Positions 1 through 64,000 are shown, numbered from the stretch's first letter. The stretch is 64,000 nt of DNA from Cenarchaeum sp. (GCA_965242695.1 CBDESU010000001.1:960001-1024000), one strand, 5' to 3'. The notes: generated by a model not told the origin, from the letters alone. Numbers and translations: made by a program.

Positions 1-726
1 GACATGCGGAGGTACAGGGACATCAGGGAAAGGATCGAATCGCAAGGCGTTTTTACCATGGAGGCGCCGATTCCACCGGAAGACGGCGTGTCGGGGCTCG
101 CGCTAGCCGAGCCTGCGCCGGCGGTCATACTGGTCAACTCGCGCGATCATATGCGCCGCCGCATCTTTGCGCTCCTACACGAGTACGCCCATGTGGCCCT
201 GAAGGATGTCGGGGTTGCCTGCGCCGTGGATGACTGGCATGGCGGCGGCGATGCAGGCGGCGGCGGCACTCGGCATGTCGAGCGGTGGTGCAACAGGTTT
301 GCAGGCGCCGTTCTCATGCCTAGGCCCGAGTTCGGCGCCGCGCTGCAAAATGCGCGGGGTGAGGATCGCGACCCGCTTCGGGTGGTGACAGTCCTGTCGG
401 ACAGGTTCTGCGTCGACAGGGCTGTGGCCTTGGCGCGCACTTTGGAAATCCTAGACGGTGATGCTATCGCGCCTACTTACTCGCGGTGCTGTGAGCAGAT
501 CGGGCGCGGAAGAACGCGACGGGGCGGCGATGCGGGCGGCGGCGGGGAGGAGGATGCCCGAGTGCCGCGCGCGGCAGCCTGCATGGAACGCATGGGATAC
601 AAGTACGCCCGCATGGTGATCGATGCGGAGGAGTCGGGCATCATAACGACCAACACCGCGCTGGACTACCTGGGGATAAAACTTAGCCACTGGGACGATC
701 TTAGGGCCTGGTGCGGGGCATGCTAG
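1..726 (+). CDS. ImmA/IrrE-family Zn metallopeptidase (probably 5'-partial)
   Basis: Contains 'RRIFALLHEYAH' (HExxH) and 'ERWCNRFAGAVLMP'. The frame is open to the window edge; first ATG is at 4. Confidence 0.85.
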   Translation, partial: DMRRYRDIRERIESQGVFTMEAPIPPEDGVSGLALAEPAPAVILVNSRDHMRRRIFALLHEYAHVALKDVGVACAVDDWHGGGDAGGGGTRHVERWCNRFAGAVLMPRPEFGAALQNARGEDRDPLRVVTVLSDRFCVDRAVALARTLEILDGDAIAPTYSRCCEQIGRGRTRRGGDAGGGGEEDARVPRAAACMERMGYKYARMVIDAEESGIITTNTALDYLGIKLSHWDDLRAWCGAC

Positions 727-1000
727 ATCCCCTGCATGCCGTCGACACCCGCCTCCATCCATCGACCCTGCGGCGGACGCCTGCGCAGGGGGGGGAGGAG
801 TGGGTTCTGACGCGGGTGCGCTGGCAGAGCGCACTGGCGGGACAGAACGCACGGCGGCCGGCCCGAGCGGCTTTATGCCGCCGCCGCACCGGCAGGCATC
901 CCTTCCTGCCAGGCGCGTTCGATCCGGGCGCGCGCTGGGCCCGGGCCGCCCGGGCGCCGCGCGCCGCACCCTTATTACCGCCCCGGCCCGGCTCCCCGGC

Positions 1001-1297
1001 ATGGCAAGGTACGACGTGCAGGCGGTAATCGGGAACAAGCCGGGCCTTAGCGATCCCGAGGGATCCACTATACTGGAGGACCTGGTCCTCAAGGGCGGGA
1101 CGTACTCGGGCGTCTCGGCCGTGCGGACCGCCAAGATGATACGGTTTACCGTGTCGGCGCCGTCGGCCCGGGCGGCGGCGGCGACCGTCAGGCGCCTGTG
1201 CGACGAGCTGCGCATATACAACCCGCTCGTGAGCGAGCTGTCAGTGACGGCCTCGGCTGCCGGCGGCGGCCGCGGGCGGCGCCGCGCCTCGAATTAA
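1001..1297 (+). CDS. purS: FGAM synthase subunit PurS
   Basis: MARYDVQAVIGNKPGLSDPEG...LCDELRIYNPLV. TATA-like cttatta at 971-977; first gene of the pur cluster. Confidence 0.93.
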   Translation: MARYDVQAVIGNKPGLSDPEGSTILEDLVLKGGTYSGVSAVRTAKMIRFTVSAPSARAAAATVRRLCDELRIYNPLVSELSVTASAAGGGRGRRRASN

Positions 1298-1312
1298 ATA
1301 GCCGCGGGCGGC

Positions 1313-2086
1313 GTGCGCGGCGTGCGCGTCGGGATCGTCGTGTTTCCGGGCAGCAACTGCGACCGCGACATGCTCCACGTAATGCGCGACGTATATGGCA
1401 TGGACGCCCGCCTCCACTGGCACGGCGATCCGCTGCCCGAGGACGAGCCGTACGACGCGGCCGTCCTGCCCGGCGGGTTCTCGTACGGCGACAGGCTGCG
1501 CGCCGGCGCGATCGCGGCCCACAGCCCCTCGATAGACGGCGTGCGGGGGATGGCCGAGAGCGGCGCGCCCGTCCTCGGCGTGTGCAACGGCTTTCAGATA
1601 CTCGTCGAGGCCGGAATGCTGCCCGGCGCGCTGCTGCGCAACGACACGCTGCGGTTCACGTGCGGCTGGACGTCGCTGTCCGTCGAGAATGCATCGACGC
1701 CGTTCACCCGCATGATGCGGCGCGGCATGCGCATGCCCATACCCGTGGCCAACGGCGAGGGCAGGTACTATGCCGACGCGCCGACCCTTCGCTGCCTCGA
1801 GGACAACGGGCAGGTCGTGTTCAGGTACGCGGACGGCGGCAACCCCAACGGCTCGACGGCCGGCATCGCCGGCGTGTGCAATGCGGAGGGAAACGTGGTC
1901 GGAATGATGCCGCATCCGGAGCGCGCCGCCGAGGCGGAGATAAACCCCGTCGACAGCGGGCCCGCCTCGCTCCTGTTCAAAGCCATGTCCGGCGAGCCTG
2001 CGATGAATGCAATTGCGGTGGGCCGCGGCCGGCGCGGAAGCGGCAAGGGCGGCAGCGCAAGGGGGTCTGCAGCACGCCGCCGCTGA
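1313..2086 (+). CDS. purQ: FGAM synthase glutaminase subunit PurQ
   Basis: Motifs VFPGSNCD, GGFSYGD, GVCNGFQIL (catalytic Cys) and GMMPHPER. Confidence 0.96.
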   Translation: MRGVRVGIVVFPGSNCDRDMLHVMRDVYGMDARLHWHGDPLPEDEPYDAAVLPGGFSYGDRLRAGAIAAHSPSIDGVRGMAESGAPVLGVCNGFQILVEAGMLPGALLRNDTLRFTCGWTSLSVENASTPFTRMMRRGMRMPIPVANGEGRYYADAPTLRCLEDNGQVVFRYADGGNPNGSTAGIAGVCNAEGNVVGMMPHPERAAEAEINPVDSGPASLLFKAMSGEPAMNAIAVGRGRRGSGKGGSARGSAARRR

Positions 2087-4383
2087 CCGCCGCCGAAGAG
2101 GCGCACCTAAGGGCCCGCCTGCGCCGCGAGCCGATGCCGGCCGAGGTCCGCCTCGCCGAGGCCGAGTGGTCCGAGCACTGCTCGTACAAGTCGTCGAGGG
2201 CCCACCTCGGCATCCTGCCGCGCAGCGGCCCCCGCGTGCTGACCGAGGGCTCGTACGACTCGGGCGTGCTCGACGTCGGCGGCGGGTACGTCGTCACGAT
2301 GCACATCGAGAGCCACAACCACCCGTCGGCCGTCGAGCCGTACGGAGGGGCCGCCACCGGGGTCGGCGGCGTCGTCCGCGACATACTGTCGACAGGAACC
2401 CGCCCGATAGCCGTCCTCAACGGGCTGCGCTTTGGCGATCCGCGGTCCGACCCGCGCGCCCGCTGGCTGCTCAAGCGCGCCGTCGAGGGGATCGCAGACT
2501 ACGGCAACTGCATCGGCGTGCCGACCGTCGGCGGCGAGGTCGGGTTCGACGAGTCGTACAACGGGTACGCGCTCGTCGACGTGGCCGCCGTCGGGTTTGG
2601 GCGAAAGGAGTCTCTCGTGCCCAACGAGGCGTCCGCCGGCGATGTGGTCCACCTGGTCGGCGGCGCTACCGGCCGCGACGGCATCGGAGGGGCCGGATTC
2701 GCATCGGACAGCCTGTCGGGCGGGGGCGGGAAGGGCGGGGACGACGACGGCAACCGCTCGGCCGTCCAGATACCAGACCCGTTCACGGAAAAGCTCGTCA
2801 TCGAGGCGGTTCTGGCCGCCAGGTCAGAGGGGATCATACGGGCGATGAAGGACCTCGGCGGCGGGGGCCTCGCATGCGCCGTGTCCGAGACGGCCGACTC
2901 GCTCGGAGCCGGAATCGACATGGACATTGGAGCCGTCCATGTGAGGGACCCGACGATGGGCGATGCCGACATACTGGTGTCCGAGTCGCAGGAGCGCATG
3001 CTGCTCGTCACGTCGCACGCCGACTCGGGGCGCCTCTCGCAAATCTGCGAAAGGTTCGGCGTGCGGTGCTCGGCGATCGGCACGGTGCGGCGGCACGGAA
3101 GGGTTCGCGTGCGCGGCAGGGACGGCGCCGATATAGTCCGCATGCCGGCCTCGCTGGCGGCCCACGCGCCGCTCCTGGACAGGCCCGCAAAGAGGCCGGA
3201 AAGGGCGGCGGCCGCGACAAAGTCCGGCCGCGGCGGCGGCCGGCGCACTCCAAGCCTGTCGGCATCGCTCGAGCGCGCGCTCGCCCTGCCCAACGTCGCG
3301 TCAAAGGCGTGGGCGTACGGGCAGTACGACCACGAGGTCGGGATACGCACGGTCGTCGGCCCCGGCAGGGATGCGGCCGTCCTCCGCCTCGACAACGGCA
3401 GGTTCCTTGCGGTCTCGATGGACGGCAACCCGCGCCACTGCCACGCCGATCCGGCGGCCGGCGCGGCCGGCTGCTTTGAGGAGGCGTGCCGCAACGTCGC
3501 ATGCGCCGGCGCGCGCCCCATCGGCATGGTCGACCACCTCCAGTTCGGCTCGCCCGAGGATCCAGGCGTATTCTGGACGTTTCTAGAGTCGCTGCGCGCG
3601 ATAGCGGCCCACTGCCGCGCGGCAGGCATACCATGCGTCGGCGGCAAGGTCAGCTTTTACAACGAGACGGATGCCGGCCCGATAAAGCCGACGCCGCTGA
3701 TCGCCGTCGCCGGCCTCGCCGATGCGGCGCCGCCGCGTGGATGGGGCGCGCCAAATTCGGCGGCGGCGGGGGGCGCCGGCAAGGCTAGGGGGACGGCGGC
3801 GGATCCCGCCCCGCTGTTCGCCGTCGGCACCACATACCTGGAAGAGACGGCCGCGGCCGAGTACTCTGCCGCGGCTGCCGGGGCAGAATGGGCCGGAGCC
3901 GAGTCTGGCACGGTCCCGCGCGTGCGCCCCGCAGAGTCTGCCGCCAATATGGATGCCGTGATCGGCGCCGTGTCCGGAGGCATGGCAGCCGTCGCACACG
4001 ACTGCTCAAAGGGCGGCCTGGCCGTGGCCGTCTCCGAGATGTGCCTGTGGGGGTCGGCCGGCTGCGACGTACGCCTGGACAGGGTGCCGGCGTCGGGAGG
4101 CGCGCGCAGGGACGGCCCGTCCCGCGACGCGGCCGCAATGTTCTCCGAGTCGCACTCGAGGTACCTCGTTGCCGCCGCCCCGGGCAGGGCGGCGGCCCTG
4201 CGGCGGCACCTGTCGGCGTCGGGGGCTCGGTGGGCCGAGATTGGCCGCATCGGCGGCCACGGCCCCATACGGTTCGCGCGGGGCGGGCGAGGATCCGCGC
4301 CGGCCGCCTCTATAACCCTCAAAAGGGCCCGCGCGGCGTGGGCGCCGTGGCCACAGGGCGGCACCGGGGCGGCATCCAAATGA
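2083..4383 (+). CDS. purL: FGAM synthase subunit PurL (start uncertain: CTG at 2083 or ATG at 2134)
   Basis: Motifs EWSEHCSYKSS, ESHNHPSAVEP, GAATGVGG, DLGGGG, SESQERM and GGKVSFYN. The N-terminal part of the 1198 ORF overlaps purQ and is spurious. Confidence 0.95.
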   Translation: MTAAEEAHLRARLRREPMPAEVRLAEAEWSEHCSYKSSRAHLGILPRSGPRVLTEGSYDSGVLDVGGGYVVTMHIESHNHPSAVEPYGGAATGVGGVVRDILSTGTRPIAVLNGLRFGDPRSDPRARWLLKRAVEGIADYGNCIGVPTVGGEVGFDESYNGYALVDVAAVGFGRKESLVPNEASAGDVVHLVGGATGRDGIGGAGFASDSLSGGGGKGGDDDGNRSAVQIPDPFTEKLVIEAVLAARSEGIIRAMKDLGGGGLACAVSETADSLGAGIDMDIGAVHVRDPTMGDADILVSESQERMLLVTSHADSGRLSQICERFGVRCSAIGTVRRHGRVRVRGRDGADIVRMPASLAAHAPLLDRPAKRPERAAAATKSGRGGGRRTPSLSASLERALALPNVASKAWAYGQYDHEVGIRTVVGPGRDAAVLRLDNGRFLAVSMDGNPRHCHADPAAGAAGCFEEACRNVACAGARPIGMVDHLQFGSPEDPGVFWTFLESLRAIAAHCRAAGIPCVGGKVSFYNETDAGPIKPTPLIAVAGLADAAPPRGWGAPNSAAAGGAGKARGTAADPAPLFAVGTTYLEETAAAEYSAAAAGAEWAGAESGTVPRVRPAESAANMDAVIGAVSGGMAAVAHDCSKGGLAVAVSEMCLWGSAGCDVRLDRVPASGGARRDGPSRDAAAMFSESHSRYLVAAAPGRAAALRRHLSASGARWAEIGRIGGHGPIRFARGGRGSAPAASITLKRARAAWAPWPQGGTGAASK

Positions 4384-5846
4384 CCGGCGGCCGGCAGGCG
4401 CGCGAGAACTGCGGCGTCGTCGGGCTGTACAGCACGTCGGGGTTCAACGTCGTGCCGATGGCGATAGATGCGCTGCGGGCCCTGCAGCACCGCGGCCAGG
4501 AGGCGTGGGGGATCGCGGTGCCCGGAAAGGAGCCGCTCAAGCGGACGGGCCTCGTGTCCGGCTCGGCGCGCGAGCTGCGCCGAATCGCCGGCGACTATGC
4601 CGCCCCGGCGGCGATCGGCCACGTGCGGTACTCTACGATGGGCAGCAGCAGCCTGGACAACGCGCAGCCGCTAAAGGTGCGCGACCTGTGCGTGGCCCAC
4701 AACGGGACCATTGCCAACGCGCGCGAGCTGTCCGGGATGGTCGGCGGGTGCACGTTCACGCCGCAGAACGCAAGCGACACGATGGTCGCCGCCGAGAGGC
4801 TCGTCGCGCTCATCACGGAGCGGGGCGGCATGGGAAAGGCCCTGTCCGTCCTAAAGGACGAGATGGTCGGGTCGTACTGCTTTGCGTTCCTCTCCGGCGA
4901 CGGGTCGGTCTATGCGGCGCGCGACCCCAAGGGGTTCCGCCCGATGGTCGTCGGCCGCAAGGCCGACGTCGGCGTAGACATGGTCGCATCCGAGTCGTCG
5001 GCCCTGTCGGCCGTCGGGGCGCGCCTCGAGCGCAGCGTCCGGCCCGGCGAGCTCATCCGCATGGGCCCCGGCGGCGTGCGCAGCGAAATGTTCTCGGGCG
5101 ACGTCGGCCGCGCGCACTGTTCGTTCGAGTTTGTCTACTTTGCGCACCCGTCTAGCAACATGGAGGGAATGAACGTGTACGTCGCTCGAAAGGAGATCGG
5201 CAGGTTCCTCGCGCGAAAGTTCCCGCTGCGCGACGCCGACCTCGTAATACCGGTGCCCGACTCGGCCAGGCCGGCGGCGCTCGGGTACGCGCAGGAGCTT
5301 GGCGTGCCGTTCGACGAGGGCCTCCTCAAGGACCGCTACAGCAAGAAGGGACCGCTGCGCAGCTTTATCGAGCCGCACCAGAGCGACCGCGTAGAGATAA
5401 ACCGCTGGATAATACCCATCCGCGAGATCATCGACGGGAGGCACGTCGTCGTCATCGACGACAGCCTCGTGAGGGGGACGAGCTCGAGGGCCATCGTAAA
5501 GGCGCTGCGCAGGGCCGGCGCGCGCCGCATCAGCATGCTCATCACGTACCCGCCCATACGGCACCCGTGCTACGCGGGGATCGACTTTCCGTCGCGCGAC
5601 GAGCTCGCCGCGCACGACGGCGGGCGCGGCCTGTCCGACGAGGCGGCCGTCGAAAAGGTGCGCTCGGACATCGGGGCCGACTTTCTGGGGTACAACGACG
5701 CCGAGAACCTGGCCGCGGCCGTCGGCATGCCGCGCTCGTCGATGTGCTTTACGTGCCACACGGGCGACTACTCGCCGCTCGGCGGGGGCCCGAACGGCGC
5801 GTTCGACCCCGCGGCGGCAGAGGCCGCGCCGCGCAGCCAAAAGTGA
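4380..5846 (+). CDS. purF: Amidophosphoribosyltransferase PurF
   Basis: Propeptide then ENCGVVG (Ntn Cys); LQHRGQE, GHVRYST, AHNG, DDSLVRGTS, CFTC. ATGA overlap with the purL stop. Confidence 0.96.
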   Translation: MTGGRQARENCGVVGLYSTSGFNVVPMAIDALRALQHRGQEAWGIAVPGKEPLKRTGLVSGSARELRRIAGDYAAPAAIGHVRYSTMGSSSLDNAQPLKVRDLCVAHNGTIANARELSGMVGGCTFTPQNASDTMVAAERLVALITERGGMGKALSVLKDEMVGSYCFAFLSGDGSVYAARDPKGFRPMVVGRKADVGVDMVASESSALSAVGARLERSVRPGELIRMGPGGVRSEMFSGDVGRAHCSFEFVYFAHPSSNMEGMNVYVARKEIGRFLARKFPLRDADLVIPVPDSARPAALGYAQELGVPFDEGLLKDRYSKKGPLRSFIEPHQSDRVEINRWIIPIREIIDGRHVVVIDDSLVRGTSSRAIVKALRRAGARRISMLITYPPIRHPCYAGIDFPSRDELAAHDGGRGLSDEAAVEKVRSDIGADFLGYNDAENLAAAVGMPRSSMCFTCHTGDYSPLGGGPNGAFDPAAAEAAPRSQK

Positions 5847-5998
5847 TCGGCGCTCCTGCCAGACTCCCCGGCAGGGCTCGTGACCCGCCGCGCTGCGGCG
5901 GGCCGGGGCGCTGCGGGGTGGCGGGGAGAGGGACCGCCGCCGCCCGATCGCATCCGTCCCGTACGGGGCGGATCGAACGGCATAAAGGCGGCGCATGG

Positions 5999-6826
5999 AT
6001 GCCGGCGGGCGTGGCGGAAGGCGGCGGCGGCCTGGGCGGGGCCGCCTCGGGCGTGTGGGTGGCGGCGGCGGCCGCTAGGGCGTGGGCCGCGGCGGTGCAC
6101 AGCCGCGCCACATGGGCCGCGTACATGCGGGCGTGGGAGGCCAAGGCGGGGTCGGAGTCGGCCATGATGCGCGCCGCCGAGTCGAACGGAAGGGCCGTGG
6201 GAGCGGACAATGCGGTCGACTCGGCGGCGATCAGGCAGGCCGCCGCCGCGCTCGGCGAGGCGGCCGAGGCCGTGGAGCGGGCCACGGAGGCGTTCGACAC
6301 GGCATCCAAGCTGGGCAGCCTAGAGGCCGACGAGCAGGAGAGGGCCGCCGAGGCGTACAGGCGGGCGGCGATCGTCGCGCGGGAGCGCGCCGCGCGCAGG
6401 CAGGCCGCCGCGGCCCTCAGGCTGGCGCTAAAGGCGGCCGAATGGGCCGCCAGGATGGCCGTGGACTCGTACAAGGCCAGGGAGGTGGCCGACAAGTGGT
6501 CTGCAAGCGCGGCCAAGTGCTCAGAGTCCGAGTACGAGTGGGGCGAGGGGCAGAAGAAGTGGATTGCCGGGCAGGCGAGCCTACATGCCGAGATCAAGCG
6601 GGAGCGGGAAGTGTCGGACGAGATGGCAAAGGAGGCGGCGGCAAGGGAGCGGGAGGCGGCGGACGAGCTGGGGCAGGCCGCCGCGGCCGCAGAGCAGGCG
6701 GCAAGGGCCGCCGAGCGCGGCCAGGCCGCGGGCGGCGCGCAGGAAGAGGCGGCGGCGGCCCTGGAAAAGGCGATGGCCGCGGCCAGGCGGGCCGCGGGGG
6801 GCGGCGGCGGGGGCACCGGCGCATAG
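5999..6826 (+). CDS. Ala/Glu-rich alpha-helical hypothetical protein
   Basis: Natural helical composition with GC-rich third positions; no recognised motif. Confidence 0.6.
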   Translation: MPAGVAEGGGGLGGAASGVWVAAAAARAWAAAVHSRATWAAYMRAWEAKAGSESAMMRAAESNGRAVGADNAVDSAAIRQAAAALGEAAEAVERATEAFDTASKLGSLEADEQERAAEAYRRAAIVARERAARRQAAAALRLALKAAEWAARMAVDSYKAREVADKWSASAAKCSESEYEWGEGQKKWIAGQASLHAEIKREREVSDEMAKEAAAREREAADELGQAAAAAEQAARAAERGQAAGGAQEEAAAALEKAMAAARRAAGGGGGGTGA

Positions 6827-7123
6827 CGCCGGCGGGCGGCGCGGAGACTCCGACACGGGGGGGGGGGGGGCGGGGGCTCGGGGCCTGCCGCCTCTACAGA
6901 TGCGAAATCTGCGGTGTGATCGGCGGCCGCGACGCGATTGGCATGGACGGCGTCAATGCACAATCGCGCCGCGCGGCAAAAGCGCGGGAGAAATGGGGGC
7001 AGATCAAGGGCCAGAGAAGCTCTGAAGCGGGCGACATGGACTCGCACGGGGATGCGATTGGCGCGGAGGTGGTTCGCCGCCGAATCACACCTGCGGGCGG
7101 GTGGGAGTTCACCAAGGAGACTC

Positions 7124-8721
7124 CTACACCAGCAAGGCAAAGACGGATGCGGGGACTATGGCCATCCCGGAGCGCTCCTCCGCGCTGTCCCTGCTCAGGA
7201 CGGCCCCGCCGCTACCGCCCATCCCTGCGGCCTTTCTAAAGTCGAACATGCCGTGCAGATCGCCCCTGCGCACCCGCCCCTGCCACTTGACGTCGATCGG
7301 CACCACCCGCCCCTGCCGGCGCGCACCACAAAGTCGACCTCGCGCCCGCGGCTTCCCTTCCAATATAGTCACGAGCGCATGTTCTTGACCCCCTTTTTGC
7401 TACATCGACGCCTAATCGATGCACGCAAAAGGGTCAGAAACTTACGCTCGGGACTATAGAACACGGTATCGAAGGGCCCATTCTGATCGCCGCCGGTGTT
7501 GAGGCCAGACGCCAGGCGAAACACATGGCAGGCTGCCGCCTGCTCGACAAGCGGGCCGGCGTGCAGCTCGTCCCCGAGCGCTGCCACGCTGCGCGCAAAC
7601 GGGTCAGGCCGCCCTGCAGATTCCCATGCGTTGAGAAGGAACGGGTCGCAAAAGTACAGCTTTTTGAGCGCGTTGTGCCGGGAGGCATCCTGCGAGAAAT
7701 CGTAGCGGTACAGGACGTGCAGCATGCGCAGCCCCGCCATCTTGCGGGCGTACTTTTCGGCCACCCTTGGGTTTTCAATGTCGGTGCCTGCCGCTAAGGC
7801 CTGCCAAGACGCGGCGGTTCCTACGGACCTGGCCGCGGACTTTAGAATGGAGGCGGCCCGCTCGTGCCGGAGTCCGGCCCCCGCCAGGTCGGCGTACGCC
7901 ATGCCCAGGCAGTCCTGGTACTCCTCGTCCGGTATGAATCCCCCGGATGCGAGGCGGCCGGCGGTCCACGGCATCCCCCCGGACAGCATGTACTCGTGAA
8001 AGTGCGCGTTCAGGACGTCTACGAGCTGAAGCAGATCCTTCACCCGCTCAGGCACCTCGCCGCCGAGCACGGATCGCACCGCCTCGATCCGCCCCTGGCC
8101 GTCGCCAAGGGACAGGCCGCGCAGCGCCGATCGCACCTCCTCGTCACGAGACGCGGCGTACTCTCCAAATCCCATGGGCTGAAGGATCCTGTCCGAGAAT
8201 GCGCCCCCCGGCCCGTCCCTGCGCCCGCGGAGCGGGGCCGAAGCGCCCGCAACTGCCGCGTCCGAGCCGGTCGCCACAAGGGTGCAGTTGCGCAGCCTCC
8301 CGCATTCGAGCATCTTCTCGAGCTCCCTTTCCCAGTTTCTTATGCCGGCGACTTCGTCCAGAAAGACGAACCGCCTGCCCCTTCCGCCGTTCATTGCAAG
8401 GTATTCTGCGAGCAGGATGCTGATGTCGGCTGGACGGCCTCCGGCCTCGAACGAGTAGTAGAGCACATCGCGGGGCGGGATGCCCTCTCCAAGCAGGCGC
8501 ATTATCTCCATCTTGAGAAGCGTCGTCTTGCCGACGCGCCTCGGCCCGCGCAGAGTGTAGATACGATCGCCGGCCGCAAAGCGGTGCCGCTCCCCCAGAA
8601 TCCTCTTGACATGCGATCGCTCCATGTTCTGTATCGCCGGATCGCGGTCGATGGCGGTCGGGTCGCTCCACCAAGGGTTCGCATCTCGGATTTTTCTCTC
8701 GAACACGGGCCCGCCCCCCAA
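7124..8721 (-). pseudogene. AAA_14 ATPase + DUF4143/PD-(D/E)xK domain protein, interrupted
   Basis: Walker A GPRRVGKTT, Walker B FLDEV, ATGS and KKLYFCDP. The C-terminal 'FYWKGSRGREVDFVV...PIDVKWQ' is split by a MITE (7366-7456) and a 1-nt frameshift near 7310. Confidence 0.85.
7366..7456. mobile_element. 91-bp MITE with TA target duplication (IS630/Tc1-mariner-type ends)
   Basis: Imperfect ~33-bp TIRs: tagtcacgagcgcatgttcttgaccccctttttgc and gcaaaagggtcagaaacttacgctcgggacta. TA at 7364-7365 and 7457-7458. Removing it restores TTC TAT TGG (F-Y-W). Confidence 0.85.
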
Positions 8722-8760
8722 CGTCGGATGTAAGCAAGTTGCGCAGTTTGGACGTTTTTA

Positions 8761-8872
8761 CTTATAAAGAGCAGATCGCCCACGGTCAAGGTCTCTTATA
8801 ACAGCCAGATCGCCCACGGTCAAGGTCTCTTATAACAGCCAGATCGCCCACGGTCAAGGTCTCTTATAACAG
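8761..8872. repeat. 34-bp tandem repeat (about 3.3 copies), each with TTATAA
   Basis: Unit cttataacagccagatcgcccacggtcaaggtct at 8761 (2 mismatches), 8795 and 8829, with a partial copy at 8863. Confidence 0.95.
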
Positions 8873-9345
8873 CAGGCGTGAATATGAAGGCGCTCGCCGT
8901 ATCCCCGGGCATCCCGCCCCGCCTCTCGCCTTGTCCGTGGCATTCATTGTGTGGTAGGTGAGCAGTTCCAGCCCGGCAGGCCCACAATGCGCATGCGGTC
9001 CCGTCCGTCGCATTCTGCACAATGCCAATGAGTGGATTGCGCGATCCTCATTTTTGCCAACGCTGTCGCCTAGTCAGGTCATTGAAGCGCATGTGGCAAC
9101 CTGCCTGCGGTGGTACCCAAGACGTGCCGTCCTGACAGTGAAAACGGCGCGCGGCGGAAATGGGCAGGCTGCCCAAGCTTGCCGCAATGTTCAAAAGCCG
9201 GCTGCAGAGGGCGGGCGGCAGGCGGGGGGAATACTGTCGACGGTCGAAATGCGTGGAACGGGAGCATGGATGTCCTTGGCGGCATCGTGTGCGGCAGCTG
9301 CCGCCAATCCCACCGCGATCATTCCCCGTGCGGGGGCGGCCTAGC

Positions 9346-12216
9346 ATGCGGCCCCGCGCCGACGATGACTCAGCCAGGGGAAACCTGTCGGATGCGCAAA
9401 GGCACCTGCTTGGCGTTGGCAAGGGCGACGGCGAGGGGGCCGTACAGGATGCGATATCAAGGTGGCTCGCCGGCATCGGCGTCGAGAGCAGGCCGCAGTA
9501 CCGGACGCCGGCCGGCACGGCAGACCTGCACCTGATGCAGAGGCGCTGCATAATAGAGGTCAAGAGGCCCGGCCGCCTCGATGCGGGGCCCATGGTAAGG
9601 GGGAGCGGATCGGACAGAGGCGGAGCGGAGGGCGAGTCGGCGTTTGGGCAGCTCGAGCGGTACGTCCTGTCGTCTAGGCAGGCCGAGCCTGGCGAGGGCA
9701 CCGTGCAGTGGAGGGGCGCAATAACGGACGGCCGCGTGTGGTGGGTGTGGGAGTGGCCCCTTGCAGGGGAGGGCGACAGGCCGAGGCCGTACGGCGCGTG
9801 GGAGAACAGACGGCTTACGCCGGAAAACATCGCCGAGCTTGAGTCGGCGCTGCGGCGCAGGGGGGCGGGCAAGCCGTGGGCCCCCGACGATCCCGTTCCG
9901 CAGTTTACATACATGCTCGGGAGGTTCAGGTCGGCGTACAGGCGGAGGCGGGATGTCCCGGACACGAGGACGCAGCGAAGCCTCTGGCTTGAGCAGCTAA
10001 AGGGGGGCGGCAACCACCCCGCATCCGACAGGGATGCCGACGAGCTGTTCGTCGTGCACACCGTGCTGATGCTCATCTCGCGGCTCGTCGCGGGAATGCG
10101 CGTGCCGAAGGGCCGGCGGGGCGTGGCGGATGCCTCGCTGCTCCACGGCTTTGTCGGCTGGGCCGCGGCCGCGCCGGCCGAGCTGGACGCGCTCCAGGAT
10201 ATAGTGGACCGCTACGACTGGCGCGCGGGGCACGCCGACGTGATGCGGGCCCTGTACATGGGCCTCGTCCCCGTCGAGCAGCGGCGGTCGTACGGTGAGT
10301 ACTACACGCCCGACTGGCTCGCCGAAAAGGTGTGCGCCGATGTCATCGACGACGGGTACATTGCCGAGCAGGTCGGCGCCTTCATGGAGGGCGGGCAGGT
10401 CGGCGGCATCCTCGACCCCGCGTGCGGGTCGGGCACGTTCCTGTACCACGCGGCAAGGCGCCTGCGCGACTCGAGGCCAGTCCGCGAGTCGTACCTCAAC
10501 CACAACGAGGTGGCAGACTTCATCTGCTCAATGGTCAACGGCATCGACATACACCCGGTGGCCGTCGAGATGTCGGTGGCCAACATGTGCAGGCTGCTCG
10601 GCGACATCGACCTGGCCAAGGTGCGCGTGTACCAGGGCGACTCGCTGCTCATACGGCGCCCCGAGTCGTCGGTGCACAGCGCTGAGTCGGAACCACTGCC
10701 GCTGTCCAGAACCGTGCGCGAAGAGGGCAACGGCGTGTGGGCGTGGTACATACGAAACCAGGCCGCGCCGCTCCTGCTGCGCGGCGGCCCGGCCGTCAGG
10801 CGGATCGTGTCGAACCCGCCGTGGGTCCGCCTCAACGCAATGTCCGATGCGGAAAGGGCGGCCGCTGTCCGCGGCCTGGCGTCGGACCTGGGCATGTACG
10901 AGGGCGGCAAGAGGGCGACCGCATTCGACATCGCATCCCTGTTCGTCGCAAGGTGCCACGACCTGTACGCCGGCGGGAGCAAGGGCGGCGACGTGCGGGC
11001 CGGATGGATACTCCCGCAGGCGGCCATGGCCGGCGGCGGGCAGTGGGAGCGGCTGCGCTCGCGGTTCGGCGACCGCCTGGAGGCGCTGTGGGACCTGGGC
11101 AGCCTGCCGTTTCCGCGGCAGGGGCCGTCCTCGGCCCTTCTGGTGGGCCGGCAGGGCGCGGAAGGCGCGCCGGCAAGGCTCCGCATGGAGCTTGAAGGGC
11201 CCGGCGCCCGGCGGCCCGACCAGCACGACTCGTGGTCGGGATCTGCATCCGGCGCGCTGCGCCTTGTGCCCGCGGATGCCGGCGGGAGCAGGAGGGGGAG
11301 GCGTCAAAAGCAGAGGCGGCCGCAGGCGCCGTCTGCGTGGGCACCCGGCGGTAGGGGCAGGGGCAGGGGGAAGAAGGGCAAGATCATGGTGCGCAACGGA
11401 GCGACGCTGTTTCCGGCGCCGCTGGTCCGGATCGAGCCGGGGACGCTCTCTGCAGGGGCCCGGACGGCGTCGTTCAGGACGAGGGCCGGCAGGCACGGCG
11501 CGTGGAGGGAGATTGGCGCGCAGGAGGGGACGGTGCCCGCCGCCTGGATACGGCAGTGCATGTTCGGATCCGACCTTGTCGCATTCTGCGCGCCGACGCG
11601 CACCGCATGCGTGATCCCGATGGGCCCCGGCGGCCGCTGGCTCGATGGCCGCGGCTCTGCAAAGTTCTGGAGGGACGCATCGAGCCTGTACGCGGCCAAC
11701 CGGGGGAGCGGCAGGCACACCCCGGCGACGCTCGAGGATCGGCTCGACTACCAGAGCGGGCTCTCGTGGCAGATGGGCCCCGACGGGGCCGGGCCATTTG
11801 TCGCGTACAACAAGTCGGGCTCGAGGGTGTACGCGGCCGCCATTACCACAACGGAGATACTCGACAACACGCTATACAGCGTCCAATGCGCGTCGGCCGC
11901 CGAGGCGCGCTACGTCTCGGCTATGCTCAACTCAGACGCGCTCCAGGGCGCCCTGGCCGGCGCAAAGGAAAACCAGAGGCACTACGACACGTACCCGTGG
12001 AAAAAGATCCCGATCCCGAGGTACAGCCGCGCCGAGGACTCCCACCGCCGGCTCGCGGCGCTTGCGGGCAGGGCAGAGGCGGCCGTAGCGTCGCTGCACA
12101 GGGGCGATCCCGGCGGCGCCGGCCGCAGGGGATCGATCGAGGCTGTCAGGAGGGCCGGAATACTCGGCCGGATCGACGAGTGCGTCGCCGTGGTGCTGCC
12201 GGAGCATGCGGGCTGA
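9346..12216 (+). CDS. Type IIG-like fused restriction endonuclease / amino-methyltransferase (N-6 DNA methylase family)
   Basis: N-terminal 'ADL...IIEVK' PD-(D/E)xK motif; GEYYTPDWLA, LDPACGSGTF (motif I) and SNPPW (motif IV); TRD-like C-terminus. Start is 9346 or 9160. Confidence 0.85.
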   Translation: MRPRADDDSARGNLSDAQRHLLGVGKGDGEGAVQDAISRWLAGIGVESRPQYRTPAGTADLHLMQRRCIIEVKRPGRLDAGPMVRGSGSDRGGAEGESAFGQLERYVLSSRQAEPGEGTVQWRGAITDGRVWWVWEWPLAGEGDRPRPYGAWENRRLTPENIAELESALRRRGAGKPWAPDDPVPQFTYMLGRFRSAYRRRRDVPDTRTQRSLWLEQLKGGGNHPASDRDADELFVVHTVLMLISRLVAGMRVPKGRRGVADASLLHGFVGWAAAAPAELDALQDIVDRYDWRAGHADVMRALYMGLVPVEQRRSYGEYYTPDWLAEKVCADVIDDGYIAEQVGAFMEGGQVGGILDPACGSGTFLYHAARRLRDSRPVRESYLNHNEVADFICSMVNGIDIHPVAVEMSVANMCRLLGDIDLAKVRVYQGDSLLIRRPESSVHSAESEPLPLSRTVREEGNGVWAWYIRNQAAPLLLRGGPAVRRIVSNPPWVRLNAMSDAERAAAVRGLASDLGMYEGGKRATAFDIASLFVARCHDLYAGGSKGGDVRAGWILPQAAMAGGGQWERLRSRFGDRLEALWDLGSLPFPRQGPSSALLVGRQGAEGAPARLRMELEGPGARRPDQHDSWSGSASGALRLVPADAGGSRRGRRQKQRRPQAPSAWAPGGRGRGRGKKGKIMVRNGATLFPAPLVRIEPGTLSAGARTASFRTRAGRHGAWREIGAQEGTVPAAWIRQCMFGSDLVAFCAPTRTACVIPMGPGGRWLDGRGSAKFWRDASSLYAANRGSGRHTPATLEDRLDYQSGLSWQMGPDGAGPFVAYNKSGSRVYAAAITTTEILDNTLYSVQCASAAEARYVSAMLNSDALQGALAGAKENQRHYDTYPWKKIPIPRYSRAEDSHRRLAALAGRAEAAVASLHRGDPGGAGRRGSIEAVRRAGILGRIDECVAVVLPEHAG

Positions 12217-12325
12217 CGGCAGGCGGCGCCGGCCGCCGATCGCATCCTTCCGCCGCGGCTTGGGGGCGCCAGCCTTTTGTGCAGCCGCAGTGCATACTGC
12301 AGATAATAATTGCCATGGGCCAGAG

Positions 12326-12352
12326 AATATTGACACTGTACCATTATTATAG
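12326..12352 (+). promoter_or_regulatory. TATA box with overlapping imperfect inverted repeat (possible autoregulatory operator)
   Basis: aatattgacactgtaccattattatag, about 25-30 bp upstream of ATG 12375. Confidence 0.45.
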
Positions 12353-12374
12353 GAATGGGCACGGCGGCGCCGGC

Positions 12375-12911
12375 ATGGCGGGGCCGAAGGTGCTGTTCGA
12401 AAAGCGGGTCGGCATCGGCCGCACGGCGGCGGTGAGCCGGGACGTGGCGTGGGCCATGTCCGACGACGTCCGCCGCCGCATAGTCCAGCTGCTCTACAAG
12501 AGGTCCATGACGACTGCCGAGATCGCCGAGGCCGTCGCCCAGGACGGCATCGAAAAGGCCCGGACCACGATACGCCACCACATGTCGATACTGGAAAAGG
12601 CCGGCATCATCGACGTGTGCAGGATCGTCCAGGTCCGCGGAATGATGGAAAAGCACTACACGGCGAGCACCAGGATGATCGGGCGCGATGCCGAGGAGGG
12701 CTTTGACGAGGCGTACTCTTCCGAGATAAGCGCGGCGGCGCGCAGGATGGGCAAGATTATCGCACAGCTGGCCCCCAGGGCGGCCAGGCGATCGCAGGAG
12801 GACGGCGCGGATCCAGAGTACGAAGAGTTCGTACTGACCGAGATCGTAAACCGCGCAATGACGCGCGTGTTCGAGGCGCGCGGCGAGGGGGCGGCCGGGG
12901 CGGCGCGCTGA
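12375..12911 (+). CDS. ArsR-like winged-helix transcription regulator
   Basis: 'AMSDDVRRRIVQLLYKRSMTTAEIAE...TTIRHHMSILEKAGII...EKHY'. Confidence 0.85.
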   Translation: MAGPKVLFEKRVGIGRTAAVSRDVAWAMSDDVRRRIVQLLYKRSMTTAEIAEAVAQDGIEKARTTIRHHMSILEKAGIIDVCRIVQVRGMMEKHYTASTRMIGRDAEEGFDEAYSSEISAAARRMGKIIAQLAPRAARRSQEDGADPEYEEFVLTEIVNRAMTRVFEARGEGAAGAAR

Positions 12912-13142
12912 GGGCAGGCCGGGCGGCCTCCGGGGAGGAGCCGATCATGCCGCGCGCAGGACGATCCGGCCGGCCGCCGCCGGCGCCCCGCGGGCGATCG
13001 GAGAAGGGGGCCTGAATGCAGGCGGCGCCCGCCCGGCGATATCGACTTGGCCCCGCGCCCCTTGGCCGGCAGCGGGCGGACACTGCCCCGCCAGCCGGGT
13101 CCTGCGCACTGGCCGTCAAAAGCGGGCAGTGCCGCCCCGCGC

Positions 13143-13159
13143 GAATAAACGATTAAGTA
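13143..13159 (+). promoter_or_regulatory. Putative BRE/TATA promoter of giant gene 1
   Basis: gaataaacgattaagta, an AT patch about 30 bp before ATG 13188. Confidence 0.5.
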
Positions 13160-13187
13160 CGCACGGATTTGCGGGGCCGGCACAGGC

Positions 13188-16100
13188 ATGGCAGGAGGGA
13201 ACATCGGCAGCGGCGGCGGGCGCGGGGCGCGCCGGCCGCTCCTTGGCATGGCCCTCCCGCTGGCGGCCCTGCTCGCAGCGGCCGTTGCGGCGGGCGCCGC
13301 GGGATCGTGGCAGGCGCACGATGCCGGCACCGTGGCGGGCGAGGCCCGGCCGGCGGATGCGGCAGGGCAGTGGGCGCATCCGCTGCTGCCGCAGGCGCAT
13401 GCGACCGTACATGTGAGCAACATGAAGGTGATCGGATCCCACCAGTTTCAGATACACTGGGATCTTCACATGGTGGACATGCGCAGCAAGCTCGGCCAGC
13501 CGGCCTTTACCCCGGGCGGCACTCGGAATATAGTCGGCATGACGGGGCACCTGACGTCGAACCACGTGTACACGGTGGACGGCGCCGCCCTGTCGCCGTC
13601 TGCGACAGGCTATGTGGTCATGCGGCACGGCGACTACTACTCGCCGCCCGGCCACGGCCACGGCCACCGCTCGTGGTACGACTGGAGGCTCAACCTGGCC
13701 GACGGGCAGGCGCCGACCCTGGACCGCTCGTCGACTCCGACCCTGGACCTGTCGCGCGGCACCATCACGTTCAGGGCCGACGAGCGGCTCCACGCAAGCA
13801 ACCCCTCCCCGCAAAACATCCGGATCATCGGCGCGGGCCACACGCTGTCGAGCAGCAGCGCGGTGAGCATCACTCCGGTCGGCGGCGGCGCGTACGGGAG
13901 CTCGGACGTGGTAGTCACCCTCACCGGACACGACCACGAGGTGCTCGACCGGAACATGGGCAGCAGGACGTCGACTACCATGAAGATCGGCGGCATGGGC
14001 CTGTACGACTCCGCCGGCAACTCGTTCAACACGGGCAGGTGGTGGCAGACGATGAACGTCGTGCGCGACACGGCGCCGCCCGTCCTCGCGCGAAACCCGC
14101 AGCTCGACTTCAACACGGGCGTGCTCACCATAACGTTCGACGAGCCCGTCACGTACGTGTACCTGCCATACCTGTTCCTCGAGGACAGCCGCGGCGGCAG
14201 CCGCCAGCACGTATCCGGCGCATCGTACCCGAGCGGCCTGGACTCGACCGTCGTGCCGATCACCCTGTCTGCGTCGCAGCTCGAGAGGCTCGCATCCCTC
14301 CACCTGGCGTCCGGCGGCCTGCGCCTCGACATGCACCGCGGGATCGTGCGCGATGTGGTCGGCAACGTCTTTGCGGGCGTCTTTGACAGGACGATCGACG
14401 TCACTGCCGACACCACGAGGCCGGCGCTCGAGCCCGGCCGGAGTCCCGTGGTCGACCTGTCGCGCCACACCGTCTCACTCGTATTCGACGAGCGCATGGA
14501 CGTGTCCGAGTCCAATCCGGCAGGGGTGCGGCTGCTCAACTCGTCCGGACACCCCGTCCCGCTGGCAGGCGAGTCTGCCCGCGGCTACGACGGCGCCACG
14601 GTGACGCTCAGCCTCTCAAAGATCAACAAGGCGCGCATCGCAGAGATGGGAACGCCGCTGCGCATCGCGTTTGGCGCGGACGCCTTCAAGGACGTGTGGG
14701 GGAACGCCGCCTCGGCGTCCTCGGGCGTTGCGGCCTCGGTGGTGGCCGACACGAGCCGCCCCGGCGTCCAGGGCCGCCCGCAGCTCGACATGAACGACGG
14801 CATACTGACCGTGCCGTACTCTGAGGCGGTCTACACGGGCAGGATGTCTCCGAGCGGGTACACGCTGCTCGTGTCCGACCCATCCTCGCCGGCGCAGAGG
14901 ACGCGGGTGGGGCTGGGCGGTGCACACGTCGCCACGGAGGGGCCCTACGCCGCCGAGGTCGACATGCGGCTGACCGAGGCGCAGAGGGCCGCAGTGGCCT
15001 CGGCCGGCGGCCCGTCGCCCGCCGTCAGCCTCACGATCGGCGGCTGGGCGTACCTGGACTATCCGGCCGGCAACCGCGGCTGGTACGTCTCGCACTCGGG
15101 CATCGGCGTGGGAGTCGTCGACGACACGACCCCGCCGCGCAACGCCACCGCGCCGGTGCTGGACCTGGACGCGGGGACGGTGGCGATCGAGTTTGACGAG
15201 TACATCGACGCGTCCGCGTTCGACCCGGCCGGCATGGCGATCGTCCCGAGCGACGGCCCGCCGATACCGATGGGCAACTCTACGCTCTCTTCGGCGGCCG
15301 ACGGCGCGCTGGCCACGCTGAACATGACGGGCGCCGGCGCGGCCGAGGCAGGCGCGGCCGACAGGAGGGGGGCCGACCTGCGCCTGACCGTTCCCGGCAC
15401 CGCATTCTCTGACATGTCGGGGAACGCGTACGCAGGGCTGGACAACGCGACGATCATAGAGGCCGGCGGCGCCGGCCTTCCGGGCCTCGCCGGCGGCGAG
15501 CCCCTCGTCCTGGAGCTGTCCAACGGCACCCTTGAAATCCGCTTCGACGAGGGCGTGATCGTCCCGTCCGACCTTTCCGGAATCGCCGTCTCGGGGCAGG
15601 GCGGCCCCGTACTGGCGGGCCTGGCCGGCGCCGCGGCCGCCGAGGGCGCCGGGAACGTGTCCGACACGATAACGATAGATCTTACGCCGCTGCAAAAGGC
15701 CCTGCTGGCTGCCGAATACGCGGGCGGGGACGGGGGCGGCTGGCTGGCCATCGACATAGCCCGCGACGTCTTTGTGCCCGAGGTGGGCAGGGGCTTTCCA
15801 GGCCTGTCCAACGTCAATCTGACCGTCATACCGGACGGGCGGCCGCCGGATCTGGCCGGCACCCCGTCGATTAGCCCGGCCGCAAGGACGGTCACGCTGC
15901 CCTTTGACGAGTACATCGACCTGGCCAGGGTCGACGCCGGTGGGATTGTTGTGCACGACGGCAGGGGGGGCGCCGTCGCCGGCCTGGCCGGCGCCGCCGT
16001 ATCCTCGCCGGACGGGGCCGCGTACGGCGGCGAGCTGGTGGTCACGATGACGCCGGCGCAGGGCTTTGCCGTGATCGTCGCGGCGCTGCGCGGGGACGTG

Positions 16101-19100
16101 TACCTCAACGTGTCGGCGTCCGCCGTGTACGACGTGTCGGGCAACGCGTACGGGGGGCTGGACACGTCCGATTCGTCCGCCGCGCAGGGCGGCGGCGCAG
16201 GGGACGGGCGGCAGAGCGCGTCGGCCGAGGCCCCGCCCGCCCGGGCCGCCGCTACGGAAGGCGCGCCCGTCAAGCTTGCGCCCCTTCCGCCTCAGCCGCA
16301 TGCAGTGCCGCCGCTCGGCATAGACCTGGTTTTCGGGAGCCCGCCGCAGCTGAGGGCGGTGCCCGAGCCGGTAAGGCTCGACCTTGGCACGGGCGTGCTC
16401 GAGATCGAGTTCGACCAGCTGGTAAGCCTGGCGGCGACGAACCTGACCGGTGCGGAGATACGCGGAGCCGGAACGACCGTGGGCCTAGAGGGCGCGGGGG
16501 TGCCGGCCGACGGCATACTCGACAGCACTGTAGTAGTGAGGCTGACGCCGGCCCAGAAGGCGGGCGCGGTCGCGGCCGGCCCGGCCGCGCTGCTGCACCT
16601 GCCGGCAGGGTTCGCAGCGCTGCTCGGCCCGCCGTCCGAGGTCGTGGCGGGGGCGCGCATCGCAGTGGCCGCCGACGGCGCGCCGCCGTCGATCGATGCG
16701 GGGCGCACCGTCCTGGACCTGGGGGCAGGGCGCCTCGCAGTATCGTACGACGAGCACGTGGCCGGCCCGCCCGGCGGCCTCGATCCGGGGGCGTTTGCCG
16801 TCGCGCTCGGCGGCAACGGCAGCGGCGGGCGCATCCCGCTTGCCGGCGCTTTTGCGGCGGCCGCTGCCAACGACACCGTCGTCGTCTCGCTTGCGCCGCC
16901 CCAGAAGGCGCGCCTGGACAGGGCCGCGGCATTGGATGCCCAGGCCATGCGGCTCGACGCGGCAGCCGGCGCCGCGCTCGACCTGTCGGGCAACCCGTCG
17001 GGGCGCGTATCGGGCGCAAACCTCTCGGTGGCCTTGGACGCGGCGCCGCCCGCACTGGCCGGCGCGCCGATCCTCAACCTGGGCACCGGGTCCGTAACGC
17101 TGGCGTTCGACGAGTTCGTCGAGGCCGGAAGCCTCGCCCCGCAGGCCGTGACCGTAACCGACAGGGACGGGAACGGCGCCGAGTCGCCGATGCCGGCAGC
17201 TGGCGCCGGCGCCGGCGCCGGCGCCGGCGCCGGCGGCGACGGCACGCGGCTTGCGCTGGAGTTCTCCCCCGCCCAGGCCGCCGCGCTGCGGGCGGCAAAC
17301 GCATCTGCGGGGCCGCTGCGGATCGCAGTGGCGGCCGGCAGCGGGATCGCCGACCTGTCGGGCAACGCGTTCGCGGGGCTGCCCGGCGGCGGCGCCCTGA
17401 CGACCGTAGACGACTCTGTCCCGCCGGCGATCCTGCCAGGGACCTCGCCCGCCCTCGACATCGGAACAGGGGTGCTCTCGATCATGTTCACCGAGCACGT
17501 GCCGGCATCGGGCATCGACCTGTCCGGCGCGGCGATCGAGGATGCAAACGGCGCGGTACGCGTGCCGCTGTCCGGCGCGCGGATCGTCCCGCCGTCGGGC
17601 CCCGAGGTGCAGTACCGCACCGTCGAGGACGACACGCTGCGCATATTCCTCACGGCCGACCAGAAGGGGGCCGTCGCCAGGGCCCACATCGAGGCAGGCC
17701 CCGTCCGGCTCGACCTCCCCTCCGAGTCGATCTCGGATGCGGCCGGCCTGCGGTTCGCCGGCCTGTCCAACGCCCCGCTCGCGGTGGCCTCCGACTCGGC
17801 GGGCCCCCAGATCCGCGATCGCACCCTCCCGTCGCTCGACATGGCGCACGGCCTGCTGACCGTGCCGTTCGACGAGTATATCGACGCGGCCGGCGCAGAC
17901 ATGTCAGGGTTCGAGCTGTCTGGGCGACCGCCTGGCAGCCAGGGCGCCAACGCATCCGTCCCGCTCGCCGGCGCCGGCCTTGCATCCGAGCTGGACGGAG
18001 CAGAGCTGCGCGTAAGGGTCGAGCCCCGCCAGCTGGCGGCCCTGACCGGAGGCGGCCTGACGGGGATACCGCCCGAGGTGTACCTTTCGATCGCCCCGGG
18101 CGCCGTGCGCGACGTGTCGGGCAACGCCTTTGCCGGGCTCGACGGCGAGCTGATCGAGGCGCTGCCCGACGAGGCGCCGCCGGCCCTGCCGTCCCCGCCG
18201 ATAATCGACCTTGACGACGGCGTCGTGGTCGTCTCGTTCGACGAGTACGTCGCCGCCACGGCCCTCAACGCGTCCGGCGTGTCGCTCGTCGGGGACGGGT
18301 CGGCGGGGCCGGGGCCCGGCGCGCCTGCCGGCGCCGGCGGCCCTGCCATGGTGCGGCTGTCCGGCGCGGCCGTCTCGGCGTACGGCCCGTCGATCCCGCT
18401 GTCCGGCGGCGGGCTCGGCTCGCAGTCGGTCCTGATCGAAATGACCGCCGACCAAAAGGCAGAGGCCGTACTGGCGCGCGCCTTGGAGATCGACATCGAC
18501 GGGCCTGCCGCCGGCCTGACCGACCTGTCGGGCAACGCGTACGGCGGGATAGAGCGTGGCCTGGCATACGTCGTCCCCGACGAGACGGGGCCCGACGCGG
18601 ACGCGCCCGGCTCGGCGCGAACGCCGTCCCTGGACATGCGCACGGGGACGCTGACTCTGCCGTTTGACGAGCACGTCGATCCGTCCTCGATCGACCCGTC
18701 CAGGGTCGTCGTTGCAGTGGCCCCGGCGCCCGCCCCTGCCGGCGCATCCTCCCCGCCCGACCGGGCGCCTCCCCCCTCGACCGTCCGCGTGGGGCTGGCC
18801 GGCGCGGCCCCGTCGGTCTCGGCATCGTCGCCCCCGTCGGCCTACCTTGTGCTGACCGCGGACCAAAAGGCCGCAGTCCAGCGCGCGCTCGAGGCGCACG
18901 GCGGCCCGCAGGCTGCGATCGCCTCGGTGGATGCCGCCCGCGGGGCCGCCGCCGACCTGTCGGGCAACGCAATGCCGGCCGCCCGCGGCCTGGCCGCCTC
19001 GGTCATGGCAGACGCGGAGGGGCCCGCACTGGCATCGCCGGCGGGCGGCCACCCTCCCGCCGCGCTGGACCTTGTGCGCGGCACGATCGCGCTAGAGTTT

Positions 19101-22100
19101 GACGAGCACGCCGGCCCGCAGGATGCGCGCCCCGGCCGCCTCTTGCTCTCCGGCCCCGGAGGGATCCCAGTCAGCCTTGCCGGCGCCTCGTTCTCGTCGA
19201 TCTCATCGTCGGCCATACTCGAGATGCGCCTTACCGCGGCCCAGGCCGCCGCCGCGCGCAGCCTGCACAACGACACTGGCGGCCGCATAATGCTCGTCCA
19301 GTCGGGGCCTGGCGCATTCTCCGACCTTGCCGGCAACCCGTCGGGGCAGGGCCTGACGCCGCCGGCGGGCCTCCCCGTGTCCGTCGCGCCAGAGGGCGCA
19401 GCGGCGCCGATCCGCCTCGCCTCCGCCGCCGTAGACCTTGCCGGCGGGACGGTCGAACTCGTGTTCGACGGCAACGTGTCCGTCCCCGCACTGGACTTGT
19501 CCAGGATCGCCGTGCTCGGCAGCGACCGCACCGGAGGCTCGACCCCCCTGCACGGCGCGTCCGTGCAGCCGGATGCGGCAAGCGCCTCGCGGATCGCGAT
19601 CGCGCTCACCGGGGCCCAAAAGGCGTCGATCGCGGCGTCGTACGCGGCCACCGGCTCTGCGGGAGCTGCCGTCGATGCGGCCCCGTCCGCCGTCCGCGAC
19701 CGGTTCTACCGCGCGTTCGAGGGGGCCGCCGCATTCCCCGCCGTCCCTGACCCCGACCGCACGCCTCCCGTCCTGTCCGGCGCGACCGTAGACCTGTCGG
19801 CGGGGACAGTCCTAGTCGAGCTCGACGAGTTCGTCGACCCCGGGTCGGTCGACGCATCGGCCGTGTCCGTCGCGGCCCCAGCCCCGGCCAACGCATCGGC
19901 GCAGGCGGCGGCGCCCGTCCGGCTCGACGGCGCCCGCGTACTGACGCTCGGCGGCTCGCAGTCCGTCCTGCTCGCCATGACCGCCGGCCAGAAGGCGGCC
20001 GTATCGTCGCTGCTCGGCTCGTCCGGCGCCGGCGAGCTGCACGTGCGCACGGCGGCAGGCGCCCTTGCGGACGTGTCGGAGAACAGGCAGGATGCTCCCG
20101 ACACGGCAGAGGCCAGGGTCGTGCACGACGCATCCCCGCCGTCCCTTGATGCACTGCACTCGGCCCCCGTCCTGGACTTGGGCGCGGGCACCCTTGCGAT
20201 GTCGTTTGACGAGCACGTCGCGGCGGCATCCTCGCCGTCATCGCCGTCCGTCTCGCTCTCGGCCGCATCCCCGGGCGCGCACCCTGTCCGGCTGTCGGGC
20301 AGCCAGCAGCAGGGCGGCGGCGGAGGCGGCTCGTCGACGTCCGTCACGCTGCTCCTGACCCCTGCGCAAAAGGGCGCCCTCCTCTCGGGCGGCCCCGGCG
20401 CCGCCGAGTCGGCGCGCCTGTTCCTGGACGCCGGCGCGTTCGCCGACCTGGCAGGCAACCCGTCGTCGCCGTCCCGCCTGCCCCGCATCGAGGCCGTGGC
20501 CGACGCCGTCGCACCCGGGATCGATCCCGCGCACCCGCCGGTCCTCGACATGGGCAGCGGCGCGCTGGGCATCGCGTTCGACGAGTACGTCGATCCGGCC
20601 GCGCTCGACCTGTCCGGCCTGTCCGTATCCTCGGGCGCGCAGGGCGCCGTGCGGATCGCCCTGACGGACGCCCGGATAGAGCCGCTGGCTGGCGGCACGG
20701 ACGCGGTGACGCTGCTCCTCACGCGGGCCGAGAGGGGCGCGGTGGCGGCCGCCCTCGGCCCGCCGCCGCATGCGGACGGCGCCGTCCTGCACATCGCCGC
20801 CGGCGCGTTCGCCGACCTGTCGGGCAATCCGGCCGCCGCCGGCGCCATTGGCATCTCGGCGGTCGCCCCCGACCGCATCCCGCCCCACCTTGACAGGTCG
20901 GCCGATCCGCTGCTCAACCTGGCGCTCTCGCCGCCCGTCCTCGAGCTCGACTTTGACGAGCACATCGACGTGCGGGCGGCCAACCTCTCGCTCGCCGCGC
21001 TGCGCATCTCCGGCGCCGCCGGCGGCGGGCCCGGCGCGGTAATCGGACTGGCCGGCGCCGAGGCGTCGGGGGCGTCCTCATCCGCAGGCGACTACCGCAT
21101 CCGCATCGCGCTCACGGCAGGGCAGGCCGGGGACCTGGAGGCGGCACTTGGCGGCCCGGGATCCCCGGCGCGGCCGTACCTTGACGCGGCCGCCGGCGCG
21201 TTCGCCGACCTGGCCGGCAACCGGCTTGGCGCCCTCGGCAACCACACCGTGCTGGTGGCCCGCGACGCCGTCGCGCCGTCCCTGGCATCCTCGCCCGAGC
21301 TGGACCTTGACGGGCGCCTCCTAGTCCTCTCGTTCAGCGAGCCGGTCCGCCTGTCGGCGCCCGGCGACGCCTCGGAGGTGCGCATCTCGGGCGCGTCCGG
21401 ATCGCATCCGTTCTCGCTCGGCGGAGGCGGCGGCGCCGTCGTGGCGGCCCCTGCCGGCGCCTCGTACGGCACTTCGATCGAGGTGCGCCTTGGCGCATCG
21501 CAGTCCGAGCGCGCAAAGCTCGCGATGCTCGCCGACGGCGACCTCCTTGTGACCGTGCCGGCAGGCGCCGTCCACGACCGCGCGTACAACCACTTTGCGG
21601 GGCTCGACGGGGCGCACCTGTTCGTCGAGCCCGACACGCGGGGGCCGGCCGTGGCTGGCCTCGGAGCGGCGGCACCCCCGCTGCCGCCGGGACGCTCGGC
21701 TGCCGTCCTCGACCTTGCGCACGGCCTGATCACGGTCCAGCTCGACGAGCATGTAGACTCTGCGCGGATCGACCTGGCCGGCGCATCCGTCTCGCGGGCG
21801 TCGGCCACCGTCGGGCTCGCCGGCGCGGCGGCCGAGCCTGGCGGCGCGGCGGCCGCATCGCCGGCCGATGCCGCATCCTCGCCGTCTACGGCGCTGCGCG
21901 TGCTGCTCACGCATGCCCAAAAGTCCGAGCTGTCGTCGGCCGGCGGCCCCTCGGAGGAGGCGGCCACGCTCTCGATCCCGGCAGGGGCGCTCTACGACCT
22001 GGCCGGCAACCCGTCGCCGGCGGCGGCCGGAATCCCGCTCGCGGTCGTGCCCGACACGATCCCGCCGTCGGTCGACGCGCCGTCCATACTTCCCGTCCTG

Positions 22101-25100
22101 GACCTGGCCGACGGGACGATCGAGATCCACTTCGACGAGGGCGTCTCGCCGGCGGCCGGCGCCTTTGCCGGCATGCGGGGCGCCGGCGGCAGCGGCAGCG
22201 GCAGCGGGAGCGGCGGCCAGGCCGGCCCCGCATACGCCCCCGGCATCGACATCGCCGTGTTCGACGGCTCGGCCGGCGGCGACGGCCGCCACCGCATCCC
22301 CCTCGGCGGCCACGCAACCCTGGCAAACGGCACCGACGGAGACACGGTCGCCGCCAGGATCGCGCCCGACCAGAAGGCGGCCCTGGTCGAGGCCGTCAGG
22401 GCGTCTGCGCTCCTCGGGTTCGGCGCGCCCGCCACGCTCCTGCTCGGCGACGGCCTCGTGTCCGACCTGTCGGGCAACGGGCTTGCGGGGTACGGCGCGG
22501 CGGCCGGCCGCACCGGCGGCGTGGCAGCCGCGATCGTCCACGACGACCGGCCGCCGGCCCTTGACGCCTCGCGCCCGCCCGTGCTCGACATGGGCAGCGG
22601 CGTGCTGTCGGTCTGGTTCGACGAGTACGTAAGGGCCGGCCCGGCGGCCGATGCCCCCGCCGCCCCGCTTGCGCTCGTGGTGAGGCCGCAGGGGAATGCG
22701 TCCGATCCCGTTCGAATAGGGATCCCGCTCGACTCTCTGGCATCCCCGCCCGGATGGGCCGGCTCGGACGAGATCGCCGTGTCCCTCACGCCGGGGCAAA
22801 AGGCGGCCGTGGCCGCCGCGAGCGGCCGCGCGCAGGAGCCTTCGGCGCAGCCGGCGCCCGTCTCGATCGAGATCGCAGCCGGCGCCGTGTCGGACCTGTG
22901 GGGCAACGCGTTCGCAGGAGCCTCGCAGCCGGCGCAGGTGCAGGTGCAGGTGCAGGTGCGCGCCGACGCTTCGCCGCCCGTCCTCGGGCGCCCTCCAGTC
23001 CTGAACACGGCCGCCGGCACCGTCCTGATCGACCTGGACGAGTTCGCCGACGCCCGCGCCGCCGACGCCTCTGGCATTTCGCTGTCCGGGGGAGGCGCGC
23101 ATGCAAGGCTCGATGCGGCAAATACGAGCGTAGAGGCGGCGCAGGCAGGGGCCACGGGCCTGCCCGGAAACTACTCTGACCGGATCGTCGCAAGGCCGGC
23201 CCAGGGCGCCCTCGCGGCAGTCGCAATGCACGCATCGCAGCCGTTTTCGTACGCCACCATGAACATCTCGGCCGGGGCTCTGGCCGACCTGGCCGGCAAC
23301 CCCGCCGGGGCCATTGCGCGCGCGCCCGTAGAGGCGACCGACGACGACTCGCCGCCGGCCCTCTTGAACGCGACCGTCGACCTTGCCGACGGCGACGTGA
23401 TTCTCGAGTTTGGCGAGCCCGTCGACGCCGCCGGGGCCGTCCTCTCGGGGATGCGCCTTGTCGGGGCGCCCCGGGAAGGCGCGGATGCGCCTGCCGTGCC
23501 CCTTGCCGGCGCGTCCCTGCTCCTTCCGAACGGCGGGCAGCCCGACGGGCGCGTAGAGATGCGCCTGTCCGGCGCGCAAAAGGCCGCCGCCGCGGCCGCA
23601 TACTCGGCCTCGCCGCAGTCCCTGCGCCTGGAAGCGCCGGCCGGCGCAGTCGGCGACCCGTACGGCAACCCGTCGGCGGCGATCGACGAGGCCGCATCGG
23701 TCAGGCCCGACCGGACGCCGCCTGCCGTGCTGTCCGGCCGCCTCTCGCCCGTTCTCGACCTCGGCGCCGGCACGCTTGCGCTTCGGTTCAGCGAGCATGT
23801 CGACGCCGGCGCGATCGACCCGTCGGGCATCTCGGTGCGCGGAACCGGCGGAGCGGCCGCCCAGCTTGCCGGCGCCGCAGTCGCAGACCCGCCGGAATCG
23901 GGGTACGCCGGCGCGATCGTGCTGGAGCTGCCGGCGGCCCTCAAGGCGGCCGCCGCGCAGGCGGCCGGCCCGCGCACGCTTGCCGGCACGCTCGACATCG
24001 CGGCCGGCGCGTCCGTGCGCGATGCATCGTCAAACCCCCTCGGCGCGGCCCAGGGCGTGCGCATGCTCGTGCTCCCCGACAGGGCCCCGCCGCGCATCGA
24101 AGCGGCCGACACGGTGGTGGACCTGCGCGCCGGCGTCGTCACGATCGCCGTCGACGAGCACGTCCGGCTCTCGTCGGTCGACGTGTCTAGGATAGCGGTC
24201 GGCCCGCCGCCGCCGCCTGCGGCGGCGGAGGGAGGGGCGGGGGCGGGGGCCGATCCCGTCGGCCTCGGCTCTGCGCCCTCCTCGTCCCTGGCGCAGCCTG
24301 CCGCCGTCGACGCATCGCAGGGCGCATTCTCGGACCGCATCGCAATACGCATGGCCGCCGGCCAGGCCGCGGCCATTGCGGCCTCGCTTGCCGCCGCGCC
24401 GGCGGCCGGCGCGTCGGGCAGCGCCTACCTCTACGTCGAGCCCGGCGCGTTTGCCGACCTGTCCGGCAACGCGCACGCCGGCGTGCGCGGGCTGCCGGCC
24501 GGCGCGACCCCCCCGCCGGTCTCTGTCGTCTCGGCGGCGGTCACGGGGCCGGGCGCCGCCTCGGTCGAGTATACGTACGACCGCCTCTTGGCCGGCCCGC
24601 AGGACTATTCCCTGTCCGTCGGCGGCGCCGGGCGCACGGTGGCCTCTGTCAACGGGTCCGGATCGTCGGCCGTCCACGCGCTTGCGTTCGAGCCGGCGGA
24701 TGCGGCGGCCGATGCGACCGGCACTGTGAGCATCGCGCCCCTCTCTGGCGAGGGCTACGTGTTCGGCGGCGCCGGCCCGCTAGCAGTCTCCGACGGGCAG
24801 GGCCCCGCGGCCGTGCAGGCGGCCGCGCTCGGCCCGTCCTCGCTGTCGCTGCGGTTCGACGAGCCGGTCGCAGGCGTGGATGCGGCGGACCTGTCCGTCG
24901 AGGCCGGCGCCGGCGCGCCGGCGGCCGTCGAGGTGCTGTCCGTGGACGGGACGGGCCGCTCGCGCACGGTCCTGCTCGGCTCGCCTGCCCTGGCAGGCGG
25001 CGCGCCGGGAACCGTCACCGTGCTGGGCGGATCGTACGAGGACCTGGCAGGCAACCCGTCGCCGCCTGCGGCCGAGGCGCTGCCGATAGAGCCGGCCGCG

Positions 25101-28100
25101 GCGGCGGTGCGCGCAGCGGACGAGGCGCCCGTCCCCGTAACCACGGACTCGATCGCCCGCAGCGTGGCCGGCCCGTCCCCGTCGATCGACCTGTCGGCGG
25201 TCAACGGCACGTTCCCCGCTGGCGGCAACTTTACGCTCACGGCGGAGGGGCAGGGCGGCCCAGGCGCGCCGCCGCTGGCGGTAGTCACGTTTGCGGCCGG
25301 AACGACTGCGACGGCCTCGCCTGCCGCGCAGGGCCCCAGCGCGCCGCCCAGGCTCGTCATCTCGGTCTCCGAGGCGGCCGCGGACGCGGCCGGCCGCCTC
25401 CTGCCAGACCGCTCCGCGGTCGGCGGGGGCGCGCTCGGCCCGCTCGTAGAGATCGGCGCAGGGGGCAACCGCACGGTAGAGTTCGACAGGCCCGCCCGCA
25501 TATTCCTGCCCGGGGCGGCCGGCTCTGACGCGTTTTGGATATCGCCCGGGCGCCCGGCCGAGCTGATCGCCGCCGCGTGCGCATCGCCCGTCGATACGGC
25601 CGCGGTAGAGGCCCAGCTCGGCGGCGCAGGCCAGTGCGCGGCCGACCACATGGGCGGCAAGGTGATCTACACGCACCACCTCACCGTGTTCGGCACCGTC
25701 GCCCCGCCGGAGGCGCGCGCCGCGCTCCCTGCGCCGCCCGGGTACGAAGGGCCGGCGCAGCCGGCCGGCGCATGCTCGGACGACCCGTCGCGGTGCTCGT
25801 ACGCCGCGTTCGATGCGGCGCCGGGCCTGCCGAGGCTGGCCGGCCCGTCGGCCGCCGCCGCGTCCGGCCCGTCAGCGGGGCCGGCCGGCGGCAGGACGAC
25901 GATCTACGCGGCAGGCCCCGCGTCGGATCCCGCCCTCGGCGACTCGATATACGCGATCGATGCGCCCGGCGGCGCCGCGCCGGCCGAGATGCGGCCAGAG
26001 TTGGAGGAGGGCCGGCCCAGGGCGGCCCTCCGCATACTCGACATGCTGCCCGTCGGGGCCCCTTCGTCCCCCGGAGGCGCCGCGCCGTACGTGCTCGCCT
26101 CGGCCACGTCCTCGCCGATCCCGCAGGGCAACTCCACGCACTCCCTCCCTCCCTCTCCCGTCCTGCTCGTCGTCGACGCGCAGGAGCGCGCAGTCGCCGG
26201 CCACGCCCCCCTCTCGTACGTCGACCACCTGGGCAGGGCCGAGTACCGCGCCGCGCCGGCCCTGCTCGGCGCGCACGCCGGCGGAGGGCCCGGCGGGGCA
26301 GGCGCGGGGGCCGCGTACGCGGGGATGCAGCTGGCGGGGCCGGACGGGCGCTCGCTTGCCGGCGGCCCAGTCCTGCTCGTCGATGCGTCGGCGGCGCCCG
26401 ACGTCGAGGTCGTCCCGATCTACGGGGACCCGGACGGCGGCGCAGGCGGCGAGCGAATGCCCCCGTCGCCGTCGGGGTACTACTACCCGCGCGAGGGCTG
26501 GCAGCCGACGGCGATGGCCGCGCACGGGAGCACGGTGTACATGGTCGGCGCCGCCTGGCAGCCCGGCGCCTGGACGGCCGGGCAGGGGGCGCTGCCAAAC
26601 TCGTACGGGCTGCACACGCTCTCGTTCGCCGCCAACGGAAGCGATGCGGCGGCGGCCGCAGGCGGGGGCGCCGTCCAGCCCCGCTACGCCCTCGTCTCGA
26701 GCATCGAGGCGGCGCGCCTTCCCGACCGCGCGGCGGACAACTCGTCGTACACGGCGGCCGGCATGGCCGTCGACGCGGCCCGGTCAAAGCTGTACGTGCT
26801 GTACGAGAACGGCACGCTTGCGGCGTACTCGCTTGCGGCGGGCTTGGGATCCGGCGCGCAGGGAACGCCGGTCCCGTCGTTCCTGTACCACGTCGACACG
26901 GCGGTCGGCGACCCGCGCGACCTGGCGCTCGATGGCGGCACCGGAATACTGTACGCCGCCTCGGGCGGATCCGTGCGCGTGTACGACGCGCAGCGCGACA
27001 GGCTGATCGCCGCGGTTCCCGTGCTCGGCGGCAGCGGCAGCGGAGGCATAGCATCCCTTGCGCTGGCCGCGCCCGCCCTGGGCCAGGCGGGCCCCGACGT
27101 GTATGCAGTGCCGTCCTCGCCGGACGAGCCGGTGCGCATCGTGCGCGCCTCCGTCGGGGACGCGATGCCGCAGCCGCCGCCGCTGGTCGCGTCCGTCTCC
27201 GCCGCGGCCGGCTCGTACCCCGCCGGCTCGTCCGTGGATATCGCGGTAAGGTTCTCGCGCGCAGTCGACGCCGCCGGCGCGCCCGAGCTTGCGCTCGACG
27301 TGGGGCGCCGCGGAGGGGCCGCCGCGGCCGTGTACGCGTCGGGCTCGGGCACCGCCTCGCTCGCATTCTCGTATACGGTGCAGGCGGGCGACTCGTCGGC
27401 CGACCTCTTGTACGCCGGCACCGGCGCGCTGTCCCTGCCCGCGGGCGCGTCGATATCGGGCGCATCCGACGGCGCGCCGGCATCCCTGGCCCTCCCGCCG
27501 CCCGGCCCGCTCGCCGGCGCCGGCGGAGGCGCAGTGCGCATAGAAGGGGGAGCGGCAGGCGGAGGAAGTGCAATTCCGCCCGTCGTGGTCGTCGACCCCG
27601 CTGCCGGCTCCGGCTCCGGCGCGGCGCCGTCGGGGCCGGGCTTTGTGGGAGCTGGCGGAGGCGGATCCGGCGGAGGCGGAGGCGGGGGCGGAGGCAGCGG
27701 CCGAATCGGCCTTGCGGTCGGCGCCGGCTCTTCCCTCGAGGTGTCGTCCGTATCGTGGGACTGCAACAGGGGCATGGCCTGGATAACCCTCGGCGGCCTG
27801 CCGGCCGGCGGCGCAGCCGCCGCCCTTCCAGACGTGAGTATACTCGCATCGTCGGGCACGACGGCGGCGCGCGCCGTGCCAGGCGCCGCCGGCCAGAACG
27901 CGGCATACGAGGCCGACCTGCCCGAGGACGACGTATTCCTGGTCCGCGCGACCCTTGTCGACGGGCGCGATGCCGCCTCGGTGTCAAAGACGGTCCGCAC
28001 GGGAGGGCAGTGCGCCGGCGAGGCCGTGTTCGATGCCGGCGCGGCAGGGGCCGCGGCGGCGGCCGCCGCCGGGGGCGCCGCAGGACAGGCGGCGGGCATG

Positions 28101-28919
28101 CCCGATGCCGCCCCCGGGCAAGAGGCCTTGGCGACCCCCGAGCCGCAGCCTCCGGCGCCGTCTGGCGGCGAGGGCGCGGCAGGGGACGGCAGCGGCGATC
28201 AAGCCCCCGAGCCGGCGCCGCCCGCGCGGGCGCAGGAAGATCCAGAGCCTGCCGAGGCTGAGGCCGAGTCAGAGGCCGAGGACGAGCCTCCCGCGCAGGA
28301 CCTGCAGCAGGAGCAGCCGCCGCCCGATGCCCCGGCGCAGCAGGAGCCAGGCATGGCAGGCTCCGGGGGCGCGGCCGACGGAGGCGGAGGCTGCCTTGTC
28401 GCAACGGCCGCGTACGGGACAGAGCTTGCCCCGCAGGTGCAGGCGCTGCGCGAGGTGCGCGACGGCGCCGTCATGCAGACCGGCGCCGGCGCAGCGCTCT
28501 TGTCCACGTTCCATACGGCATACTATGCGGTCTCGCCGCAGGTCGCAGACCTGGAACGCGGGCATCCCATGTTCAGGGATGCCGTCCGCGCCGCGATCGC
28601 CCCGCTGCTCTACTCGGCTCAGGTCCTGTCGCTCGCCGAGCCCGGCTCGGATGCCGGCATCCTGGCATACGGCGCGGCGGCGATCGCAATGGCGGCCGGC
28701 TGTACGTTGCTGCGCCGGCCGCTGCGTCTCGGCTTGCCCCTGCCGCCAAGAGGCGGCCGGGGGGCTGCGGCGGCGAGGGCCGCCGATAGCGCGGCATCCC
28801 TGGGCCCGCCCCCCACCGCCCGCCCACGCTGCGCGCGGCCCTCCCTCCTACCCATTCCCAGTAGCGCAGAGGGGCGCGGGCGCACTTGGCCCCCGATCGC
28901 CCAAACAGTGACATTATAA
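13188..28919 (+). CDS. Giant surface protein 1 (5243 aa): signal peptide, His-rich tip, about 28 Ig-like repeats, HLTxFG domain, beta-propeller, Ig-like domain, CFI-box-CTERM (frameshifted tail)
   Basis: Hydrophobic N-terminus then LLPQAHA; repeated 'D..PP.L..P.LDL..G.L...FDE...LT..QKA...DLSGN'; C-terminal GGCLVATAAYGTELAPQVQALREVRD. The anchor continues in another frame to TAG at 28789. Confidence 0.9.
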   Translation: MAGGNIGSGGGRGARRPLLGMALPLAALLAAAVAAGAAGSWQAHDAGTVAGEARPADAAGQWAHPLLPQAHATVHVSNMKVIGSHQFQIHWDLHMVDMRSKLGQPAFTPGGTRNIVGMTGHLTSNHVYTVDGAALSPSATGYVVMRHGDYYSPPGHGHGHRSWYDWRLNLADGQAPTLDRSSTPTLDLSRGTITFRADERLHASNPSPQNIRIIGAGHTLSSSSAVSITPVGGGAYGSSDVVVTLTGHDHEVLDRNMGSRTSTTMKIGGMGLYDSAGNSFNTGRWWQTMNVVRDTAPPVLARNPQLDFNTGVLTITFDEPVTYVYLPYLFLEDSRGGSRQHVSGASYPSGLDSTVVPITLSASQLERLASLHLASGGLRLDMHRGIVRDVVGNVFAGVFDRTIDVTADTTRPALEPGRSPVVDLSRHTVSLVFDERMDVSESNPAGVRLLNSSGHPVPLAGESARGYDGATVTLSLSKINKARIAEMGTPLRIAFGADAFKDVWGNAASASSGVAASVVADTSRPGVQGRPQLDMNDGILTVPYSEAVYTGRMSPSGYTLLVSDPSSPAQRTRVGLGGAHVATEGPYAAEVDMRLTEAQRAAVASAGGPSPAVSLTIGGWAYLDYPAGNRGWYVSHSGIGVGVVDDTTPPRNATAPVLDLDAGTVAIEFDEYIDASAFDPAGMAIVPSDGPPIPMGNSTLSSAADGALATLNMTGAGAAEAGAADRRGADLRLTVPGTAFSDMSGNAYAGLDNATIIEAGGAGLPGLAGGEPLVLELSNGTLEIRFDEGVIVPSDLSGIAVSGQGGPVLAGLAGAAAAEGAGNVSDTITIDLTPLQKALLAAEYAGGDGGGWLAIDIARDVFVPEVGRGFPGLSNVNLTVIPDGRPPDLAGTPSISPAARTVTLPFDEYIDLARVDAGGIVVHDGRGGAVAGLAGAAVSSPDGAAYGGELVVTMTPAQGFAVIVAALRGDVYLNVSASAVYDVSGNAYGGLDTSDSSAAQGGGAGDGRQSASAEAPPARAAATEGAPVKLAPLPPQPHAVPPLGIDLVFGSPPQLRAVPEPVRLDLGTGVLEIEFDQLVSLAATNLTGAEIRGAGTTVGLEGAGVPADGILDSTVVVRLTPAQKAGAVAAGPAALLHLPAGFAALLGPPSEVVAGARIAVAADGAPPSIDAGRTVLDLGAGRLAVSYDEHVAGPPGGLDPGAFAVALGGNGSGGRIPLAGAFAAAAANDTVVVSLAPPQKARLDRAAALDAQAMRLDAAAGAALDLSGNPSGRVSGANLSVALDAAPPALAGAPILNLGTGSVTLAFDEFVEAGSLAPQAVTVTDRDGNGAESPMPAAGAGAGAGAGAGGDGTRLALEFSPAQAAALRAANASAGPLRIAVAAGSGIADLSGNAFAGLPGGGALTTVDDSVPPAILPGTSPALDIGTGVLSIMFTEHVPASGIDLSGAAIEDANGAVRVPLSGARIVPPSGPEVQYRTVEDDTLRIFLTADQKGAVARAHIEAGPVRLDLPSESISDAAGLRFAGLSNAPLAVASDSAGPQIRDRTLPSLDMAHGLLTVPFDEYIDAAGADMSGFELSGRPPGSQGANASVPLAGAGLASELDGAELRVRVEPRQLAALTGGGLTGIPPEVYLSIAPGAVRDVSGNAFAGLDGELIEALPDEAPPALPSPPIIDLDDGVVVVSFDEYVAATALNASGVSLVGDGSAGPGPGAPAGAGGPAMVRLSGAAVSAYGPSIPLSGGGLGSQSVLIEMTADQKAEAVLARALEIDIDGPAAGLTDLSGNAYGGIERGLAYVVPDETGPDADAPGSARTPSLDMRTGTLTLPFDEHVDPSSIDPSRVVVAVAPAPAPAGASSPPDRAPPPSTVRVGLAGAAPSVSASSPPSAYLVLTADQKAAVQRALEAHGGPQAAIASVDAARGAAADLSGNAMPAARGLAASVMADAEGPALASPAGGHPPAALDLVRGTIALEFDEHAGPQDARPGRLLLSGPGGIPVSLAGASFSSISSSAILEMRLTAAQAAAARSLHNDTGGRIMLVQSGPGAFSDLAGNPSGQGLTPPAGLPVSVAPEGAAAPIRLASAAVDLAGGTVELVFDGNVSVPALDLSRIAVLGSDRTGGSTPLHGASVQPDAASASRIAIALTGAQKASIAASYAATGSAGAAVDAAPSAVRDRFYRAFEGAAAFPAVPDPDRTPPVLSGATVDLSAGTVLVELDEFVDPGSVDASAVSVAAPAPANASAQAAAPVRLDGARVLTLGGSQSVLLAMTAGQKAAVSSLLGSSGAGELHVRTAAGALADVSENRQDAPDTAEARVVHDASPPSLDALHSAPVLDLGAGTLAMSFDEHVAAASSPSSPSVSLSAASPGAHPVRLSGSQQQGGGGGGSSTSVTLLLTPAQKGALLSGGPGAAESARLFLDAGAFADLAGNPSSPSRLPRIEAVADAVAPGIDPAHPPVLDMGSGALGIAFDEYVDPAALDLSGLSVSSGAQGAVRIALTDARIEPLAGGTDAVTLLLTRAERGAVAAALGPPPHADGAVLHIAAGAFADLSGNPAAAGAIGISAVAPDRIPPHLDRSADPLLNLALSPPVLELDFDEHIDVRAANLSLAALRISGAAGGGPGAVIGLAGAEASGASSSAGDYRIRIALTAGQAGDLEAALGGPGSPARPYLDAAAGAFADLAGNRLGALGNHTVLVARDAVAPSLASSPELDLDGRLLVLSFSEPVRLSAPGDASEVRISGASGSHPFSLGGGGGAVVAAPAGASYGTSIEVRLGASQSERAKLAMLADGDLLVTVPAGAVHDRAYNHFAGLDGAHLFVEPDTRGPAVAGLGAAAPPLPPGRSAAVLDLAHGLITVQLDEHVDSARIDLAGASVSRASATVGLAGAAAEPGGAAAASPADAASSPSTALRVLLTHAQKSELSSAGGPSEEAATLSIPAGALYDLAGNPSPAAAGIPLAVVPDTIPPSVDAPSILPVLDLADGTIEIHFDEGVSPAAGAFAGMRGAGGSGSGSGSGGQAGPAYAPGIDIAVFDGSAGGDGRHRIPLGGHATLANGTDGDTVAARIAPDQKAALVEAVRASALLGFGAPATLLLGDGLVSDLSGNGLAGYGAAAGRTGGVAAAIVHDDRPPALDASRPPVLDMGSGVLSVWFDEYVRAGPAADAPAAPLALVVRPQGNASDPVRIGIPLDSLASPPGWAGSDEIAVSLTPGQKAAVAAASGRAQEPSAQPAPVSIEIAAGAVSDLWGNAFAGASQPAQVQVQVQVRADASPPVLGRPPVLNTAAGTVLIDLDEFADARAADASGISLSGGGAHARLDAANTSVEAAQAGATGLPGNYSDRIVARPAQGALAAVAMHASQPFSYATMNISAGALADLAGNPAGAIARAPVEATDDDSPPALLNATVDLADGDVILEFGEPVDAAGAVLSGMRLVGAPREGADAPAVPLAGASLLLPNGGQPDGRVEMRLSGAQKAAAAAAYSASPQSLRLEAPAGAVGDPYGNPSAAIDEAASVRPDRTPPAVLSGRLSPVLDLGAGTLALRFSEHVDAGAIDPSGISVRGTGGAAAQLAGAAVADPPESGYAGAIVLELPAALKAAAAQAAGPRTLAGTLDIAAGASVRDASSNPLGAAQGVRMLVLPDRAPPRIEAADTVVDLRAGVVTIAVDEHVRLSSVDVSRIAVGPPPPPAAAEGGAGAGADPVGLGSAPSSSLAQPAAVDASQGAFSDRIAIRMAAGQAAAIAASLAAAPAAGASGSAYLYVEPGAFADLSGNAHAGVRGLPAGATPPPVSVVSAAVTGPGAASVEYTYDRLLAGPQDYSLSVGGAGRTVASVNGSGSSAVHALAFEPADAAADATGTVSIAPLSGEGYVFGGAGPLAVSDGQGPAAVQAAALGPSSLSLRFDEPVAGVDAADLSVEAGAGAPAAVEVLSVDGTGRSRTVLLGSPALAGGAPGTVTVLGGSYEDLAGNPSPPAAEALPIEPAAAAVRAADEAPVPVTTDSIARSVAGPSPSIDLSAVNGTFPAGGNFTLTAEGQGGPGAPPLAVVTFAAGTTATASPAAQGPSAPPRLVISVSEAAADAAGRLLPDRSAVGGGALGPLVEIGAGGNRTVEFDRPARIFLPGAAGSDAFWISPGRPAELIAAACASPVDTAAVEAQLGGAGQCAADHMGGKVIYTHHLTVFGTVAPPEARAALPAPPGYEGPAQPAGACSDDPSRCSYAAFDAAPGLPRLAGPSAAAASGPSAGPAGGRTTIYAAGPASDPALGDSIYAIDAPGGAAPAEMRPELEEGRPRAALRILDMLPVGAPSSPGGAAPYVLASATSSPIPQGNSTHSLPPSPVLLVVDAQERAVAGHAPLSYVDHLGRAEYRAAPALLGAHAGGGPGGAGAGAAYAGMQLAGPDGRSLAGGPVLLVDASAAPDVEVVPIYGDPDGGAGGERMPPSPSGYYYPREGWQPTAMAAHGSTVYMVGAAWQPGAWTAGQGALPNSYGLHTLSFAANGSDAAAAAGGGAVQPRYALVSSIEAARLPDRAADNSSYTAAGMAVDAARSKLYVLYENGTLAAYSLAAGLGSGAQGTPVPSFLYHVDTAVGDPRDLALDGGTGILYAASGGSVRVYDAQRDRLIAAVPVLGGSGSGGIASLALAAPALGQAGPDVYAVPSSPDEPVRIVRASVGDAMPQPPPLVASVSAAAGSYPAGSSVDIAVRFSRAVDAAGAPELALDVGRRGGAAAAVYASGSGTASLAFSYTVQAGDSSADLLYAGTGALSLPAGASISGASDGAPASLALPPPGPLAGAGGGAVRIEGGAAGGGSAIPPVVVVDPAAGSGSGAAPSGPGFVGAGGGGSGGGGGGGGGSGRIGLAVGAGSSLEVSSVSWDCNRGMAWITLGGLPAGGAAAALPDVSILASSGTTAARAVPGAAGQNAAYEADLPEDDVFLVRATLVDGRDAASVSKTVRTGGQCAGEAVFDAGAAGAAAAAAAGGAAGQAAGMPDAAPGQEALATPEPQPPAPSGGEGAAGDGSGDQAPEPAPPARAQEDPEPAEAEAESEAEDEPPAQDLQQEQPPPDAPAQQEPGMAGSGGAADGGGGCLVATAAYGTELAPQVQALREVRDGAVMQTGAGAALLSTFHTAYYAVSPQVADLERGHPMFRDAVRAAIAPLLYSAQVLSLAEPGSDAGILAYGAAAIAMAAGCTLLRRPLRLGLPLPPRGGRGAAAARAADSAASLGPPPTARPRCARPSLLPIPSSAEGRGRTWPPIAQTVTL

Positions 28920-28956
28920 ACAGGGCGGCCGCGGCAGGCTTGAAGGGAAGGCGGCA

Positions 28957-31900
28957 TTGACGGCGCGCATCGGATCACTATCATGGGGACGGCATGGTGT
29001 TGCGCCCGATCGGCGCGCCTCTACAGCCTCTGGCATGCTGCCGCATGCGCAGGACGGCGGCCGATGCGATCGCCCCTCCCGCGGCAGGGGCAGGGGTGCG
29101 AGGTCCCTGCTGCCAGGCCTAGCCCTGGCCGGCGCGGCCGTCGCCGCAGCGGCACTCGTGGCCGCCGCGCCGGGCATCGTCCTCGTAGACGATGGCGGCG
29201 GCGACGCGCAGCGCGCATCCGCGCTGGACCGCATCCTGCCGCAGGCGTACGCGCACAATGCGCGCATCACCACCCAGGACGTGGAAGGGTTCATCACCGG
29301 GCCGCACAAGATCGAGATGTTCTTCCACCAGAGCAACATGGTGAACGCGCGCAACCTGCTCACGAATCCGTCCATATCGGACGGCCACTCGAGGCCGGTA
29401 ACCGCCTACGCCACCAACCAGGGGCCAAGCCCGCTGCATCCCCCGAGCCAGAGGTATCCCCAGAACACGTGGGACATGCACCATACGGTCACCGTCGGCG
29501 GCGCGGCCATGCCGACGGACGCCACGGGCTCGCTTACGATACGCGACGGCCTCATATGGATCTCCCACTACAACAGGGCGACCGGCACCCCCGAGCACTG
29601 GCACCGCCTCCACCCCACGCGCCACGTAGATCTGCACGACCGGCAGCCCCCGCTCATCGACACCTCGGTCAGGCCGACGCTCGACATGAGTGCGGGCACA
29701 TTCACGTTCAGAGCGACCGAGCCGCTCACGATCGGCCCCGGCGGGGCGACCCCCCAGAATGTCGGGATAGCGAGCCTCGGGTCGCTGACATCGAGCGCCA
29801 CGGTGTCCGTCAGCGGAGCCGACGTCACGATAACCATGTCGCCGGCCACGCACGAGCGCATCGACAAGGCCCTTAACAGCTGGCCATCCTCGACTACGAC
29901 GACCACGATGAAGTTTGCGACGATCAACCTCCGCGACATTGCAACAAGGCACGACGCCGAGCACGGCCACTACGGCTACGACCTCAACTCGGGCAGGTGG
30001 TGGATGCCGATCACGATCGTCCGAGACACGGCCCCTCCCGTCCTTGTGGGCAGCCCGCGGCTGGACTTCAACACGGGCGTGCTGACCCTCACGTTCGACG
30101 AGCCGATCACATACGTGTACATGCCCTACCTGTTCCTCGAGGACGGGAACGGCGCGAGCCGCCAGCACGTCACCGGCGCATCGTACCCGAGCGGCCTGGA
30201 CTCGACGGTAGTGCCGATCACCCTCTCAAAGTCCCAGCTCGAGAGGCTCTCGTCCATGTATGCCGCGTCCGGCGGCCTGCGCCTCGACATGCACCGCGGG
30301 ATCGTAAGGGATGCGGCCTCCAACATATTTCCCGGCGTCTTTGACAGGGCGATCGATGTCGCGCCCGACAGCATAAGGCCGGTGCTCGACGCGGGCAGGG
30401 CGCCGAGCGTCGACCTGTCGCGGCAGCGGATTACGGTGCACTTTGCAGAGGCCATGGACGTGTCGCGGACGGATACGTCAAAGATAATCGTGTCGAACGC
30501 GACCGGCGGCGGCAGGGTTCCGCTCTCGGACGGGACCGTGTCCGGCCGCGACGGGAGGGCCGTCACGGTGTCGTTCCCGCCGGCGACAAAGGCGGTGATA
30601 GCAGACATGGGCACCGCGCTGCGCGTCGGCGCCGAACCGAACGCGACCCGCGACATCCAGGGCAACGGCAACGATCTCATCGCACCCGTGCAGGCATCCT
30701 ACACGCGCGACACGTCGCGGCCGGGCATCGCCTGGCACAGCCCCGCCCTGGACCTCGGCACGGGGCTGCTCACGATCAGGGCGACCGACGTCATCGACAC
30801 GGATCGCATATACCCCAGAGGGTTCTCCCTGCACCTGGCAGACTCTGCCGATGCGCACCGCAGTACAGACCTGTCGCTGGCGGGGGCCGGCGTGGCGAGT
30901 ACGGGATCCTACGCGGAGACGATGGGGCTGAACCTCACCGCATCCCAGAGGGCCGCCGTCGTCTCGGCCTCGGCCGACGGCGTCCCGAGCGCAAAGGTCG
31001 GGATCAGGGGGTGGGCGTACCAGGACTATCCCGAGCACAACCATGGGTGGTACGTGTTCGGCGCAGGGAGCGCACCCGTGGCAGTCGCTGCCGACGACGA
31101 CCCGCCGCGGCTTGCGTCTGCGCCCGTCGTCGACCTGGACAACGGCAAGCTGCGGCTCGAGTTTGACGAGTACATCGACGTGTCCAGGCTCACCGATCCG
31201 GCCGTCGTCGTGTCTGCGTATGCCGGAAACTCCCTGCTGATACAGGCCGCCGGCGGCGGGCGCGGCCTGTCCATGTCCGCCGGGCAGCCCAACGGCACCC
31301 TGGTCGCACTGGACATGTCCCGTGCGCTAGAGGACTCGGCGTACGCCGTGGACACGTACGAGGACGAGGCCTGGTACGTGTACGTGCCGAGCGGCGCGTT
31401 CCACGACCTGTCGGGCAACGCGTTCGGCGGCGTCGCGAACGCGACGGCGCGCGCGGCCTTCAACCAGAGCGCGCTCGATCTTGCATCGGATCCAAGCCTG
31501 GACCTGGGATCGGGCGAGCTCGTCTTCGAGTTCAACCGCAACGTCTCGGCGCCGGCGCCGGCCTCGCTCTCCGGCATAGTCGTGTCCGCAGCGTCGAACG
31601 GAACGGCGCGCACGGACATGTCCGGCCTGCCCGTCAACCATACGGGCAGCGCGGTGTCGATCTCGCTGACGGCGGACATAAAGGCCGCGCTGGCGGTGGC
31701 CAACATGTCCGGCGCCCTGGCCGTGTCGGTCGGGCCGGATGTATTCGCCGACGACCACCACCACACCTTTGACGGGCTGGCCAATGCGACCCTTGCGGTC
31801 GAGCCCGACCGCGTGCCGCCCTCGATCGCCGAGGGCCCGTCGTTCGACCTGCGCGCCGGCCGCCTGTCGATCGTATTCGACGAGCACGTCGACATGGACA

Positions 31901-34900
31901 GGGCGCAGCCGCGCGGGATCACGCTGTACACCAACGCCACGTCCGTGAGCCTGGCAGGTGCGACGGTCTGGCCCCAGCCGGCCGTCGACGACGACGAGCT
32001 CGTCGTGGCCCTGGCCCCGCTCGAGGTGCTCCGCATGCACCACGCGTTGCGCGGCGGCGCCGCACTGTACGCCAACATTACCTCGTCGACCGCGTCCGAC
32101 CTGTCGGGCAACCCGTTTGCCGGCGCGGTCGGCACTCCCGTGTCGCTCGGCCGGGCGGGCGGGGGCGGGGGCGGAGTCGGATCCGATGTCCGCCAAGGCG
32201 CCGGCACCCTTGGAGCGCCAAGGGGCGGCGGGGGCGGGGGCGGCATCGGCGACGGAGGGTCGAGTCTGGGCGCCAGTTCCGACGCGCAGACCCGGCCGCC
32301 GCTCCGCGGGGCTGTGCCGGGCGCCGGCGCGTTCGAAAAGATTCCGGGCGGCATCGGCGGGCTCGGCTTTGACGGCAGGGACGGGAACGGTGGCCCGGCG
32401 CCGCTCTACGCCTTTGGCTACCCGCCGGTCCTGGCAGCCCAGTCTCCCGTCCGGCTCGACCTGAACACGGGAGTGCTGGAGGTGCAGTTTGCACTCTACA
32501 CCTTTATCGACATGCAGGACGTAGACCTTTCGGGCATCGAGATACACGGCGACGGCGTCCGGGTGTCACTGGAGGGGGCATCCCTCGACCTGGCCGGCGC
32601 CGACATGGTTGGCAATGGATTGTATGCCACGACGGTGGTCGTCAACCTCACCGCTGCCCAGAAGGCCGCCGCCGCCGAGGCCGGCAGCGGCGCGCTCATC
32701 GACATTCCGTACGGCGCGTTCACCGACGGAGACCCGTTCGCCGGCGTCACGGGCGAGCGGATCGCCATAACGAGCGACGCGGCGCCGCCGGCCCTGCTGC
32801 CCGGCGCCAGCTCGCTCGACCTCGGCGCCGGCAGGCTCGTACTCGCGTTTGACGAGCACATTGCGGCGCCGTCGGCCGTCAATCCTGCCGACTTTGACAT
32901 CCTGCCAGGCGGCGATGCCACAGCGCGCGTAAACCTCGACGACGCAAAGTCCGTCCTGGCGTACAACGCCACCGTTGAAATCGTCCTGTCCGCATACCAA
33001 AAGGCGCTCGTCGTCGGAGCGCGCGGCGGCCCGTCCTCGGCGGCCGCGGGCAACGCGTCCGTCAGTACGGCCGCGGCTGGCGCCGTGCGCGACGCGTCGG
33101 GCAACGCCCTGCCGGCCGTGGATGCCCTTTCCATTAGCACCCTTCCAGACGGAGCGGCGCCCGTGCTTGCAGCGGCCCCCATCCTCAACATTGGCGCAGG
33201 CACTCTTACGCTAGACTTTGACGAGTATGTGGGAGCCGTGGCCGGAGTCGTGCCGGCGCAGGTCAGCGTGACGGCGCAGGGCGGCCAGTCGACGTCCTGG
33301 CAGCCGCAGTCCCTGACGACGATGGAGAACGGCACGCGCCTCCAGTTCGCGTTCGGCGATGCGCAGACGGCGGCCCTTCGGCAGGCCAATGCGTCCGCGA
33401 CGGCGCCGCTCGCCCTGGGCGTGGCGGCCGCGGCAGGGATTGCCGACCTGTCGGGCAACCCGTTTGCGCTCGCCGCGGCCAACCTCACGACCGTGGACGA
33501 CGCGACGCCGCCTGCACTCGAGCCCGAGACGCTCCCCGTCCTGGATATCGGGCGCGGCGCGATCACTATGCGGTTTACCGAGCACATCGAGGCCGGAGGC
33601 ATCGACATATCGGGGATGGCCATCGAGGATGCGAGCGGCGCGGCGCGAGTGCACCTTGCAGGCGCCGACGTAAAGCCCCCCGTCGACCCCTCGTCCGAGT
33701 ACATTACGGAAATGGATGCGTCCCTTGTCATCACCCTTACGGCGGCCCAAAAGGGCGCCGTGGCGGCGGCCCAGGCGTCGGCGGGCCCAGTGAGGATCGA
33801 CGCGCCCCCGTCTGCCATAACCGACACGGCCGGATTCTGGTTTGCCGGAATGTCAAACCACCCGCTCGACATCGTTCCCGACACAGTGCCGCCCGCCGTC
33901 GCCGACCCGCCCGCCGTCGCCGACCCGTCGGCATCCTTCCCGCGCCTCGACATGGCCCGCGGCATCCTCTCCGTCCAGTTCGACGAGAGCGTGGACGCCG
34001 GCACGGCCGACCCGTCCGCATTCACTCTGCACTCTGTGCCTGCCGGCTCCGCCGCCGGCACGGCGCCGACCTCTGTCCTGCTCGGCGCCGCGACCGTCCT
34101 GCCGGCCCGGGAAGGCGCCGATGCCACCGTGCTGGAGCTAGGGCTGACGGCGGCCCAGCTCGCCGCCGTGTCGGGCCTGTCAGGCTCCGCAGGGGCCCCG
34201 TCCGTCAACCTGACCATGGCCGCCGGCGCCGTCCGCGACGTGTCGGGCAACGCGTTCGAGGCGTCCGATGTGGGACCCATTGCCGCCACCGAGGACGGCT
34301 CTTCGCCGGTGCTTGCCGCCGAGCCCGTGCTCGACCTCGATGCCGGCACCGTCCTAGTGCAGTTCAGCGAGTACGTCAACGCAAGCGGCATCGACCTGTC
34401 CCGGGTGTCGCTGGTCGGAGTCGAGGCCGAGGCGGCGCTAGTGCAGCTCGGAAGCGGCGGCGCCGGCGGCTCGGCGCAGGCATTTGCGCACGGCCTGTTC
34501 ATCGAGAGCGCCGACGGCTCGACCCGCGCATCGGCGTCCGTCCTGATCAGCCTGACCGGAGAGCAAAAGGCGCTTGCCGCGCACGCGTCCGTCTCGGAGA
34601 TCAGCATCGAGCAGGGCGCAGTCGACGACCTGTCTGCCAATTCCTTCGAGGGAATCGACAGGGCCCTGCTGGCAGTCATACCCGACGAGACGGCGCCCGC
34701 CCTGGCTGGCAACGGCACGTACCTGGATATGGGCGACGGCGTGCTGCACGCCGTATTCGACGAGCATATCGACCCTGCCGAGGTGGATCCGTCGCGCATC
34801 GCGCTGTCCATATACGGCGCATCGGCCAACGGCTCGGCGCCATCCCTTGTGGGCCTGGACGGTGCGGCGCCCCTGCGCTCGGCCCTGTACACGGCCGACG

Positions 34901-37900
34901 CATCGATGCAGCTTACGGCGGCGCAAAGGGCAGCCGTCCAGGATGCGATCAATGAGGCCGGCGGCAGGGCCGACGAAGCCGCCATCGAGATCATCGTCCT
35001 GCCCGGCGGCGCCGCAGCCGACCTGTCGGGGAACGGAGCCGCGCGCAGCTCGGCCGCCGTCGAGCTGCGCGCCGACGGGTCTGCGCCTGCCCTTGCAGGC
35101 GCCGCCCCTGCCGTCCTGAACCTGGCAGAAGGAACGCTGACGCTCAACTTTGACGAGTACGTCGACGCATCGTCTGCAAACGCGTCGGCCATCGCAATAG
35201 AGGACCAGGCCGAGGTTCGGCGCACTTCCCTCGATGACGCATCGCTTGCGGACATATCCGACTCTGACCGCATCGTCGTCCTGCTCACCCCCGCCCAGCG
35301 GGCGGCCGCCCAGGCCGCAAACGCAAGCGCCGACGGCCCCGTGCGGATCGACATTGCGGCCGCGGGCCCCGCGTTCAGGGACCTTGCGGGAAACGCGTTC
35401 GGCGGCGCGTCAAACCTCAACGTGTCGACTACGAACGACTCTGCCGATCCAGAACTGGTCGGCTCGCCGGCCCTGGACCTGGACTCTGCCAAGGCCACGC
35501 TGACGCTGCGGTTCGACAAGCGCATTCCGGCCGGCGCGGCCGACGCCTCTGGCATGTACGTGCAGGGCGCCGACGGGACGACGGGCACAACGCAGCTTGC
35601 AGGCGCTGCCGTGTCGCACCGGCAGGCGGCAGGCGGCCAGGGCACCTACGTCGTAGTGAGCCTCACCGCGGCCCAAAAGGCGTCCGTCGTTGCATCGTAC
35701 ATGGCAACGGATACGCCGGCGGCGACCCTAGACGTCTCCCCGTCTGCGATAGAGGACCAGTGGCACAACCGCTTCGCCGGGCTGGCCGCCGAACCGCTAA
35801 GCGACACGGCCGACGAGACGCCTCCGGGAATGATCGGCGCCCCCGTGGTCGACCTTGGCGCCGGCACCATACGCATCGAATTCGACGAATACGTCCGCGC
35901 CTCGAGCGCAAATGCTTCCGCCCTGTCGATCATGACAGGCGGCACGCCGACTGCCCTTGCCGGCGCGCACACGCTCACAGGCGAGGACGGCCCGTCCGTC
36001 CTGCTTGCAATGACCGCGGACCAAAAGGCCGCCGCCGAGTCCGAGTACAACGGGGCCGGATACCTGACCGTCACGGCCGGCGCGTCGCTCGTGTCCGACA
36101 TTGCCCGCAACCCGTTCGCCGCGGGCGCGCCTGCCGCAAACGCGACCGTGCACCTCGACTCCCTGCCGCCGGCGCTCCTGCAGGCGCCGCCGCCGTCGCT
36201 CGACCTCGGCACCGGCCGCCTTGTCCTCGAGTTTGACGAGCACGTCGACGTCTCCGAGGTCGACTTGTCGGCCGCCTCGATCGTCCTGCCGCCCGCGCCT
36301 TCGTCGTCCGGCAGAACCGCCCCGCAGCCGGTCGGCCTGTCCGGCGCATCGGCCGCCCCGAGCAGCGACGGCCAGCGCGTCGAGATCGAGCTGACCGCGG
36401 GCCAAAGGGGCACCCTGATCGCAGGCGGCGCCGCATCGCCAGGACACGCGGGCGCGCAGCTCCGCCTCGGCCAGGGATTCGTCTTGGACCTGGGCGGAAA
36501 CCCGACCGCGGCCGTCCAGGCGGTCCGCATGGATGTCGCCCCTGACGGCGCCGCCCCGTCGCTGGACTCAGAGGCGCCGCCGACGCTCGACCTTGGCAGC
36601 GGCGCGCTGCGCATCGCATTCACAGAGCAGGTCGACCCCGCCGAATCCGACCTTGCACGCGTGTCGATTGCCGCCTCTGCATCCGCCGATGCGCCGCGCA
36701 TACAGCTCGCCTCGGCGCACGTCGAGCCGCGCGACGGCGGGACTACGGTCCTCACGCTGCTGCTCACGCGCGACGAAAAGGGATCCCTCCCGGCATCCTC
36801 CCAGGGAGGCAACCTGGACGAGGCCCGCCTCTACGTCGGTTCCGGCGCGTTCTCGGACCTGTCGGGCAATGCGATTGCATCCTCGGAAGCGGACGTATCC
36901 GTCTCGGCCGATACAACGCTCCCGCTGCTCGACCGCTCGGCCGATCCGCTCTACAACTCGGCCCGCTCGACGATCGAGTTCGACTTTGACGAGTACGTCG
37001 ACACGGCTGCGGTCGATCCGTCCAAGATTACGGTGCGGTCGCACGCCTCGTCGCCTCCCGTGTCCATCGTACTGAATGCCTCGTCGCCCGTGGCGGCGGC
37101 CGAGGAGGGCCGAACCGGCTCGTGGCACCGCATCGCCGTCGACCTGGTGGCCGGCACGCCGCAGGCCGATGCGGTCGCGGATGCGGCGGCGGCCGCCGGA
37201 GCCGGCGCCGCCGGCCAGCTCCGCATCGACGTCGAGCGCGGCGCATTCTCAGACCTGTCGGGCAACGAGTTTGCAGGGCTCGGCAACCACACCCTTGCAT
37301 CCGCAGACGACGCCCTGGCGCCGGCGCTTGTGGGCCCGCCCTCGCTCGACCTTGGATCGGGCACGCTGTTCCTCCGGTTCGGCGAGCCAGTTCTGGCCGC
37401 GCCCGGCGTCCTCCAAACGTCCGACATCCTCATCGGCGGCCCGAACGGCTCTGATCCCATTGCCCTCGACCGGTCCCGGGTCGTCGCTCAGGACACCGGC
37501 CGCACGGGCGCCTCGCCGCTCGCCGAGATATCGCTTGACGCGCACGACCTTGCGCGCGCAAGGGCGCTGTACCTGGACAGCGCGGGCGCAATGACGATAA
37601 CCGTCCCGGCAGCCGACATTCGCGACCGCGCGTACAACGAGTTTGCGGGGCTCGACCGGGCGCACCTGGACGTCGTGCCCGACGCGGCCGGCCCCTCCCT
37701 CGCGCCCGCGGCCGGCCCCGTCCTGGACATGGCCGCCGGCATCCTCTCCGTGCCGTTCGACGAGGGCATCGATGCTGCGCGCATCGACCCGTCGGGGGTG
37801 GCGCTGCGGCTTGCCGGCGGCGGAGGCGGCGACAGGCAGGCGGCGACAGGCACGGCCCTTGCGGGCAGCCATGCGACGGTGGCAGGCAGCGGCGGCATCG

Positions 37901-40900
37901 CTACGGTCGCAGTCGTAGAGCTCTCGCACGCCCAAAAGGCGGCGCTCGCCGCCGATGCCGACGCGGCCGAGGCGTCCTCGAACGCCGATCCGCGCGTATG
38001 GATCGCCGCCGGCTCGTTCTACGACGTGTCGGGCAACGCGGCCCCCGCAGTCGAGCGCGCGCGCCTGTCGGTCGTGCCCGACGACCGCCCGCCCGCCATC
38101 GACGCGGCGGCCGCGCCGGTCCTGGACCTGGGCGAGCAGGCGCTAGAGATCCACTTTGACGAGTACGTCCACGCCGCCGCCGCCGACCTGTCGCTGATCG
38201 ACGTGTCCGTGATCGACGGCTCGGGCGACGGCGACGGCAGGCACCGCATTCCGCTCGATGCGGCCAGGGTTGAACCGTCCGGCGCCTCGGACGGCGACAC
38301 CGATACGATCCGCATACTCTTGACCGCAGGCCAGGCGGCGGCCCTGGCCACTGCCGTCGAGTCGTCGGCCCTGATCGGGTTTGGCGACCCCGCCCTGCTC
38401 GTGATCTCGGACGGCGCCGTGGCCGACCTGTCGGGCAATGCGATTGCAGGCCCTGCCGGCGGCGCCGGCACTGCGGCCCGCCTGGCCGTCATACCCGACG
38501 GCATTCCTCCGGCGCTGGATCCCGCCCGCCCGTCCGTCCTTGACATGTCCGCCGGCGCGCTGACCGTATGGCTCGACGAGCACGTCGATGCGGGCGCGGC
38601 CGACCTGTCGCGCCTGGCCCTGGCTGCGAGCGGCGGCGCCGGCAGCGGCACCCCGAGCCCTTCCATATCCCTTGCCGGCGCGGCCGCCGACGCCCTGCAG
38701 CCGGCGGCGGGCCCGTACGGCACCGATGCCGTCGTCGTCAGGCTCACGCACGTGCAAAAGGCGTGGGCCTCGGCCGCCTCTGCCGCGGGGGCCGCCATCA
38801 CCCTGTCGGCCTCGCCCGGCGCGCTCTACGACCTGTCCGGCAACGCAATGCCGGCCACCGCAGCCGCATCGCCCGTCCGGGTCGGCGCCCTGGCCGACAC
38901 TGCACGGCCGCAGCTCGACGGGCTGCCGGTGCTCAACCTGGCATTGGGAACGCTAATGTTCGACCTGGACGAGTTTGCCGACGCAACAAAAGTCGCAGCC
39001 TCTGGCATGTCCGTCGAGGGCGCCGATGCCGCAAACTCCACAACGCTCGCAGGCGCGGCCGTCTCGGACGTGCCGCACGGGGCCGACGCCGGCCTGCCCG
39101 ACACGTACTCTGACCGCATAATCGTCGAGCCGACGGCCGCGCAGAACGCATCCATCCAGGCATACGCGCAGCCGATCCGCCTGGCCGGCCTTCCTGCCGG
39201 CTCGCTGTCGGACCTTGCCGGCAACGGCATCGAGCGGCTCGTCAGGGTTCCGCTGATCCACACGAACGACACGTCCGGCCCGGCCCTGGAGAGCGCTGCC
39301 GTCGACCTGCGCGACGGCGACGTCATGCTCGAGTTCAACGAGGACATCGACGCGGCAGGCGCCGTCATATCGCACATGAGCCTGTCTCCCCCGGGCTCCG
39401 ACCCTGCCTCCTACTACCTGGCCGGCGCCGACATCCTCCTGCCGCCTGGCGGCGCCCCGACCGACCGGATGGAGCTGCGCCTGTCGGGTGCGCAAAAGGC
39501 ATCGGTCGCCCTTGCATACGCCTCATCGGGCAGCCTCGCGTTCGCCGCGCCGGCCGGCGCCATCGACGATCCGTTCGGCAACCATGCGGCCGTGCTCAAC
39601 ATGACAGCGGACGTCGACGAGGACGACAGCCCGCCCGAGCTGCTTCGCACCGGCCCGCAGGCGCCCGTCCTCGACCTGGGATCGGGCGTCCTGACGCTGC
39701 GGTTCGACGAGTACGTCTCCACGGCGGGCATTGACGCGTCGGCTATTTCCATGCGCGGCATCGGCGGGGAAAGTGCGGCATCGCCCGAGGCCGTCGCGCT
39801 GGCCGGCTCGGAGGTCGAGGCCGGCGCCGGCGCCCTTGCCGCGGCATCGGGCACGTACTCGGATATGGTCGTCGTCTCTCTGTCCCCCGCGAAAAAGGCG
39901 GCCGCCGTGCAGTCCGTCGGGTACGACTCGCTTGCCGCCCTGCTCGACATCGGCGCATCGGCGTCCATAGCAGACCCGTCGTCGGCGCGGCTTGCAGCCG
40001 TCTCGGATGCGCACCTGCTCGTCCGCCCAGACCACGCCCCGCCCCATATAGTGACAGGCCGCACCGTCCTTGACCTGGCCGCCGGCACGCTCGTCGTCGC
40101 GCTCGACGAGCACGTCCTGCCGAACCGCGCCGACGCATCGCGCATTACGGTATCGGGGACGGCCCCGGGCGCGGCGGTCGTCCGGCTCGCCGGCGCCTCT
40201 GTGTCGACGGCGGGAGGGTCGTCAGACACGGTCACGTTCAAACTGACCGGCGCGCAGGCGGCCGCCGCGGCCGCGGCCACCCTGGCCGCGGCCGGATCCG
40301 GCGGCGATGCGCCCCGCCACGAGGCCTCGCTGCGCATCGATGCCGGCGCGTTCGTCGACCCGTCGGGCAACACGTTTGCCGGCGCAGCCGACGTCCGGCC
40401 GGCCGCGACGCTGCCGCCCGTGTCCGTACTTGGAGCATCCGTCGAGTCGCCAGAGGCCGTCCTGGTCAAATACACGCACAACCTCACGTCTTCGTCCCCA
40501 TCCTCCGACTATTCCCTTGCGATCGACGGCGCGCAGCGCGCAGTGTCGGGCGTCGACGGCTCGGGCACCGCATCGCACACCGTAGGGTTCGGGCCCGCCG
40601 CCGCGGCCCCCGACGCGGCCGGCATGCTCGACATTGGCAGGCTTGCCGGCATCGGCGAGACCCTGTACGAGTTTTCGGGCGCAGTTGCGGTCCCCGTCTT
40701 GGACGGACAGAACCCGTCCGCGCTGTCCGCATTCGCAGTGAACTCCTCTGCCCTTACGGTCAGCTTTGACGAGGCCGTCGCGGGAGTCGACGCGTCCGAC
40801 TTTGCGTCCGTCTCGCCGTCTGGGGACGGCGGCGCGCCGGCCTCGGCCGTGTCCGTGTCCGGCGCCGGCGCCTCGCGTCTGGTGGTCCTCGACAGGGAGA

Positions 40901-43900
40901 TATTCGCGGCCGGCGCAGGCGGCACAATCGGCGGCGTGCCGGCAGGCGCGTACACCGATGCGGCGGGCAACCCGGGATCCGCGATCGACGGCCTGCCCGT
41001 GTCGGCGCCCTCTGGCGCCGTCAGGGCCGCCGGGACGGCCCCCGTCTACCTGGCCGCCGGCACGCTCGTGCGCAACGTCTCTGGCACCTCGCCGTCGATC
41101 GACCTGACGGGCCTCGGCGGCGCGTTCCCCCGCACGGGCGACTTTGTGCTGTCGGCCGACGGCCTGGCGACGGTCACGTTCGCAGCCGGCACGACGGTAT
41201 CGGGACTCCCGGCAGGCGCCGCGCCGGTGCTTTCGATCTCGGTCGCCAACCGGACGGTCCCCGACCGCTCGGTGATCGGAGCCGGCCAGCTCGTGCTTGT
41301 AGAGATCGGAAGCGCATCGGCCGACATCGTCCTGGACAGGCCGGCGCGCATCGAAATCGCCGGCGCGGCCGGCCGCTCTATGTTTTGGATGGATGCGGGC
41401 GGCCGCGTCTCGCTGATCGACGCGGCGTGCGATGCCGACTCGCTCGCCGCGGCCGAGGCGCAGCTCGATGCGGGCCAAGAGTGCGCGGTCGATGCGGGAG
41501 CGGCCAAGGCGATCTACACGTACCACCTCACCGTGTTCGGCGCCGTAGCGCCGCCGCCGCGGGCCCCCTCCCCCGGCCCGGGAGCCGTGCCGGCCGCCGC
41601 GGGAACCTGCGCGCCAGACCCCTCCAAATGCTCGTACGTAGCTGCCACCGCCGCCTCTGCGGCCCCCGCCTCCGGCGGCGGCTTTGGCGCCACGGCAGGC
41701 GCGCCGGCAGCCGTCAGCCCGTACGACGGCATGCTGTACGCGGCCGGCCCTGCCACAAACCAGACGCTCGGCGAGTCAGTGTACGTCCTGGATCCCGCCC
41801 GGGGCCACGCCGTCGTCGCCGAGATCGGCCTGCAGACCGACCCCGAGCACCCTGCCAGGATGCGCGTCGTTGCAATCGCCCCCGACGCCTCTTCGGACTC
41901 GCCGCTCGTGCGCGCAACCGCCATGCGCGAGTCTTCCGAGCCGCCCGTGCGCGAGCTCCCAATGCTCCTTGTCATCGATGCGTCCGACCGCACGCTTGCC
42001 AGGCACGGGGCCCTCCTGTACACCGACCAGGTAGGCCGAACGGTAGAATCAGGCGCGCCGGCCCTGCTGGCTGCCGCCGATGCAGGCGGCTCCTCGGCCC
42101 TCGACGGCCTGGCGTACGTCGGCATGCAGACCGTGCCTTCCGGCGTGCCCGCGATGCGGCTCGACGGCGGCCCCGTCCTGCTCGTCAACACGACGGGCGA
42201 ATCGGCGCGCGTCGAGCCCATGTACGTGCCCGGCGGCCCAGAGGGCGTGCCGGCGTTCCCGTCGCCGGACGCAGGCGGCTACTACTATCCGCGCGAGGGC
42301 TGGCAGCCGACCGCAATGGCCGCCGACGGCCGGACGCTGTACATGGTCGGCGCCGCCTGGCAGCGCGGCCCGGCGGCCGAGCCGTCGTCGAATACATTTG
42401 GACTGCTCACGCTGTCGTTTGCCGGCAACGCCAGCGGCAGCGCCGGCGGACAAGAGATGCCCACGCCGCGCTACGCGCTTGCCGGCGCCGTCGAGCTCGC
42501 CAGCCTCCCTGATGCGGATGCGGACAACTCCTCGTTTACGGCAGCAGGCATGGCCCTTGACACGGCGCGGTCGAGGCTGTACGTCCAGTACGGCAACGGC
42601 ACGATCGCATCGTACGCCCTAGGGCCCGCGGAGGACGGCGCGGCCCGGCTCCCGTCGTACCTGCACGTCGTCGGCACGGCGGCAGACCCGCGCGGCCTCG
42701 CGCTCGACGCCGGCACGGGCATACTGTACGCGGCCGCCGGCGACTCGGTCCTCGTGTACGACGCATCAGACAGCCGCCGCATCGCGGCCGTCGAGATCGG
42801 GCCCGGCGGGGCCGCCGGCCTGTCCGTCTCGCCCGTCGTCCCGCAGGGCGCCGGCGGGGCCCCCGTCTATGCGATCCCCGCCGTCCAGGGCGATCCGCTT
42901 CGCATCATACGCGCAGTCGATGCGCCCTCGGTCGCCGCCGTCTCGGCGCCGGCAGGCTCGTACGGGGCCGGCTCGTCCGTGCCGATCACGGTCGCATTCA
43001 CGCGGGACGTCGTCGTCGCCGGCGGCATCCCGGCGCTTGCGCTCGACGTACGGCGCGCGGCCGACTCTGCTCCGGCGGCCGCCACGTACCAGGGCGGCTC
43101 GGGAACGCGCTCCCTTGAATTCTCGTATGCGGTAATGGCGGGCGACGCGTCCCCCGACCTCATGTACGCCGGCACGGACGCCCTGACGCTGCCGGCCGGC
43201 GCGTCGATTGCCGGCGCCTCCGGCGACATGCAAAATGCCAGCCTGGCGCTGCCGGCCCCGGGCCCCATGGGAGGCGCCGGCGGCGCGGTTCGCATCGGCG
43301 CCGCGGATGCGCCGCCCCCCGTGGTCGTGGCTACGCCAGCCGGCGCCGGATCGCCTGCCGGACCGTTCGGATTCGGCGGAGGCGGCGGAGGAGGCGGAGG
43401 AGGCGGAGGAGGCAGCGGCGGCCGAACCGGCCTTGCCGTGGGCGCCGGCCCCGCCCTTGAAGTCTCGTCCGTATCGTGGGACTGCGACAGGGGCCTGGCC
43501 TGGATAACCCTCGGCGGCCTGCCCGCCGGCTCCTCTGCCTCCCTCCCAGACGTAAGCATACTTGCATCGTCGGGCACGACGGCGGCGCGCGCCGCGCCCG
43601 GCGCAGCGGCGGCGGCCGGAATGGCCACATACGAGGCCGACCTGCCCGAGGACGAGGTGTTCCTTGTCCGCGCCACCCTTGTCGACGGGCGCGAGGCCGC
43701 ATCCGTCTCAAAGACCGTCCGCACTGCAGGGCAGTGCGCAGGCGAGGCCGTCTTCGGCTCTGGATCTGCAGGGGCCGGCCAGGCGGCCGCCGCCGCCGGC
43801 ATGCCTGATGCCGCCCCCGATCCGCGCCCGGCTCCAGCGCCGTCCCCCGGCAGCGCCGCCGAGGACGACGGTACGGAGGGCAGGCCGGACGCGCCTGCGC

Positions 43901-44466
43901 CCAAGGCGCAAAAAGAGCCAGAGCCGGCGGCCGAGGCAGAGTCCGAGGCAGAGTCCGAACCGGAAGATGCGCCGCCCGCGCAGGCGCAGGAGCTTCGGGC
44001 GCAGGTGCAGGAGCCGCCCGCCGCGCCTCAGCCCGAGGCCGCCCCAGAGGCCGCGGCCGCAGAGGGCGGAGGCTGCCTTGTCGCAACGGCCGCGTACGGG
44101 ACCGAGCTCGCCCCGCAGGTGCAGGCGCTGCGCGAGGTTCGCGATGCCGCAGTCATGCAGACCGGGGCCGGCTCTGCGCTCTTGTCCACGTTCCATTCGG
44201 CGTACTATGCCGTCTCGCCGCAGGTCGCCGACCTGGAGCGCGAGCATCCCATATTCAGGGATGCGGTTCGCGCCGCGATCGCGCCCGCGCTCTACTCGGC
44301 GCAGATGCTCTCGCCTGCCGAGCCCGGCTCGGAGTCCGGCGTCCTCGCGTACGCCGCAGCAGCCGCAGTCGCCTCAATGGCCACGCTGTACGTTGCGGTG
44401 CCGGCCGCCGCTGCGGGCGCCGCGGCGTTCGCCAAGGGGCGGCTCGGCAACAAGGACGTCCCGTAG
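28957..44466 (+). CDS. Giant surface protein 2 (5169 aa), collinear paralogue of protein 1 with intact CFI-box-CTERM anchor
   Basis: Same domain order; ILPQAYA motif; C-terminal TM segment and basic tail. Start is TTG 28957 or ATG 29035; ttataaa at 28914-28920. Confidence 0.92.
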   Translation: MTARIGSLSWGRHGVAPDRRASTASGMLPHAQDGGRCDRPSRGRGRGARSLLPGLALAGAAVAAAALVAAAPGIVLVDDGGGDAQRASALDRILPQAYAHNARITTQDVEGFITGPHKIEMFFHQSNMVNARNLLTNPSISDGHSRPVTAYATNQGPSPLHPPSQRYPQNTWDMHHTVTVGGAAMPTDATGSLTIRDGLIWISHYNRATGTPEHWHRLHPTRHVDLHDRQPPLIDTSVRPTLDMSAGTFTFRATEPLTIGPGGATPQNVGIASLGSLTSSATVSVSGADVTITMSPATHERIDKALNSWPSSTTTTTMKFATINLRDIATRHDAEHGHYGYDLNSGRWWMPITIVRDTAPPVLVGSPRLDFNTGVLTLTFDEPITYVYMPYLFLEDGNGASRQHVTGASYPSGLDSTVVPITLSKSQLERLSSMYAASGGLRLDMHRGIVRDAASNIFPGVFDRAIDVAPDSIRPVLDAGRAPSVDLSRQRITVHFAEAMDVSRTDTSKIIVSNATGGGRVPLSDGTVSGRDGRAVTVSFPPATKAVIADMGTALRVGAEPNATRDIQGNGNDLIAPVQASYTRDTSRPGIAWHSPALDLGTGLLTIRATDVIDTDRIYPRGFSLHLADSADAHRSTDLSLAGAGVASTGSYAETMGLNLTASQRAAVVSASADGVPSAKVGIRGWAYQDYPEHNHGWYVFGAGSAPVAVAADDDPPRLASAPVVDLDNGKLRLEFDEYIDVSRLTDPAVVVSAYAGNSLLIQAAGGGRGLSMSAGQPNGTLVALDMSRALEDSAYAVDTYEDEAWYVYVPSGAFHDLSGNAFGGVANATARAAFNQSALDLASDPSLDLGSGELVFEFNRNVSAPAPASLSGIVVSAASNGTARTDMSGLPVNHTGSAVSISLTADIKAALAVANMSGALAVSVGPDVFADDHHHTFDGLANATLAVEPDRVPPSIAEGPSFDLRAGRLSIVFDEHVDMDRAQPRGITLYTNATSVSLAGATVWPQPAVDDDELVVALAPLEVLRMHHALRGGAALYANITSSTASDLSGNPFAGAVGTPVSLGRAGGGGGGVGSDVRQGAGTLGAPRGGGGGGGIGDGGSSLGASSDAQTRPPLRGAVPGAGAFEKIPGGIGGLGFDGRDGNGGPAPLYAFGYPPVLAAQSPVRLDLNTGVLEVQFALYTFIDMQDVDLSGIEIHGDGVRVSLEGASLDLAGADMVGNGLYATTVVVNLTAAQKAAAAEAGSGALIDIPYGAFTDGDPFAGVTGERIAITSDAAPPALLPGASSLDLGAGRLVLAFDEHIAAPSAVNPADFDILPGGDATARVNLDDAKSVLAYNATVEIVLSAYQKALVVGARGGPSSAAAGNASVSTAAAGAVRDASGNALPAVDALSISTLPDGAAPVLAAAPILNIGAGTLTLDFDEYVGAVAGVVPAQVSVTAQGGQSTSWQPQSLTTMENGTRLQFAFGDAQTAALRQANASATAPLALGVAAAAGIADLSGNPFALAAANLTTVDDATPPALEPETLPVLDIGRGAITMRFTEHIEAGGIDISGMAIEDASGAARVHLAGADVKPPVDPSSEYITEMDASLVITLTAAQKGAVAAAQASAGPVRIDAPPSAITDTAGFWFAGMSNHPLDIVPDTVPPAVADPPAVADPSASFPRLDMARGILSVQFDESVDAGTADPSAFTLHSVPAGSAAGTAPTSVLLGAATVLPAREGADATVLELGLTAAQLAAVSGLSGSAGAPSVNLTMAAGAVRDVSGNAFEASDVGPIAATEDGSSPVLAAEPVLDLDAGTVLVQFSEYVNASGIDLSRVSLVGVEAEAALVQLGSGGAGGSAQAFAHGLFIESADGSTRASASVLISLTGEQKALAAHASVSEISIEQGAVDDLSANSFEGIDRALLAVIPDETAPALAGNGTYLDMGDGVLHAVFDEHIDPAEVDPSRIALSIYGASANGSAPSLVGLDGAAPLRSALYTADASMQLTAAQRAAVQDAINEAGGRADEAAIEIIVLPGGAAADLSGNGAARSSAAVELRADGSAPALAGAAPAVLNLAEGTLTLNFDEYVDASSANASAIAIEDQAEVRRTSLDDASLADISDSDRIVVLLTPAQRAAAQAANASADGPVRIDIAAAGPAFRDLAGNAFGGASNLNVSTTNDSADPELVGSPALDLDSAKATLTLRFDKRIPAGAADASGMYVQGADGTTGTTQLAGAAVSHRQAAGGQGTYVVVSLTAAQKASVVASYMATDTPAATLDVSPSAIEDQWHNRFAGLAAEPLSDTADETPPGMIGAPVVDLGAGTIRIEFDEYVRASSANASALSIMTGGTPTALAGAHTLTGEDGPSVLLAMTADQKAAAESEYNGAGYLTVTAGASLVSDIARNPFAAGAPAANATVHLDSLPPALLQAPPPSLDLGTGRLVLEFDEHVDVSEVDLSAASIVLPPAPSSSGRTAPQPVGLSGASAAPSSDGQRVEIELTAGQRGTLIAGGAASPGHAGAQLRLGQGFVLDLGGNPTAAVQAVRMDVAPDGAAPSLDSEAPPTLDLGSGALRIAFTEQVDPAESDLARVSIAASASADAPRIQLASAHVEPRDGGTTVLTLLLTRDEKGSLPASSQGGNLDEARLYVGSGAFSDLSGNAIASSEADVSVSADTTLPLLDRSADPLYNSARSTIEFDFDEYVDTAAVDPSKITVRSHASSPPVSIVLNASSPVAAAEEGRTGSWHRIAVDLVAGTPQADAVADAAAAAGAGAAGQLRIDVERGAFSDLSGNEFAGLGNHTLASADDALAPALVGPPSLDLGSGTLFLRFGEPVLAAPGVLQTSDILIGGPNGSDPIALDRSRVVAQDTGRTGASPLAEISLDAHDLARARALYLDSAGAMTITVPAADIRDRAYNEFAGLDRAHLDVVPDAAGPSLAPAAGPVLDMAAGILSVPFDEGIDAARIDPSGVALRLAGGGGGDRQAATGTALAGSHATVAGSGGIATVAVVELSHAQKAALAADADAAEASSNADPRVWIAAGSFYDVSGNAAPAVERARLSVVPDDRPPAIDAAAAPVLDLGEQALEIHFDEYVHAAAADLSLIDVSVIDGSGDGDGRHRIPLDAARVEPSGASDGDTDTIRILLTAGQAAALATAVESSALIGFGDPALLVISDGAVADLSGNAIAGPAGGAGTAARLAVIPDGIPPALDPARPSVLDMSAGALTVWLDEHVDAGAADLSRLALAASGGAGSGTPSPSISLAGAAADALQPAAGPYGTDAVVVRLTHVQKAWASAASAAGAAITLSASPGALYDLSGNAMPATAAASPVRVGALADTARPQLDGLPVLNLALGTLMFDLDEFADATKVAASGMSVEGADAANSTTLAGAAVSDVPHGADAGLPDTYSDRIIVEPTAAQNASIQAYAQPIRLAGLPAGSLSDLAGNGIERLVRVPLIHTNDTSGPALESAAVDLRDGDVMLEFNEDIDAAGAVISHMSLSPPGSDPASYYLAGADILLPPGGAPTDRMELRLSGAQKASVALAYASSGSLAFAAPAGAIDDPFGNHAAVLNMTADVDEDDSPPELLRTGPQAPVLDLGSGVLTLRFDEYVSTAGIDASAISMRGIGGESAASPEAVALAGSEVEAGAGALAAASGTYSDMVVVSLSPAKKAAAVQSVGYDSLAALLDIGASASIADPSSARLAAVSDAHLLVRPDHAPPHIVTGRTVLDLAAGTLVVALDEHVLPNRADASRITVSGTAPGAAVVRLAGASVSTAGGSSDTVTFKLTGAQAAAAAAATLAAAGSGGDAPRHEASLRIDAGAFVDPSGNTFAGAADVRPAATLPPVSVLGASVESPEAVLVKYTHNLTSSSPSSDYSLAIDGAQRAVSGVDGSGTASHTVGFGPAAAAPDAAGMLDIGRLAGIGETLYEFSGAVAVPVLDGQNPSALSAFAVNSSALTVSFDEAVAGVDASDFASVSPSGDGGAPASAVSVSGAGASRLVVLDREIFAAGAGGTIGGVPAGAYTDAAGNPGSAIDGLPVSAPSGAVRAAGTAPVYLAAGTLVRNVSGTSPSIDLTGLGGAFPRTGDFVLSADGLATVTFAAGTTVSGLPAGAAPVLSISVANRTVPDRSVIGAGQLVLVEIGSASADIVLDRPARIEIAGAAGRSMFWMDAGGRVSLIDAACDADSLAAAEAQLDAGQECAVDAGAAKAIYTYHLTVFGAVAPPPRAPSPGPGAVPAAAGTCAPDPSKCSYVAATAASAAPASGGGFGATAGAPAAVSPYDGMLYAAGPATNQTLGESVYVLDPARGHAVVAEIGLQTDPEHPARMRVVAIAPDASSDSPLVRATAMRESSEPPVRELPMLLVIDASDRTLARHGALLYTDQVGRTVESGAPALLAAADAGGSSALDGLAYVGMQTVPSGVPAMRLDGGPVLLVNTTGESARVEPMYVPGGPEGVPAFPSPDAGGYYYPREGWQPTAMAADGRTLYMVGAAWQRGPAAEPSSNTFGLLTLSFAGNASGSAGGQEMPTPRYALAGAVELASLPDADADNSSFTAAGMALDTARSRLYVQYGNGTIASYALGPAEDGAARLPSYLHVVGTAADPRGLALDAGTGILYAAAGDSVLVYDASDSRRIAAVEIGPGGAAGLSVSPVVPQGAGGAPVYAIPAVQGDPLRIIRAVDAPSVAAVSAPAGSYGAGSSVPITVAFTRDVVVAGGIPALALDVRRAADSAPAAATYQGGSGTRSLEFSYAVMAGDASPDLMYAGTDALTLPAGASIAGASGDMQNASLALPAPGPMGGAGGAVRIGAADAPPPVVVATPAGAGSPAGPFGFGGGGGGGGGGGGGSGGRTGLAVGAGPALEVSSVSWDCDRGLAWITLGGLPAGSSASLPDVSILASSGTTAARAAPGAAAAAGMATYEADLPEDEVFLVRATLVDGREAASVSKTVRTAGQCAGEAVFGSGSAGAGQAAAAAGMPDAAPDPRPAPAPSPGSAAEDDGTEGRPDAPAPKAQKEPEPAAEAESEAESEPEDAPPAQAQELRAQVQEPPAAPQPEAAPEAAAAEGGGCLVATAAYGTELAPQVQALREVRDAAVMQTGAGSALLSTFHSAYYAVSPQVADLEREHPIFRDAVRAAIAPALYSAQMLSPAEPGSESGVLAYAAAAAVASMATLYVAVPAAAAGAAAFAKGRLGNKDVP

Positions 44467-44687
44467 GCATCGCGGGCATTTGCGCAGCGGCTGGCCACCC
44501 TCTGCCCTCCGTCGCCCGCCGCAGCACCTCCGCCCCGTCCCGCCGCCCCGGTGCCCGAATGTTCGCGCGATCCGCTCCGCCGCGCGTCCTGCGCCGCTGC
44601 GGCGGCCTAGCGGTTCGCGCAACGCCATTTTTATGGCCCTTATAAGGATCGTATTATACATAAATACTACTGCGCTTGCACCCCGGC

Positions 44688-46733
44688 ATGGCCCGGAGAA
44701 GGTACCGGTTTCCGCTCACGTCGCACATGATGCGCCAGAGCCCCCACGACATCATGGTCAGGATGGCCGAGAACAAGGCGGACTCGGGCGGCGTGATCCT
44801 GCGCATCAAGAGGTCGATAGTCGCAGACTCGGCGACCGCAGTGGAAAAGTTTACCCAGTGGCGGCTGGAGATAAAGCTAGAGTCCGAGAACGGCGGGAAA
44901 CGCATAACCGTGCGCATCGAGGACATTGGCGTGGACGCAAGCGTGCCGCGGGCGCGCATCGATGCGGCGATGGGCATCTACCTGAACGCAAAGGCCGTCA
45001 GGCGCGTGGCCGTCAGGTGCGGGCTGGGCGGCCTGCTGCTGTGGATAGACGGGGGCGGCCTGCAGCGCCTCGAGGCCATGCTCAGGGAGCGTCACGCCCA
45101 CATCCACTCGTTCTCGCACGAGTATCCCGACGACGTGGGCGCGTGCAGGACGGCCGAAGCGGTGCTCCGCGCCGGCCTGGACGACCGCCCGATCGACAGG
45201 GCCGCCGCCAAGCTGATAGAGGGCAGATTCATGGAGATGGCGGGGCGCGGCGGCGAGGCGCGCGCCGCGTACGAGACCGCCCTGGAGGACTGCAAGGGCT
45301 GCAAGGGCGGCGGCAAGGAGGGCGCGCTGGCCCTCGTCTGCTCGGGGCATGCGCTCGCCCACCTGGGGCGGGACGAAGAGGCGGAGGCCGCCCTTTGGGA
45401 TGCAGTCAAGGCGGATCCTGGCAGCCACCTTGCGTACCTCGAGCTCGGGCACCTGGCGCTGCTGGCCGGCCGCCACGCCGATGCGGGCCGCATGTACGCA
45501 AGGGCCATCGAGATCGACCCGTCGTACGCCCCGGCGCGCGTGTTCCAAGGGCATGTGCTGCTCGTGGTTGATGTCCCGGGAGGCGGGCGCGCCGCCGGGT
45601 ACTACGAGGCCGGACTCGCGCTGGATCCCCACGACGTGTCGGCGCACGTGGGATGGGGCCTCGACATGGCCGCGCAGGGCCTGCACGCCGAGGCGGCCGA
45701 GCACTTCAAGGAGGGCATGCGGATCGACCCCGACGACGCGGCCCCGCGCGTGGCGCTCGGGCATGCAATGGCCGCGCTCGGCCGCGATGCGGATGCGGCC
45801 GGCGCGTACGAGGAGGCGATCGAGATGGGCGCGGGGCTCGGAATCCGCGGCGGCGCGGCCGGCCGCGCGGTCGACAGGACGATTCGCCTGAGGTTCAGGC
45901 TAGGCGGCGTGTCTGCGCATGTCGGCCTGGCCGGCGCCATGGCGAGGATGGGGCGCGGCGAGGAGGCGCTGGCGCGCTACAGGGAGGCGGCAGATCTTGA
46001 CGGCGGCAGTGCCGAGGCGCACGCGGGCGCGGCGAGGATGCTGGCCGCCCTCGGGCAGTGGGAGGCGGCAATCCCCGAGTACCGCGCGGCGATCGAGATC
46101 GACCCGCGCAGTGCAAGGGCGCACCTGGGACTAGCAGACGCACTCTTGAATGCCGGCCGCCCCGAGGAGGCCGCTTACGAGTACCGCGCGGCGATCGAGA
46201 TCGACCCGCGCAGTGCAAGGGCGCACCTTGGCCTGGCAAGCGCACTCTCAAAGGCGGGCCGCCCCGAGGAGGCCGCTTACGAGTACCGCGCGGCGATCGA
46301 GATCGACCCGCGCAGTGCAAGGGCGCACCTGGGACTAGCAGACGCACTCTTGAATGCCGGCCGCCCCGAGGAGGCCGCTTACGAGTACCGCGCGGCGATC
46401 GAGATCGACCCGCGCAGTGCAAGGGCGCACCTTGGCCTGGCAAGCGCACTCTCAAAGGCGGGCCGCCCCGAGGAGGCCGCTTACGAGTACCGCGCGGCGA
46501 TCGAGATCGACCCGCGCAGTGCAAGGGCGCACCTGGGACTAGCAGACGCACTCTTGAATGCCGGCCGCCCCGAGGAGGCCGCTTACGAGTACCGCGCGGC
46601 GATCGAGATCGACCCGCGCAGTGCAAGGGCGCACCTTGGCCTGGCAAGCGCATTGTCCGCTGAAAAAATGACGATAGAGGCGCAGCGCGCATACGAGCGC
46701 GCCGTCGAGCTTGATCCCGGCATAGGCGGGTGA
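44688..46733 (+). CDS. TPR-repeat protein with unknown N-terminal domain
   Basis: Many 34-aa 'YRAAIEIDPRSARAHLGLA' units; TATA-rich 44652-44666. Confidence 0.9.
   Translation: MARRRYRFPLTSHMMRQSPHDIMVRMAENKADSGGVILRIKRSIVADSATAVEKFTQWRLEIKLESENGGKRITVRIEDIGVDASVPRARIDAAMGIYLNAKAVRRVAVRCGLGGLLLWIDGGGLQRLEAMLRERHAHIHSFSHEYPDDVGACRTAEAVLRAGLDDRPIDRAAAKLIEGRFMEMAGRGGEARAAYETALEDCKGCKGGGKEGALALVCSGHALAHLGRDEEAEAALWDAVKADPGSHLAYLELGHLALLAGRHADAGRMYARAIEIDPSYAPARVFQGHVLLVVDVPGGGRAAGYYEAGLALDPHDVSAHVGWGLDMAAQGLHAEAAEHFKEGMRIDPDDAAPRVALGHAMAALGRDADAAGAYEEAIEMGAGLGIRGGAAGRAVDRTIRLRFRLGGVSAHVGLAGAMARMGRGEEALARYREAADLDGGSAEAHAGAARMLAALGQWEAAIPEYRAAIEIDPRSARAHLGLADALLNAGRPEEAAYEYRAAIEIDPRSARAHLGLASALSKAGRPEEAAYEYRAAIEIDPRSARAHLGLADALLNAGRPEEAAYEYRAAIEIDPRSARAHLGLASALSKAGRPEEAAYEYRAAIEIDPRSARAHLGLADALLNAGRPEEAAYEYRAAIEIDPRSARAHLGLASALSAEKMTIEAQRAYERAVELDPGIGG
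46077..46652 (+). repeat. 102-bp TPR-coding tandem repeats in A-B-A-B-A-B' order (204-bp higher-order unit)
   Basis: Units start at 46077, 46179, 46281, 46383, 46485 and 46587. A encodes LADALLNAG; B encodes LASALSKAG. Confidence 0.95.
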
Positions 46734-46842
46734 CGCTACGAAGGATTCGAGGGAGGGGGCGTATAACGGCGGCGCGAGTGGCGGCGCGACAGCTGTACCA
46801 TGCCCAATTTGACGAGTAGAAAAAAGGCCAGGGGCGGCCGAT

Positions 46843-47298
46843 CTAGCAGGATCGACGAGCCGTCATGTTAATGTACTCGCGTCGGAACATCTCGAAGTTG
46901 CCCACCATGATCTGATGGTTTGTCGCATCTTCAATGTTACGCCTAGTGCACTCGTCGGTGATCTCGTCGGTGATCTCGTCGGTGATCTCGTCGGTGATCT
47001 CGTCGAGCGTCTCCTTGTGCATTCGATCCATGTACTCGCCAACGGTCATCCCCATGCGCGCCTCGTAGTCTGCCTTGGACTTCTCCATGTACTCCTCGCG
47101 GCCGTCGTCCTCCTCGGGCATATTCTTGAGCCACTCTTCATACCACGCCAGCCACGCCGTGTCGTTCCTAACCTTTGCGCCCACGGAGAGCCACCTCAGG
47201 AACGCATCGAACGGCATGACGTACTTGGCATCCTGCCCCGCCGCCGGGCCGCCGCCAGAACCGCCGCCCCGCGCAGGCACCTGCCTTGTCACGCTCAT
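46843..47298 (-). CDS. Small helical hypothetical protein with (DEIT)n tract
   Basis: Paralogue at 48610-49077; TATA-like tatatg at about 47321; convergent with the TPR gene. Confidence 0.75.
   Translation of the reverse strand: MSVTRQVPARGGGSGGGPAAGQDAKYVMPFDAFLRWLSVGAKVRNDTAWLAWYEEWLKNMPEEDDGREEYMEKSKADYEARMGMTVGEYMDRMHKETLDEITDEITDEITDEITDECTRRNIEDATNHQIMVGNFEMFRREYINMTARRSC
46951..47005. repeat. 12-bp VNTR ctcgtcggtgat, about 4.6 copies
   Basis: Read directly. Confidence 0.95.
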
Positions 47299-47524
47299 CA
47301 AACTGCGGCGGCAAGGCCCCTATATGAGCATTGTGTACGACAAAAAAGGGCGGTCCAGGATGTGATCAGGTCCACTACCCGTGTGATTGGGCCGGCACAG
47401 GCAGGCCGACACCTTGATGGCATGTCACATGCCGTACGCTCCGCTAGGGCGGCAGGCACTGTCGGGCGGCTTGCAGGGTGGCGGTACAAGAGGGACAGAA
47501 TCTAGCTCGCGTTGGTCTTCTACT

Positions 47525-48545
47525 GTGTCGGCGCACTGGGAGTGGGCATCGACAGGGCTACGCCGGGCCTGCATGGATGCGGCCATGTACTTGAGGGCGT
47601 GTAGATCGACCCCGACGATGCGGCCCCGCGCGTGGCGCTCGGGCATGCAGTGGCTGCGCCCGGTCGCGATGCGGATGCGGCCGGCGCATACGAGAGGCGA
47701 TCGAGATGGGCGCGGGGCTCGGAACCCGCGGCGGCGCCGCCGGCCGCGCGGTCGACAGGACGATTCGCCTGAGGTTCAGGCTAGGCGGCGTGTCTGCGCA
47801 CGTCGGCCTGGCCGCCGCCATGGCGAGGATTGGGCGCGCCGAGGAGGCGCTGGCGCGCTACAGGGAGGCGGCAGATCTTGACGGCGGCAGTGCCGAGGCG
47901 CACGCGGGCGCGGCGAGGATGCTGGCCGCCCTCGGGCAGTGGGAGGCGGCAATCCCCGAGTATCGCAGGGCGATCGAGATCGACCCGCGCAGTGCCGAGG
48001 CGCACCTTGGCCTGGCAAGCGCACTCTCAAAGGCGGGCCGCCCCGAAGAGGCCGCTTACGAGTACCGCGCGGCGATCGAGATCGACCCGCGCAGTGCCGA
48101 GGCGCACCTTGGCCTGGCCGACTCGCTCTCAAGTATGGGCCGCCCCGAAGAGGCCGCTTACGAGTACCGCGCGGCGATCGAGATCGACCCGCGCAGTGCC
48201 GAGGCGCACCTTGGCCTGGCCGACTCGCTCTCAAGTATGGGCCGCCCCGAAGAGGCCGCTTACGAGTACCGCGCGGCGATCGAGATCGACCCGCGCAGTG
48301 CCGAGGCGCACCTTGGCCTGGCCGACTCGCTCTCAAGTATGGGCCGCCCCGAAGAGGCCGCTTACGAGTACCGCGCGGCGATCGAGATCGACCCGCGCAG
48401 TGCCGAGGCGCACCTTGGCCTGGCAAACGCGCTGTCCGCTACGAAAATGACTACAGAGGCACAGCGCGCATACGAGCGCGCCGTCGAGCTTGATCCCGGC
48501 ATAGGCGGGCGACGCTATGAAGAATTAGATGGATGGGGCGCATAA
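47525..48545 (+). pseudogene. 5'-truncated duplicate of the TPR gene (ORF 47706-48545 still open)
   Basis: 47525-47705 is a frameshifted copy of about 45636-45825. Three identical 102-bp LADSLSSMG units lie at 48060-48365. Confidence 0.8.
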
Positions 48546-48609
48546 CGGCGGCGCGACAGCTGTACCATGCCCAATTTGACGAGCAGAAGAAGGGCTAGGG
48601 GCCGCCGAT

Positions 48610-49077
48610 CTAGGAGGATCGGCGAGCAGTCATGTCAACGTACTCGCGCCGAAACATCTCAAAGTTGCCTACCATGATCTGCTTGTTTGTCGCCTTTTCA
48701 ATGTTCCGCCTAGTGCACTCGTCGCTGATCCTGTCGCTGATCCTGTCGCTGATCCTGTCGCTGATCCTGTCGCTGATCCTGTCGCGCATCTCCTTGCGCA
48801 TTTGATCCATGTACTCGTCAACGGTCATCCCAATGCGCGCCTCGTAGTCTGCCTTGGACCTCTCCATGTACTCCTCGCGGCCGTCGTTCTCCTCGGGCAT
48901 GTTCTTGAGCCACTCTTCATACCGCTCCAGCCACGCCGTGTCCTTCCTAGCCCTTGCGCCCACGGAGAGCCACCTCAGGAACGCATCGAACGGCATGACG
49001 TACTTGGCATCCTGCCCCGCCGCCGGGCCGCCGCCAGAACTACCGCCCCGCGCAGGCACCTGCCTTGTCACGCTCAT
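48610..49077 (-). CDS. Small helical hypothetical protein with (DRIS)n tract
   Basis: Paralogue of 46843-47298. Confidence 0.75.
   Translation of the reverse strand: MSVTRQVPARGGSSGGGPAAGQDAKYVMPFDAFLRWLSVGARARKDTAWLERYEEWLKNMPEENDGREEYMERSKADYEARIGMTVDEYMDQMRKEMRDRISDRISDRISDRISDRISDECTRRNIEKATNKQIMVGNFEMFRREYVDMTARRSS
48721..48785. repeat. 12-bp VNTR gtcgctgatcct, about 5.4 copies
   Basis: Read directly. Confidence 0.95.
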
Positions 49078-49276
49078 CAAACTGCGGCGGCGGCGCCCCT
49101 ATATGAGCATATGGTACGGCAAAAAAAGAGGTGCCAGTCCCGACGGATTTGGCTGGCGCAGCCGGGCCGCATCGACAGAAGCCACCCTTGGCAGTGTTCG
49201 AGTCGAGCCAGCGCATGCCTGCAAGTCGCGGCCGTCGTCGAATGCTCGGCGGCGCACGGGCAACACATGGCCGTAC

Positions 49277-49374
49277 GCACAATGTTTCTAAATTCGAATT
49301 TTGAAATATTGTGGTTCCGGGCCTCGTGACGCGGCGGTTGCGTGCACAATGTTTCTAAATTCGAATTTTGAAAT
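49277..49374. repeat. Two identical 31-bp palindromic motifs with 67-bp period
   Basis: gcacaatgtttctaaattcgaattttgaaat at 49277 and 49344. Confidence 0.9.
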
Positions 49375-49416
49375 GCCAAATGCCGACGGCGGCGGGCACG
49401 GCCGCGGCCGCCGGGA

Positions 49417-49905
49417 TCAGCAGTTGAGCAGGCACACGACGCCAACGTCCAGCGACGACTGCACCTTTGTCGGGACGATGTCGATGCTGTACCTCGCATC
49501 CTCGTCAAACGGCACGTCAAACTGCGTCGTCCACACAGACTCCTCGCCCGGCTGGATGTAGTAGTCGAGCAGGTCCTCGTCGCTGAACCCCCCGTATACG
49601 GGCTGCGTCTTTGTCCCCTCTTCGTCGACGATGCGAAACTGCCAGCCGGACATGCGCGTCTCCTCGTCGCCGAGGTTGGTCGCGTGTATGCGGATCTTTA
49701 CAAAGACGTTGTCCGGGACGGTATCCTCGTCGCCCTCGTGGGTTCCCTCGTACTCTACGACGTACCGCACGGGCCCCACCGTGACGGGCTCGCCCACCCC
49801 CACCCTGGCCACGTCCGGCTGGTACTCGCCGTAAAAGTAGTAGAGGGCAATGCCCATCGAGGCCACGATGGCGGCCACCACGACGACGATTCCGGCGCTG
49901 ATCAT
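49417..49905 (-). CDS. Membrane-anchored DUF4352-like Ig-fold protein
   Basis: N-terminal TM segment; 'VGEPVTVGPVRY...FVKIRIHATN...IQPGEES...FDVP'; TATA-like at about 49928-49933. Confidence 0.75.
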   Translation of the reverse strand: MISAGIVVVVAAIVASMGIALYYFYGEYQPDVARVGVGEPVTVGPVRYVVEYEGTHEGDEDTVPDNVFVKIRIHATNLGDEETRMSGWQFRIVDEEGTKTQPVYGGFSDEDLLDYYIQPGEESVWTTQFDVPFDEDARYSIDIVPTKVQSSLDVGVVCLLNC

Positions 49906-50168
49906 GCGCCGGCGGGTCGGGCGCGCGTATTTAGAGCGTGCGCGGAGGGGCCGCGCATGCCCCAATGTCCGCCGTACGACCCCCCCGTGTCCGGCCCCGG
50001 ATGGGCCGCCCGGACGGGCGGATTTGCGCGCAGGCTTGCCCCGATCCCGGCAGTGGCGAGGGGTTTAGCTTTTAGGCGCAGGCCCGAAAGCGGCCACATG
50101 TCGAGCTGCGCAACCGCCATTGTTCTGCTGGTGCCGCGCACATGCAGGCGCCGGCGTTAAACCCCCCG

Positions 50169-50720
50169 TCAAACCGGCATTTTCGACGAGGCGTCCCACA
50201 GGCGTGGATCCTCGTTTGGCCTGGGGGGGTTTAACGAATAGGCGTTGGCGTCTAGCGCGCCGGCTATCCACTCGTCCAAGAGGTCGCCGGCTATCGTAAT
50301 ATGGACGATGCGGCGGCGCAGGTCGTCCTTGGTGAGGCGGGCCGGCGAGAATATGACGCACTCTATCACGGCCACGAGCGTGTCGTATTTGTCGAGCGTC
50401 CCGTCCATCCCCGCATAGGCCCTGTCCAGGCTCGGTATCTGATCGAACTGCTCGGTCAGCTCCTCGTAGAACGCGCGCTTGTCGGCAGCCCGCAGCCGCA
50501 GGAACACGCCCTTTTGGCGGGCCGAGAACTTGCAGGTCGAGGATACTGCGAGTATGCCCGGGTCGCGCCGCGGCCTGTACACCTCGATGCGGTTGCCGTG
50601 CCGGCCGGCGTGGTCCATGACGAACTTGAACGACTCGCCCGACTTTGACACGGGGCGGAAGGGGTAGTTGAGGTCTGCAAGCCACCGCCTGACCATCGCC
50701 TTTAGCGTCTGGACGTGCAA
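50169..50720 (-). CDS. Hypothetical protein, DUF2299-like
   Basis: 'VRRWLADLNY...IEVYRP...ILAV...KRAFYEEL'. TTG 50720 lies about 25 bp from atatatt (50746-50752). Confidence 0.6.
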   Translation of the reverse strand: MHVQTLKAMVRRWLADLNYPFRPVSKSGESFKFVMDHAGRHGNRIEVYRPRRDPGILAVSSTCKFSARQKGVFLRLRAADKRAFYEELTEQFDQIPSLDRAYAGMDGTLDKYDTLVAVIECVIFSPARLTKDDLRRRIVHITIAGDLLDEWIAGALDANAYSLNPPRPNEDPRLWDASSKMPV

Positions 50721-50761
50721 TGCGCCCGCCCCCTGCTGGCCGCCCAATATATGGCTCGCCG

Positions 50762-50796
50762 GCACAATGTTTCCAAACTCGGGTTTTGAAACATTG
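50762..50796. promoter_or_regulatory. Third copy of the palindromic motif, just upstream of a TATA box
   Basis: gcacaatgtttccaaactcgggttttgaaacattg. Confidence 0.7.
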
Positions 50797-50817
50797 GGCG
50801 CAGGGGGGGGCAGCCGG

Positions 50818-51075
50818 CTACCCCGACACGCCGTAGTCGAGCGCGCTCAAGACGGCGCCGAACTGCGCGGCAAGCACCAGGTTCATGGCGATCGAGACGA
50901 CGGTCAGGGCGATGCCGAGGTACAGGCAGTTCTTGGCCTTTGCCGGATCGTCGGAGCGGAGGGCAAAGTACGCAATGATGCCGCCGATGATGGACAGGAA
51001 GATCGGCAGCAGGAACCACCAGTTGGAGCGGCGGCGCTCCGGCTGCGGCCGCCACGACGAATCGTTGTAGTCCAT
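50818..51075 (-). CDS. Small two-TM membrane protein (thaumarchaeal-type hypothetical)
   Basis: 'RSNWWFLLPIFLSIIGGIIAYFALRSDDPAKAKNCLYLG'. Confidence 0.8.
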   Translation of the reverse strand: MDYNDSSWRPQPERRRSNWWFLLPIFLSIIGGIIAYFALRSDDPAKAKNCLYLGIALTVVSIAMNLVLAAQFGAVLSALDYGVSG

Positions 51076-51180
51076 GGGCGGCCGCCGCGCGGGGGCGTTA
51101 TGTGCCTGTCGGCGGGCGGCCAGGGACTGGGCCCAGGCGGGGGCCAGTGATCCCAGCCAAGGGGTCGACACTAGCAACGA

Positions 51181-51350
51181 TAATTTTGTCTATACTAGGA
51201 TGAAAATAATGTTTTGATCTAAATAATGTTGTATAATAGATATTTCTACTATAAACATGATAATTTTCAAATATAGTGAATATAATCAATACAATGTATT
51301 TTTATTTGGCTATAGAGATATGAATAGTATAAGGATGAAAAATTTCAATA
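51181..51350. other. Extreme AT-rich intergenic island (33 G+C in 170 nt, about 19%)
   Basis: Hand count; sharp edges in an ~70% GC background, between divergent genes. Confidence 0.95.
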
Positions 51351-51749
51351 CATAGGGATCGCCCCGGATGGAGCCCGCTCCACGGCGCCAGCCGGCGCCT
51401 GCCGGCGCAGGGTGGGCGCGGCGCAGGAATCGAAGGATCGGGAAATTCGAGTCGGGGGGCTGGGCGAGGGGTCAGCACGGGCGCGTCGCCGGCGGGCCGG
51501 AGCCTGCCGGATGCCGCCGCCCCTTCAAGCGGCGCGGCCCGGCGGCGCCTGGAAGGGGCCGCAAGGCGGCGGATCGGAAAATTCGAGTTGGGATGTCCGA
51601 GGCAGCCGCTGGCGCCTCGGGAGTGCGCCTGCCGCCCGTTCCGATCCACCCTCCGCGCCCGCATTCGCGCCTCGCGCCTACACGCGGCCGCAGGATCGGG
51701 CCGGCATTCCACGGCACGGCGCAGCGTCCAGCACGAGAGTGGCGGCCGG

Positions 51750-52403
51750 ATGCCCCTAGAAAGCAAGATATGGCGCGGATCCGCGGCGCCGCCGTTGGCC
51801 CGCAAGTCCACCCCGGCCCGCGCCGCCGGCAGGGGCAAGGCAGACAGAAGGCGCAGGGGCGGCGGAACCGCCGGCAAAAAAAGGGCCGCGGCAAAGGCAA
51901 AGCCGCCCGCCAGCGCAGTCAAGCAGGTGCGCGTAGGCGGCGAGACCGTGTACCTGCACGAGGCGTCGTACCAGGCGGCCGAAGATCCGGCCAGCGTCGA
52001 CGACCCGCACACGCTCATGCCCGGGGGAGGCGATCGGGATGCGACAAGGTTGTTCAACGAGGCAGGCGCGCTCATCATGAGAGATGACCACAAGGGGGCG
52101 ACGAAGCGCTACAAGGAAATCCTCGCGCGGTTCCCAAACCACTACCCGGCAAACTACAGCATGGGCGTGCAATGCCGACTTGCGGGCAAGCCTCGCAGCG
52201 CCATCAAGTACTTCACAAGGGCGATCATGGTGTGGCCGGAATACCACATGGCGTACTGGGGGATGGGGCGCACGCTGCTCGACATGGAGGAGTACGATGC
52301 GGCGCTCGAGATGCTCGACAAGGCGCTGAGCATCCAGCCCGACGACCCGCTGGTGCGCGAGGACAGGGCAGAGGCGCTCAAGGCGCTCGGCAAGCGCGGG
52401 TAG
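51750..52403 (+). CDS. TPR protein with basic low-complexity N-terminus
   Basis: Three TPR units, e.g. 'AIKYFTRAIMVWPEYHMAYWGMGRTL...ALEMLDKALSIQPDD'. Confidence 0.85.
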   Translation: MPLESKIWRGSAAPPLARKSTPARAAGRGKADRRRRGGGTAGKKRAAAKAKPPASAVKQVRVGGETVYLHEASYQAAEDPASVDDPHTLMPGGGDRDATRLFNEAGALIMRDDHKGATKRYKEILARFPNHYPANYSMGVQCRLAGKPRSAIKYFTRAIMVWPEYHMAYWGMGRTLLDMEEYDAALEMLDKALSIQPDDPLVREDRAEALKALGKRG

Positions 52404-52575
52404 GGGCAGCCTGCCGCATGCGATGGCAGCTCGTGCGGCATGCGCCGCGGCCCGTTCGCGGCAGCCCGCCCGACCCCCTCCCAGTGCAGGGGTGCGCGGC
52501 ATGCGCCGGCCCCGGCATGGCCGGGATCAAGGGCGTGGACGGGCACGGGATCGCGCCCCCGAAGGAGAGCAAAGC

Positions 52576-53218
52576 GTGATATTGCGCCGGCAGGCGGCCG
52601 GCGTGTTGGCCAGAGTACCCGGCGGAACAGGGGGCAAGGGCGGCGCCCCCAAGGCGGACGCGGGCGGCAGGCGGAGGAAGGGCCGCGGCGGCGCAGGCGG
52701 CGGCAGTCGAAGACGGGGCGCCGCGGGGGCGCGGCCCACCGACACCATCCGGCAGGTGCGCATAGGGGGCCGCCCCATGCCAGATGCATGCGACGGAGAT
52801 ACTCGCCGATCTTGACGACCCGTACGCAAGCATTCCCGGAGGCGGCGACGAGGAGGCGGCAGGCATGATCGGAAAGGCGGGGGCGGCCGCCATGAGAGGG
52901 GACCACAAAGGGGCCAAGAGACTCTGCAAGGCGGTCCTTGCGCGCTTTCCGGATCACTACATAGCAAACTACAACATGGCCATGGACTATCGACTTGAAG
53001 GCAAGCTGCGCCGCGCCGTCAAGTACCTCGAAAGGGCGATCAGGATATGGCCGGAGAACCATATCGCGCACGCCGGACTAGGGCGCGTGCTGCTCGACAT
53101 GAAGCGGTACGACGAGGCGCTCGAGGCGCTCGACATGGCGCTGGAGCTACAGCCCGGAAACCGCCTGGCGCTCGAGGATAGGGACGAGGCCCTCAAGGCG
53201 CTGCGCCGCGGCAGATGA
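52576..53218 (+). pseudogene. Tandem TPR paralogue, frameshifted at about 52780 (C-terminal ORF 52784-53218)
   Basis: 'IRQVRIGG' (compare KQVRVGG in the upstream paralogue) is in a different frame from 'MHATEILADLDDPY'. It may be a sequencing error, and the start is uncertain. Confidence 0.65.
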
Positions 53219-53507
53219 CGGCAGGCAGAGGATTGGCGGCGGCCGCGGGCTGCGGGCATGGCAGTCCATCCCGCCGGCACCTGTGAAAAAACCGTGTCGG
53301 GGGCGGGGCGAAGTTGGGAGTAGACATCTGGCCCAGCGCCGCCGCAGGGAAACAATGCCCACGACGCAGCAGCCTGATTTGCCCCATTCAGGCAAGGGGA
53401 GCAGCGCCCGCGCGTTTGAAGGGGTCGATCCACATCTCCTCGCCCGGGGTTTTTCATACGTACAGGATCCAAAAAGCTCTTCGCAGTCTGTGATCTTTCG
53501 CCACCCG

Positions 53508-54086
53508 CTACCCCGCCGCGGCGGGGATCGGCGGGGCGGCCGCCGGATAGCGCACCGACGACGCCAGTTCGGGCCGCCATTGCCTCCCCTCGAGTGTGTA
53601 CTTGTCGCAGTCCAGGACGATGCCGATCTCGGGCGAGGTCATCTCGTCGATTATACCGCGGCAGTACTCGGTCGAGCGCCCTGCCGTCCGCTCGCCGAGC
53701 CACGTGACAAGATTCTCAATGCTGTACTTCATATGGCTGAATATGATCAGGTAGGTGGCCGCCCTGATCCAGTGGGCATCCTTGCCGGCGAGCAGGCGCA
53801 GGAGCCGTTCCCCGTCAAAGCCGTCCGGCAGCGGCGGCGCATTGCCCCCAAGGCCGGCCCGAGCGCGCGGCACGGCCTCTTCGAGATCTTTGTAGAGCCG
53901 CTTCGAGTACGGGCCGTTCAGGAGCTTGTCGTCGAACACGTACCCGTGGTCCAGCCCGAGCCGGCCGGCTATGATGGTGCAGTGGAGCAGCATCCCGAGC
54001 TCGTCAAGCTTCTGGTCCTCGTCCGCGGGCGGAGACATACGGATCACCCCTCCGTCGATGAGGTGGCGCACGAACGCTTCCAGCAT
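53508..54086 (-). CDS. GPYS-motif (SocA/Panacea/YwgA-like) antitoxin-like protein, copy 1
   Basis: 'LGLDHGYVF...NGPYSKRLYKDL...GKDAHWIRAAT'; own TATA at about 54110-54115. Confidence 0.65.
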   Translation of the reverse strand: MLEAFVRHLIDGGVIRMSPPADEDQKLDELGMLLHCTIIAGRLGLDHGYVFDDKLLNGPYSKRLYKDLEEAVPRARAGLGGNAPPLPDGFDGERLLRLLAGKDAHWIRAATYLIIFSHMKYSIENLVTWLGERTAGRSTEYCRGIIDEMTSPEIGIVLDCDKYTLEGRQWRPELASSVRYPAAAPPIPAAAG

Positions 54087-54336
54087 GGGAGGCGGCGCAC
54101 AGGGCTAGGTATAACTGTTTGTTTTACAGCGATCCTCGCCCGCATGGGCAGAATCAAGATTCAAGCGTCGAGTTGCGGCGTGGTTTTGCTGGCCCATGGG
54201 CGTCGGCGAGCGACCTAGAGCGCGGGCCGAGGCGGCGGATCACGCCAAAGGAATCTGCAGTGCGGCGCGGCGGATGCCGCGGCCCCCGCGACACACAGTG
54301 AAGAGCAAAGATCTGCTGCAGTGCCAGGCCGCCCCG

Positions 54337-54915
54337 CTACCCTGCCGCGGCTGTGATTGTCGGGGCAACCGCCGGATAGCGCACCGACGACGCCAGTTCG
54401 GGCCGCCACTGACACCCCTCGGTCGTGTACTTGTCGCAGTCCAGGACGATGCCGATCTCGGGCGAGGTCAACTCGTCCACTATGGCGCGGCAGTACTCGG
54501 TCGAGCGCCCTGCCGTCCGCTCTCCGAGCCATGTGACAAGATCCTCGATGCAGGGCTGCATATGGCTGAAGATGATCAGGTAGGTGGCTGCCCCGATCCA
54601 GTCGGCGTCCTTGCCGGCGAGCAGGCGCAGGAGACGTTCCCCGTCAAAGCCGTCCGGCAGCGGCGGCGCATCGCCCCCAAGGCCGGCCCGAGCGCGCGGC
54701 ACGACCTCTTCGAGATCGTCGTAGAGCCGATTCGAGTTCGGGCCGTTCAGGAGCTTGTCGCCGACCACGTACCCGTGGTCCAGCCCGAGCCGGCCGGCTA
54801 TGAAGGTGCAGTGGACCAGCATCCCCAGCTCGTCAAGCTTCTGGTCCTCGTCCGCGGGCGGAGACCTCCGGATCACCCCTCCGTCCATGAGGAGCCGCGC
54901 GAGCGCTTCCAGCAT
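54337..54915 (-). CDS. GPYS-motif antitoxin-like protein, copy 2
   Basis: 829-bp period from copy 1; GPNS variant. Confidence 0.65.
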   Translation of the reverse strand: MLEALARLLMDGGVIRRSPPADEDQKLDELGMLVHCTFIAGRLGLDHGYVVGDKLLNGPNSNRLYDDLEEVVPRARAGLGGDAPPLPDGFDGERLLRLLAGKDADWIGAATYLIIFSHMQPCIEDLVTWLGERTAGRSTEYCRAIVDELTSPEIGIVLDCDKYTTEGCQWRPELASSVRYPAVAPTITAAAG

Positions 54916-55165
54916 GGGAGGCGGCGCATAGGGCTAGGTATAACTGTTTGTTTTACAGCGATCCTCGCCCGCATGGGCAGAATCAAGATTCAAGCGTCGA
55001 GTTGCGGCGTGGTTTTGCTGGCCCATGGGCGTCGGCGAGCGACCGGGCGCGCAGGCCAAGACGGAGGATCGCGCCAAAGGAATCCGCAGTGCGGCGCGGC
55101 GGATGCCGCGGCTCCCGCTACACACAGCGAAGAGTAAAGATCTGTTGTAGTGCCAGGCCGCCCCG

Positions 55166-55744
55166 CTACCCAGCCGCGGCGGGGATCGGCGGGGCGGCCG
55201 CCGGATAGCGCACCGACGACGCCAGTTCGGGCCGCCATTGCCTCCCCTCGAGTGTGTACTTGTCGCAGTCCAGGACGATGCCGATCTCGGGCGAGGTCAT
55301 CTCGTCGATTATACCGCGGCAGTACTCGGTCGAGCGCCCTGCCGTCCGCTCGCCGAGCCACGTGACAAGATTCTCAATGCTGTACTTCATATGGCTGAAT
55401 ATGATCAGGTAGGTGGCCGCCCTGATCCAGTGGGCATCCTTGCCGGCGAGCAGGCGCAGGAGCCGTTCCCCGTCAAAGCCGTCCGGCAGCGGCGGCGCAT
55501 TGCCCCCAAGGCCGGCCCGAGCGCGCGGCACGGCCTCTTCAAGATCGTTGTAGAGCCGCCTCGAGTACGGGCCGTTCATGAGCTTGTCGTCAAACACGTA
55601 CCCGTGGTCCAGCCCAAGCCGGCCGGCTATGGCGGTGCAGTGGACCAGCACCTCCAGCTCGTCGAGCTTTTGGTCATCGTCCGCGGGAGGCGACCGCCTG
55701 ATCACCCCTCCGTTGATGAGGTGCCGAATGAACGCTTCCAGCAT
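55166..55744 (-). CDS. GPYS-motif antitoxin-like protein, copy 3
   Basis: 829-bp period from copy 2; head-to-head with PIN1. Confidence 0.65.
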   Translation of the reverse strand: MLEAFIRHLINGGVIRRSPPADDDQKLDELEVLVHCTAIAGRLGLDHGYVFDDKLMNGPYSRRLYNDLEEAVPRARAGLGGNAPPLPDGFDGERLLRLLAGKDAHWIRAATYLIIFSHMKYSIENLVTWLGERTAGRSTEYCRGIIDEMTSPEIGIVLDCDKYTLEGRQWRPELASSVRYPAAAPPIPAAAG

Positions 55745-55764
55745 GGGCGGCGGCGCCTAGGGAC

Positions 55765-55835
55765 ACCATATAACTCTTTGCTCCTGCCAGATCGCCGTGC
55801 CTGCTGACAAACATGGTCTTAAAAGGTTATATACT
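55765..55835. promoter_or_regulatory. Back-to-back archaeal promoters (repeated at about 57084-57154)
   Basis: catataact (minus strand) and aaaaggttatata (plus strand, BRE+TATA), each about 25 bp from its ATG. Confidence 0.75.
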
Positions 55836-55854
55836 TCAGGATTTCCTTGCCGGC

Positions 55855-56340
55855 ATGGTCGTTGTCGTGTACCTAGACACATGGTTACAGAGGGCCCACG
55901 TGTCGAAAAATTCCAGCGAGCGGCGCGATGCGGCCCGTCTGCTTGCCCGGCTCCAATCTGGCGTCTATGTCGTAAAGGTGCCTCAGGTGATCATCGGCGA
56001 GGCGGTCGCGACCGTAATGAGGGACTACGACCCAGACGAGTGGGAGGAGGTGGTAGGCAGGATGATGGATGCGATCGCAAGCGTGGCCGATCCGGCCACC
56101 TGCCTTCCTCCCCTGAATACGGCGGTGGTCGAAAGGGCAGATCAGCTAAAGGCCCGCATCGTGAGACTGACGGACACGGACGCCCTCTTGGCCGCGCAGG
56201 CGCTGAGCGACCCCCTGGCGCAAAAGGTGATTACAAGGGACCACCTCCTCGGCAGCTCGGACATTCTCAAAGCCGTGGTTCGCGAGATGCTGGAGAACGG
56301 CGAGAGGGAGTTTTCCCTCAAGTTCGACGACAGCGCGTAA
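55855..56340 (+). CDS. PIN-domain (VapC-like) nuclease, copy 1
   Basis: Four acidic positions intact: YLDT, IIGEA, DTDA and TRD. Confidence 0.85.
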   Translation: MVVVVYLDTWLQRAHVSKNSSERRDAARLLARLQSGVYVVKVPQVIIGEAVATVMRDYDPDEWEEVVGRMMDAIASVADPATCLPPLNTAVVERADQLKARIVRLTDTDALLAAQALSDPLAQKVITRDHLLGSSDILKAVVREMLENGEREFSLKFDDSA

Positions 56341-56483
56341 ATCCGAACGGCCGCGGGCGGAGTGCAAGTCACCCCTTCGAGTCTGGCCGGCGCGGCCGAC
56401 GCATGCGTCCCGCGGCGGCGCCAACAGCACCCCGCACGATACACATTCCGGCCGAACTTGTGCCGTGCCTACGCACCGCTCCC

Positions 56484-57062
56484 CTACACCGCCGCGGCTG
56501 GGATCGGCGGGGCGACCGCCGGATAGCGCACCGACGACGCCAGTTCGGGCCGCCACTGACACCCCTCGGTCGTGTACTTGTCGCAGTCCAGGACGATGCC
56601 GATCTCGGGCGAGGTCAACTCGTCCACTATGGCGCGGCAGTACTCGGTCGAGCGCCCTGCCGTCCGCTCTCCGAGCCATGTGACAAGATCCTCGATGCAG
56701 GGCTGCATATGGCTGAAGATGATCAGGTAGGTGGCCGCCCCGATCCAGTCGGCGTCCTTGCCGGCGAGCAGGCGCAGGAGCCGCTCCCCGTCAAAGCCGT
56801 CCGGCAGCGGCGGCGCATCGCCCCCAAGGCCGGCCCGCGCACGCGGCACGGCCTCTTCGAGATCGTTGTAGAGCCGCTTCGAGTACGGGCCGTTCGAGAG
56901 CTTGTCACCGACCACGTACCCGTGGTCCAGCCCGAGCCGGCCGGCTACGAGGGTGCAGTGGACCAGCATTCCCAGCTCGTCAAGCTTCTGGTCCTCGTCC
57001 GTGGGCGGCGACCGCCTGATCACCCCGCCGTCCATGAGGAGCCGCACGAGTGCTTCCAGCAT
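56484..57062 (-). CDS. GPYS-motif antitoxin-like protein, copy 4
   Basis: Start lies 1318 bp after that of copy 3; head-to-head with PIN2. Confidence 0.65.
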   Translation of the reverse strand: MLEALVRLLMDGGVIRRSPPTDEDQKLDELGMLVHCTLVAGRLGLDHGYVVGDKLSNGPYSKRLYNDLEEAVPRARAGLGGDAPPLPDGFDGERLLRLLAGKDADWIGAATYLIIFSHMQPCIEDLVTWLGERTAGRSTEYCRAIVDELTSPEIGIVLDCDKYTTEGCQWRPELASSVRYPAVAPPIPAAAV

Positions 57063-57173
57063 GGGGCGGCGGCGCCTAGGCATTCCATATAACCCTTTGC
57101 TCCTGCCAGATCGCCGTGTCTGCTGACAAATATGGTCTTAAAAGGTTATATACTGTAGGATTCGGTCGCCGGC

Positions 57174-57659
57174 ATGGTCGTTGTCGTGTACCTAGACACA
57201 TGGATCCTGAGGGCGTACGTGTCGAAAGATTCCAAGGAGCGGCGCGATGCGGCCCGTCTGCTCGCCCGGCTCCAGTCGGGCGTCTATGTCGTAAAGGTGC
57301 CGCAGGTGATCATCGGCGAGGCGGTCGCGACCGTAATGAGGGACTACGACCCTGACGAGTGGGAGGAGGTGGTGGGCAGGATGATGCGGGCGATCGCGGA
57401 TGTGGCCGATCCGGCCACCTGCCTTCCTCCCCTGGATACGGCGGTGGTCGAAAGGGCAGATCAGCTAAAGGCCCGCATCGTGGGACTGGCGGACACGGAC
57501 GCCCTCTTGGCAGCGCAGGCGCTGAACGACCCCCTGGCGCAAAAGGTAGTCACAAGGGACAGCACCCTCACCGGCTCGCACATTCTCAAAGCGGTGGTTC
57601 GCGAGATGGTTAAGAACGGCGAGAGGGAATTTCGCCTCAAGTTCGACGACAGAGCGTGA
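57174..57659 (+). CDS. PIN-domain (VapC-like) nuclease, copy 2
   Basis: Close paralogue of PIN1 with the same catalytic residues. Confidence 0.85.
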   Translation: MVVVVYLDTWILRAYVSKDSKERRDAARLLARLQSGVYVVKVPQVIIGEAVATVMRDYDPDEWEEVVGRMMRAIADVADPATCLPPLDTAVVERADQLKARIVGLADTDALLAAQALNDPLAQKVVTRDSTLTGSHILKAVVREMVKNGEREFRLKFDDRA

Positions 57660-57746
57660 ATCCGAGCGGCCGCGGGCGGTGCCGGCGCGCAGAGGGGCGC
57701 GAGGGCCGCCCCGCATGGTGCGCCATCCGGGCCAGATTGTGCCGCC

Positions 57747-58010
57747 CTACGCACCGCTCCCCTGCCCCGCCGCGGCGGCGATCGGCCGGGCGGCCGCAGG
57801 ATGGCGCACCGCCGATGCCTGTACGGGCCGCCACTGCTCCCCTCGAGTGTGCACTTGTCCCAGTCCAGTGCGATGCAGATCTCGGGCGAGGTCATCTCGA
57901 CCATGCCGCGGCAGCAATCCTGCGAGCGCCCGCAGACAGCCCGCCGCCGGCTTGGCCGTGGATTCGGTAGCGGGCCGCATGTGACCAAATATGATCAGGC
58001 AGGAGGCGGC
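57747..58010 (-). pseudogene. Degraded fifth antitoxin-like copy (3' half)
   Basis: 'CLIIFGHM', 'EMTSPEICIALDWDKCTLEG' and 'QWRPVQASAVRHP' occur in shifting frames. Confidence 0.75.
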
Positions 58011-58318
58011 CGGCAACGCACCCTGACCCTGCGGCTGGCCCGGCCCGAGGCCGGCCCCCGTGCCGCAAGGCCGCCGCAAGCGGCCATCAACGAGGCGGCC
58101 GCGGACGCAATGCCGCGCTTTGGCACCGCAGGCCAGGCAGGGGCGGCAGGAGCGTGCCGGCGATCGCAGGGTGCCATTCCGCCCACGGAGCCGGCGGCTG
58201 CGCCCTGACTTTTGCCGACCTGCGGCGCATCGGGCGCGGCCCTGACAGCTTGCGAGCGCCGCCCATGCCGAGCCGGCCCGATCGTCGGGCAATGCCGCTC
58301 CGTCCACATGCACGGGGG

Positions 58319-61300
58319 CTACGCGGCGCCCTTGCGAGTTCGCCATGGGGCATCCGCGGCGGCTGCAAGATCCCTGGATCGTGCTCTGCGCAGGAGCGCC
58401 GGCAGTCGCCTGCCCAGCACGGTCCCCGCCACGGCCGGCGCGGCGACGTATATTGCCGCATTGGCGGCGATCACGGCCGCCCCGAGCGCAAGCACGTGCG
58501 CCTCCGATCCCTCCTCGGCAAGCGCCATTATCGAGAGCGTCGCGAGCATCGGGGACAGGAGGATGCGCACCGCATCGCGTACGGCCGCGTTCTCGCGCTC
58601 CAGGTCGGCCACGGCCGGGGCGAACGCATAGTACGCCGAGTTGAAGGCGGCCATGAACGATGCGCCCGATGCGGTCGAGAGGACCGTCCCGTCGCGTATC
58701 TCGCGGAGGTGCTGCACCTGCGCGGCGAGCTCGGTGCCGTGCGCGGCCGTCGCGATCAGGCAGCCGCCAGAGTCGTCAGCTGCATCGTCGCCAGTGGGCG
58801 CAGCTGGCGGCTGCATGTCGTCCTGCGCGACAGGCTGCCCGTCGCCGGCATCGGCCGGGGCATCCGGCCGCGGATCTGCCGGCTCGGCCGGCGGCTCTGG
58901 AATCTCCACCTCCTGCGGCGCGACAGGCTGCCCGTCGCCGGCATCGGCCGGGGCATCCGGCCGCGGGTCGGCCGGCGCCGCCTCGTCGCCCGGCATCGCA
59001 TCGGCCGGGGCATCCGGCCGCGGGTCGGCCGGCGCTTCCTGCTCCATGTCCCGCTCCGGCTGGCGCGGCTCTTCGGCAGGCTCGCCGTACGCCCTGAAGA
59101 CGGTCTCGCCCGTGCACTGCCCGCCCGTGCGCACGGTCTCGGATACGGTAGACACTCCCCTGCCGTCGACTGCCACGGCCCTGATCGACATTATCGGATC
59201 GCTCGGCAAGGGGGCCTCGTAGACGACGCGGCCGTCCGGATGCGGCCCGTCGCCCCTTTGGGCTGCGACCGTGCCGTCCGACGACAGGACGCTGACGTCG
59301 GGGGTAATCCCAGAGTTGACCGTAATCCGCAGCGTTCCCTCGTCGCAGTCCCATGCGGCCGAGTACAGGATGACTGCGCCGCCGCCCTGCAAGAGGCGCC
59401 CGCCGCCGCCTCCACCTCCGCCGCCGCCTCCACCTCCGCCGCCTCCGCCGAAGAACTGCCCCTGCGGCTGCACGACGGCGACGGGATCGACGACCGTTGG
59501 CGGCGCGGATGGAACGACGAGGTTGGCCGTCAGCCTAGAGGTGGCCGTATAGGTGGTGTCGGCGCCGTCTCCGTCTCCGATGCCCTCGCTGTCTCCGATG
59601 CCGGTGCCGCTGTCGCCGGCGACGATCGCCGTGCCGAACCTGGTCAGGTGGTACGTGTGCACTGCCACGCCGTCGGCGACGTCTAGCAGGCACTCGCCGG
59701 CGCCGTCCAGCTGCGCCGCCACGGCGGCCGTCTCGTCGTCGTCGCACTCGGTCGTAATCGGGACGACCGCGCCGTTGGTGTTGTTGACGTAGAACGCCTC
59801 GCTTCCCGCGGGCGCGCCCGCAAGCAGTATGCGGATAGGCGCATCGAATGCAATGTGCGTGCGGTTGTCGCCGATCTCGTAGACGCCGCCCACCATCACC
59901 CGCGCGGCGTTGTCGATGCCGAGGGCGTCCGCGACGGCCTCGGCGCTCGGCCGCATGTCCGAGGCGAACATGTCGAGCAGGCCGTCGGCCGGCACGTATG
60001 TCGCGGTCGTGTTTGGTGGCACGGTCACCACGGCAAACGACGACCTGATCGTGACCGCCTCGGGCGGGAACACCACCGTGTTGGCGGCCACATCGGCCAC
60101 AAGGGGCGCCGAGGCGAGGGCCGTGACGTTGATCGCCGCGCGCGCCTCCCCGCCGGCCTCCGTGACGTCGACCTCGCGGACAAAGCCCTGCGGCGTGATC
60201 TCTACGACGGGCATCGGGCCGGACGGGCTCGACACGCCGCCGGCCCCGACGGGGATCGAATCGCCAGTGAATGCGTACCGCGTGCGGTCCGAGGTAGCGC
60301 CCTCCATGTCCGCGTTGACCTCAATCGCGCCGGTCTGCGTGCGGTTCACGCCCGGGCCGCCGAACGTGACGGTGTGCATCGCGGTGCCCAGTCCCCGCAC
60401 GTCCGCTTCGGACTCGGCGGCAAGGCCGCCGGGCCCCGTCACCATTCCGTACACGGGGCCGCCGTGGCCTGCGGGCGGGCCCATCGGCTGCGAGTATGCG
60501 ACCACGACGGTGTTGGGCCCCGTAAACTGGGCGCTCGCAGTAGCCGCGGCCGGGACCAGCGGCAACCACTGGACGCCGCCGGCAAAGCGCGATGCATCCG
60601 GCGCGTACCCCGGGTACGCGTTGTACCTGGCATCGAGCGTGCCGGCCGCATCGTTGCGCACCAGCACGCCAGTGTTGTTCTCGTGGACGGCGTTGTCGTT
60701 GAACCGAACGTCCTGCCCGTCGGGGTGCCCGATTGCGTGGTTTGCCGCCCCGGGGCCCCACGGCGCATCGTACGCATCGCCGCGCACCTCGCACACGTCG
60801 CCGCATATGGCGAACGCGCCGTTGCTGTCCGATATCGTGTTGCCGCTTGCCAGCACGTTGTCGGTCGGGCCTAGGGCGCCGCCGTCGCCGGGCTTTACCA
60901 GTATCGCCGCCTCGTACCCGGCATCCAGGCTGCCCGAGACGCCCGACAGGTAGTCAAAGTCCGCCTCGCTGTTGGCGCCGGCGATCGTATTGCCCGCAAT
61001 GTCGACCCCGTCCGAGCCGCCCCCGACTACGATCGCGCTGCCCGGCGTGTTGCGTATGTCGTTTCCCGACACTGCCACGCCGCGGCCCTGCCCGATCTCT
61101 ATCCCAGTGCCGCTCGTGCCGTCGATCATGTTCGAGAGGAACCTGGCATCGCTCACCTGCACCGAGTTCGGGCTCTGGCCCGTGTGTATTGCGGCCCTGG
61201 GCTCGGCCGCTACGGGGTACGTCCCGATCCCCGAGAGGGTGTTGTTGGCCACCGTGATCCGCTCGACGCGCCCGTCGGCGGCGCCCCCGATGTCTATGCC

Positions 61301-64000
61301 GCCGGGGCACGTGTTCGCAATCTCGTTGCGGTTTAGCGTGATATCGGCATCAACGCTGCGCCACGCTGACACCTCGACGACGTAGTCGTAGACGGTGCAC
61401 GCAATGTCGCGGAACGCGATGCCCTCGACGGCGGATCCCCCGTCGCGCACGAGCAGGTGCGATGCGCCGGTGAACACGACGCCGCCTGGCATCCCGGACG
61501 CCGACTTTATCGACAACGCCTTTTCGCCGAGGCTCAGGTCTACGTCGACGTACGTCCCGTCTGGTATGACGACGGTGGCGCCGTGGACCGCATCGGCGAC
61601 GAGCAGCTCGGGTATGGAGCGCGGCTTTGGATCCACGGTGTAGCCCATGCCACCCGATCCCGGCACCACGTGGACGGGCCCGAACTCTGTGCCGTGCTCG
61701 GCCGCGCCGGCGACGACTGCCGATCCCGTGCGGCCGTACAGCGGGGCGCTGGCGCCGGCAGATCCCGCGCCAGCGACAGGCACGTCCGTGCGGGCGGCGA
61801 TCTCGCCGGTCGCCGCATCGTACGCCACCAGCCCGAGGTACCGCCCGTCGTCGGGCCTTGCGACCGCGTAGAGCACTCCCGAATCGGCGTCGAGCTCGAT
61901 GTCGACGACGTCCCACTCGGGCTCTGCAAAGTGCCTGACGAGCTCGGGGTCGGGGCTTGCCGCGGACGCTGCGTACGACGAGATCGTTCCGTTGAACCAG
62001 TTCACGTACAGCATGCCGTTCGCCGCATCAATGGCCATGTCGCCGGCCGCAAAAGACTCGGCGCCGGCGGGCAGGATGGACGGGTTTGCGTGTATGTCCA
62101 GCGATCCGGCCCGCGTATAGTTTGGCGTGAACATGCCGTCCGCGCCGGTAAAGTTGAGTGCCACCAGGCCGTACGTCATGTCCAGCGTGCGGTTGTCGCC
62201 GTCGTCGGCCAGCGCGTACGCTGCCGCCGCGTATGCGATCCTGCCCGTAGTGTCGACTGCCATCGCGCTGATCCGCGCACCCTGCGCGAGAGACGCGCCG
62301 GCGTCCAAAGACGGGGCCTGCGCGTCCGGCATGCCGCCGTCCCCGAGCTGGACCGTCAGGATTCCCTCCAGGGTCGAGACGTACAGCCGCTTCCCGTCTG
62401 CATCGACTGCGAGGGCATCGTCGAGGCGCGGGTTCGTCTCCGAGCCGTCGTCCTGGCCGGCGATCTTGAGGATGATCCTGCCGTCAAGCACCTCGCCTGT
62501 CATGCCGTTGATCGTCAGTATGAACGCCTCGTCGTCGATCGCCGATGCGTTCTTGTGGTACCAGGGGGCCGGCCAGTCGTCGGTGCCCCTCGTGTCGTGC
62601 GCGAGCACGTACGCCATTCCGTCGCGCGTGTTGGCCGCAATGTCAAAGATGTACGTGTCGTTGTTGCCGATCCTGTGGGTCCCCACGGCCGAGAACCCGT
62701 CGCTTGCGTTCAGTATCGAGACGACGGACGGCGAGCCGGGCGAGGCGACGTACATCAGGCCTGCCGTCGCATCCATTGCCGCAAGCCTAGCGCCCGTGCC
62801 GCCCTCGGCCCCCAGCAGTGCCTGCGGCAGCGCGAACGTGCCGGTGGCCGAGTACGAGCAGTCCGCCGGCATGTCGCACGCTCCGTTGCCGACCAGCATC
62901 GGCACCATGACCTGGATGGCGCTCGAGCCGGCCAGCGACTCGTCCGAGCCAGGCCCGGGCAGTTCCAGAATTGCATTGTTCCTGACTATATCCGTTATAG
63001 TCCCGCCGTTGAGCCGAAGCGCGTCCGTCCCCGTATAGTCCAAGTCGCCCGACATGTCGCCGTATGTCGGATAGTATGCAAACACGAGCGTGTCGGTGTT
63101 GTCGCCGCGCACGTACACCGCCTGGCGGTCGGCCTCTCCCGTCTCGAGCGCAATGGTCGGCGTGCCGCCCGCAGTGCCGACGCGGACCGTCTCGTTGAAC
63201 ATGACCTGCACCTCGATGAGCTCGTTGATCCCGTACGTCCCGTCCGCCGAGTCGGACGCCACCCGCAACACGATCGGCTTTGCCGTGTCGGGCATTCCGA
63301 TCGTTATGCCCCTTGCGGACAGAGCGCCGGATGAATCCGTCGCCGGCAGGGTCAGATTGGCATGCGTGCCTGTGTTCATGTCGGTTATCATGCTGCCGTC
63401 GCCGGCTGCAAGCGACGACCTGTTCACGTAGTTGAGGCCGGCCGAGCTGTCGCCGTCGGCGACCGTGTAGCGGAACGTCAGGACGGACGCATCGTGCGAC
63501 CGCAGTGCAAGAGCCTTGTCCTCGGGGCCAGCGTCTATCGTAAGGGTCGGCGTGCCGGATACGGACACGGGCTTTGTGAATACAACCATGATGTCGATCG
63601 ACTGGCCGGCGACATAGCCGGTGCTCAGGTTGCCCGACGTTACGCGCAGGATGGACGGCGCGGCCTCGTCGCCTGGCGCCAGAGTGAACAGCGGCTCGTA
63701 CAGGACCGAGCCGGCGGGATCCTGCCCCGACGCAGGCGTCTCGGCCTTGAACAGGGAAGATTCCGGCTCGTACCCGGGATAGTAGTTGTACCGCGCGTCG
63801 AGTGCGCCGCGGACGCCGTTCTCTACGAGGCGGCTGTCGTTGTTGTCCATGTGCACCACATTCCAGTTGAACCGAATGTCCTGGCCGCCTAGTCCCAAGA
63901 TCGAATCGACGCCGGGCCCCCACATCGCGGCATACGGCTTGTTGCGCAGCGGCCCGCTAGTCGCAGTGTAGGCCTCGCACTCGGCGCCACACACTGAAAA
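58319..64000 (-). CDS. Giant surface protein 3 (5'-partial): Ig-like pair, beta-propeller, right-handed beta-helix, HLTxFG domain, CFI-box-CTERM
   Basis: Beta-helix rungs 'ITVANNTL', 'VSGNDIRN' and 'IAGNTI'; 'HTYHLTRFG'; 'AWDC...GQCTG'; GGCLIATAAHGTELAAQVQHLREIRD followed by a TM segment. Confidence 0.9.
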   Translation of the reverse strand, partial: FSVCGAECEAYTATSGPLRNKPYAAMWGPGVDSILGLGGQDIRFNWNVVHMDNNDSRLVENGVRGALDARYNYYPGYEPESSLFKAETPASGQDPAGSVLYEPLFTLAPGDEAAPSILRVTSGNLSTGYVAGQSIDIMVVFTKPVSVSGTPTLTIDAGPEDKALALRSHDASVLTFRYTVADGDSSAGLNYVNRSSLAAGDGSMITDMNTGTHANLTLPATDSSGALSARGITIGMPDTAKPIVLRVASDSADGTYGINELIEVQVMFNETVRVGTAGGTPTIALETGEADRQAVYVRGDNTDTLVFAYYPTYGDMSGDLDYTGTDALRLNGGTITDIVRNNAILELPGPGSDESLAGSSAIQVMVPMLVGNGACDMPADCSYSATGTFALPQALLGAEGGTGARLAAMDATAGLMYVASPGSPSVVSILNASDGFSAVGTHRIGNNDTYIFDIAANTRDGMAYVLAHDTRGTDDWPAPWYHKNASAIDDEAFILTINGMTGEVLDGRIILKIAGQDDGSETNPRLDDALAVDADGKRLYVSTLEGILTVQLGDGGMPDAQAPSLDAGASLAQGARISAMAVDTTGRIAYAAAAYALADDGDNRTLDMTYGLVALNFTGADGMFTPNYTRAGSLDIHANPSILPAGAESFAAGDMAIDAANGMLYVNWFNGTISSYAASAASPDPELVRHFAEPEWDVVDIELDADSGVLYAVARPDDGRYLGLVAYDAATGEIAARTDVPVAGAGSAGASAPLYGRTGSAVVAGAAEHGTEFGPVHVVPGSGGMGYTVDPKPRSIPELLVADAVHGATVVIPDGTYVDVDLSLGEKALSIKSASGMPGGVVFTGASHLLVRDGGSAVEGIAFRDIACTVYDYVVEVSAWRSVDADITLNRNEIANTCPGGIDIGGAADGRVERITVANNTLSGIGTYPVAAEPRAAIHTGQSPNSVQVSDARFLSNMIDGTSGTGIEIGQGRGVAVSGNDIRNTPGSAIVVGGGSDGVDIAGNTIAGANSEADFDYLSGVSGSLDAGYEAAILVKPGDGGALGPTDNVLASGNTISDSNGAFAICGDVCEVRGDAYDAPWGPGAANHAIGHPDGQDVRFNDNAVHENNTGVLVRNDAAGTLDARYNAYPGYAPDASRFAGGVQWLPLVPAAATASAQFTGPNTVVVAYSQPMGPPAGHGGPVYGMVTGPGGLAAESEADVRGLGTAMHTVTFGGPGVNRTQTGAIEVNADMEGATSDRTRYAFTGDSIPVGAGGVSSPSGPMPVVEITPQGFVREVDVTEAGGEARAAINVTALASAPLVADVAANTVVFPPEAVTIRSSFAVVTVPPNTTATYVPADGLLDMFASDMRPSAEAVADALGIDNAARVMVGGVYEIGDNRTHIAFDAPIRILLAGAPAGSEAFYVNNTNGAVVPITTECDDDETAAVAAQLDGAGECLLDVADGVAVHTYHLTRFGTAIVAGDSGTGIGDSEGIGDGDGADTTYTATSRLTANLVVPSAPPTVVDPVAVVQPQGQFFGGGGGGGGGGGGGGGGGRLLQGGGAVILYSAAWDCDEGTLRITVNSGITPDVSVLSSDGTVAAQRGDGPHPDGRVVYEAPLPSDPIMSIRAVAVDGRGVSTVSETVRTGGQCTGETVFRAYGEPAEEPRQPERDMEQEAPADPRPDAPADAMPGDEAAPADPRPDAPADAGDGQPVAPQEVEIPEPPAEPADPRPDAPADAGDGQPVAQDDMQPPAAPTGDDAADDSGGCLIATAAHGTELAAQVQHLREIRDGTVLSTASGASFMAAFNSAYYAFAPAVADLERENAAVRDAVRILLSPMLATLSIMALAEEGSEAHVLALGAAVIAANAAIYVAAPAVAGTVLGRRLPALLRRARSRDLAAAADAPWRTRKGAA
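58826..59035 (-). repeat. Three PADPRPDAPADA-coding repeats in the Pro-rich stalk
   Basis: gcatcggccggggcatccggccgcgg occurs three times. Confidence 0.85.

Follow-up and report, generated by a model that had tools for sequence, protein, structure and literature searches.

A candidate autoproteolytic GAIN-B/ZU5-fold domain in giant CFI-box-CTERM proteins of a Cenarchaeum genome

The closest described counterparts of the domain studied here are the MAIN domains, which have a GAIN-B-like fold with an H-x-S/T site, cleave themselves and yield fragments that remain associated in vitro and in vivo (10.64898/2026.05.12.724683). MAIN proteins are anchored, are fused to adhesion and enzyme domains and occur in bacteria and archaea; the idea of a self-cleaving GAIN-like domain in microbes, including archaea, is already in print with that work. 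Nearly all of the MAIN domains tested there (bacterial ones only) were cleaved, and release of YfkN was shown with SDS or heat only, release by shear being a proposal (10.64898/2026.05.12.724683). In 2012, ZU5 autopeptidase domains were noted in surface proteins of bacteria (for ZU5 see PMC3482391; PMC8081665; PMC3210808; PMC9700037). The available main text of the MAIN preprint, whose tables span 15,000 proteins, does not contain "Nitroso", "Thaum" or "CTERM", the available text of two papers on sponge Thaumarchaeota (PMC7848895, PMC6790972) does not contain "autoproteol", and a literature search on this domain in ammonia-oxidising archaea or Nitrosopumilaceae found nothing beyond the preprint.

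The motif and its setting in three giant proteins

The window, i.e., the whole 64,000-nucleotide stretch of DNA analyzed here, encodes three giant proteins (Table 1) in which the order N-terminal hydrophobic segment, ectodomains, GAIN-B/ZU5-fold domain and surface anchor is present. In protein 1, a hydrophobic N-terminus is followed by approx. 24 Ig-like stalk repeats, the autoproteolysis-type domain, a propeller-like region, linkers and the CFI-box-CTERM; protein 2 has the same layout, its stalk giving a weak Big_5 match. Protein 3 (2635 aa from stop to stop) continues past the window end; the part of it inside the window has beta-helix and propeller-like regions, followed by the domain, by linkers and by the CFI-box-CTERM. 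NF041770 scored over its cut-off (40 bits) at the C-terminus of all three proteins (60-65 bits), and by hydropathy the N-termini are hydrophobic and there is a single C-terminal hydrophobic segment. The reading frame of protein 1 is lost after position 28699 through a one-base assembly error; a reading of its frameshifted tail as loss of the anchor was rejected in favor of this error. Proteins 1 and 2 carry extra domains between the GAIN-B/ZU5-fold domain and the anchor (approx. 1000 aa including the propeller, an assignment that is a lead only for these anchored fragments).

Table 1. Positions of the features in the window, counted from its first letter
Feature	Position	Strand	Remarks
Giant protein 1	13188..28919	+	5243 aa as assembled
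GAIN-B/ZU5-fold (MAIN-like) domain, protein 1	25128..25703	+	fold by likeness to protein 2 model (51-52% identical)
Domain sites, protein 1	Cys codons start 25578, 25635; Trp 25536-25538	+	Trp at putative His-partner position
H-L-T-V-F-G, protein 1	25677..25694	+	predicted scissile bond Leu (25680-25682) / Thr4166 (25683-25685)
Propeller-like region, protein 1	25770..27150	+	approximate bounds; by likeness to same region of protein 2
CFI-box-CTERM and hydrophobic anchor segment, protein 1	28392..28760	+	NF041770, 62.2 bits
Giant protein 2	28957..44466	+	5169 aa from TTG; ATG 27 codons downstream
GAIN-B/ZU5-fold domain, protein 2	41044..41556	+	the modelled one, pLDDT 90.6
Domain sites, protein 2	Cys 41428, 41482; Trp 41386-41388	+	Trp at putative His-partner position
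H-L-T-V-F-G, protein 2	41524..41541	+	predicted scissile bond Leu (41527-41529) / Thr (41530-41532)
Probable beta-propeller (lactonase/NHL-like), protein 2	41590..42820	+	Atlas feature scores 0.90-0.92, low recognition value
CFI-box-CTERM and hydrophobic anchor segment, protein 2	44074..44466	+	NF041770, 65.1 bits
Giant protein 3, C-terminal 1893 aa	58319..64000	-	start outside window
CFI-box-CTERM and hydrophobic anchor segment, protein 3	58319..58762	-	NF041770, 60.1 bits
GAIN-B/ZU5-fold domain, protein 3	59618..60181	-	
Domain sites, protein 3	Cys 59746, 59692; Tyr 59791-59789	-	Tyr at putative His-partner position
H-L-T-R-F-G, protein 3	59633..59650	-	predicted scissile bond Leu (59647-59645) / Thr (59644-59642)

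The original prediction had placed an H-L-T-x-F-G motif in all three giant CTERM proteins, and one was found in each, at the positions it gave; those coordinates are correct for the hexapeptide and do not span the nine-residue strings printed with them, the sequences of which are correct. The cysteine pattern is near the one it described, with spacings between the two Cys of 18, 17 and 17 and 11 residues from the second Cys to the conserved Thr. H-[LF]-[TS]-x-F has no matches besides these three in the six frames of the whole window, HLTxFG arose in 0.1-0.2% of 2000 residue shuffles per protein, and genome-wide, among ORFs of at least 300 aa, all 38 matches to H-[LF]-[TS]-x-F-G lie inside a GAIN-B/ZU5-fold domain. 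In the regions around the motif, proteins 1 and 2 showed zero differences when compared to contigs of two public runs (which possibly represent the source sample and are then not independent).

Fold, cleavage register and relation to YfkN-type domains

The domain comprises approx. 170-190 aa with H-L-T-x-F-G at its end. None of the three domains matched a Pfam family at E <= 0.1 (PF00791, i.e., ZU5, and GPS were unmatched), NCBIfam gave no family matching the domain, and the PDB gave no sequence match at E <= 10; word-indexed protein searches with the domain returned 2 and 12 proteins. In the Atlas, nameless bacterial clusters were nearest (0.90-0.91) and ZU5 was the nearest named cluster (0.85, a lead only). 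An AF2 model of the protein 2 domain, built on an 88-row alignment (pLDDT 90.6, pTM 0.87), is a sandwich of beta strands with a single short helix, in which Thr163 lies in the break between the last two strands (154-162 and 164-168; DSSP). The top nine Foldseek rows for this model were ankyrin, UNC5b (ZU5) and BAI2/BAI3 (GAIN), without significance by Foldseek alone (best E 0.011 here and 0.13 in a further search, both > 0.001).

Among 48,161 chains compared by VIA-align, ankyrin-B matched best (Z 9.6, rmsd 4.1, 138 aligned), with further ankyrin ZU5 rows at Z 9.0 and 8.3 and the CD97 GAIN domain at Z 8.0 (rmsd 4.2, 133 aligned) and 7.5. These were followed by GPR126, BAI3 and an axonemal chain (Z 6.7 each) and UNC5b (6.4), and FIIND, Nup98 and Nup145 were also among the matches; the best clearly unrelated row reached Z 5.4, the relation of two axonemal chains (6.7 and 5.9) being uncertain. 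As Z values of 8-9.6 are moderate (rmsd approx. 4 A, 9-14% identity), and unrelated models often reach Z 7-8 with this tool, the weight of the fold assignment comes from the match to many members of the superfamily together with the cleavage register. Leu162 of the model coincides with the alignment end in cleaved structures, at GPR110 566, NLRP1 1212, GPR56 382, GPR97 249, ADGRL3 854, GPR126 827 and Nup145 605. For the last four proteins, these are positions that we take, in part by the chain end, to be the residues before the cut. For the first three, the cut fragments of GPR110 and NLRP1 begin at T567 (PMC10148833) and S1213 (PMC9700037), respectively, and human GPR56 is cut at T383 (PMC10289240), mouse numbering being assumed equal.

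A second model, of a copy with R-L-S at the site (pLDDT 93.7), matched ankyrin-B at Z 9.1 and CD97 at 8.1, with Leu179 in the equivalent register; ankyrin ZU5 was thus ranked first by two independent models (Z 9.6 and 9.1). Ankyrin ZU5 domains are not known to cleave themselves. The proposed likeness to GAIN and ZU5 was borne out in that the fold, by AF2 with Foldseek and VIA-align, is ZU5/GAIN-B-like and places the motif in the cleavage register; by its predicted fold, the domain is a member of the ZU5/GAIN superfamily.

A set of YfkN-type MAIN domains was assembled by architecture (nucleotidase, H-F-S domain, sortase motif) and compared by hhalign. Against 35 non-redundant rows of this set the probability was 72.8% (E 3.2e-5, score 35.9), as compared to scores of 14.2 for a reversed control, no more than 15.9 in any of 30 shuffles of the columns and 9.2 for an unrelated tail domain; a narrower set of 40 rows gave a probability of 31.8%. 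The alignment was colinear over 57 columns, with a gap at a Cys-helix-Cys insert, and the signal without the motif strand was weak (E 0.006, narrower set). Direct HMM cross-searches were weak (best E 0.003 at Z=1000), a YfkN-type profile found none of the domains among the ORFs of this genome, and no link to H-F-S-type MAIN domains was found via the SLH proteins of one Paenibacillus record. A Bacillota protein matched by both profiles was rejected as a bridge, as it holds two separate domains. Overall, the sequence comparisons suggest that the domain forms a subfamily of its own with a remote relation to YfkN-type MAIN domains, and by analogy we infer that the domain may work like a MAIN domain.

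Conservation, copy number and variation at the site

A phmmer search of 1.84 billion representatives gave 259 matches, the best 150 of which provided 153 domain rows with His in 148, Thr/Ser in 150 and an aromatic residue at +2 in 150, a tally that is biased by a motif-bearing query and by several rows that are near copies of paralogues of this genome. At 20 loci picked from related archaeal genomes, His was found at 17 and Ser/Thr at 19; conservation of HLT among homologues, on which the original prediction depended, was thus observed in both sets. Thr and Ser interchange at the nucleophile position (HLS and HFS were seen), and His and a hydroxyl nucleophile are retained across archaeal and bacterial homologues at approx. 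25-35% identity. Many of the matches are bacterial, judged by their accompanying domains. Among 32 proteins scanned, Ig-like, HYR, beta-helix, subtilase and propeller domains were found N-terminal of the domain and, in the bacterial homologues, SLH, CWB2 or PG_binding_1 C-terminal of it; in a sample of Bacillota, 14 of 301 genomes had the domain, and the one that was fully examined has it directly before SLH repeats.

A chance resemblance of the motif, in an unrelated domain that the proteins share as paralogues, would fit the searches of Pfam, NCBIfam and PDB sequences, which found no match, and the Foldseek E values above 0.001. However, the ranking by fold, the register of the cut, the conservation and the homology between profiles are concordant, and this reading, largely refuted by them, is highly improbable.

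Within the genome, an iterated profile from the three domains converged on 53 matches (47 full length), and a wider profile found 50 domains with a C-terminal end in 49 ORFs, which make up 9.5% of the genome. The domain always lies between a large N-terminal part and a C-terminal module (49 ORFs, one of them a fragment); the ORFs end in a CFI-box-CTERM (17), in a tail domain of approx. 135 aa with two Cys and no hydrophobic segment (31) or as the fragment (1). No membrane anchor was detectable in 31 of the 49, which is left unexplained by a simple model of release from the membrane. The site was readable in 49 of 53 rows, as HLT (34), RLS (8), HLS (3), HFT (2), RLG (1) and VLT (1). Natural copies without the His or the nucleophile (RLG, GLG, LLS) indicate that the fold is also used without a canonical site.

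Among 60 relatives, the domain was present in 13 of the 36 genomes that belong to the same family and in none of the 24 from other families, and in a 300-genome sample of the phylum it was present in 23 of 50 and 0 of 250, respectively (using a profile that includes flanking columns); the domain is therefore a trait of the family. Match counts within the genus were 53, 44, 10, 2 and 1, i.e., the domain is strongly expanded in two large genomes. Cultured relatives probably have homologues with H-F-T at the site. The present genome encodes archaeal AmoA and has a GC content of 67-68%; as sponge-associated Thaumarchaeota typically have high GC (PMC7848895), this nitrifying archaeon is probably a sponge symbiont.

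Conservation also bears on whether the domain could serve as a spacer or for binding, with a ZU5/GAIN fold that cuts too slowly or not at all and retains H-L-T-x-F to shape its last turn. In 209 rows, the His (92%) and the Thr of the site (86%) are less strictly conserved than both Cys, a Gly and the Thr at two positions before the His (98-100%). Ankyrin ZU5 domains are the top structural matches, and paralogues without His or nucleophile persist. An H-x-S/T site alone is insufficient, as ADGRB2 has H-L-S and shows almost no cleavage (PMC13062082), and Thr838Ala unfolds the ADGRL1 GAIN domain, which indicates that this residue also has a structural role (PMC3321182). We nevertheless consider a non-cutting module unlikely, given that His and either Thr or Ser as the hydroxyl nucleophile are retained at such low identity, that nearly all bacterial MAIN domains tested were cleaved, and that the site adjoins anchors, which suits a role in cleavage.

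In ADGRL1, a Phe, Trp or Tyr stacking on the His supports cleavage (PMC13062082). In the present family, a column on the strand following a conserved P-x-R-I-x-L segment is aromatic in 143 of 152 homologue rows (W, W and Y in proteins 1, 2 and 3; Trp115 in the first model), and the corresponding column of YfkN-type domains has an aromatic residue in 31 of 35 rows; from these alignments it may correspond to the His-stacking position (S10.49) of adhesion-GPCR GAIN domains.

As a separate observation, His or Arg occupies this partner column in 24 of 25 rows without the site His as compared to 1 of 206 rows with it (231 de-duplicated rows, one of them hand-corrected for a one-column misalignment; gappy rows were excluded, including an R-L-T row that retains the aromatic). 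The partner residue is His in all 9 Arg copies of the genome and Arg in L-L-S, A-L-S and G-L-S/G copies of relatives. On a tree, only about 4-6 changes underlie this covariation (His 6, partner 4), and with 3 independent pairs on supported branches it does not pass a phylogenetic test (P about 0.5, sign test).

NLRP1 has the catalytic set H1186/E1195/S1213 (PMC9700037), and in NLRP1 and CARD8 a distant His precedes the cut by 26 residues with a Glu nine after the His (H270/E279 in CARD8; H942 in rat; PMC8081665; PMC3210808; PMC9700037). Among the Arg copies, a Glu nine residues after the partner-column His is present in 7 of 14 rows. It is possible, on the aligned sequences, that the R-L-S copies have a base relocated to the neighboring strand; by analogy to ADGRB3, which has R-L-S and is uncleaved in cell lines (PMC13062082), they are no less likely to be dead variants. 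A wider reading, in which a repertoire of approx. 50 proteins (about a tenth of the genome) would be built on one detachable joint tuned per gene, appears doubtful to us; it would comprise cutting H-L/F-T/S copies, dead G-L-G, R-L-G and probably L-L-S copies (with Arg as the substitute) and an R-L-S clade with a moved, FIIND-like His as in NLRP1/CARD8, and both ZU5/GAIN catalytic layouts would occur in one paralogue family.

A proposed releasable tether and its relation to known systems

Taken together, the best explanation, and one we consider likely, is that the domain serves as an anchored, self-cutting, releasable tether of the GAIN-B/ZU5 type. The giant proteins would be exported and anchored via the CFI-box-CTERM end, and a domain of approx. 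175 aa is predicted to fold as a GAIN-B/ZU5-type beta-sandwich. As in the family, His would deprotonate the Thr hydroxyl, and an N-to-O acyl shift with hydrolysis would cut the Leu/Thr bond; that cleavage occurs at this bond is quite probable by this inference. The last strand, starting T-V/R-F-G, would remain inserted in the sandwich and hold non-covalently an outer part of approx. 410 kDa (proteins 1 and 2) or 225 kDa (protein 3) on an anchored stub of approx. 95-104 kDa or 44 kDa, respectively, i.e., a pre-cut tether comparable to that proposed for bacterial MAIN proteins. The predicted fragments are 4165 + 1078, 4164 + 978 and 2194 + 441 aa for proteins 1, 2 and 3 (the 1078-aa fragment includes the mis-assembled tail). 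These sizes agree with the stalk of approx. 4,000 aa that was predicted to precede the site in proteins 1 and 2, where approx. 4,165 aa are N-terminal and a propeller-like region (a weak Atlas lead) and the CFI-box-CTERM are C-terminal; release would leave the propeller exposed on the cell.

Given cleavage, pulling force as the release trigger has, in our view, slightly less than an even chance. The domain may instead cut itself with the halves staying together for life, in the service of maturation, export or turnover, or be released by a protease or chemical cue; this alternative shares the cleavage step with the tether and differs from it only in purpose. Cleaved GAIN fragments stay tightly bound (PMC3321182), SDS or heat are the only conditions under which release of YfkN was shown, the Cys-helix-Cys insert adjoining the site could clamp the halves, and many of the ORFs have no detectable anchor. 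On the other hand, the constant placement of the domain between a large N-terminal part and a C-terminal module is the geometry that release requires, and we regard this alternative as plausible at a probability distinctly below even.

New here are the register evidence, the range of the subfamily, the number of copies, a location inside the chain with a propeller retained in proteins 1 and 2, and the covariation of His and partner. If the domains cut, a nitrifying archaeon, probably a sponge symbiont, can shed surface proteins of 200-400 kDa, which would bear on how it attaches, disperses and escapes from host cells, and the MAIN work, in which experiments were on bacterial domains, would be extended. 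The approx. 50 paralogues (H-L-T, H-L-S, H-F-T, R-L-S, L-L-S, G-L-G) represent a natural mutant series that addresses what besides H-x-S/T makes a GAIN-type domain cleave.

The domain shares with the GAIN-B/GPS domains of adhesion GPCRs and polycystins the predicted fold (CD97, GPR126 and BAI3 among the matches), H-L-T-x-F in register, a site between the last two strands and a putative aromatic His partner; R-L-S variants are common to ADGRB1/B3 and this family (8 copies in the genome). Conversely, it lacks the GAIN-A subdomain and a seven-helix receptor, and no signalling output is evident. The GPS pattern consists of two disulfides and two Trp, as compared to two Cys here. An adhesion-GPCR GAIN domain was excluded as an identification by the all-beta structure with one short helix, the CFI-box-CTERM end and the absence of seven transmembrane helices. 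With the ZU5 superfamily, which supplied the top structural matches (Z 8.3-9.6), it shares a predicted beta-sandwich ending in an autoproteolytic-type hairpin; it differs from ZU5 proteins in having no PF00791 match and no UPA or death domain and in being extracellular, and, while toxin-linked bacterial ZU5 domains are N-terminal, it is C-proximal.

Like the MAIN domain of Bacillus subtilis YfkN (Brogan & Rudner), the domain has a GAIN-B-like predicted fold without a helical A subdomain and an H-x-S/T site at the terminal turn before the last strand. It likewise occurs in large proteins in the sequence signal, adhesion or enzyme domains, domain, surface anchor, and its bacterial homologues also place it before SLH, CWB2 or PG_binding_1. 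In contrast to YfkN, the site is H-L-T rather than H-F-S, and there is a Cys-helix-Cys insert of approx. 20 aa that YfkN-type domains lack. As compared to MAIN proteins with sortase or SLH anchors, the archaeal proteins end in a CFI-box-CTERM or a tail without a transmembrane segment, 50 copies occur in one genome, and in proteins 1 and 2 approx. 1000 aa and a propeller precede the anchor.

The anchor region of the giant proteins and other reading frames of the window

In the tail of protein 1, the first of the three giant CFI-box-CTERM proteins of the window, the reading frame shifts within the anchor segment at window 28699. Contigs from all four sequencing runs compared carried, at full depth, one additional C at this position; therefore, the frameshift is an assembly error in the window and the anchor of protein 1 is normal. 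In the translated ORFs of all three giant proteins (3/3), the stretch that separates the autoproteolysis-type domain from the CFI box contains a long poly-Gly linker and, after it, a small common domain with two Cys. The ORF with TPR-like repeats lies immediately downstream of protein 2. Two further ORFs of the window are the 1018-aa ORF, whose motifs resemble those expected of a fusion between adenine methyltransferase and restriction endonuclease, and a presumably PurL-like ORF.

Locations of the features described
Feature	Location	Strand	Basis
Presumed PurL-like ORF	window ~2050-4383	+	translated sequence
1018-aa ORF	window 9160-12216	+	translated sequence
ORF with TPR-like repeats (numerous, 34 aa each, almost identical)	window 44676-46733	+	translated sequence
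Poly-Gly linker and small two-Cys domain	window ~27600-27720		translated ORF
Poly-Gly linker and small two-Cys domain	window ~43370-43430		translated ORF
Poly-Gly linker and small two-Cys domain	window ~59370-59420		translated ORF
Two-Cys tail domain, example	G000 (this genome) C1:1586187-1590284, last ~160 aa; outside window
R-L-S/L-L-S clade	loci L022, L001, L020, L021, L024, L026, L027, L030, L040; L093-L106
~850-920-aa domain-bearing protein	proteins P0031, P0112; genomes G008, G138, G169, G175, G248, G260, G344
1667-aa Bacillota two-domain protein	G671:C33:9659-10741; loci L185, L212

A two-Cys tail domain elsewhere in the genome

Outside the window, a C-terminal tail domain of ~135 aa, bounded at both ends by Cys and without a hydrophobic segment, forms the C-terminus of 42 ORFs in the Cenarchaeum sp. 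genome, 31 of which also have the autoproteolysis-type domain. An NCBIfam scan of two homologues of this tail domain gave no match; our guess is that it may represent a non-membrane anchor.

Variant copies and unusual architectures

Copies reading R-L-S, L-L-S and related residues at the predicted cleavage site, drawn from two genomes of the Cenarchaeum sp. genus, formed one well-supported clade (20 tips; FastTree support 1.0), in whose members the neighbouring strand holds His or Arg. One protein (G000 C1:1685867-1693552, minus strand) carries a tandem pair, i.e., an R-L-G domain, which lacks the nucleophile, followed by an R-L-S domain. Another copy of this genome (G000 C1:324414-325502, minus strand) is split over three frames and reads H-L-A at the site. 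A short internal insertion interrupts a third (G000 C1:343934-346222, plus strand).

Among other genomes, an H-F-T domain (L089, G015:C1:1046300-1047800) was located within a 25,697-aa open frame of a relative. Several genomes of the same family (Nitrosopumilaceae) encode a domain-bearing protein of ~850-920 aa; in P0031 and P0112 the domain is near the N-terminus, reversing the usual order. Finally, a 1667-aa Bacillota protein combines a domain of the Cys-helix-Cys subfamily, as in proteins 1-3, with a subsequent domain of the type found in Bacillus subtilis YfkN.
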